From the NCBI GenBank assembly GCA_964595665.1, contig CAZQQS010000005.1, positions 2,159 to 34,158 on the forward strand: 32,000 nucleotides of DNA, in the 5' to 3' direction. This DNA comes from an uncultured archaeon (GTDB taxonomy: Archaea > Iainarchaeota > Iainarchaeia > Iainarchaeales > 0-14-0-20-30-16). Shown here one piece after another: positions 1-32,000 of the stretch. Numbering within the stretch: position 1 is the first letter of the stretch; each line of letters begins with the position of its first letter. The position numbers and the translations under genes were made by a program. The notes beneath the pieces are model-generated. The model did no database searches. It worked only from the letters and a program-made list of their open reading frames with translations, and was not told the origin of the DNA.

Positions 1-4
1 TTAT

Positions 5-253
5 TCATGAAACCACCTTACAATTAGTAATTTTGGTTCCAGTATATAATTCATAATCAATACAAATATTTCCATTAATATTTTTAGAACTATCTCCAAT
101 CATAAATTTATTTGCACTATCAAATATCAAATCATCTTGAACATGATTTACTTTGGGCATTTTTACATCAAAAATAAAAACCAAAGCAATTAAAATAATT
201 ACTACAGAGAAAACCAGATCTAACATAAAAATAAAACCTTTATTCATAAACAA
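5..253 (-). CDS. Minor pilin-like protein with archaeal class III (prepilin-type) signal peptide
   Basis: 82-aa ORF. N-terminus MFMNKG|FIFMLDLVFSVVIILIALVF has a short basic leader, a Gly, an acidic residue, then a ~20-residue hydrophobic helix. It overlaps the upstream gene by 14 nt. It is the last complete gene of the pilus operon; the ATGA at 5-8 suggests a further gene (M-N-...) runs off the left edge. Confidence 0.55.
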   Translation of the reverse strand: MFMNKGFIFMLDLVFSVVIILIALVFIFDVKMPKVNHVQDDLIFDSANKFMIGDSSKNINGNICIDYELYTGTKITNCKVVS

Positions 254-695
254 ACACCTCTATTTGTTTACTTAAATTACAAGAGCCCAATAAACAATAA
301 AGATAATCCTCTTTTGTTATTTTACCATTAGAAGAATGAAAAATATTTATCTTTTTGGAAATATGTGTTTTAGAACTTACATTACAAGTTTCAATTGGTT
401 TGATACAAACACTATATTCTAAATCTTCAAATCCAACTAAAGTATCTGAAATACAAAAACCTAATTTTTTAATTGTCTTATTAGAAGAATCTATTAAATC
501 ACAACTATTATCTGAATAAGCTAATCGATTCAAAACAATATTCATTTCTGCAAACATTTTTGTTTCTTTTTTATATGCATTATATTCTAAAATAGTATTA
601 TGCAAATATAACCCCAAAATACCAAATAAAAAAATTACCAAAGTAATTGTAATTATTAAATCCAATGAAACAAAAAATCCTTTTTTCATAATCAT
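240..695 (-). CDS. Minor pilin-like protein with class III signal peptide
   Basis: 151-aa ORF. N-terminus MIMKKG|FFVSLDLIITITLVIFLFGILGL has the same KG-F...LD leader type as the 82-aa neighbour. Its start overlaps the upstream stop as ATGA. Several Cys residues sit in the predicted external domain. Confidence 0.6.
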   Translation of the reverse strand: MIMKKGFFVSLDLIITITLVIFLFGILGLYLHNTILEYNAYKKETKMFAEMNIVLNRLAYSDNSCDLIDSSNKTIKKLGFCISDTLVGFEDLEYSVCIKPIETCNVSSKTHISKKINIFHSSNGKITKEDYLYCLLGSCNLSKQIEVFVYE

Positions 696-1027
696 CCCTT
701 ACAATTATTTGAAGTACATATATACGTCTTTTTTAAATTAATTATGTAATTGTTATTTTCATCAATAATTAAATTTTTATCCTCAAATCTTACAGTATTT
801 GCAAAATTATAATTAATATTTGCATCAGAAGTATCTACACTTTTAAATGCAGAATATGCTAAAATATATTCATTAAAATTATTTACATTTGAATTATACA
901 ATTTTGAATTTGCATCCAAATCATTCACATAATAAAAAAACATAGTTAATGCAAAGATAAATAACATTAATGCCAAAATCATATCAAATGACACTTGACC
1001 TCTATTCATTAGTAACACCATCTTCAT
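692..1027 (-). CDS. Minor pilin-like protein with class III signal peptide
   Basis: 111-aa ORF containing MNRG|QVSFDMILALMLFIFALTMFF, with Gln at +1 and Asp at +5. The likelier start is the internal Met at 1009 (MNRGQ...), which gives a short leader and removes the overlap with the upstream gene. Confidence 0.6.
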   Translation of the reverse strand: MKMVLLMNRGQVSFDMILALMLFIFALTMFFYYVNDLDANSKLYNSNVNNFNEYILAYSAFKSVDTSDANINYNFANTVRFEDKNLIIDENNNYIINLKKTYICTSNNCKG

Positions 1028-1466
1028 TTACAATTAAATTAAATGTTAATTTATTCTCTAAAGTATTTTTATTTTCAAAGTTACAAGGTATAGTTAATTC
1101 TCGAGAACAAATAAAATCTTCACAAAAAGATTTTATAGTAGAATCATAGTCTTCATTTTGAGAAATTAATTTATAAGAATAACCTATGTTATTATTCTTA
1201 CAATAAAAATTAGAATCTTTAGGCAATTCAATTTCAACAGTAAACTTACCAGAATTATAATTTTGTAATAAAGAATATTTAGAATTTATTTCTTCTAAAC
1301 CTTTATCCAAAGTATTTACATTAATCATATCCAAAACAGAATTTCTAGAATAATCTCTTAATGGAATAATTATTACTTCAATTAAAATCAAAATAATTAA
1401 TAAGATTAATAAGAACTCAATACTTAATTGTCCTTTATTATTTAAATTAAAGAAATTCCTATCCAT
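1002..1466 (-). CDS. Minor pilin-like protein with class III signal peptide
   Basis: 154-aa ORF. MDRNFFNLNNKG|QLSIEFLLILLIILILIEVII has Gln at +1, Glu at +5 and a hydrophobic helix. It overlaps the 3' end of the peptidase gene by 25 nt. Confidence 0.65.
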   Translation of the reverse strand: MDRNFFNLNNKGQLSIEFLLILLIILILIEVIIIPLRDYSRNSVLDMINVNTLDKGLEEINSKYSLLQNYNSGKFTVEIELPKDSNFYCKNNNIGYSYKLISQNEDYDSTIKSFCEDFICSRELTIPCNFENKNTLENKLTFNLIVNEDGVTNE

Positions 1467-2536
1467 AAAACATCCCCAAAGATTAACATAACTACATATG
1501 CAACAAATATACTTGGCACCATAGGCAAAGTTTCCTTTAATTCAATTTCTTTTTCAGAAAACTCATTTTTTATTTTTAATACATCCTCTTTGTTTAACCC
1601 AGAGGCAAGTATATTATTTATAACTATATTATTATATATATTCTTTCGCTTTTCCAATACTTTTCCTAAAGACTTAATATCTTTCTTTAAAGAATATTTT
1701 AAATCACCATAAAAAGAATATTTTAAAGGTTTTAGTTTCTCATTTTCTACTATCAAAGGATGGGCCAAAACATCCCCTTCTTTCAAATCATTTATTAATA
1801 TAGTTTTATTTAAAATTCCTGATTTAGAGATTGAAAAAAACCAAAAAACAAATCCTAATAAAAAGAATATTATTAATGCTGGCAAAATATTCTTTAAAGT
1901 TAAAATAGGATCTAAAAATAAAGATACAATAAACAACCCAATAGAAAAAACATATTTTATCTTCTTAGGCAAAATAAAAATTAATATTAAAGCTAAAACA
2001 TACAAATACAAAGGCAAAGAAAAATAAGAAAATAAAAAATATATCCCTAAAATAGAACATATGCTTACAACAAAAAATAATAATTTTTGTTTTAAATTCT
2101 TTTTAATATATTCTTTAACTTTAAAATTTTTAAAATAGGATATAAATACTTTGAATGCACCTATAGGAAGAATAAATAAAATACTTAATATAAATAATGA
2201 AAAAATAAATGGCAATAAAGAAGTGTTAGACAAAATAGAAATATTTGTAAATGGGATAACTGCGAATAATCCTATAAATAGTTTTGAATCGCCCCCAGCG
2301 AATATTCCCAATCGCCAAAACAAATATAGAATTAAATATACTAAAATAAAGAAACCTAAGAACTTTAATAATGCAAATATGCCTAAAGAAAAATAAAAAT
2401 AAATTGAATTAGCTATTAAACCATAACCCATTAACCCAAAAGTTAAATAATTAGAAACTTCTCTATAATTAATATCAGTATAACTAGCGAAAGCTAAAGC
2501 AAAAAAAACAATTATATTATTTATTATAAAAAACAT
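1442..2536 (-). CDS. Archaeal prepilin/preflagellin peptidase (A24 family, FlaK/PibD/EppA-like) with extended C-terminal half
   Basis: 364-aa polytopic membrane ORF. Two candidate catalytic Asp motifs are present: ASYTD(21)INYREV and FAGGD(82)SKLF, the latter a GxGD-type motif. They lie ~60 residues apart, as in characterised archaeal enzymes. The gene sits inside the pilin operon. Confidence 0.8.
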   Translation of the reverse strand: MFFIINNIIVFFALAFASYTDINYREVSNYLTFGLMGYGLIANSIYFYFSLGIFALLKFLGFFILVYLILYLFWRLGIFAGGDSKLFIGLFAVIPFTNISILSNTSLLPFIFSLFILSILFILPIGAFKVFISYFKNFKVKEYIKKNLKQKLLFFVVSICSILGIYFLFSYFSLPLYLYVLALILIFILPKKIKYVFSIGLFIVSLFLDPILTLKNILPALIIFFLLGFVFWFFSISKSGILNKTILINDLKEGDVLAHPLIVENEKLKPLKYSFYGDLKYSLKKDIKSLGKVLEKRKNIYNNIVINNILASGLNKEDVLKIKNEFSEKEIELKETLPMVPSIFVAYVVMLIFGDVLWIGISLI

Positions 2537-2545
2537 AAATAATAA

Positions 2546-2734
2546 TTAATCGAATAGTTTTTGAAAGTATTCATTTTTGTACTCTGCAATTCGTTCTTTA
2601 GCCGCATTACCCAAATACCTTAAATTAAAGGCAAATAAAGTTACTATGGCAACCAAAATAATTGCAAAAACAATAGTCAAAAGGTACTCAATAGAAACTT
2701 GAGCACCTTTATCCTTCAAAAACATATTTCTCAC
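2546..2734 (-). CDS. Flp-sized type IV pilin (class III signal peptide)
   Basis: The ORF-track start at 2734 is GTG. The ATG at 2725 gives MFLKDKGA|QVSIEYLLTIVFAIILVAIV, which aligns with the start of the neighbouring pilin. Gln +1, Glu +5 and Tyr +6 are present. The mature part is only ~50 aa. Confidence 0.8.
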   Translation of the reverse strand: MRNMFLKDKGAQVSIEYLLTIVFAIILVAIVTLFAFNLRYLGNAAKERIAEYKNEYFQKLFD

Positions 2735-2932
2735 TTATTCAATATCAGCCAATCCTTTTGCTTTGAGGGCATTATAATCTAGATTGCCAAGTTGAGTGTT
2801 TACATCTGTTTTTGCTTGATTTGCAATGTTTACAACTACCGCAATTACTATTGCTGCTAATACTATAGCACCACCAATAATTAACAAGTACTCTAATGCA
2901 CCTTGTGCTTTTTTATCTTTTAAGAAAGTCAT
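2735..2932 (-). CDS. Flp-sized type IV pilin (class III signal peptide), likely major pilin
   Basis: 65-aa ORF. MTFLKDKKA|QGALEYLLIIGGAIVLAAIVIAVV carries the QGxxEYLLxxGG pattern typical of the archaeal class III signal-peptide family. A strong GGAGG lies 8 nt upstream (revcomp of 2936-2950: TTGGAGGAATTATTATG). Confidence 0.85.
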   Translation of the reverse strand: MTFLKDKKAQGALEYLLIIGGAIVLAAIVIAVVVNIANQAKTDVNTQLGNLDYNALKAKGLADIE

Positions 2933-2957
2933 AATAATTCCTCCAATATATCTCCAG

Positions 2958-3131
2958 TTATACTAATTTAGTTAAATCATCTAATTGTTCTGTTCCTTTA
3001 TTATAATCTTTAACTGCTTGAGTTTTTACAAAATATCCTATAATGGCTACTGCAACAATAACACCACCAATAATTAAAAGGATTTCTATTGATGTCTGCG
3101 CCTTGGTATCTTTTGTAAACCTCATAATCAT
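2958..3131 (-). CDS. Third Flp-sized type IV pilin (not in the supplied ORF track; 57 aa)
   Basis: Hand translation of the reverse strand gives MIMRFTKDTKAQTSIEILLIIGGVIVAVAIIGYFVKTQAVKDYNKGTEQLDDLTKLV followed by a stop (tta at 2958-2960). It has the same KA|Q..IE.LLIIGG leader/helix as the two downstream pilins. It starts 9 nt after the stop of the platform gene. Confidence 0.75.
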   Translation of the reverse strand: MIMRFTKDTKAQTSIEILLIIGGVIVAVAIIGYFVKTQAVKDYNKGTEQLDDLTKLV

Positions 3132-3140
3132 CACATTATA

Positions 3141-4049
3141 TTAAAGCGCCCCTATTAATAAATATTTCGTTAAAAATTTAGCCATATAAAACACAACATA
3201 AGCTATTCCCAAAAATACAGGCAAATAAAAGAATATTTTAGCATATTTTTTCTCTCTCATTATTACAACCATTAAAGTTGAAGCTAAAACCTGTATAAAC
3301 ACAAATATTGTTAATACTGTTTCCAACAAGTTCTTTACACTTAAAGCGTCAGCTACACTTTTAGCATTTGCCAAACCAGTAGTAGCAGAAATACCCATTA
3401 AAAACTCAATCAAAGTAACTACTAAACCATAAATTCCCGGAGCTATAATTGCTCCTGCTGAAACAATAAATAACATTTGCATCATAGTTTTTGCTTTTCT
3501 ATCTAATTCTAATTTATACAATTTTCGCATATCTTCAGATAATTCCTCTAAAATGTCTGCTAATGATGCTCCTGCTTTAATAGTATCATTAATTATAGAA
3601 ATTGTTTTTCTTACCATTTCAGAATTAACATTTTCTGAAATTATATTTAGAGATTCTTCAAAATTATATCCTTGTTCTAATCTTAATAAAACATTTTCTA
3701 ATTCTATATTTAATGGACCATATTCATAACTAGTTAATTCTCTTATTGCATATTCGTATGTACCACCTGATTTCAATAAATAAGCAATCTCTCTTAATGC
3801 ACTCGGAAAATGTTTTTCAATTAATGCAATTCTCTTTTCTTCCAAAATTAAAGGATAACCAATAAAAAAATCAATAATTACAAATAAACCCACAAACCCC
3901 AAAACTAAATTATTTAATAATAAAAAACTGCTGAATAAAACAACCAAACCAAAAATCAAAGACAGTATAAACCACAGATTTACATTAATCCTAATATTAT
4001 TTCTATAAAGTATTGTTTGGTATTTTTCTAAAAACAACATAATAATCAC
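3141..4049 (-). CDS. Type IV filament platform protein, single T2SS-F domain (TadC/FlaJ-like)
   Basis: 302-aa ORF with N-terminal TM helices. The cytoplasmic helical domain has the FPSALREIAYLLKSGGTYEYAIREL motif (T2SS-F-type lP.al..l..ll.aG), followed by C-terminal TM helices. It overlaps the upstream paralog as ATGA. Confidence 0.8.
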   Translation of the reverse strand: MIIMLFLEKYQTILYRNNIRINVNLWFILSLIFGLVVLFSSFLLLNNLVLGFVGLFVIIDFFIGYPLILEEKRIALIEKHFPSALREIAYLLKSGGTYEYAIRELTSYEYGPLNIELENVLLRLEQGYNFEESLNIISENVNSEMVRKTISIINDTIKAGASLADILEELSEDMRKLYKLELDRKAKTMMQMLFIVSAGAIIAPGIYGLVVTLIEFLMGISATTGLANAKSVADALSVKNLLETVLTIFVFIQVLASTLMVVIMREKKYAKIFFYLPVFLGIAYVVFYMAKFLTKYLLIGAL

Positions 4050-5188
4050 ATATTTGGTTTAATACTTTTAATATACAAAACTAACATCAAAAAAATCATT
4101 GGAAATACTACTAAAAATGCTAATGCAACAACCAAAGGAGTTAAAGGCAAGGCATTTAAAAAAGAAACGTTTGAACCTAACGGAGCATTTCTTATTCCTG
4201 AAAGAATTGCCAACATTACAGGAATAACTATTCCTACAAAAATATAAATTACCCCAAAGAAATTCATTTTACCAGTAAACATATCTATATCTGACATTAA
4301 TTGATAAGAAACATCATCTGCAATAGTACTCATAATTTGAGATAAATTTCCACCAGATTTTAACGCTCTTAATAAGTGCCCAATTGCGTTTTTTAATGCA
4401 AAAGATTTCGTTCTTAAAGACAAAGCTCTCAAAGAATCTTTTATGTCAGAACCTTCTTCAACTTCTAAAACTGTTTTCATTAATTCTTCTGATAAAACCC
4501 CATAATCTGCAACTGCAACAGTTTTAATTACTTTATATAAATCCATTCCAGAACGCAACAACATAGACATATGTCTTAATGCAAAAGGTAAATTAGCATC
4601 AATTAATTTCGCTCTTTTTTTTGCAATTGATGTAGGGTATTTTAAAATAAAAAATACACTGAAAATAATTAAGAAAATGGATAAAATAATTGGTATCAAA
4701 TATCCTAAATTAAATGTTATAAATACTGCAAAAAAACTACCTATCAACAAAATATTTGTAAAAAATAATATAACTGAAGACATTGCCAAATATTGTGTTG
4801 CACTATAATTAATATCTGCAGAATATAATTCCAAAGATAACACTTTTGATTCTGGAAACGCCCCCAAAATTTTTCGTGAAATCAAACCAAAGAATCCAGA
4901 AAATCTTTCATATATTTTTCCTAATTTTCTAACAAAAGGATTAAAACTATATTGTAAATCTTTTGGTCTCAATACTTCTATTTTAGATCTCTTACCTTCT
5001 GAAATTAAAGATCTTAATTCTTTTAAATTTGTATTGTCTGGACCAATCAGTCCTTGTTTTTCATATTTTGTTTTTATTCTATTAACTATAGCATCAACTT
5101 TAGACATATCCAATTGTTCTTGAACTTTAGCTCTAGTTTTATTTTCTGTATATGTTTGTTGATAAGCCATAAAATCACTTTTGCTCAT
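4046..5188 (-). CDS. Type IV filament platform protein, single T2SS-F domain (TadB/FlaJ-like)
   Basis: 380-aa ORF containing LPFALRHMSMLLRSGMDLYKVIKTV (T2SS-F motif) flanked by TM helices. It has a ~120-aa soluble N-terminal extension and overlaps the ATPase gene by 14 nt. Confidence 0.8.
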   Translation of the reverse strand: MSKSDFMAYQQTYTENKTRAKVQEQLDMSKVDAIVNRIKTKYEKQGLIGPDNTNLKELRSLISEGKRSKIEVLRPKDLQYSFNPFVRKLGKIYERFSGFFGLISRKILGAFPESKVLSLELYSADINYSATQYLAMSSVILFFTNILLIGSFFAVFITFNLGYLIPIILSIFLIIFSVFFILKYPTSIAKKRAKLIDANLPFALRHMSMLLRSGMDLYKVIKTVAVADYGVLSEELMKTVLEVEEGSDIKDSLRALSLRTKSFALKNAIGHLLRALKSGGNLSQIMSTIADDVSYQLMSDIDMFTGKMNFFGVIYIFVGIVIPVMLAILSGIRNAPLGSNVSFLNALPLTPLVVALAFLVVFPMIFLMLVLYIKSIKPNM

Positions 5189-6926
5189 AATACTTAGAAA
5201 TGTATTTCATTAATTCATTTTTATCTCGAATATTTTTATCTACTAACAAATCAAAAAAATGTTTTCTATTATCAATTTCATCTTTAATTTGTTGTAAAGA
5301 TTTTCCGGAATATAACGAAATATTTTTCAAAACTTTTGAAGGCATGGACGTATCAATTAATTTATCTCTTCGAGGATCCCATTCAAATATTTTTTGTGTT
5401 CTAACGTTATCTTCTAAAACTCCCGTAATCTCAGAAATCTCTACAATTCTTCTAATTGTTCCTTTTCTTCTATCGTGCAACCTACTTTCAACAATAATCA
5501 TATCCAAACCAGACAACATCATTTTAGGAACATCCATTGGAGGATTAGTAATTCTTACAATTGTTTCTTCTGAAGAATTCGCGTGCAAAGTTCCTAAAGA
5601 ACCATCATGTCCAGTATTCATTGCAGTAAATAAAGATTCTGCTTCTTTACCTCTTACTTCACCAACTATAATTCTATCGGGTCGCATTCTTAATGCATTC
5701 TTAGTTAACATTTCCAAAGAAATTTCCCCAGAACCTTCAATTCCAGGAGGTCTGGCTTCTAATCTAATCCAATGCTTTAAAGGTAAATTTAATTCTGCAG
5801 TATCTTCAATAGAAATAACTCTATCAAATTCAGGTATCAAAGAACACAAAACATTTAGCAGTGTTGTTTTTCCAGAACCCGTGCCCCCAGAAATAACTAT
5901 GTTTGCGGGTTTAATTCCCAACCCCTCAACACAAGTCCATAAAAATGCAGCAACATATGAATCTAATGTCCCATTGTTTATCAAATCAATTATTGTATAA
6001 GGATCTTCTCTAAACTTTCTTATTGTTAATGTTGAGCCCAAAACACTTGCAGGAGGTAAAGTAGCATTAACTCTTGAACCATCTGGTAAACGAGCATCTA
6101 ACAATGGCTGCGAGTAATCTATTCTTCGACCAGCATATCTTGCAATTCTACCAACAATATCTTGAATTTCTTTATCTGTATAAAAAATAATATTTGTAGT
6201 CATCATTTCATATTGTCTATGAAATACATATACAGGAGTATTAGGCCCAATAATCATAATTTCTTCTAATAAATCATCTTTTAATAATAAATCTATTTTG
6301 CCAAAACCAACCATTTCTCTAACAACACTTTCAGCATAAAATGTTTGCATACTTTCAGGTATTTTTAATTCTGGACTTGATGAAATAATTTCCATAACTT
6401 TTTGATAATAAACATTCCATCTTTGTTTTTCATCTCTAATTTTATATGGTGCTAAAGAAATAATTCTTGTTGCTGCTTCTTTAATTGTATTAATAATTTC
6501 TTGTTCACTTGTATTGGCTTTTGGTACAGGAACTTCATAATGTAAAATAGGGGAATTATTTAATTTACAAATTGTTACTTGATTATATTTGGCAATAACT
6601 TGCTTATCTGCATTAGATAATGAATCTACGTTCAAATCTTTTGTTTCTTTTATTGCACTTTCTATTTTATTAAAATCTTTTTTCTCACCAATTGAAACTT
6701 CTTTAGTTAACACAAAATCATCAGAATTATTCATTTCTTTTTCAGAATTTTTTTGAGTAGATTCCACAACTGTTTTTTTCTCACCTTTTATTAATTGTTC
6801 TAATTCAGAAAAATCTTTAGAATTATCTTTTTGATTTTCTTTAAAGTTTATTTCTGAATATCCTGGTTTTTTAATTTCTTGTTTAGGTTTTTCCTCTTTA
6901 AAAAAATCGCCAATTATATCTCCCAT
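5175..6926 (-). CDS. Type IV filament assembly ATPase (FlaI/ArlI/TadA/VirB11 superfamily)
   Basis: 583-aa ORF. Walker A is ISGGTGSGKTTLLNVL, Walker B and following residues are RIIVGEVRGKEA, and the His box is NTGHDGSLGTLHANS. The first ~110 aa are K/E/N-rich low-complexity sequence. Confidence 0.9.
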   Translation of the reverse strand: MGDIIGDFFKEEKPKQEIKKPGYSEINFKENQKDNSKDFSELEQLIKGEKKTVVESTQKNSEKEMNNSDDFVLTKEVSIGEKKDFNKIESAIKETKDLNVDSLSNADKQVIAKYNQVTICKLNNSPILHYEVPVPKANTSEQEIINTIKEAATRIISLAPYKIRDEKQRWNVYYQKVMEIISSSPELKIPESMQTFYAESVVREMVGFGKIDLLLKDDLLEEIMIIGPNTPVYVFHRQYEMMTTNIIFYTDKEIQDIVGRIARYAGRRIDYSQPLLDARLPDGSRVNATLPPASVLGSTLTIRKFREDPYTIIDLINNGTLDSYVAAFLWTCVEGLGIKPANIVISGGTGSGKTTLLNVLCSLIPEFDRVISIEDTAELNLPLKHWIRLEARPPGIEGSGEISLEMLTKNALRMRPDRIIVGEVRGKEAESLFTAMNTGHDGSLGTLHANSSEETIVRITNPPMDVPKMMLSGLDMIIVESRLHDRRKGTIRRIVEISEITGVLEDNVRTQKIFEWDPRRDKLIDTSMPSKVLKNISLYSGKSLQQIKDEIDNRKHFFDLLVDKNIRDKNELMKYISKYYEQK

Positions 6927-6934
6927 AAAAACCC

Positions 6935-7906
6935 CTAATTTTTTATATTAAACAAAGCTAACATAGCTTCAATTTGTAACCTATCATTTGAACCTTCAGA
7001 AATTCTAAAATTTATTTCTCCTAAAACTTCAATTAATTTTATTTTTTGCTTCGAATCTAAAATATCTTCTGAGAAATCAACAACTTCTCTATATGTTTGA
7101 TTTACTATATCTTCTCCACTCATACCATAATCATAAAGTAATTTATACAATAAATCCCTTGCTTCTTTAAATTTTCCATCTTTAGCAAATAAAACCATTT
7201 GTTTTACTTCTTCTGGACGCGCTCTTGCACTTATATTAAAAACATCTTTTTCAGTAATATTGGAATTTAAAACACTGCATGCTTGCAAAATATTTACTGC
7301 TTTTCTCATATCTCCTAAAGAGACATAAAAAATAGAATCCAATGCTTTAGTATCCAATTCCAAGGTTTCTTTTTTTGCAATATCTTTTATTCTTTCAACA
7401 ACATCAATTTTTTCCAAAGGTTTAAACCTAAATACAACACATCTTGATTGTATTGGCTCAATAATTTTTGAAGAATAATTACAAGATAAAATAAATCTAC
7501 AAGTCTTAGTATATTTTTCCATTGTTCTTCGTAATGCTTGTTGGGCATCTTGAGTTAAAGCATCAGCTTCATCTAAAAAAATAATTTTATATTCTGCTTC
7601 TAAAGGCAAAGTTCTTGCAAAATCTTTAATAGTTTTTCTTACAACATCTATTCCCCTATCATCAGAAGCATTTAATTCTAAAAAGTTTCTTTCATAGTTC
7701 TCACTATATAATGCTCGTGCAATAGCTATTGCAGAAGTTGTTTTTCCAGTTCCTGCAGAACCAGCAAAAATCATATTGGGTAAGTTTTTATCTTCGGAAT
7801 ATTTTTTTAATCTTTCGATAATCAATTTATGGCCTACAACATCATCTAAAGTTTTTGGCCTATATTTTTCAACCCAAGGTAAATTAGTATCACTCATAAA
7901 ACTCAC
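6935..7906 (-). CDS. rfcS: Replication factor C small subunit
   Basis: Motifs seen: LPWVEKYRPKTLDDVVGH, Walker A GSAGTGKTT, Walker B/DEAD-type IIFLDEADALT, and SRC (IQSRCVVFRF). The track start at 7906 is GTG. The ATG at 7897 (MSDTNLPW...) is an alternative start. Confidence 0.95.
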   Translation of the reverse strand: MSFMSDTNLPWVEKYRPKTLDDVVGHKLIIERLKKYSEDKNLPNMIFAGSAGTGKTTSAIAIARALYSENYERNFLELNASDDRGIDVVRKTIKDFARTLPLEAEYKIIFLDEADALTQDAQQALRRTMEKYTKTCRFILSCNYSSKIIEPIQSRCVVFRFKPLEKIDVVERIKDIAKKETLELDTKALDSIFYVSLGDMRKAVNILQACSVLNSNITEKDVFNISARARPEEVKQMVLFAKDGKFKEARDLLYKLLYDYGMSGEDIVNQTYREVVDFSEDILDSKQKIKLIEVLGEINFRISEGSNDRLQIEAMLALFNIKN

Positions 7907-7976
7907 TATTTTTAATATATGTTATATATATATTTAAAGGTTTCTTTAATAATATATCTTAATTAAAAGTGAGATT

Positions 7977-8471
7977 ATGCCTTTACCTTGCACACACGCA
8001 ATAATTAATACAGCAATTTTTTACCCTTTTAGAAAGCATTTAGGAAAATATTGGTTAGTATTTGCTATTTTATCAAGTTTAATTTTAGATTTTGATTTTG
8101 CATTAGCAATTATTGGAACTATATTAAATATAAATTCGATTTATTTAGCTCATGGAACATTTGCACATAGTTTTGGGTTCATAATTTTAATTGGAATAAT
8201 CTCAACAATAATTTATTTAAAAAATAAGGAATTTGGAATATATGGCTATATTTTAACTATTGGCGCAACAATTCATTTATTATTAGATTTGATTTTAGGC
8301 GGGGGCAATTATTATTTAATTTTATTTTGGCCATTTTCTTTAGCACAATTTAAAATCCATTTATTTGAAAACTATCAAATATTCTACGAACTATTAGATG
8401 CTTTTTTAATTATTGGATTAACAATTTGGATTTATTTTAAAATAAAAAAAGAAACAAAAAATAAAAGATGA
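7977..8471 (+). CDS. Membrane-bound metal-dependent hydrolase-like protein (YdjM/DUF457-like)
   Basis: 164-aa polytopic ORF. It has His/Asp clusters in the order typical of the family: CTHAI, LDFDFA, AHGTFAHSFG, HLLLDL. Confidence 0.5.
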   Translation: MPLPCTHAIINTAIFYPFRKHLGKYWLVFAILSSLILDFDFALAIIGTILNINSIYLAHGTFAHSFGFIILIGIISTIIYLKNKEFGIYGYILTIGATIHLLLDLILGGGNYYLILFWPFSLAQFKIHLFENYQIFYELLDAFLIIGLTIWIYFKIKKETKNKR

Positions 8472-8487
8472 AAGATTTAATACAGTT

Positions 8488-10071
8488 TTAAATTTTATCC
8501 AAAGCTTTTAATCTTTTATCTATTTCTTTTTCAGATTCCAATCTTTCAAAATCATAATCTTTCATGTCAACAAATTTCATATACTTTACCAAATTAGGAT
8601 GCACTCTTAAAACTTGTTTAAACATTTCTTGACAAATTAATCTATAATCTGGATGCCCTTGCCTAATTGTTCTTAATTCTAATAAATGATATAAAGCTCT
8701 TAAATTTAATTTAAAATACCATCTTAAATTATATGCAAATGGAACACAATATTGCGCTTTTTCAGGATTTGTTTTTACCAAATCCAAATATAATTCATTA
8801 GCTTTATCTAATGCGAATTTATACTTAGAATCACAACCTGCCAAAACTAAATCTTTAGGAATTTCATAACCAAAATAAGTAGTTAATAATTGTCTTTCTT
8901 GTGTTAAAATTCTATGTCTTTGTAAATCTCTATATGCCCCAAAATTTCCTAAAATCTCAAAGGTATAATCTACATTTTCAAATGCTCTTAATGGTTTATG
9001 TCTTCTATTTTTTCTCTCACCAACATAATCATAAATGATTTTATCTTTTTCATCCTCAGTTAACAACTTTATTTTATCATAACATTCTTGCAAAGATAAA
9101 TTTGAACTCTTAAACAAAATCTTCGATAAAATTTTATCTTCTGCTTCTAAATCATAATCAATTAATATTACTCGCTCATTATCTTGTCCAATTAAATTAA
9201 AGTTATTTGGATAAGAAACGCTTTTCAAATAATCTTGTAATGCTAAACCAAATTCGCTCTTACTTCGTTTAATAAATGATGGAAAAACTTTTCCTAATTC
9301 ATCATACATTTCTTCTCCTAAATTTTTAATCTCATTTAAATCCGAAACAAATGATTTATTTATTAAATATTCGAATGCTCTACCATTTCCATACATTCCA
9401 AAATTTGTTAATGTACTCGCAGGCAATAAACCTCTAATGGTATCACAAGTTTTTGCTCTCAAAATTGCTTCAAAAGCCCTCTCAGATAAATTTTCACTAT
9501 TTGGAATTTTTTCTGCATAATAAGTTCTCATAATTTGCATTAACTCACAATAAGTGTCAAACAACAAATTCATTGTCGCAATATATTTTTCTGCAAATTC
9601 TGAATTCATAATTTCTTTATCTTTATAATATTTGTATTCGCCATTTAATTTTTCATCAAAATAAATATACCTAGAAGATTTTTCCAAAGGACTTATTCCT
9701 ATTCTAGCATCTTCAAAAAATTTAGTTGCTAAATTAGAAACATTTTCTAAAGCTATATGTGCTCCACCTAATTCTGCAACAGAATCATCCCCATATTGAA
9801 CTAAAACTCTATTATAAAATTCTTCTGCTTTTTTTATTGCTATTAATTGTTCATCAATATTTTTTACATCTCCAACAATATTTTTAAAATCATTATCTTT
9901 ACTATTAAAAAAATCATCTAAAAATAATCTTCTTAAATCTTTTTCTGATCGACTATATCTTGCAAATAAAGTTCCTTTTACTACTTCTGGCAAATTAATT
10001 AATGCGAATGTATTGCTTTCAACATTTGTAAAAAAATGTTTTAATATTTTCTTTTCATCTTCATTATACAT
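8488..10071 (-). CDS. thyX: FAD-dependent thymidylate synthase, long two-domain form (ThyX-like)
   Basis: 527-aa ORF. The N-terminal half has FARYSRS. The C-terminal half has YRDLQRHRILTQERQ (RHR motif) and LELRTIRQGHPDYR. It lies directly upstream of, and co-directional with, glyA. Confidence 0.7.
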   Translation of the reverse strand: MYNEDEKKILKHFFTNVESNTFALINLPEVVKGTLFARYSRSEKDLRRLFLDDFFNSKDNDFKNIVGDVKNIDEQLIAIKKAEEFYNRVLVQYGDDSVAELGGAHIALENVSNLATKFFEDARIGISPLEKSSRYIYFDEKLNGEYKYYKDKEIMNSEFAEKYIATMNLLFDTYCELMQIMRTYYAEKIPNSENLSERAFEAILRAKTCDTIRGLLPASTLTNFGMYGNGRAFEYLINKSFVSDLNEIKNLGEEMYDELGKVFPSFIKRSKSEFGLALQDYLKSVSYPNNFNLIGQDNERVILIDYDLEAEDKILSKILFKSSNLSLQECYDKIKLLTEDEKDKIIYDYVGERKNRRHKPLRAFENVDYTFEILGNFGAYRDLQRHRILTQERQLLTTYFGYEIPKDLVLAGCDSKYKFALDKANELYLDLVKTNPEKAQYCVPFAYNLRWYFKLNLRALYHLLELRTIRQGHPDYRLICQEMFKQVLRVHPNLVKYMKFVDMKDYDFERLESEKEIDKRLKALDKI

Positions 10072-10079
10072 TTAACCAC

Positions 10080-11216
10080 CTACAACAAAATCTTTTTGAA
10101 CTTTTCTGCCAACTCTTTAAAATCTTCTTTTTTATAACCTTTTAAAGTCATTTCCTGAACTCCAATCCTAATTCCGGAAGGATTTATAACAGAAGTATCC
10201 CAAGGTAATGCATTTTTATTTACAATAATATTATTTTCTTCTAATTTATTTGCAACTTTATTCCCATCACCAATTTTACTTACATCTAAAATTACTTGAT
10301 GACTTTTTGTAAACCCAAAACTTTCTGCACAAACATCAAATCCTAATTCATTTAAACTTTCAGCAAAATATTTCGCATTCTCAATAATTCTTTTTCCATA
10401 ATCAAAATATTTCTCATCCAATAATTTAGCAGTTAAATATAATGTTGGAATTCTATGTAAATGATGATTTGAAACTATTCCTGGAAACATAAATTTATCA
10501 AAATTATTTTCTTCTTTAGATAAAATAATTCCCCCTTGTGGACCTGGAAATGTTTTATGTGTTGATGCATTAACATAATCTGCGCCCTCTTCAAAAGGTT
10601 TTTGAAATTCACCTTGATAAATTAATCCAAAAACGTGGGCCGCATCATAAACAATTTTTAATTCTGGAAATTCTTTTCTTAATTCTTTTATTGGTTCTGG
10701 AAATAAAAACATTGACTTACCCAAAACAATAAAATCAGGATCATATTCTTTAATTAATTTAATTGATTCATCAACATCTGAAACAAACGGATTATCTTTA
10801 TCTTGTGGAAAATTTTTAATTTCATAATTTAATATTCTTCCTAAGGTTCCAACTTTGTTGTGCGTTATATGTCCTCCAGAAGGTAAAGAATTTGTAATTA
10901 CTTTGGAATTTTTTCTTAATGCTGTAAAAACAGTTAAATTTGCAATTGCTCCAGATATGGGCCTTAAATCTGCATTAGCAACATTAAAATGTTCTTGAAA
11001 ATGTTTTTGACACAAGTCCTCTAAACAATCAATATATTTTGTGCCATTATAATATCTATTAAATGGCTTGCCCTCGGCATATCTATGTGCAAAATCATTA
11101 TAATAAAAAGGTGCGACTTCATTTAATAAAACATTTTCTGATGCAATTAAGTTAATAGTATTCTTTCGCCAATCGTTTTGATTAGTAATAACATTAACAA
11201 TTTCATCAAAATTCAT
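10080..11216 (-). CDS. glyA: Serine hydroxymethyltransferase (short form)
   Basis: Motifs seen: INLIASENV, GGHITHN, and the PLP-lysine motif STHKTFPGPQGG. At 378 aa it is shorter than typical SHMTs. Confidence 0.9.
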   Translation of the reverse strand: MNFDEIVNVITNQNDWRKNTINLIASENVLLNEVAPFYYNDFAHRYAEGKPFNRYYNGTKYIDCLEDLCQKHFQEHFNVANADLRPISGAIANLTVFTALRKNSKVITNSLPSGGHITHNKVGTLGRILNYEIKNFPQDKDNPFVSDVDESIKLIKEYDPDFIVLGKSMFLFPEPIKELRKEFPELKIVYDAAHVFGLIYQGEFQKPFEEGADYVNASTHKTFPGPQGGIILSKEENNFDKFMFPGIVSNHHLHRIPTLYLTAKLLDEKYFDYGKRIIENAKYFAESLNELGFDVCAESFGFTKSHQVILDVSKIGDGNKVANKLEENNIIVNKNALPWDTSVINPSGIRIGVQEMTLKGYKKEDFKELAEKFKKILL

Positions 11217-11279
11217 AAAAATCTAATATATTAAAATCTGCAAGTTTATAAACGCTCGTTCCTACATAATAGATTAACT

Positions 11280-11287
11280 TTTAAATA
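11280..11287 (+). promoter_or_regulatory. Archaeal TATA box (TTTAAATA) upstream of the M50 protease gene
   Basis: TTTAAATA has its 5' end 28 nt upstream of the ATG at 11308, in the divergent glyA/M50 intergenic region. Confidence 0.4.
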
Positions 11288-11307
11288 CTTTTTAATGTTT
11301 ATAATAT

Positions 11308-11958
11308 ATGGTTGAAACAGAAATATATTTTGATCCTAATGAAGGTTATGTAATAAATCCAAAAGCTGTAAAAAAAGATTTTAAATTGGGTAAAAGTGAA
11401 ATATTACATATATTGATTGCTTGGTTAGGAATTAGTTTTGCATTTGCTTGGAAAGGTTTTGCAAATATTCAAAGCATGTTCTTAATTTTGCCAATAATTT
11501 TAATTGCAACTGCAACTGGATTTATTTTTCATGAATTAGCTCACAAGTTTACTGCAATTTATTATGGAGCTAAAGCACAATTTAGAATGTGGCCTTTAGG
11601 TTTGGGTTTGGCTATAGCTATGGCTTTGTTTTTAGGGTTTGTGTTTGCTGCTCCAGGTGCAGTATATATTTGGGGTAAGAATATTACTAGAAAAGAAAAT
11701 GGAATAATTTCTTTAGCTGGTCCATTTGCTAATTTTGTTGTAGCAATAATTAGTATAATTGTTTTAACATTTATTAATAATGCTTTTTGGGTTAATTTGT
11801 TTTCTTTAGTAGCATACGTTAATGCATTTTTAGGAATATTTAATTTGATTCCTATATTTCCATTAGATGGTTCAAAAGTTTTTATGTGGAATAAATTAAT
11901 TTGGTTATTTAGTGTATTAGCATTTGTAAGTATATTTATTATTTTAAGTTTTATTTAG
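11308..11958 (+). CDS. Site-2 protease family (M50) membrane metalloprotease
   Basis: It has HELAHK (HExxH) in a TM helix and the second metal-ligand motif NLIPIFPLDGSKV. The protein is polytopic. Confidence 0.85.
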   Translation: MVETEIYFDPNEGYVINPKAVKKDFKLGKSEILHILIAWLGISFAFAWKGFANIQSMFLILPIILIATATGFIFHELAHKFTAIYYGAKAQFRMWPLGLGLAIAMALFLGFVFAAPGAVYIWGKNITRKENGIISLAGPFANFVVAIISIIVLTFINNAFWVNLFSLVAYVNAFLGIFNLIPIFPLDGSKVFMWNKLIWLFSVLAFVSIFIILSFI

Positions 11959-11966
11959 GTGATTTT

Positions 11967-12968
11967 ATGATTTTTGGATTGTGTGGATATAATGCCTCTG
12001 GAAAAGGAGAAATTGCAAATATTTTAAAGGAAAAAGGATATGTTTATTTTTCATTAAGCGATATTATTAGAGAGGAATGTGAAAAAAGAGATTTAGAAAA
12101 AAATAGAGAAAACTTAGTTGCAATTGGAAATGAATTTAGAGAAAAACGTGGTGCAAATTATTTTGCCGAAATGATCTTAAAAAAAATAAATTTAGAAAGA
12201 AATAATAATAAAAATTTTATAGTTGATAGTATAAGAAATCCAAAAGAAGTTGAAACTTTAAGACAAGATAAAGAATTTGTTTTAATAGGAATAAATGCAC
12301 CAATAGAATTAAGATTTTCTAGATCTCAATCGCGAGGCAGGAATGAAAATGCATTAACTTTAGAAGAATTTATTAAACAAGAAGAAAAAGAGAAATCTTC
12401 AAAAGAAAATGCACAACAATTAGATACGGTTTACAAAATGGCTGATAAATATATTTACAATGATGGTTCTTTAGAAGAATTAAAACAAAGATTAGATTTT
12501 GTTTTAAATAATGAAAGGAAAAAAAGACCTAATTGGGACAAATATTTTATGAATATTGCAGAAGTAGTAGCTACTAGAGCATCATGTCTAAGACGAAACG
12601 TAGGTTGTGTTTTAGTTAAAGACAAACAAATTATAGCAACGGGGTATAACGGCCCTCCAAAAGGACATCCAACATGTGATGAATTAGGGGGTTGTTTAAG
12701 AGACATTACAAAAACACCTAGTGGGCAAAGATTTGAAATTTCCAGAGCGGTACATGCTGAACAAAATGCAATTTCTCAAGCAGCAGAAAATGGAATTTCA
12801 ACTAAAGGCGCAACATTATATTGTACAACATATCCTTGTGTTTTATGTATTAGAACAATTATTAATGCTGGTGTTAAAAAAGTAATTTATAAAGAATTTT
12901 ATCCTGATGATGGAACAACAGATATCGCTAGAAGGTCTGGATTAGAAATGGTTCAATTTAAAGATTAA
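11967..12968 (+). CDS. Fusion protein: N-terminal P-loop (archaeal UPF0200/dNMP-kinase-like) domain + C-terminal dCMP deaminase
   Basis: N-terminal part: GLCGYNASGKGE (P-loop), FIVDSIRNPKEVETLR and FSRSQSRGR (lid-like). C-terminal part: CMP/dCMP deaminase zinc motifs VHAEQNA and YPCVLC. It is a single uninterrupted 333-aa ORF. Confidence 0.85.
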   Translation: MIFGLCGYNASGKGEIANILKEKGYVYFSLSDIIREECEKRDLEKNRENLVAIGNEFREKRGANYFAEMILKKINLERNNNKNFIVDSIRNPKEVETLRQDKEFVLIGINAPIELRFSRSQSRGRNENALTLEEFIKQEEKEKSSKENAQQLDTVYKMADKYIYNDGSLEELKQRLDFVLNNERKKRPNWDKYFMNIAEVVATRASCLRRNVGCVLVKDKQIIATGYNGPPKGHPTCDELGGCLRDITKTPSGQRFEISRAVHAEQNAISQAAENGISTKGATLYCTTYPCVLCIRTIINAGVKKVIYKEFYPDDGTTDIARRSGLEMVQFKD

Positions 12969-14311
12969 AATAATTTCATTTGTTTTATTTCTTTATCTCT
13001 TTTTTCTTCTTTAATTTCCTTTTCTTTAGAATCTTTTTTTTCAATTACTTTTTTTGTTTTGGATTTTTTCTCTTCTAAATTTTCTGCATCCTCTGTCAAA
13101 ACTTTATCTAATAATTTTACTTTAAAAAAAGATTCTAATTCTTTTAAATCATCTTCTGTTAAATGCGTTTTTAAATATTCTACAAATTCTAAATTTTTAA
13201 TTAAAAATTTATATAAGAATAATTCGCTAGCAATTTTAGAATTTGAGCCTCTCAAAACTTTTCCTAAAATAATTGATACTTTTTTATTTTTTGAAAATTC
13301 ACTAGATTCTTTTGCTCGTAATTTAATACTTTGTGGAAAAGAAATTTTGTAAGAAAATTTATCTTTATAAGGATAAATTGCTGGCGCAATAATTCCAAAA
13401 ATTAAAAAATATTTAAAAAAAAGCCAATTCTGTCTAGAATAAATTCTTCTTTTATTTATGTCTGCCAAAGACATTAATTTGTAAGCGTCTTTTAAGTTTT
13501 TTCCTTCGTAAAATAGGTGTAAATTCTCTGCAATCCATTCAAATAACAAATCAAAATCAATTTCTGTTTTATCACTAATTTCTTTTGCTTCTGAAAATGT
13601 TTTTGCTCTAAATAACCCAATAACTGTTTTAAAAACATCCTCTTTTCTTTCTCTTCCAAACAATAAATCTAAATGCCTATAATAAATCCCAAAAGGTTTT
13701 AGAAAGTCAATATCTAAAAATAATGCTCGTAAATCTTTAGGATTCATTTCAATTAATTTTTCTAACGCAATTCGTTCATATTTAATATTATTTTCTTCTA
13801 AAAGATTTTCAATAATTGGATATAATATATTTTTAGTTAATGCTTTTATTTCTAATGGTTCGCAAATATCTCTTAACGAACTTAATTTTTTATCAGCATA
13901 AATGTTTGTTGCACAAAATATTACTGGGTTAGAGGATTCTTTTGCAGATTTTAAAATTAATTCAAAACCACCTCGATCTTCACCAAAAAAAACATCTATA
14001 TCATCAAAAAATAATAAATTCTTATTGCCAAATAAACTTCTAGAATTAGATACTGCATTCAAAGAACTTTCAATACTTTCTTTAGAACGATCATCAGATG
14101 GATTTAATTCAAATAAAGTAAAATTATTTTTTTCAGCAAATAATCTTACTAATGTACTTTTGCCTACACCTGTAGGCCCATAAATTAGCAAAGGTTTTTT
14201 CGAGTTCTTAATCCAAGATTCAATAGCTAAAAGAGCACTTTTATTAAATATTTGGGACAACTCTTTTGGAGCATATTGATCAAGAACGTACACATCTAAT
14301 CCCTTAAACAA
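12965..14311 (-). CDS. rfcL: Replication factor C large subunit
   Basis: Walker A is LLIYGPTGVGKSTL and Walker B is LLFFDDID. It has a K/E-rich C-terminal tail ending KQMKLF (PIP-like). Its stop overlaps the convergent deaminase stop (TTAA). Confidence 0.85.
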   Translation of the reverse strand: MFKGLDVYVLDQYAPKELSQIFNKSALLAIESWIKNSKKPLLIYGPTGVGKSTLVRLFAEKNNFTLFELNPSDDRSKESIESSLNAVSNSRSLFGNKNLLFFDDIDVFFGEDRGGFELILKSAKESSNPVIFCATNIYADKKLSSLRDICEPLEIKALTKNILYPIIENLLEENNIKYERIALEKLIEMNPKDLRALFLDIDFLKPFGIYYRHLDLLFGRERKEDVFKTVIGLFRAKTFSEAKEISDKTEIDFDLLFEWIAENLHLFYEGKNLKDAYKLMSLADINKRRIYSRQNWLFFKYFLIFGIIAPAIYPYKDKFSYKISFPQSIKLRAKESSEFSKNKKVSIILGKVLRGSNSKIASELFLYKFLIKNLEFVEYLKTHLTEDDLKELESFFKVKLLDKVLTEDAENLEEKKSKTKKVIEKKDSKEKEIKEEKRDKEIKQMKLF

Positions 14312-14543
14312 ATTCTTTTAATAATTCTTCTTTTGTTTCGTGTTTTTCAGCTTGAATTTCTTTTTCAGCAGCTTTATTAAAAACACCCATATCTTCATCT
14401 TTTTTATTTAATCTTGAAAGCGTATACAAATAAGCATTGATTATGCTATCCAAATCTAATTTTCTTTTCAAACCTAATCTTGCAATTTCTTCAATATATG
14501 CCCTTACTAATTGAACTGCTAAATCCTCATTTTTTGAAGCCAT
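14304..14543 (-). CDS. Hypothetical small helical protein
   Basis: 79-aa ORF packed tightly between the pilin-like gene and rfcL, overlapping the rfcL start by 8 nt. I recognise no motif. Support comes from position and operon packing only. Confidence 0.4.
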   Translation of the reverse strand: MASKNEDLAVQLVRAYIEEIARLGLKRKLDLDSIINAYLYTLSRLNKKDEDMGVFNKAAEKEIQAEKHETKEELLKEFV

Positions 14544-14545
14544 AT

Positions 14546-14875
14546 TTAATCCCCCAATACATTAATATTTACATATTCAAAATTTAAATTTTGTTTTATT
14601 TTATTTTCTAAAACTTCTTCATAATTTCCCAAGTCAATTCCAGGAATAAAAATTATATTAATATCTATATTACTATCATTTATATTACTTTCCAAATTAT
14701 ATTTCCCAGAATAGTTATTTTGCATTAAATAAGTATCTAAATTAGATTTTGTTATCCCTAAAGCAACAATTTCAACATTTTCTTTTGGATAACTCGCAAA
14801 TATTATTATAACTAATACTACGACAACAGCTAAAACAAATAAAAATTCAAAGCTAGTCTGGCCTTTTTTACTCAT
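14546..14875 (-). CDS. Orphan pilin-like protein with class III signal peptide
   Basis: 109-aa ORF. MSKKG|QTSFEFLFVLAVVVVLVIIIF has Gln +1, Glu +5 and a hydrophobic helix. It lies immediately downstream of secD, far from the pilus operon. Confidence 0.6.
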   Translation of the reverse strand: MSKKGQTSFEFLFVLAVVVVLVIIIFASYPKENVEIVALGITKSNLDTYLMQNNYSGKYNLESNINDSNIDINIIFIPGIDLGNYEEVLENKIKQNLNFEYVNINVLGD

Positions 14876-14906
14876 AGTATATATAGGCCAAACTATTTAA
14901 AATAGT

Positions 14907-16463
14907 TCACTTTGACAAAATATATTTTACTATTGACGCATATGCGGGTCTAGTAATCAATACACCTATAGCTACACCAATTAATGTTGTTAATGCGAAA
15001 CCAACTAATTTTGGAACACCACCAAAAACAAAAATCATTGGTAACATAGTTATTGTTAATGTTGCCGCAGCCATCCAAACAATAAAGAACGCTCTTTTAA
15101 CTCGAGCTAATAAACTTCTTTCTTCTTGTTCTTCTTTTCGTTTCATTAGTTCATCAGTAATTATTATTTGGTCATCTACACCCGTTCCTACAGCGGCTAA
15201 TATTCCAGCTATTGCAGATAAATCTAATTGCCAATTAATTAATGAAGATGTTGCTAAAGTTAAATATATTTCAGAAATTCCAACTAATAACATAGGTAAT
15301 GCAACTTTCCAATTTCTATATCTAACAAATAAAATTAAAGCAATAACCATTAATGCTATAAGTCCAGCAATTAATAATTTACTTAAAATATTTTGTCCTA
15401 AAACTGGAGAAACGGTTTCTTTAGAAATACTATCTATTCCAACAGGCAAAGAACCCGAATTTAATATTGCATATAATTCATTAACTTCATTTTGTGCGCC
15501 TTCTAAATCTACAGAACCACCATTAATAATTAATTCCATAAAAACTTGGAAATTTGGAGATGTAGTACTTGCTACATTTTGATTTGTAATAGTTTCACTT
15601 AAACCAATAATTGTTTTCAAACCAGTTGCAGTAAAACTCCAAGGAGTTTCCTCTCGCTTTTCAACAGGTAACAATTCAACATTTAAATATTCTAATGCAG
15701 AAACATTCAAATCTGATTCATAAACTATAGTTTCAACATTATTATCTAAAACAAAATTATTTATTTCAAATAAAACATTTTCATCTAAAGTATCATAAGT
15801 AATATATTTTAAATTTCCATTTTTATATAAATCTCTTATAGCATTGTTTGCCAAATAATTGTCTTCTTCAAAAGTATCATTACTAATTAAGTATAATGCA
15901 TTTATAGGCCTATCAATAAAGAAATATGTGCTAGGACAAGAAGTACTTCCATCTTGTAATAAAATACATTTTCTAAATATACTTTCAGAAAAATTTCTTG
16001 CAGCTTTGGCATTTAAAACAAAAGGAATTTGCCAACCATAACCATCAGCAGTCTTAGAAATTCCAAAACCTTTAGTTGCAGTTTTACTTACATCAACAAC
16101 CTCATCACCAGTAAATAAAACCTTGCCTTCAAATAAACATTCAAATCTACCTTGTTTTTGTAAAATTTCTTCGATTCTTGCTACTTTATCTGGATCGCTT
16201 TCTGCAACTTCTATTCCAACATATTGATTGTCCCAAGAAGTTACTTTAACATCTTTTAATCCAGTCCAATCTAGCCTTTGAGAAACTGTTGATTGCACTC
16301 GCTCCATTTGCGAGTTATCTATTTCTTTATCTAAAGTCAAAATAAATTGTGTGCCACCAGAAAAATCTAAGCCATAGCTTAATCCTTTAACACCTAAAAT
16401 TATTGCTCCCAAAATCAAAACAACTGCGAAAATTATTACTCTTGCATCTTTAAATAAACTCAT
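14907..16463 (-). CDS. secD: Protein-export membrane protein SecD
   Basis: 518-aa ORF with an N-terminal TM helix, then GLDFSGGTQF, a large periplasmic-type domain, and a C-terminal 5-TM bundle carrying GTGVDDQIIITDE. It forms a TAATG junction with secF. Confidence 0.9.
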   Translation of the reverse strand: MSLFKDARVIIFAVVLILGAIILGVKGLSYGLDFSGGTQFILTLDKEIDNSQMERVQSTVSQRLDWTGLKDVKVTSWDNQYVGIEVAESDPDKVARIEEILQKQGRFECLFEGKVLFTGDEVVDVSKTATKGFGISKTADGYGWQIPFVLNAKAARNFSESIFRKCILLQDGSTSCPSTYFFIDRPINALYLISNDTFEEDNYLANNAIRDLYKNGNLKYITYDTLDENVLFEINNFVLDNNVETIVYESDLNVSALEYLNVELLPVEKREETPWSFTATGLKTIIGLSETITNQNVASTTSPNFQVFMELIINGGSVDLEGAQNEVNELYAILNSGSLPVGIDSISKETVSPVLGQNILSKLLIAGLIALMVIALILFVRYRNWKVALPMLLVGISEIYLTLATSSLINWQLDLSAIAGILAAVGTGVDDQIIITDELMKRKEEQEERSLLARVKRAFFIVWMAAATLTITMLPMIFVFGGVPKLVGFALTTLIGVAIGVLITRPAYASIVKYILSK

Positions 16464-17509
16464 TATTTCACCTTTTTATTTTCTAAATACCATAATAAAA
16501 TTGGACCATTCATGAACCAAGTAGCAAACAAATCAACCACTAATCCAAATATTAAAACAATTGATATATCAAACAAAACACTTATGTTGTAGAAATATGA
16601 AAAAATTAACATTACTACTAAAGTACCCAAAGTTGTAGTAGTCATTATTGAACCCGTTCTTAAAGCATCACCAGCTCTTTGTTTTGCATGTCCTTCTTTT
16701 CTTTTTAATAACCTAGTTGTTAACATTATATCTGTATCTATAGAATAACCCAACAACATCAACAATGCCGGAATAGTAGTTAATGATAATGGAATGCCAG
16801 TTATAGCTAAACCAGCTAAACCCCCTAAAACATCTAATATTGCACAAACAATAATTGCTATTGAAGGGATAATTTCTCCAAAAGCAATTAATATTAAAAC
16901 AATTATTCCTATTATTGCAATAATTGCTACCAAAATTGCTTTATTATAAAAAGATTCTCCTAAACTTGGACTAATTTCTTTTAAATTCACATTAGATGTG
17001 TTTATTCCAAATTCAGTATTTAAAAATTCTAAAATTCCTTTTGAATTATTATTTTTTGTATAGTTATAAAATAAATCTAATCCTGAAACCCAATCCGAAT
17101 AATTATTTAAAACTAAATCAGCATAATCAAAATTATATTCTTTAAATAAATTCTCAATATTTGTTACAGCTAAATCTTTATCAGACATTTGCTTTATGTC
17201 TTCAATCTTAGTCTTTAACAAAACCAAGCTATTTTGTTCCAAATATTGAATATCCATTCTTTTAGTTATTCCAGAATTATAAACAATAGTTAATTCTTCT
17301 AAACCAAAAGTATTTTCTAAAGCGATTTTTATTTCCTCAGTATTAACATTTTCAACCCCATAAATAGAAATTAATGTTCCACCTTGTAAATCAATACCTT
17401 TTTTAACCCCAAAACCAAAAATAAAAATTAAACTTATAAGAAACAAAATTAAAGGAACTATCAAGTACATTTTATAATTTTTCTCATAAAATTTATCATA
17501 AAAACTCAT
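16463..17509 (-). CDS. secF: Protein-export membrane protein SecF
   Basis: It has GIDLQGGTLISI, an external domain, and a C-terminal TM bundle with GYSIDTDIMLTTR. I moved the start to the ATG at 17509 (MSFYDKF...), which is preceded by AGGTGAT 5 nt upstream. The track start is 17530. Confidence 0.9.
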   Translation of the reverse strand: MSFYDKFYEKNYKMYLIVPLILFLISLIFIFGFGVKKGIDLQGGTLISIYGVENVNTEEIKIALENTFGLEELTIVYNSGITKRMDIQYLEQNSLVLLKTKIEDIKQMSDKDLAVTNIENLFKEYNFDYADLVLNNYSDWVSGLDLFYNYTKNNNSKGILEFLNTEFGINTSNVNLKEISPSLGESFYNKAILVAIIAIIGIIVLILIAFGEIIPSIAIIVCAILDVLGGLAGLAITGIPLSLTTIPALLMLLGYSIDTDIMLTTRLLKRKEGHAKQRAGDALRTGSIMTTTTLGTLVVMLIFSYFYNISVLFDISIVLIFGLVVDLFATWFMNGPILLWYLENKKVK

Positions 17510-17583
17510 TAAATCACCTAAAAATAACAATTAACATAATATTTAATCTTATAATATATAAATCCAAAAACTATATAAACTAT

Positions 17584-18876
17584 TTATTTAATATCAAACA
17601 AATTTCTTTGAATTTTTGCTTTTTTTTGTGATATTTGGTTAAAAATATCATTATCTACGGCTAATTTATCCTCTTTTGAAAAACTAATTATTGGTTTTCC
17701 ATATTTCCCTCCACCACCTGGAAAATAACTTACTAAGCCATTTCTAAAAGCTAAAATATATTTTGTTATATCTGGATTAATATTGTTTAAATCGGATTCT
17801 TTAAAATCAAATAAAATATTTGTTTCAGTTTCCCCAATTTTTATAAAATCCCACCAAATATTTTGAACATTCTTAGATAATAAGTTTTTATTATTTATTG
17901 CCAAGCTTATAATTTCTGACAAAGGCAAAATATATTTGTAATTAGCCCGATTATAATTCAAAATTTTATTTTGAGAAATTTCTTCAATTCTTTCACAAAC
18001 TCCTTTTTTAATTTGGCCTTTACAAATACATCTCCACTTTAGTTTTATTGCTTCTTGCAAAGTATAAAAAGTTAAACAATTTTTACATCTTGTTTTATGA
18101 TATATTCCTTCTTTTGGATCTAAACCTATATTAAATAATAATTCTCGCCCATCTTTTTTTTGCAAAGCTTTTTGTATTTCATAATAATTTGGTTTTTGTA
18201 AATTAAAAATATTAAATTCTCTTCCTAACCTGTGAGGCCAAAAACTATGTGCATCACTATTTGATAAAAAATTAATATCTTTTAATTCTTCAATATTATT
18301 TGCCAAATAAGAATCTGCACTTAATCCCAATTCTAAAAAAGAAATATTTTCAGAATATTTACCATAAGCTTCTTGCAAAGAATTATAATGTGCATAAATT
18401 CCAAAATAGGGTGTATACGCGTGCGCCGGACCAAACATTAAATTTAATTCTACACACAATTTTGCAATTTGTTCTGCGCTTGCATCATACCACGGCCTAC
18501 CATTCATAGAACCATCAAATTTTTTACAAAATATTTTGCTTTTTTCTTTAAAATCAATAATCGATTTCTTATCAGGAAATAAAATTAAATGGTGTGTCCT
18601 ATCTTTTGCTTGTATTTCAGTAGATAAAATAAAATTATTTCTTTTTTCCCCAAAAATAGTTTTTACATCATAAAAAAATGTTTCGTCTTCAAATTGCAAT
18701 TTATTAAATACAGATTCTTGCCAAGTTTTGTGTGTTAAATCCCCAATAGGACAAATGTTCAAACCTTTATAAAATCCCATTTCAGCTATTTTATCCACAC
18801 TTAAATTTTTACTTGTGCCTCCAGCATAAGGTCCATGAATATGTAAATCAGCATTATATTTTTGCATTTGAATCAC
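17584..18876 (-). CDS. PHP-domain endonuclease Q-like protein (deaminated-base/AP-site endonuclease family)
   Basis: 430-aa ORF. It has a run of motifs I recall from archaeal EndoQ: DLHIHG, GPAHAYTP, LELGLSADS, LSNSDAHS, HRLGREFN, GLDP..G.YH, a Cys cluster (CKNC...CIC), IKKGV and PGGGGKYG. The C-terminus is QRNLFDIK. The assignment is from memory of family motifs, not a search. Confidence 0.75.
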   Translation of the reverse strand: MIQMQKYNADLHIHGPYAGGTSKNLSVDKIAEMGFYKGLNICPIGDLTHKTWQESVFNKLQFEDETFFYDVKTIFGEKRNNFILSTEIQAKDRTHHLILFPDKKSIIDFKEKSKIFCKKFDGSMNGRPWYDASAEQIAKLCVELNLMFGPAHAYTPYFGIYAHYNSLQEAYGKYSENISFLELGLSADSYLANNIEELKDINFLSNSDAHSFWPHRLGREFNIFNLQKPNYYEIQKALQKKDGRELLFNIGLDPKEGIYHKTRCKNCLTFYTLQEAIKLKWRCICKGQIKKGVCERIEEISQNKILNYNRANYKYILPLSEIISLAINNKNLLSKNVQNIWWDFIKIGETETNILFDFKESDLNNINPDITKYILAFRNGLVSYFPGGGGKYGKPIISFSKEDKLAVDNDIFNQISQKKAKIQRNLFDIK

Positions 18877-19399
18877 TATAAATTAACCACAAATAATAAA
18901 ATAAAATAAAAAATATGAAAAATCCAATTTTAAAAAATATGGTGTGTAAAACATCTACCAAATTTAAATTTACAAAACCCAATAAAAAAATCATAGCTAA
19001 CATTCTAATTAAATTAAAATAAATAAATAAAATTAGCAATACAAGAAATCCAATAAGTTTATTTTTAAAATTTACTTTTAAATTAGCAAATATTAGTGCT
19101 GTGAAAACACATAATTCAAATAAACCAGTACAAACATCAATAATATTTATTTCATTCCCAAAAACAAAAATTCCATAATTAATTCCATTAAAAAATAATT
19201 CATTAATTATAGTTAAATTGTTTAAAATGTTGTGAGCAATATAGGAATAAAAATAAGATAAATTTAAAAAACTAGTAATATAATTTAAAAATAATAAGAT
19301 TATAACAAATAGTGCTAAAAATAATATTGCGTGATAAAAAAAATTCGAATAAATTTTGGAATATAATTTTTTTATTCTTTTAGAAAAATCTTTATTCAT
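18854..19399 (-). CDS. Minimal exosortase/archaeosortase-family membrane protein
   Basis: 181-aa polytopic ORF with IIDVC(90)TGLFE (C-[ST]-G context), FNLIR(132)ML (N-x-x-R context, 42 residues after the Cys) and VLH(152)T. It overlaps the patatin gene as ATGA and overlaps the EndoQ-like start. Confidence 0.55.
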   Translation of the reverse strand: MNKDFSKRIKKLYSKIYSNFFYHAILFLALFVIILLFLNYITSFLNLSYFYSYIAHNILNNLTIINELFFNGINYGIFVFGNEINIIDVCTGLFELCVFTALIFANLKVNFKNKLIGFLVLLILFIYFNLIRMLAMIFLLGFVNLNLVDVLHTIFFKIGFFIFFILFYYLWLIYSDSNAKI

Positions 19400-20193
19400 A
19401 ACATACCCAATTCTTTTTTGATTTTATTTAATTGTTTTTTCGCACCCTTCTTACCAGCTAAAATATAACTTTTGGCAGTGTCCAAACTAAATTCATCTTT
19501 GAATAAAGTATATTGTGGAGAAATTATAATTGCATTTTCATTTTTTAATGTTAAACGAGTAATTTCACATTGAATTAAATATAATGTTCTATAAATCATT
19601 TGAATTGTAGTTGGCTCTTTTTTATAAGTTTTTATATTGTAGGGATACAAATCAACACCAACTAAAACATCACATTTATTCTTTCTTAAAATTTCTATAG
19701 GCACGGGTTGAAATAAGCCCCCATCTACAAGCCATTTACCCCAATAAAAAGTAGGTGAAAATACTATGGGTATGGACATACTTGCCAAAATCGCTTCTTT
19801 AATCAAACCTTTATTTAATATAACTACCTTACCAGTTTCCACATCTACAGCAGTAATTGCCAAAGGAATTTTACAATCTGAAAATTTTTTATTTCCAAAA
19901 ACACTTTCAAAAAAATATTTTATTTTTTTTAAAATTATTGTTTTTTGCATTACTGTTTCAATACCAAAAACCTTTAAATTATTTTCTTTAATAAAAGATA
20001 CTGCATCTTCATTTAATTTTCCCAAATCTTTGTATAGCGCATAATGTGCGGCAACTATTGCTCCTATGCTAGACCCAGATATAAAATTTATTGGAATTTT
20101 GTTTTTTTCAAATGTTTCCAAAACTCCTATATGAGATAAACCTAATGATCCACCTGCACCTAAAGCTAAACCAACTTTTTTCATAAAAATCAC
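19396..20193 (-). CDS. Patatin-like phospholipase
   Basis: Motifs seen: GLALGAGGSLG (oxyanion Gly-rich loop), GSSIG (GxSxG nucleophile elbow) and LVDGGL (catalytic Asp, DGG). Confidence 0.85.
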   Translation of the reverse strand: MIFMKKVGLALGAGGSLGLSHIGVLETFEKNKIPINFISGSSIGAIVAAHYALYKDLGKLNEDAVSFIKENNLKVFGIETVMQKTIILKKIKYFFESVFGNKKFSDCKIPLAITAVDVETGKVVILNKGLIKEAILASMSIPIVFSPTFYWGKWLVDGGLFQPVPIEILRKNKCDVLVGVDLYPYNIKTYKKEPTTIQMIYRTLYLIQCEITRLTLKNENAIIISPQYTLFKDEFSLDTAKSYILAGKKGAKKQLNKIKKELGML

Positions 20194-20615
20194 TTCAAAA
20201 TTCCAAAATAATAATTATCAAATTGATGTTTTTCTGCAATATTTAATTTCTCCAAAGTATTTAAATGCTCTGTTAAGAAAAATATTTTACTATTATTCCA
20301 AGAAAATATCAAAATCCAAAATTTCCCTTTTGATTCATTTCGTGTTTGTTCCACCCACTCAAAAATTCTTCCTTTGGGATTAATTAATTCAAATAAATTA
20401 ATAGGTGCTTTTGATTTTTTACATTCAATAACCAAATCCAAATATTTTGGGTTTTCTGAAAAAACATCTCCAAAAAATCTTTTGTCTTCACTTTTATTTA
20501 TTGTAGAAAAAGCCCCACTCATTGGAACTCTTTTCCACTCATCTTTTGTTAAATCTTTTAGAAGATTTACTACTTGCCTTTCAAAACTTTTTCCTTTTTG
20601 AATGCTATTAACCAT
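20190..20615 (-). CDS. PD-(D/E)XK nuclease, Hjc-like (putative Holliday junction resolvase)
   Basis: 141-aa ORF with the KGKSFE(12)RQVVNLL ... RVPMSG ... GD(50)V ... LVIE(64)CK(66) pattern, which parallels archaeal Hjc (G..ER....L, R..gS, D, E-x-K). Its start shares 1 nt with the mutL stop (TAATG). Confidence 0.55.
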   Translation of the reverse strand: MVNSIQKGKSFERQVVNLLKDLTKDEWKRVPMSGAFSTINKSEDKRFFGDVFSENPKYLDLVIECKKSKAPINLFELINPKGRIFEWVEQTRNESKGKFWILIFSWNNSKIFFLTEHLNTLEKLNIAEKHQFDNYYFGILK

Positions 20616-22336
20616 TATAATCTCCCTATTTTTTTATAAATTTCTTTTTTAGTTAATTCTATAATTGTCGGCCTGCCATGTGGGCAAGTATATGGGCTTT
20701 TAGTTTTAAATAAATTTTCTATTATTCGAGACATTTCAAAAGTACTCAAAATGGTGTCTGCTTTAACTGATTTTTTACACGCCAAACTAATTAATATTTT
20801 TTCTTTTAAATCTTCCAAATTATTTTTTTTATTTAAATCCAAATCTTTAATCAAATCTAAAAATAATTCTTTTAATTCTAATTTATCTGGAATTCTTCCC
20901 AAAATTATTGGAATGCTTCTTAAAACCAACTCTTTTTTCAAAATAGTATAATCTAAACCAAATCTTAAAAGGTTTTCTTTTAAATCTTCTAATAACCCTA
21001 AATCTTCAAATGCAAAATCTAAAATCATTGGAGAAAGTAATGTTTGTTTCTCTAAGTAATTTTTATTTGAATATTGTTCTAAAAATAATTCATAATTATA
21101 TCTTTCTTCAGCAACATGTTGATCTATTAATAATAAATTCTCACTTTCATTTTCTACTAAAATAAAGGTTTTATTGTATTGGCCCAAGATTTTAAATTTT
21201 AACTTTTCTTCAATACTCGCAAAAAATAATTTTTTATTTTCAAATTGTTCTTTTTTTTCAGTTTCAATTACTTGAGAATCATTAAAATTGTAATTGGATT
21301 TAGATTCACTAATTAATGAAATTATTTTGGTTTTTTGTGGCTCCAAATTATTTTTTAACCCTTCTTCTAATTTATTCTTTAAAGCAGTATATACTGGATA
21401 AAAGAAAGTATTACTATCTTTTACCCTGATTTCTAATTTTTGGGGGTGCACATTAACATCAATTATTTTTGGATTTAATTCTAAAAAAACAAAAACATTT
21501 GGTTTTTTTCCTTTGGGAATTTTAAATTCAAAAGCTTTGCTAATTGCATAATTAATAGTTTTGTTTATTATCGCTCTATTATTAACATAAAAAATTTGCT
21601 TTTCAGTATAAGAATCTTTTACTTCGCTATAATTTGTAAAATAAATTTTAGAATTAACAATTGGATCTCTATATTCTGCTTCAAACACATCTAAATTAAA
21701 AACATCTTTAATTCTTTTTTTTACATCTTCACAAGATTTATAATCAAATATTAATTTGTCTTCAGAATAAAATTTAAATTTAACTTTGTAATTTGCAATT
21801 GCAATTGTTTTTATTAAGTCAACTATTTTTTTTAATTCATAACTATCTGTTTTTAAGAATTTTTGCCTCGCAGGAATATTATAAAATAAATTATAAACAT
21901 TTATTGTTGTACCCAAATATTTTGTTTGGGGGGTTAAATTTACATTTTTGTTATTCTCTAAAGCTAATTTATAAGATACTTCCGAATCTTTAGTTCCCGA
22001 AATAATCTCAATTTTAGAAACTTCTGCAATTGTTGCTAAAGCTTCACCTCTAAAACCATAACTAAAAATAGAATAAATATCTTCAATTTTTCTTATTTTT
22101 GAAGTAGCATGTCTTTTAATACATAAAGATAAATCTTCTTTATCCATTCCAGAACCATCGTCTATAACAGAGATTTGTTTTTTACCCGCTTGTTTTACTT
22201 TAATTATAATTTCACTTGCACCGGAATCTAAAGAATTTTCAATTAATTCTTTTACTACGCTTGCCGGTCTCTCTATAACCTCACCAGCAGCAATTTTTGT
22301 AATTGTAGATTCGTCCAATAGTTGTATTTTAGGCAT
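20615..22336 (-). CDS. mutL: DNA mismatch repair protein MutL (endonuclease-proficient type)
   Basis: The N-terminal GHKL ATPase has IAAGEVIERPASVVKELIENSLDSGA. The C-terminal domain has DQHVAEERYNYE (DQHAxxExxxxE nuclease motif), QTLLSP (clamp-binding-type QxLLxP) and CPHGRP. I moved the start to ATG 22336 (MPKIQLLDE...); the track start is 22375. Confidence 0.95.
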   Translation of the reverse strand: MPKIQLLDESTITKIAAGEVIERPASVVKELIENSLDSGASEIIIKVKQAGKKQISVIDDGSGMDKEDLSLCIKRHATSKIRKIEDIYSIFSYGFRGEALATIAEVSKIEIISGTKDSEVSYKLALENNKNVNLTPQTKYLGTTINVYNLFYNIPARQKFLKTDSYELKKIVDLIKTIAIANYKVKFKFYSEDKLIFDYKSCEDVKKRIKDVFNLDVFEAEYRDPIVNSKIYFTNYSEVKDSYTEKQIFYVNNRAIINKTINYAISKAFEFKIPKGKKPNVFVFLELNPKIIDVNVHPQKLEIRVKDSNTFFYPVYTALKNKLEEGLKNNLEPQKTKIISLISESKSNYNFNDSQVIETEKKEQFENKKLFFASIEEKLKFKILGQYNKTFILVENESENLLLIDQHVAEERYNYELFLEQYSNKNYLEKQTLLSPMILDFAFEDLGLLEDLKENLLRFGLDYTILKKELVLRSIPIILGRIPDKLELKELFLDLIKDLDLNKKNNLEDLKEKILISLACKKSVKADTILSTFEMSRIIENLFKTKSPYTCPHGRPTIIELTKKEIYKKIGRL

Positions 22337-22381
22337 AAACAATAAAGAGCAAACATATTTAATAGGTTTTTGCAAGTTAAA

Positions 22382-22389
22382 TTTAAATA
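22382..22389 (+). promoter_or_regulatory. Archaeal TATA box (TTTAAATA) for a leaderless transcript
   Basis: It matches the consensus TTTAWATA. Its 5' end is 29 nt upstream of the ATG at 22411. Confidence 0.4.
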
Positions 22390-22410
22390 CTTATTCAACT
22401 TCTATATAAT

Positions 22411-22578
22411 ATGCCCGCAGCACCACGAAAACCTATACATCATCAATTAAACGCAATTCATGCCACATTTCAAAACGGAGCTTCGATTAATGCTGGTAGC
22501 CCTAATGATATAAGAAGTGTTGAAGCTCAAAAAAGATTAAAGAAAATGCAATTGCGAAAATTTGATAAACGTATTTAA
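22411..22578 (+). CDS. Candidate small protein (55 aa), unknown function
   Basis: Hand translation gives MPAAPRKPIHHQLNAIHATFQNGASINAGSPNDIRSVEAQKRLKKMQLRKFDKRI. It is visibly more GC-rich than the flanks. A consensus TATA box TTTAAATA lies at 22382-22389, 29 nt before the ATG, the same spacing as at two other operon starts. Its stop overlaps the convergent mutS stop. It is below the ORF-track cutoff. Confidence 0.4.
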   Translation: MPAAPRKPIHHQLNAIHATFQNGASINAGSPNDIRSVEAQKRLKKMQLRKFDKRI

Positions 22579-25001
22579 AACAAAGTTTTTTGCTTTGTTT
22601 CTTGAGTAATAAATTTTGTTTCTAGTTTTTTTTCTATTTCTTTTGCTTTCTCAATTACACTTTGTGGCAAACCAGCTAATTTAGCAACTTCAATTCCAAA
22701 ACTTTTATTTATGCTTCCTTTTTCGATTTTTCTTAAAAATATAATTTGGTTATCAATTTCTTTTGCTGAGAAGTTATAATTCTTTATACCTTTAAAATCA
22801 TTTTCTAATTGTGTTAATTCGTGATAATGTGTTGCAAAAAGAGTTTTTGCATTTAATTTATTATGAATATATTCTAAAACAGACCACGCAATACTTATTC
22901 CATCATAAGTAGAAGTGCCTCGCCCTATTTCATCTAATATAATAAATGAATTTTCTGTTGCGTTATTTAAAATATTTGCAGTCTCAATCATTTCAACCAT
23001 AAAAGTACTTAAACCTAAAGATAAATTATCACTTGCACCAATTCGAGTAAATATTTTGTCTACTGGTTTTATTTCCGCATATTCTGCAGGAATATATGAT
23101 CCAATTTGCGCCATTAAAATTATTAATGCATTTTGTCTTAAATACGAGCTTTTCCCAGACATATTTGCACCAGTTATAATTAAAGTATTTTCTTCTGAAT
23201 TTAAATGCAAATCATTAGGAATAAATCTTTCTTTAATTATTTGTTCTAATATAGGGTGTCTTCCGTTTTTTATAAATATTTTATTTTCTTCAATTATTTT
23301 TGGTTTAATATAATTATTTTTAAATGCACACAAAGCTAAAGAATTATAAAAATCAATTTCAGAAATAATCTTTGCTAAAGAATATACTTCTTCTAAAATT
23401 AATTTCGATTCTTCAACTAATTTTAAAAATAATTCTAATTCTAAAATTCTAGCTTTTTCTTCCGAGCCTAAAACTTTGTTTTCTAAATTCTTTAAATCTT
23501 CAGTAATTAGTCTTTCATTATTTGCCAAAGTTTGTTTTCTTACAAAATAATTTGGTAAATTATCAGCTTGAGATTTAGGAACTTCAAAAAAGAATCCAAA
23601 TAATTTATTATATCCTATTCGCAATGTTTTTATTCCTGTTTTTTCTCTCTCTGATGCTTCCAAATCCAACAAAATTTGTTTTGAATTTTGTTTTATATTT
23701 AATAGCTCATCCAAATCTTCTGAAAAGCCATTTTTGATAAAATTACCTTCTTTATAATTACCAGAATATTCTTCATTAATAGATAAATCTATTAATTCTG
23801 AGAAATTCTTTAACTCATTAGAAACATCATAAGATAAATTTTCTAAATTCTCTTTTAAAAAATCATTTAATGGAATTAATTGAAATATTGTTTGTTTTAA
23901 AGCAATTAAATCTCTTGGATTTGCACTATTATAATTTATTTTTGATGCCAATCTTTCTAAATCACAAATGCCAGATAAAAAACTTTCTAAATTAAAATGT
24001 AAATTCTTTGTTAAAATATTTTCAACTACATTTAAACTATACTCAATATCCTCTTTTGATTTTAAAGGACTTAAAATATTCTTTTTTAATAATCTTGAAC
24101 CCATTGCAGTTTTAGTAAAATCTAAAACAGATAATAAAGTATTTTTAGTTTCAGAATCGTAATTTTTAATTAATTCTAAATTCTTTATTGTGTGAATATC
24201 TAAAGATAAATATTTTTCTTTTTCAAAAAATTTAATATTTTTAAAATGTTTTGATTTTGATTTTTGAGTATATTCTAAATATTGTAATAATGCCCCAATA
24301 CTAGAAACAATTTCAAATTTATTTTCTAAACCAAAAGAATTTAATGATAAAACATTAAAAATATCTTTTATTTTTTCCTTTCCAAAATCATAATTATAAT
24401 AAATAAATGGTTGTTCATTAAAAGTTGCATTTGAAATTCTTTTTAATGATTCCAACAAAGACTCATCAAAAGAATCTGGATAAATTATTTCTGCAGGATT
24501 TATTTTTGCCAAATCCGAATAAATATTTTCCAAATCCGTTTCCAAAACAAAAAATTCCCCTGTAGATATATCAACAAAACTTAATCCAATAATATTTGAT
24601 TTAAAGATAGATAACAAATAATTATTTGTTTTAGAATCTAAAAAATCATCTTCAAATATTGTTCCAGGAGTTACAGTTCTAACAACATCTCGTTTTACTA
24701 ATCTACCCTTAACTAATTTTGGGTCTTCAATTTGTTCAATAATGGTTACTGTTTTTCCAGCATTAATTAATTTCTTTAAATAAGGGTTTAATGCATGATA
24801 AGGTATTCCAGCCAAAGGCACTTTAGATTTAGCACCTCTTTTCGTCAAAGTTATGTTTAATGTCTCAGCAACAACTTTTGCATCTTCAAAAAAACACTCG
24901 TAAAAATCACCCATTCTAAATAATAGGATTGATTTTGGATAATTTTTCTTGATGTCTAGAAATTGTTTTAAAGCTGGAGTCAAATCTTGATATTCTACCA
25001 T
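22575..25001 (-). CDS. mutS: DNA mismatch repair protein MutS (MutS1 type)
   Basis: 808-aa ORF with TPALKQFLDIKKNYP and RMGDFYECFFEDA (Phe-x-Glu mismatch-recognition motif). Walker A is GANMSGKSSYLRQ; DEIGRGTST and THYHEL are also present. The C-terminus is QKTLF. Confidence 0.95.
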   Translation of the reverse strand: MVEYQDLTPALKQFLDIKKNYPKSILLFRMGDFYECFFEDAKVVAETLNITLTKRGAKSKVPLAGIPYHALNPYLKKLINAGKTVTIIEQIEDPKLVKGRLVKRDVVRTVTPGTIFEDDFLDSKTNNYLLSIFKSNIIGLSFVDISTGEFFVLETDLENIYSDLAKINPAEIIYPDSFDESLLESLKRISNATFNEQPFIYYNYDFGKEKIKDIFNVLSLNSFGLENKFEIVSSIGALLQYLEYTQKSKSKHFKNIKFFEKEKYLSLDIHTIKNLELIKNYDSETKNTLLSVLDFTKTAMGSRLLKKNILSPLKSKEDIEYSLNVVENILTKNLHFNLESFLSGICDLERLASKINYNSANPRDLIALKQTIFQLIPLNDFLKENLENLSYDVSNELKNFSELIDLSINEEYSGNYKEGNFIKNGFSEDLDELLNIKQNSKQILLDLEASEREKTGIKTLRIGYNKLFGFFFEVPKSQADNLPNYFVRKQTLANNERLITEDLKNLENKVLGSEEKARILELELFLKLVEESKLILEEVYSLAKIISEIDFYNSLALCAFKNNYIKPKIIEENKIFIKNGRHPILEQIIKERFIPNDLHLNSEENTLIITGANMSGKSSYLRQNALIILMAQIGSYIPAEYAEIKPVDKIFTRIGASDNLSLGLSTFMVEMIETANILNNATENSFIILDEIGRGTSTYDGISIAWSVLEYIHNKLNAKTLFATHYHELTQLENDFKGIKNYNFSAKEIDNQIIFLRKIEKGSINKSFGIEVAKLAGLPQSVIEKAKEIEKKLETKFITQETKQKTLF

Positions 25002-25105
25002 ATATATAATACTTTCAGAAGAATGTATAAAAATAGTTTGGTTTTTAAATATATTTATACAAAATTATATAATTTAAACTTATTTTATATATTAAGAGGG
25101 ATATT

Positions 25106-25666
25106 ATGTCATTTACAAAACAATTTAAGGAAACTATGAGAAAGATATTTAAAAAGGGTAAAGATGAAAATTACGACTATAAAAGTAAATATCAACAAAG
25201 ATTAATAGAATTTAGAAAAATGAAAAACACAATTAATAAGTTAGAAACGCCTACAAACATTGTTAGAGCTAAAGAATTGGGTTATAAGGCTAAACCAGGG
25301 GTATTTGTAGTTTTAGTTAAAACTAGAAGAGGTTCTGGATTATTTAGACAACCTAATGCTGGAAGAAGACCTAAAAGAATGGGTTTCAAGAAATTAACTA
25401 GAAATATAAGTATTCAAAGAATGGCTGAAGAAAAAGCTTCTAAAAAATACATAAATTGTGAAGTAGTTAATAGCTATTTAATTGGTGAAGACGGACACAA
25501 TAAATATTTTGAAGTAATTTTAGCTTCTAAAAACCAACCTGAAGTTCAAAAAGATAAAGAATTAAAGAAAGTAATCAAAAAAACAGGTAGAGCTGAAAGA
25601 GGATTAACTTCTGCAGGTATAAAAAACAGAGGCTTAAGAAAAGTTCCAGAAAGGAACAAAAAATAA
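25106..25666 (+). CDS. rpl15e: 50S ribosomal protein L15e
   Basis: 186-aa very basic ORF. YQQRLIEFRK, PTNIVRAKELGYKAKPGVFVV and RRGSGLFRQPNAGRRPKRMG are characteristic of eL15. Confidence 0.95.
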   Translation: MSFTKQFKETMRKIFKKGKDENYDYKSKYQQRLIEFRKMKNTINKLETPTNIVRAKELGYKAKPGVFVVLVKTRRGSGLFRQPNAGRRPKRMGFKKLTRNISIQRMAEEKASKKYINCEVVNSYLIGEDGHNKYFEVILASKNQPEVQKDKELKKVIKKTGRAERGLTSAGIKNRGLRKVPERNKK

Positions 25667-25693
25667 AAGAGATTTAAATCTCTTTCTTTTTTT
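25666..25693 (+). terminator. Hairpin + oligo-T terminator-like element after rpl15e
   Basis: A perfect 20-nt palindrome AAAGAGATTT/AAATCTCTTT (25666-25685) starts in the stop codon and is followed by C and T7 (25687-25693). It lies 9 nt before the Rpp30 start. Confidence 0.5.
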
Positions 25694-25701
25694 ATATTAT
25701 T

Positions 25702-26175
25702 ATGATTTTCTATAAATTCCAAAATATATCTTTTGTTAGCCCAAAAGAAAAAGGAGATATAATTGTATTTACTAATTTAAAAGAAGCAAATATATTTCCA
25801 AAATATTCTAATAATAAAACAGCAATATTTACTTCTGATGTTAATACTTTAGAATTTTGGATAAACAAAAAAATTGATTATATAATAAATCCTTTTGATT
25901 TCAAATCTCGAGCATTTGATAATAACACATTTTCATTAATGAAACAAAAAAATATAATTCCAATAATTATATTAGATTTTATTTTTGACAAAGATCCAAA
26001 AAAACAAAATTATTTGTTTAAACATTTAATACTATTCAACAAACTTTGTAAAAAAAATAAGTTGCCAATAATGTTGTTATCAAATAATATAGATGTGGCT
26101 AATGCAATGTATTATGTTTTGGGATATAGTGAAAACCAAGCAAAAAATTTTCTAAGTGATTTATATGAAAGTTAA
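25702..26175 (+). CDS. rnp3: RNase P protein component 3 (Rpp30-like), short form
   Basis: 157-aa ORF. IDYIINPF, FSLMKQKNIIPIIIL, KLCKKNKLPIMLLSN and LGYSENQAKNFLS align by eye with the C-terminal two-thirds of archaeal Rpp30. The conserved archaeal L15e-Rpp30-Pop5 gene order supports the call. Confidence 0.65.
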   Translation: MIFYKFQNISFVSPKEKGDIIVFTNLKEANIFPKYSNNKTAIFTSDVNTLEFWINKKIDYIINPFDFKSRAFDNNTFSLMKQKNIIPIIILDFIFDKDPKKQNYLFKHLILFNKLCKKNKLPIMLLSNNIDVANAMYYVLGYSENQAKNFLSDLYES

Positions 26176-26464
26176 AACACATAGTTTGCCTAAAAGTTTT
26201 AGAGACTCTAAAAGATATTTTGAATTAAATTGTAGTTTTGAAGATTTAAAAGAAATTAAGAAAAGTTTCTTATATTTATTTGGGGTTTTAAAATTTGCAG
26301 AAAGTGATTTTGGAATTAAAGACATAGATTCTAAAAACATAGTTAAAATCAACTCAGAATTTGCAAATGAATTTATTTTAAGCGTAAATGATTTTAACAA
26401 ACGATTTAATAAAAATATAAAAATAACTAAAATCTCTGGAACTATAAAATCTTTGGTGGAATAA
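26156..26464 (+). CDS. rnp2: RNase P protein component 2 (Pop5-like)
   Basis: 102-aa ORF with LPKSFRDSKRYFEL, LYLFGVLKFAESDFGI and C-terminal ISGTIKSL, the Pop5 pattern (R.RY, lfG..g.a, SGTI). An alternative start lies at 26165 (MKVKTH...). Confidence 0.75.
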   Translation: MIYMKVKTHSLPKSFRDSKRYFELNCSFEDLKEIKKSFLYLFGVLKFAESDFGIKDIDSKNIVKINSEFANEFILSVNDFNKRFNKNIKITKISGTIKSLVE

Positions 26465-26754
26465 TGGCTAAAGGTATAAATCTAGCAAAAAATAGAAAAA
26501 AAGAATTAGTTGAATTATATTTAAAATCTGATTTTGATCTTAAGAAAAATATTGCTGAGGAAATAACTAATTTAAATAAACGATTTTGTTTAAGAAAAAC
26601 TATTGAAAAAGATTTGTTTTGCAAATATTGTTATTCTGATTTAGCTAATTCAAAAATTAGATTTGAAACAATTATTAAAAATAAAAAAGAAGTTAAAATA
26701 AAAAAAATAATTTGTAGCAATTGTAAAAAAGAAATTAAAAAGCAATTAATTTAA
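26464..26754 (+). CDS. rnp4: RNase P protein component 4 (Rpr2/Rpp21-like zinc ribbon)
   Basis: 96-aa basic ORF. It has an N-terminal helical region, then CKYC ...(~40 aa)... CSNC, a four-Cys zinc ribbon. It forms a TAATG junction with the Pop5 gene. Confidence 0.75.
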   Translation: MAKGINLAKNRKKELVELYLKSDFDLKKNIAEEITNLNKRFCLRKTIEKDLFCKYCYSDLANSKIRFETIIKNKKEVKIKKIICSNCKKEIKKQLI

Positions 26755-26762
26755 TTGCTTTT
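26738..26762. terminator. Perfect 25-nt palindrome spanning two convergent stop codons (possible bidirectional terminator)
   Basis: AAAAGCAATTAA-T-TTAATTGCTTTT has 12-nt arms and a 1-nt centre. It contains the Rpp21 TAA (26752-26754) and part of the stop of the 977-aa gene (26761-26763). Confidence 0.4.
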
Positions 26763-29694
26763 ACTTTTTAGGAAATAACAAAAATAAAACTGCGATTATT
26801 CCAATTATAATTAATGGATTTATTCCACCCAACGAACCCAATATAGATGAGCTAGATTGTGTTGCAGTCTTTAATGTTTCTCCAAATACAGGAGTTATAT
26901 TATAAGCTTGACTAATTCTTGATGTTGCAGCATCTTTAGATCTGCTAATAGTCCACAAAATCAAAGCCAATAAAGCAATTATAGCCAGTCCTGAGAATCC
27001 ACCCATACCGCCCCAAACTCTTTTATACCAAGGTTCTGGTTTTTTAGGTTCTTTTGGTTTTTCAGGTTCTTCTGGCTCTTTTGGTTCTGGTTCTTTATCT
27101 GGTTCTTTAGGTTCTGGTTCTTTATCTTTTCCATCAATCTTTTCTTCCAATTCTGTAAACCTTTCATCAATTTTAGTTAATAATTCTTCAATAGTAGATT
27201 TAAATTCTGAAGCAGATAACAACCCCAAACCATTTATTTGTTCTATAATTTTAGTATTATTTGCTTCTAAAGCAGTTTCTAAAATTGGATCTAATATTTC
27301 TTTAATATTATCTTTTGTCAAAACTTTTTCTTTTAATTCTTTTAATATTTCTAAAGATTCCTTACTCAATGTTTTTGTTTCGCCAATTTCTGAAATAATG
27401 TGAATTATATTATCCATTAAAGCTTCTTTTTCGGCTTTAGTAAATCCTTCTATGCCTTCAATTGCTGTTTTTAATTCATCTCTTATAGCATCCATTCTAG
27501 ATTCTAAATTATCAAATCTTTCTTTTAATGCATCTCTAATAACATCTGCATATTCTGTACCTTTAAAATATTCTTTCATTTTATCTAAAACGCCTTGAGG
27601 AATATCTGATTCAGTAATTGCTTCTTTTACAATTTTTTTCAAATTAGTTTCACCAACTAAATCTTTTATTTCAGACATTATTTTTTCTAAATCGCCAAAT
27701 CTAGTACTGCTAAATTGATGTAAAGCAATTAAGTTTTCTCCTAATTCGAATATGTGATCTTGAGTTAATTTAAATCCATCTCTCATTAAATTTCTAACTT
27801 CTGCAAATCTTTGTAAAATTTGTTTATATCTACCTTTCCATTTCTTTTCAATTCTTCCAATTAAAACATCATTATTTTTTGCTAAAGATTCAGCTAATAC
27901 TGTTTTTAATATTTTTTCAAATATTTGTGGTTGAGATTTTAATGCATTTTCAATTTTTGCCAAAGATTCTGTAGCTAACCTTAAAGTTTCTTCTATTCTA
28001 TTTGCTTGCAATCCAGATCTAGTTTCCATATCTCGCAAAGCTTCGCTTAATCTTAAAAACTCACTTTCAATAAACTTTTTATCTTCTGCAGATAATTTTC
28101 TGTCTTTTCTAACTTCTTCTAAAATAGTTTTTAAGTCTTCAGAAATTTTATCTACTTTTCTTTCTAATTCAGCTAACTTAGTTTTTAAACCGAAATCTCT
28201 TAATCGAGCTTTTTCTGCTTCCGCTTCAATTGCCCTTATTAAATCATCTCTAGTAATTTTTAATTTACCAACAATATTAGTTTCAGCTCTTAAAATTAAT
28301 TCATTAATCTTTTTCAAATCTTCTTCGCTTAATTTTGAACCTTTTACACCTTTTAAAATATTAATTACAGTTTGTTGAGTTTCAATTAAAACCTTAATGC
28401 TAGAAACACTTGCTGGGTTATTAGATAAATTAATTATTGTTTGATGTACTTGTCTCGCATCTGTAAAATTAAATGTTGTTTTAACCCACTCAAAAAATTG
28501 ATTAAATTCTGTAAATCTCGCCCTAAAACTAGGATTTTCTCTTATAAACGTTATAAATATAGTTTCTGCTCGTTCTTGTTCTGGAGTTTTCTTTTCTTTA
28601 ATTGGTCCGAAATCCATTTCTAATTGTTTAGGATTTTTTTTTTCAGGGCCCCTACCATCTAATTCAAATGGTTCTTTTTCTCCCTCAGTTAAAAGTTTTT
28701 GTTCTTTTCCAACAGACAATCTTTTATTTAATTCTATTTTAATTTGTAATAATTGTAATATTTCTCTTCTTGCTGTTTGTCTTTGACCTGGATTTAATCT
28801 TGGATAATCGTTTAATAATTCAAATAATCTTCTTCTATCTCTAGGATTTAAATTATTTGCTTCTACTAACGCACCCTCTACAATAGATTCTATAGCTTTA
28901 GAATCAAATCTTAATCTTTCTAATTCGCCTCGAATATATTTTACTAATGATCTTTCTTGTGGTTCACTTATAGCAAAACTAGCCCCTTTTACTACCACGC
29001 TACCTTTACCAGTTGGCTCAGGTTTTACTAATTTAACATTTCTTTTTGCACCAACAGGCAAACCTGTTTTTGGATCAATTATTTTACTAACTTCTTTAGG
29101 TTTAGGTTCTCTAATACTTTTTGAAGTTAATATAGCATTACCGTTTTTATCAACAACCCTAATTGGACCTTTAGATGAAGATTCGCTTGCCGGAATGGTT
29201 GCACTAGCTTTTGTTCCTCTAGAATTTACTTGTACAGCGCTAGCATTATCTAAACCTTCAATCATTTCAGAATTTGGTCTAACTCTAGAATTCGCATTTG
29301 TACCTTTTTTTTGAGCTATTAATTTATCTGCCCTAATTAATTCTTCTAAAATTCTCTTTCTAAAACTTATTTCTTGAATACGTTTTCTCATTACGGGTTC
29401 TTTATCTCCAAAAAAACCTGTTTTGCCTTTTCTTTTATTTTCAATTATTTTTTCAGCTTCAATACTCAAATCTTTAAATAATTTAGTTCTTGTTTGTGGA
29501 GTTAATCGAGAATATTCTATAGTAATTTGTTTTTTTTGATATTCTAAACCACGTCTTGCTTTTTCTAATAAAATTATGTTTTTTGGCCTATTATTACGTT
29601 CTTTTGCTTCTCTTTGGCGTCTAGCCAACCTTTCAGCATTTATTTCTTCCCTAGGTTTTGGTTTAATAATTTCTCTTGGTTTCTCTACAGCCAT
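26761..29694 (-). CDS. Large uncharacterised coiled-coil protein with PEPK-repeat linker and C-terminal two-helix membrane hairpin
   Basis: 977-aa uninterrupted ORF, which is remarkable in AT-rich DNA. AGGTGG lies 5 nt upstream of the ATG. There is no N-terminal signal peptide; the N-terminus is MAVEKPREIIKPKPREE. Residues ~470-880 are E/K/L/I-rich heptad-like sequence. The tail has KEPEPKEPDKEPEPKEPEEPEKPKEPKKPEP, then GGFSGLAIIALLALILWTI, a ~44-aa loop, PLIIIGIIAVLFLLF and PKK. Confidence 0.75.
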   Translation of the reverse strand: MAVEKPREIIKPKPREEINAERLARRQREAKERNNRPKNIILLEKARRGLEYQKKQITIEYSRLTPQTRTKLFKDLSIEAEKIIENKRKGKTGFFGDKEPVMRKRIQEISFRKRILEELIRADKLIAQKKGTNANSRVRPNSEMIEGLDNASAVQVNSRGTKASATIPASESSSKGPIRVVDKNGNAILTSKSIREPKPKEVSKIIDPKTGLPVGAKRNVKLVKPEPTGKGSVVVKGASFAISEPQERSLVKYIRGELERLRFDSKAIESIVEGALVEANNLNPRDRRRLFELLNDYPRLNPGQRQTARREILQLLQIKIELNKRLSVGKEQKLLTEGEKEPFELDGRGPEKKNPKQLEMDFGPIKEKKTPEQERAETIFITFIRENPSFRARFTEFNQFFEWVKTTFNFTDARQVHQTIINLSNNPASVSSIKVLIETQQTVINILKGVKGSKLSEEDLKKINELILRAETNIVGKLKITRDDLIRAIEAEAEKARLRDFGLKTKLAELERKVDKISEDLKTILEEVRKDRKLSAEDKKFIESEFLRLSEALRDMETRSGLQANRIEETLRLATESLAKIENALKSQPQIFEKILKTVLAESLAKNNDVLIGRIEKKWKGRYKQILQRFAEVRNLMRDGFKLTQDHIFELGENLIALHQFSSTRFGDLEKIMSEIKDLVGETNLKKIVKEAITESDIPQGVLDKMKEYFKGTEYADVIRDALKERFDNLESRMDAIRDELKTAIEGIEGFTKAEKEALMDNIIHIISEIGETKTLSKESLEILKELKEKVLTKDNIKEILDPILETALEANNTKIIEQINGLGLLSASEFKSTIEELLTKIDERFTELEEKIDGKDKEPEPKEPDKEPEPKEPEEPEKPKEPKKPEPWYKRVWGGMGGFSGLAIIALLALILWTISRSKDAATSRISQAYNITPVFGETLKTATQSSSSILGSLGGINPLIIIGIIAVLFLLFPKK
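27031..27129 (-). repeat. In-frame tandem repeat encoding a Pro/Glu/Lys (PEPK) linker
   Basis: The 18-mer ggttctggttctttatct occurs at 27083-27100 and again at 27110-27127 (27-nt period), amid further ggtt(c/t)t units. It encodes GKDKEPEPKEPDKEPEPKEPEEPEKPKEPKKPEP immediately before the first TM helix of the 977-aa protein. Confidence 0.85.
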
Positions 29695-29727
29695 TTATAC
29701 CCACCTTAATATATATATATTCATCAT

Positions 29728-29742
29728 GGAAAAGTATATAAA
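29728..29742 (-). promoter_or_regulatory. Second copy of TTTATATACTTTTCC promoter motif, upstream of the 977-aa gene
   Basis: The reverse complement of 29728-29742 is TTTATATACTTTTCC. It lies 34 nt upstream of the ATG at 29694, leaving room for a short 5' UTR carrying AGGTGG. Confidence 0.35.
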
Positions 29743-29754
29743 TGAATACTTTTC
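29729..29754. promoter_or_regulatory. 9-bp inverted repeat bracketing the TATA-like element
   Basis: GAAAAGTAT (29729-29737) and ATACTTTTC (29746-29754) are perfect reverse complements with an 8-nt spacer ATAAATGA. The repeat lies between the 211-aa gene stop and the 977-aa gene start. It could be an operator or an inter-cistronic hairpin. Confidence 0.3.
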
Positions 29755-29777
29755 TTGTTATTTTTTGAGTTTGTAAG

Positions 29778-30404
29778 TTAAAACATATTTGGTTCGTATG
29801 TTCTTGTCTTACCACCTCTCCCTAAAATTATTATAATTATTAAAACTACAACTATTAAAATACTTGGATTTTGAACTACGTTAGACATTGTACTTCGAGT
29901 TAAATAATACATTAAAAATGCAGCCAATAAAATAAACGCAAAAATTCTTATACTTGGTTTTTTCATAAAAGCTCTCATTCTTTGTAAAAACGGAACTTTA
30001 CGAGTATATTCAGGATCTTCACTTAATTCTTTTTCTTTTAATCTTCTTTCTTCAATTCTTTTTTCTTCTAATTCTCTTTCAGAAACTCTTCTCAAAGCAT
30101 CTTCATTTACAGATACGGTTGGTTCAGATCTTTCTACATCTTCAGACTGTTGTCTTTTTAAATAATTTTCATACTTTTTCTTAGCTAATCTAGCATAATA
30201 GTCAAATTCTTCTCTTTCTAAATCTCCAGATCTCAACTCTAATTTTAACACTCTTAAAAAATTATTGTATTCTGCGGTAGAAATAATCCTTTTATTAGAA
30301 ATATTGTCATAAACATCATAATTTCGAGGAATTTCTTTTAGTTTAGGTTTAAGAGCCTCTCTCGGACGTTCTGCGAAAATTTTTCTCGGTGCTTTTTTTT
30401 CCAT
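29778..30404 (-). CDS. Uncharacterised charged helical protein with C-terminal two-helix membrane hairpin
   Basis: The track start at 30413 is GTG. The ATG at 30404 gives MEKKAPRKIFAERPREALKPK. The middle is R/E/K-rich helical sequence. The C-terminus has SIRIFAFILLAAFLMYYL, a 12-aa loop, SILIVVVLIIIIIL and a basic tail. This is the same architecture as the 977-aa neighbour. Confidence 0.6.
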   Translation of the reverse strand: MEKKAPRKIFAERPREALKPKLKEIPRNYDVYDNISNKRIISTAEYNNFLRVLKLELRSGDLEREEFDYYARLAKKKYENYLKRQQSEDVERSEPTVSVNEDALRRVSERELEEKRIEERRLKEKELSEDPEYTRKVPFLQRMRAFMKKPSIRIFAFILLAAFLMYYLTRSTMSNVVQNPSILIVVVLIIIIILGRGGKTRTYEPNMF

Positions 30405-30440
30405 AAATACCACTTAGTCAAATATAGAAATACAAAATAC

Positions 30441-30455
30441 TTTATATACTTTTCC
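30441..30455 (+). promoter_or_regulatory. TATA box plus conserved downstream 7-mer (TTTATATACTTTTCC)
   Basis: The TATA 5' end is 29 nt upstream of the ATG at 30470. The identical 15-mer recurs upstream of the 977-aa gene. The symmetric TATA may also serve the divergent 211-aa gene. Confidence 0.4.
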
Positions 30456-30469
30456 TATATATTTCTAAT

Positions 30470-31180
30470 ATGCATAAATACAAAAAATTCATTTTAAACG
30501 CATTTACCCAATATTTTAAAACTATACATGTTAGTTTTGGATTTGCATTAGCATTAATAACTTTGGTAAATTTGTTATATGGAATAAACTTTAGTGCATA
30601 CTTTGGAAATTTAACTTATACTCAAATTGACTTGTTAAGTTTTGCATATATTATTCCCACAATTGTATTATGTGCGTTCATTAATTCTCTATTTGTAACA
30701 ATTTTAATTTATTTGACAAAAAAGAACATTATGCAAGAAACAAGAAAAGTTTATCTTTTAGAATTTGTTAAAAAACACACAACTTATGTTTTTATTTACA
30801 ATTTGGTAATTTACTTTTTATTATTCCTGATATTTTTGATTTTTGAAAATACAAAAGCAAATTTCTTAATCCCTATTTTTGCAATTGTTTTATTATTCTT
30901 AAACTTTTACACAATACAATCAATCATTATTGATAACAAACATGTTTTTGGCGCCATTTCATATGGATTTTTTTTCTTAAAAAGAAATATTTGGAAAAGT
31001 ATTTTTATTGCATTATTTTTAACATTAATTTATTTTATAATTGCATTAATTAGTTTTTACTTTTCATTTGGTTGGATTATATCAATTATACTTTACACAA
31101 TTTTCTTTTATCCATTTTCAGAAATATTAAAAACAGTTTTTTACTTAACTAAATACGATATTGTAAAAAGTTATTTTTGA
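30470..31180 (+). CDS. Polytopic membrane protein, unknown function
   Basis: 236-aa ORF with ~6 hydrophobic segments. A TATA-like TTTATATA lies 29 nt upstream of the ATG. No family motif was recognised. Confidence 0.6.
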   Translation: MHKYKKFILNAFTQYFKTIHVSFGFALALITLVNLLYGINFSAYFGNLTYTQIDLLSFAYIIPTIVLCAFINSLFVTILIYLTKKNIMQETRKVYLLEFVKKHTTYVFIYNLVIYFLLFLIFLIFENTKANFLIPIFAIVLLFLNFYTIQSIIIDNKHVFGAISYGFFFLKRNIWKSIFIALFLTLIYFIIALISFYFSFGWIISIILYTIFFYPFSEILKTVFYLTKYDIVKSYF

Positions 31181-31971
31181 GATTCGCCATATCCTTGCAT
31201 TCTTAACATTAATATTTCTCTAACTAGTTCTGGATCTTTAATTCTAGATAATAATTCTATGAAAAAAGATTCAAAATTTGTGATCGAGTATATTCTTGTT
31301 AATTGCATATATTTTTGGTAAAACGCTTCTGCAAATAATTTTTTAGGATCAAAATTTATATTTGCATTTCTCAAAGCCATAAATTGCAATCTTACTAATA
31401 CTTGTATATCCAAATCAAAAGGAATAAAAGAATCATTAAAATGTTCTGATAAATCTGCTGAAGGAATATAATTAGCATTTAATACTTTTTCCCAAATATC
31501 CAATAAATCTTTTAATTCTACTTCAGATAATTCTCTAAAAAGTTTAAATTTTGTAAATTTAGATTTTTCAACAGCATTACCAAAATGTTGAGAAATAATT
31601 AAAACTTTTCCATCTCTTACAACAGCAAACATTTTTGGCAAATTTAATCCAGCATTTCTTAAATCTATAATTGTTTGATTATAAACTTCTGCAAATAACT
31701 CTGGAGTCAATTCAAATTTCAAATCTTTAAAAAATTTAAAGGTTTCTGAAAAACGTCTATTTTTAGAAAAATGATCTAAATTTACTTCTTTTATAATTAC
31801 TCTTTTTTTACCCGCATTTTCAAAATTAACATATCCAATATAAACTCGGCCATTCGCTACTTGTGCTTTTCTTTTTCCAATAAAAATCTCTTTTGATTTT
31901 CTAATTGCATCAGGTCTTTTTGAAATTTGTGTTTGAAACTCTCTTTCTACAGGCATTCTTGGCTTAGGCAT
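31171..31971 (-). CDS. Divergent RIO-like atypical protein-kinase-fold protein
   Basis: 266-aa ORF. By-eye alignment to archaeal Rio1 gives four matches. IGKRKAQVANGRVY matches the STGKEANV loop. KKRVIIKEV matches the VAVKI lysine strand. LRNAGLNLPKMFAVVRDGKVLIISQHFG matches L..AGV.VP.....VLLMEFIG. SADLSEHFN...IPFDLDIQ matches HADLSEYN...IDMGQ. Several catalytic positions are altered. Confidence 0.45.
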   Translation of the reverse strand: MPKPRMPVEREFQTQISKRPDAIRKSKEIFIGKRKAQVANGRVYIGYVNFENAGKKRVIIKEVNLDHFSKNRRFSETFKFFKDLKFELTPELFAEVYNQTIIDLRNAGLNLPKMFAVVRDGKVLIISQHFGNAVEKSKFTKFKLFRELSEVELKDLLDIWEKVLNANYIPSADLSEHFNDSFIPFDLDIQVLVRLQFMALRNANINFDPKKLFAEAFYQKYMQLTRIYSITNFESFFIELLSRIKDPELVREILMLRMQGYGESQK

Positions 31972-32000
31972 AATATAATAAGTACATTAAGATTTATTAA

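Follow-up and report, generated by a model that had tools for sequence, protein, structure and literature searches.

Two predicted membrane proteins restricted to one DPANN archaeal clade: candidates for a membrane-anchored cytoplasmic scaffold or tether

What might be the role of two adjacent orphan genes whose proteins end in membrane hairpins? The question arises from a 32,000-nt stretch of contig CAZQQS010000005.1 from an uncultured member of the Iainarchaeales (here, the window), in which the genes for A977 and B211 are followed by those for a polytopic membrane protein, C236, and a soluble protein, D266 (Table 1). A preliminary description had taken A977 and B211 for cytoplasmic coiled-coil proteins tethered to the membrane, with the geometry of a cytoskeletal, scaffold or membrane-shaping element, and had suggested that the four genes form a functional module. 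Their sequences mark A977 and B211 as integral membrane proteins peculiar to a single DPANN clade. The best reading, to which we give about an even chance, is that they serve as a cytoplasmic scaffold or tether anchored in the membrane.

Table 1. Positions in the window of the A977, B211, C236 and D266 genes and of their features
Feature	Position	Strand	Description	Basis
A977	26761..29694	-	977-aa orphan protein: basic N-terminal part, helical repeats, PEPK spacer, two-TM hairpin	ORF and homologues
A977 N-terminal motif	29644..29694	-	residues 1-17, MAVEKPREIIKPKPREE	recurs in A-, B- and D-family proteins
A977 basic N-terminal region	28975..29694	-	residues 1-240, about +27 overall; helix in part, then rich in S, K, P and G	charge count, AF2
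A977 small four-helix domain	28735..28974	-	residues 241-320	AF2 helices 244-316, pLDDT ~63-76
A977 best-conserved cytoplasmic block of the close subfamily	28345..28590	-	residues 369-450, KTPEQERAE...FxEWV	alignment, AF2
A977 helical-repeat core	27115..28377	-	residues 440-860, three or more ~100-aa repeats	hhalign, heptad scan, AF2
A977 PEPK spacer	27031..27127	-	residues 856-888, KDKEPEPKEPDKEPEPKEPEEPEKPKEPKKPEP	TRF
A977 TM1	26944..27012	-	about residues 895-917; sequence variable, conserved W-x-K/R before it	hydropathy 2.19-2.49, family alignment
A977 predicted exoplasmic loop	26833..26943	-	about residues 918-954	near-invariant alignment columns
A977 invariant TM2 and tail	26764..26832	-	residues 955-977, LGGINPLIIIGIIAVLFLLFPKK	alignment of 13 sequences
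A977 promoter-like element	29729..29754	-	GAAAAGTAT-N8-ATACTTTTC	TATA-like box inside a perfect 9-bp inverted repeat
B211	29778..30404	-	small paralogous-anchor protein, 208 aa	ORF, homologue starts
B211 N-terminal motif	30330..30404	-	MEKKAPRKIFAERPREALKPK	recurrence, pattern scan
B211 conserved helical domain	30174..30284	-	ISTAE(F/Y)NNFLRVLKL.LRSG..EREE(F/Y)D(F/Y)YARLA.KK	alignment
B211 variable charged linker	30000..30122	-	E/R/K-rich	alignments
B211 TM hairpin and basic tail	29781..29954	-	TM1, 12-13-aa loop ...QNP, TM2, tail GRGGKTRTYEPNMF	hydropathy, charge counts, hhalign
B211 promoter-like element	30446..30454	-	GAAAAGTAT(ATAAA), about 45 nt upstream of the ATG	sequence comparison
C236	30470..31180	+	polytopic membrane protein, ~6 TM segments, divergently transcribed	hydropathy
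D266	31171..31971	-	soluble protein with related N-terminal motif	patchy presence

In good agreement with the preliminary description, both ORFs are real and each ends in a two-TM hairpin, as hydropathy and homologues show. A977 has two hydrophobic segments only (residues 898-916 and 955-973). A signal peptide is absent (over the first 100 residues, 19-aa hydropathy peaks at -0.44), and no class III signal was found in the protein. The Pro-rich, basic N-terminus (MAVEKPREIIKPKPRE) gives way, as had been noted, to an S-, K-, P- and G-rich tract at residues ~130-240; net charges of successive 50-aa blocks are +8, +4, +5, +6 and +4, and AF2 models helix at 16-130 and disorder at 130-240. The four-helix domain is kept in the alignment of the family members P0002 and P0003; segments resembling it, judged by eye only, occur in P0013-P0016. 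The block at 369-450, with invariant columns K369-N387 plus others and a pLDDT of ~69-78, was undetected in remote family members.

The ~400 residues of heptad-like sequence described for A977 stood up as helix but not as a continuous coiled coil. Residues 440-854 are 81% helical in a low-confidence AF2 model, and the region is amphipathic, with a periodicity 6 SD above shuffles. Heptad-like stretches of 30-50 aa number just four (483-534, 558-588, 714-761 and 824-859), and the core is instead built of at least three ~100-aa repeats, with copies at about 585-640, 690-750 and 795-825; hhalign of sub-profiles against the core recovers internal copies with 97% and 84% probability. The PEPK linker that follows is exactly 33 aa long, as had been reported. 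Its DNA is a tandem repeat (27-nt unit x2.1, 93% match; also 9-, 15- and 18-nt periods; TRF), and among homologues the spacer differs in length and composition, being PEPK, G/K/D-rich or K/E-rich.

B211 was listed with a GTG start at 30413, giving 211 aa (29778-30413, minus strand). Translation more probably begins at the ATG at 30404 (MEKKAPRK..., 208 aa), the position at which the listed homologues begin. The protein runs from a basic, Pro-containing N-terminus through an E/R/K-rich stretch to TM1, a loop of 12-13 aa, TM2 and a basic tail of 14 aa; neither an export signal nor an N-terminal hydrophobic segment was found in it. Columns I44-K80 of its helical domain are invariant in close homologues and weakly kept in distant ones, and a DNA tandem repeat (30028-30080) lies within the charged linker.

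The membrane hairpins are the features that tie the two proteins together. Hydropathy and the family loops, which measure 34-44 aa in all A977-family members and 39-44 aa in A977 itself, bear out the TM1-loop-TM2 order with its PKK tail (C-terminal end FPKK). The last ~50 residues of A977, comprising the outside loop and TM2, are near-invariant: the loop keeps the pattern I-T-P-V-I/F-G-E-T-x-K-T-A ... S-x-L-G-S-L-G-G, and L955, G957, I958, N959, P960, I963, L970-F974 and K977 are invariant in 13 sequences. By hhalign alignment (probability 93%, E 3.5e-7) the A977 and B211 hairpins are homologous, so that the body plan common to both proteins partly reflects common descent of the anchors. The charges of the B211 family clearly fit an N-in/loop-out/C-in hairpin (N-flank +3 to +4, loop +1, tail +2 to +4); those of the A977 family fit as well, but with a modest, weaker positive-inside signal. 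Since the hairpins are homologous, one topology should apply to both. Applying the positive-inside rule, and given that neither protein has an export signal, we infer the N-in/C-in geometry proposed earlier. Cysteine is nearly missing from the A977 family: one member apart, each protein has 0 or 1, and the overall range is 0-3.

How widespread are these proteins? A977 has three close homologues, and when 1.84 billion representative proteins were searched exhaustively with an HMM, only 12 relatives came up in all. All members with a contig examined belong to one clade; the named genomes closest to it are "Ca. Diapherotrites" MAGs. As anticipated, neither A977 nor B211 matches a family in Pfam, NCBIfam, PDB sequences or Foldseek, or has a convincing PHROG relative. 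One member, P0019 (324 aa), has an S/T/N-rich tract where others carry repeats; such tracts are common in glycosylated surface stalks. Between distant orthologues, identity is 65-67% for MutS, 63-69% for L15e, 52-59% for C236, 30-33% for B211, 24-29% for the cytoplasmic part of A977 and 53-67% for its last 50 aa. The cytoplasmic part of A977 evolves ~5x faster than MutS or L15e. Despite about 25% identity, the polarity of a basic N-terminus and more acidic membrane-proximal repeats is present in 12 of the 12 A977-family members analysed.

The shared N-terminal peptide of the preliminary description recurs specifically. Ten family loci contain 174 ORFs of 100 aa or more, of which 12 match the pattern P-R/V-E/K-I/L/F, and all of these are A, B or D family; as these proteins themselves supplied the pattern, the evidence lies solely in the lack of any background match. 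The short motifs common to A977, B211 and D266 argue for a common partner. The shared promoter motif, by contrast, previously read as the sign of a module, looks like an archaeal BRE/TATA-type element standing before each gene. The BRE/TATA-like elements and SD-like sequences of both the A977 and B211 genes are kept in relatives; the A977 element precedes A-type genes at 9 of 11 loci, and GGTGG lies 9 nt upstream of the A977 ATG. Such conserved promoter-like and SD-like sequences would suit well-expressed structural proteins.

Does the locus encode a joint system? C236, B211 and A977 lie side by side in every lineage sampled, and to that extent the neighbourhood is conserved; however, the entire region from ELP3/TopoIA to L15e/MutS/MutL is syntenic at every locus, so the adjacency of A, B and C says little on function. 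The four-gene module was not upheld. D266 is present in the window clade and L089 and missing from five lineages (L003, L090, L092, L093 and L095), and is not a fixed cluster member; it has no family match in HMM searches, which likewise give its supposed kinase fold no support. C236 is the best conserved of the trio (52-89% identity across lineages), with no family match; a 30%-identical homologue occurs in a distant genome (L099) without A or B partners, and its link to A977 and B211 is uncertain. A977 and B211 could then be merely fast-evolving, lineage-specific membrane proteins, with anchors of common ancestry through local duplication and an adjacency to each other, C236 and D266 that is inherited gene order. 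The regional synteny, the losses of D266, the solitary C236 and the separate promoter-like element of each gene would all agree with this. We nevertheless consider it rather unlikely, given that A is never seen without B or B without A, each anchor being single-copy at every locus, that the anchors are homologous, and that the N-terminal motif is in no other neighbourhood ORF except D266 where present.

We also considered placements outside the cytoplasm. The large domain of A977 could be a fibrillar surface or attachment protein, with a helical rod, a Pro-rich envelope-spanning spacer and an anchor, exported by an unrecognised route, perhaps with the N-terminal peptide as signal. Pro/Glu/Lys spacers beside a membrane anchor, like that adjoining the A977 hairpin, are also known in extracytoplasmic proteins (TonB, Gram-positive wall-spanning regions). 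The rod diverges fast and varies in length, P0019 is S/T/N-rich, and coiled-coil proteins of DPANN have been put forward as attachment factors (PMC11291902). This is nonetheless improbable: A977 has neither a signal peptide nor a class III signal, export would mean moving about 890 highly charged residues across the membrane, Lys and Arg are abundant in the N-flank of TM1, the homologous B211 hairpin is clearly N-in, sequons in the A977 family are at chance level, and the type IV pilus genes of the window are about 20 kb from the A977 gene. Alternatively, the tripartite layout of the extreme C-terminus (small-residue tract, GGINP, hydrophobic helix, PKK), conserved far above the rest, could be a PGF-CTERM/PEP-CTERM-type sorting signal cut by a membrane enzyme, possibly the highly conserved polytopic C236 encoded next door, with TM1 then anchoring the protein and the loop end modified. 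We regard this as quite improbable, since A977, B211 and C236 match no sorting domain or exosortase in NCBIfam or Pfam, C236 has no invariant Cys or His in a cross-lineage alignment and occurs in L099 without substrates, the passenger has no signal peptide, the tail of B211 keeps its TM2 from the extreme C-terminus, and each locus encodes just one such protein, the entire database 12.

By analogy, A and B might be effector-like proteins inserted into the membrane of a partner cell during DPANN-host contact. The two-TM hairpin with helical, coiled-coil-like regions resembles chlamydial Inc proteins, which combine a bilobed hydrophobic hairpin with coiled coils. Both proteins evolve fast, the conserved N-terminal peptide could be a secretion signal, and DPANN lifestyles are often host-dependent (PMC11291902). 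The likeness to Inc proteins is only architectural, with no homology found, no secretion machinery is linked to the A977 and B211 genes, and nothing indicates host attachment of this lineage, which makes the idea highly improbable. That A977 is a mobile-element remnant, such as a tape-measure-like virion protein, is close to refuted. In its favour, a PHROG family of tail tape measure proteins is matched weakly (E 0.0036, 16.9 bits), and a BFVD Foldseek listing includes tape-measure and SMC-like proteins, but TM-scores of 0.05-0.1 and rmsd of 30-55 A mark the latter as merely long all-helical look-alikes. Moreover, no A977 relative was found on IMG/VR contigs, and in every lineage the gene is placed amid housekeeping genes, between those for RNase P subunits and topoisomerase I.

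We therefore return to the scaffold or tether reading. A977 and B211 each probably extend a long, fast-evolving helical arm on the cytoplasmic side from a related, near-invariant two-helix anchor. The homologous C-terminal hairpins would hold both proteins in the cytoplasmic membrane; in A977 the short near-invariant loop would face outward and the entire N-terminal part would be cytoplasmic, passing from a low-complexity Pro/Glu/Lys spacer through ~100-aa amphipathic helical repeats, net acidic near the membrane, to a strongly basic N-terminal part ending in the short P-R-E-I/L-type peptide. AF2 yielded only low-quality structures (mean pLDDT 49.6 and 47.0), so that no fold backs this model, and as conservation peaks in the outward loop and TM2 of A977, the selected function may lie in or outside the membrane and not in the cytoplasm. 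The invariant hairpin and loop could fix A977 to a defined membrane site or partner, while the fast-evolving repeats would serve as a rod or spacer largely indifferent to its precise sequence. B211 would be a short version, sharing both the type of anchor and the N-terminal peptide. The basic N-terminal part and peptide of A977 may dock a polyanionic or common partner, for which the nucleoid or RNA, the acidic rods of neighbouring molecules and a shared hub protein are candidates; docking onto acidic rods would be akin to the assembly of intermediate filaments or lamins.

The ORF listing bears out the two adjacent genes from which the preliminary description had started, one encoding a 977-aa protein (A977) and the other its small neighbour of 211 aa (B211); the coordinates of these and the other features discussed are collected in the table below. 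A977 lacks a signal peptide, its maximum 19-aa hydropathy over the first 100 residues being -0.44, and has exactly two hydrophobic segments (residues 898-916 and 955-973). The loop between the two transmembrane (TM) helices is 39 aa long (34-44 aa among relatives), and TM2 is followed by the tail PKK. The 33-aa PEPK spacer that had been noted before TM1 occupies residues 856-888 and is mirrored by a tandem repeat at the DNA level. Hydropathy and homologue alignment agree with the earlier view that B211 repeats the A977 plan in miniature; as judged from its homologues, B211 most likely starts at the ATG at 30404 (208 aa), not at the GTG at 30413.

Coordinates of the features discussed (on the window unless a related contig is named)
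Feature	Position	Strand	Description
Small class III signal-peptide proteins	1002-1466; 14546-14875		
Type IV pilus/Tad-like set	1002-6926		CpaF-type ATPase, two TadC/T2SSF proteins, prepilin peptidase
Type IV pilus-type gene set	1442-6926		
Prepilin peptidase	1442-2536		
CpaF-type ATPase	5175-6926		
ThyX-type ORF	8488-10071	-	527 aa, two Thy1-matching stretches
Kinase-like/deaminase fusion	11967-12968	+	N-terminal AAA_17/AAA_18 (nucleotide kinase-like) domain, dCMP/cytidine deaminase domain
Two ORFs	17584-19399	-	430 and 181 aa, between SecF and patatin-like gene
A977	26761-29694	-	977 aa, C-terminal two-TM hairpin
PEPK-coding tandem repeat	27031-27127		within A977
Inverted-repeat element	29729-29754		before A977
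B211	29778-30413	-	211 aa, own two-TM hairpin
C236	30470-31180	+	polytopic membrane protein
D266	31171-31971	-	soluble, 266 aa
MutS ORF, L009	3263-7102		1279 aa
MutS ORF, L096	641-4480		1279 aa
C236 homologue, L099	8736-9482	+	30% identity

The region of A977 described as about 400 residues of heptad-like sequence is indeed helical and amphipathic, but it is not a run of continuous heptads. Residues 440-854 are 81% helical in a low-confidence AF2 model, with an amphipathic periodicity 6 SD above that of shuffled sequences; a crude heptad scan picks out no more than four heptad-like segments, each 30-50 aa long, and the AF2 secondary structure consists of helices of 10-50 aa with loops between them. 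Profile self-comparison (hhalign, 97% and 84%) detects at least three copies of a unit of ~100 aa, at about 585-640, 690-750 and 795-825. Since the heptad stretches are few and short and the ~100-aa unit recurs, residues 440-854 (the rod) are better described as a helical-repeat array.

The charge distribution is equally characteristic. In every member of the A family (A977 and its homologues) the first 50 residues carry a net charge of +6 to +12, the following ~150-200 residues form mostly positive blocks, adding up to +13 to +30 for residues 1-200, and the repeats nearest the membrane are neutral to acidic; the polarity is maintained despite only about 25% identity. The N-termini of the B family (B211 and homologues) are likewise basic. 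When the ORFs of 100 aa or more at ten loci were scanned for the pattern P-x(0,1)-[RV]-[EK]-x(0,1)-[ILF] within the first 16 residues, it was present in 12 of 174, all 12 belonging to the A, B or D families (D being the homologues of D266); as the pattern was derived from A, B and D proteins themselves, only the zero background is informative. The motif decays in the most distant members.

Conservation in the A family is concentrated at the membrane. Almost all invariant columns fall within the last ~45 residues, in the string ...I-T-P-V-I-G-E-T-A-K-T-A...S-x-L-G-S-L-G-G-I-N-P-L-I-I-I-x-I-x-V-A-L-F-L-L-F-P-K-K, which yields the anchor signature ...ITPVIGETAKTA...LGSLGGINP-hydrophobic-FPKK; the sequence of TM1 is variable. 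We compared the window with five distant lineages (table below). In the closest lineage MutS retains 88% identity and A977 only 45%. These contrasts indicate that sequence change in the rod is several-fold faster than in housekeeping proteins and that strong constraint acts on the loop and TM2.

Identity of window proteins to their homologues in five distant lineages
Protein or part	Identity
MutS	65-67%
L15e	63-69%
C236	52-59%
B211	30-33%
A977, cytoplasmic part	24-29%
A977, last 50 residues	53-67%

The hairpins of the A and B families align with each other in a profile-profile comparison (hhalign, probability 93%, E 3.5e-7), a score to be read in the light of the inflation that TM segments cause. 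The alignment comprises K-K-x-x-W/F-x-K-R, TM1, S/T-R-S, N-P and TM2, with an insertion of ~30 aa in the A977 loop relative to that of B211. Since the N-P at the start of TM2 and the juxtamembrane pattern are common to both, the two hairpins are likely homologous on sequence grounds. Only the hairpins align, the B211 helical domain having no significant profile similarity to A977. HMMs of the A or the B anchor detect a single A-type gene and a single B-type gene at each locus, side by side in every case, and no further match in about 300 kb of related DNA.

The family is small. A word-indexed homology search returned three homologues of A977 and five of B211, and repeating it with a 13-sequence family profile gave no more than the same 4 proteins, as low-complexity words took up its candidate list. 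Only 12 A977 relatives emerged when 1.84 billion representative proteins were searched exhaustively with a profile; half of them (P0011, P0013-16 and P0018) are full-length remote members of 759-1003 aa that align via the C-terminal ~250 positions only. Another relative, P0019 (324 aa), retains the N-terminal peptide, the basic helix, a charged spacer and the invariant anchor, its helical-repeat region being replaced wholly by an S/T/N/G-rich low-complexity tract. The nearest GTDB representative (CG08 "Diapherotrites") has only the C-terminal 348 residues of an A977 homologue, at a contig end; a full-length 833-aa homologue lies on a JGI contig of the same lineage. Neither the A977 profile against genome contigs nor the B211 profile against metagenome contigs gave a match.

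In good agreement with the preliminary description, which had recognised no family for either protein, searches of Pfam, NCBIfam, PHROG and PDB sequences gave nothing above noise; the best Pfam match of A977, a Nup188 subdomain (E 0.0017), lies below the cut-off and is non-significant. AF2 models of full A977 (4 sequences, mean pLDDT 49.6) and of residues 440-977 (12 sequences, mean pLDDT 47.0) are all-helical, and neither run gave a usable fold. Against the PDB, Foldseek with both models retrieved only generic helical-repeat proteins (E of at least 0.1, TM-scores about 0.1 or less); a Foldseek search of BFVD retrieved only long helical proteins (TM-scores 0.05-0.1, rmsd 30-55 Å). None of the papers found by full-text searching describes the family. 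The A977 family is a real orphan family, well defined and unusual in its pattern of conservation, and has in B211 a small paralogous partner.

The gene order C236(-) / B211(+) / A977(+), written with A977 forward, is maintained in every lineage, and this trio sits between TopoIA on one side and, on the other, three to four small ORFs, putative RNase P subunits, ahead of L15e and MutS. Synteny extends over the whole region from ELP3 to MutL and further, and the adjacency of the trio therefore says little on function. The neighbourhood conservation proposed as a check is accordingly found for the trio, but in a region syntenic throughout and with D266 patchy: D266 occurs in the window subclade and at L089, and is absent from L003, L090, L092, L093 and L095. 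At L099, a distant contig of higher GC content from an archaeon, a C236 homologue adjoins genes for an AsnC-type HTH regulator and TopoIA, the same neighbours as in the window, and no gene resembling A977 or B211 lies near it. This makes C236 older than A and B and wider in distribution; A and B look like an insertion beside it. What is left of the suggested four-gene module is A plus B, possibly with C; D266, missing from five lineages, drops out, and C236 stands alone at L099.

C236 matched no family. Archaeosortases and exosortases use conserved Cys, Arg and His as catalytic residues; C236 was considered as an exosortase and rejected, no Cys or His being invariant among 10 sequences (C68 is replaced by S/A/G, H103 by R). 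The soluble D266 carries a related N-terminal peptide, MPKPRMPVEREF. Its proposed kinase fold receives no HMM support, with no Pfam or PDB profile match; read by eye, its motifs VIIKE, ADLSEHF and FDLD presumably resemble those of small atypical kinases, and D173, D186 and D188 are invariant.

Separate promoter-like elements stand before A and before B, each consisting of GAAAAGTAT and a TATA-like box some 45-55 nt upstream and accompanied by an SD-like GGTG; both kinds of element are conserved in relatives. Before A977 the TATA-like box is enclosed by a perfect 9-bp inverted repeat, GAAAAGTAT-N8-ATACTTTTC. Its arms are conserved before most A-type genes (L001-L003, L088, L090, L093 and L096) with a spacer of 4-8 nt, and three of only five occurrences of the exact 9-mer in the window lie upstream of A and B. 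The repeat could be a symmetric BRE-TATA-BRE or an operator.

As for the source organism, the window has a G+C content of 22-30% and encodes archaeal housekeeping proteins (ribosomal protein L15e, MutS, MutL, SecD/F, RFC, ThyX and SHMT). L15e is followed by three small ORFs, two of which weakly match the RNase P subunits Pop5 and Rpr2 below threshold. By MutS, the closest species-representative genomes are two "Candidatus Diapherotrites archaeon" MAGs (67% and 64% identity), which identifies the organism as an uncultured DPANN archaeon. In the CG08-type 'Diapherotrites' lineage (L009 and L096) the MutS ORF is ~470 aa longer than the 808-aa MutS of the window, suggesting a fusion or read-through with a downstream gene. 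The type IV pilus/Tad-like set of the window has no adjoining coiled-coil protein, unlike the loci described for cluster 2 DPANN. At about double the usual length, the ThyX-type ORF may represent a tandem duplication of ThyX. A nucleotide kinase-like domain is fused to a deaminase domain in one further gene. The 430-aa and 181-aa ORFs beside SecF have no Pfam match at E <= 0.001; the former corresponds to proteins pre-annotated MJ0043_C at related loci. Note that at L007 (ENA NODE_2676, coverage 0.9x) the gene order is as in relatives, most genes are fragmented and the A977 homologue is not intact, most likely through assembly or sequencing error at very low coverage.

The topology that best fits A977 and B211 is N-in, loop-out and C-in, which would place most of each protein in the cytoplasm. 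Their layout joins an anchor under constraint to a spacer and rod that are disposable, and these to a basic distal part that carries a common terminal peptide; by analogy, EzrA, lamins, nesprins and other membrane tethers and skeletal elements would be laid out alike. This likeness favours a scaffold or tether attached to the membrane, with a basic N-terminal part that would bind a polyanion or a common partner, a reading to which we give an even chance. The cytoplasmic scaffold of the preliminary description is thus plausible, but its function, as at every step from architecture to function, is inferred and unproven.

Of the competing accounts, the one with an appreciable if minor claim holds that A977 and B211 have no joint function and owe their common features to duplication of the anchor only. 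Set against this account is the N-terminal motif common to both families. It is improbable that the rod is extracellular. The spacer does not settle its side: the flexible or rod-like Pro-rich tethers of ZipA and TonB are likewise low-complexity Pro/Glu/Lys spacers directly beside an anchor, a compositional analogy only, and the former is cytoplasmic, the latter periplasmic. A977 has no signal peptide, N-glycosylation sequons occur at chance level in the A family, and its proteins contain 0-3 Cys (0 or 1 in all but one member).

A sortase-type signal at the A977 C-terminus has a somewhat smaller probability still. As in PGF-CTERM and PEP-CTERM, a tract of small residues leads in A977 to a short motif with Pro, then a hydrophobic helix and lastly a basic cluster at the very C-terminus; the tripartite end (GGINP, 14 hydrophobic residues, PKK) is invariant in 13 sequences. 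However, unlike the passengers of those systems, the A977 'signal' is preceded by another TM helix in a protein without a signal peptide; B211 has a 14-aa tail after TM2 and no such extreme-C-terminal signal, and sorting-domain and sortase HMMs (NCBIfam and Pfam, E up to 1) found nothing relevant for A977, B211 or C236. Very unlikely, too, is that the two proteins are effectors akin to chlamydial Inc proteins, which resemble them in their bilobed two-TM hairpin, coiled-coil-type regions, lineage restriction and fast evolution. Inc proteins, however, pass by type III secretion into a host-derived membrane and usually carry the hairpin near the N-terminus, and no secretion system is linked to the A977 and B211 genes. 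Least probable is a viral remnant: the best PHROG match of A977 is to the tape-measure family PHROG 3336 (E 0.0036, only 16.9 bits), and a prophage or tape-measure origin was rejected, no relative lying on viral (IMG/VR) contigs and the neighbours being putative RNase P subunits, L15e, MutS and TopoIA in all lineages. The weight left after the scaffold or tether and these five alternatives goes to functions outside those considered.

A more ambitious proposal, which we regard as unlikely, is that C236, B211 and A977 form a clade-specific transmembrane coupling device. On the outside, a component of the envelope or of a partner cell would be bound by the invariant loop of A977, perhaps aided by the B211 hairpin and C236; inside, the ruler-like rod would connect this component mechanically to the nucleoid or to a lattice, similar to a lamina, that assembles via the basic N-terminal parts. 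Such a device would be an archaeal functional analogue of the LINC/nesprin or lamin systems, independently invented in a DPANN lineage.

The cell biology of DPANN archaea is almost unknown, and if the scaffold or tether reading is true, A977 and B211 would join a short list of candidates for membrane-skeleton or tethering elements in this group. The practical value is modest at present, since the family is tiny and confined to uncultured organisms; its definition by anchor signature, paralogous small partner and N-terminal motif could be used to find members in metaproteomes and to target enrichments.

Among large helical coiled-coil-type orphans of DPANN archaea, a parallel is offered by the coiled-coil proteins (CCPs) of cluster 2 DPANN and Undinarchaeota, which adjoin CpaF/TadC type IV pilus genes, have HHpred matches to nuclear-pore proteins and were proposed to be interaction factors (Hamm et al. 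2024, PMC11291902). A977 resembles them also in its nucleoporin-type match (Nup188, non-significant). Unlike the CCP genes, A977 lies about 20 kb from the window pilus genes (CpaF, TadC, prepilin peptidase), and no pilus genes stand beside its homologues at related loci. The A977 family, with its 12 detectable members and different gene context, is probably separate from the CCPs. Atlastin- and mitofusin-type membrane fusogens also have a C-terminal TM hairpin, with a dynamin-like GTPase domain at the N-terminus; Pfam and NCBIfam find no GTPase or P-loop domain in A977.

Beyond the archaea, EzrA, the Firmicutes division regulator with spectrin-like helical repeats, likewise combines an anchor with a large cytoplasmic array of ~100-aa helical repeats and is a scaffold, not an enzyme. 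Its anchor is a single N-terminal TM helix, in contrast to the C-terminal hairpin of A977, and A977 has no Pfam match and no sequence or structure similarity to it; when EzrA-type three-helix bundles were considered, the ~100-aa repeats were found (97% and 84%), with models at pLDDT <50 over most of the repeat region. Lamins and the bacterial intermediate-filament-like, coiled-coil-rich proteins crescentin, FilP and Scy share with A977 a basic head, a more acidic helical rod, fast evolution and a structural role, and lamins also the C-terminal membrane attachment; their rods are long and uninterrupted heptad arrays without a TM hairpin, unlike the four short stretches of A977, which has no Filament-type Pfam match. 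In the KASH nesprins of the LINC complex, similarly, the cytoplasmic part is a huge helical-repeat region of low conservation, the C-terminal membrane segment to which it is joined is highly conserved, and a short conserved peptide lies beyond the membrane. These eukaryotic proteins, to which no homology was found, have one TM helix and a free luminal C-terminus of ~30 aa that binds SUN, whereas A977 has two TM helices and an internal 34-44-aa loop, its C-terminus being predicted to return to the cytoplasm. If our preferred reading is true, A977 and B211 would have arrived independently in evolution at the layout of lamins, nesprins and EzrA, in which a sticky head and a disposable rod hang from a conserved anchor.
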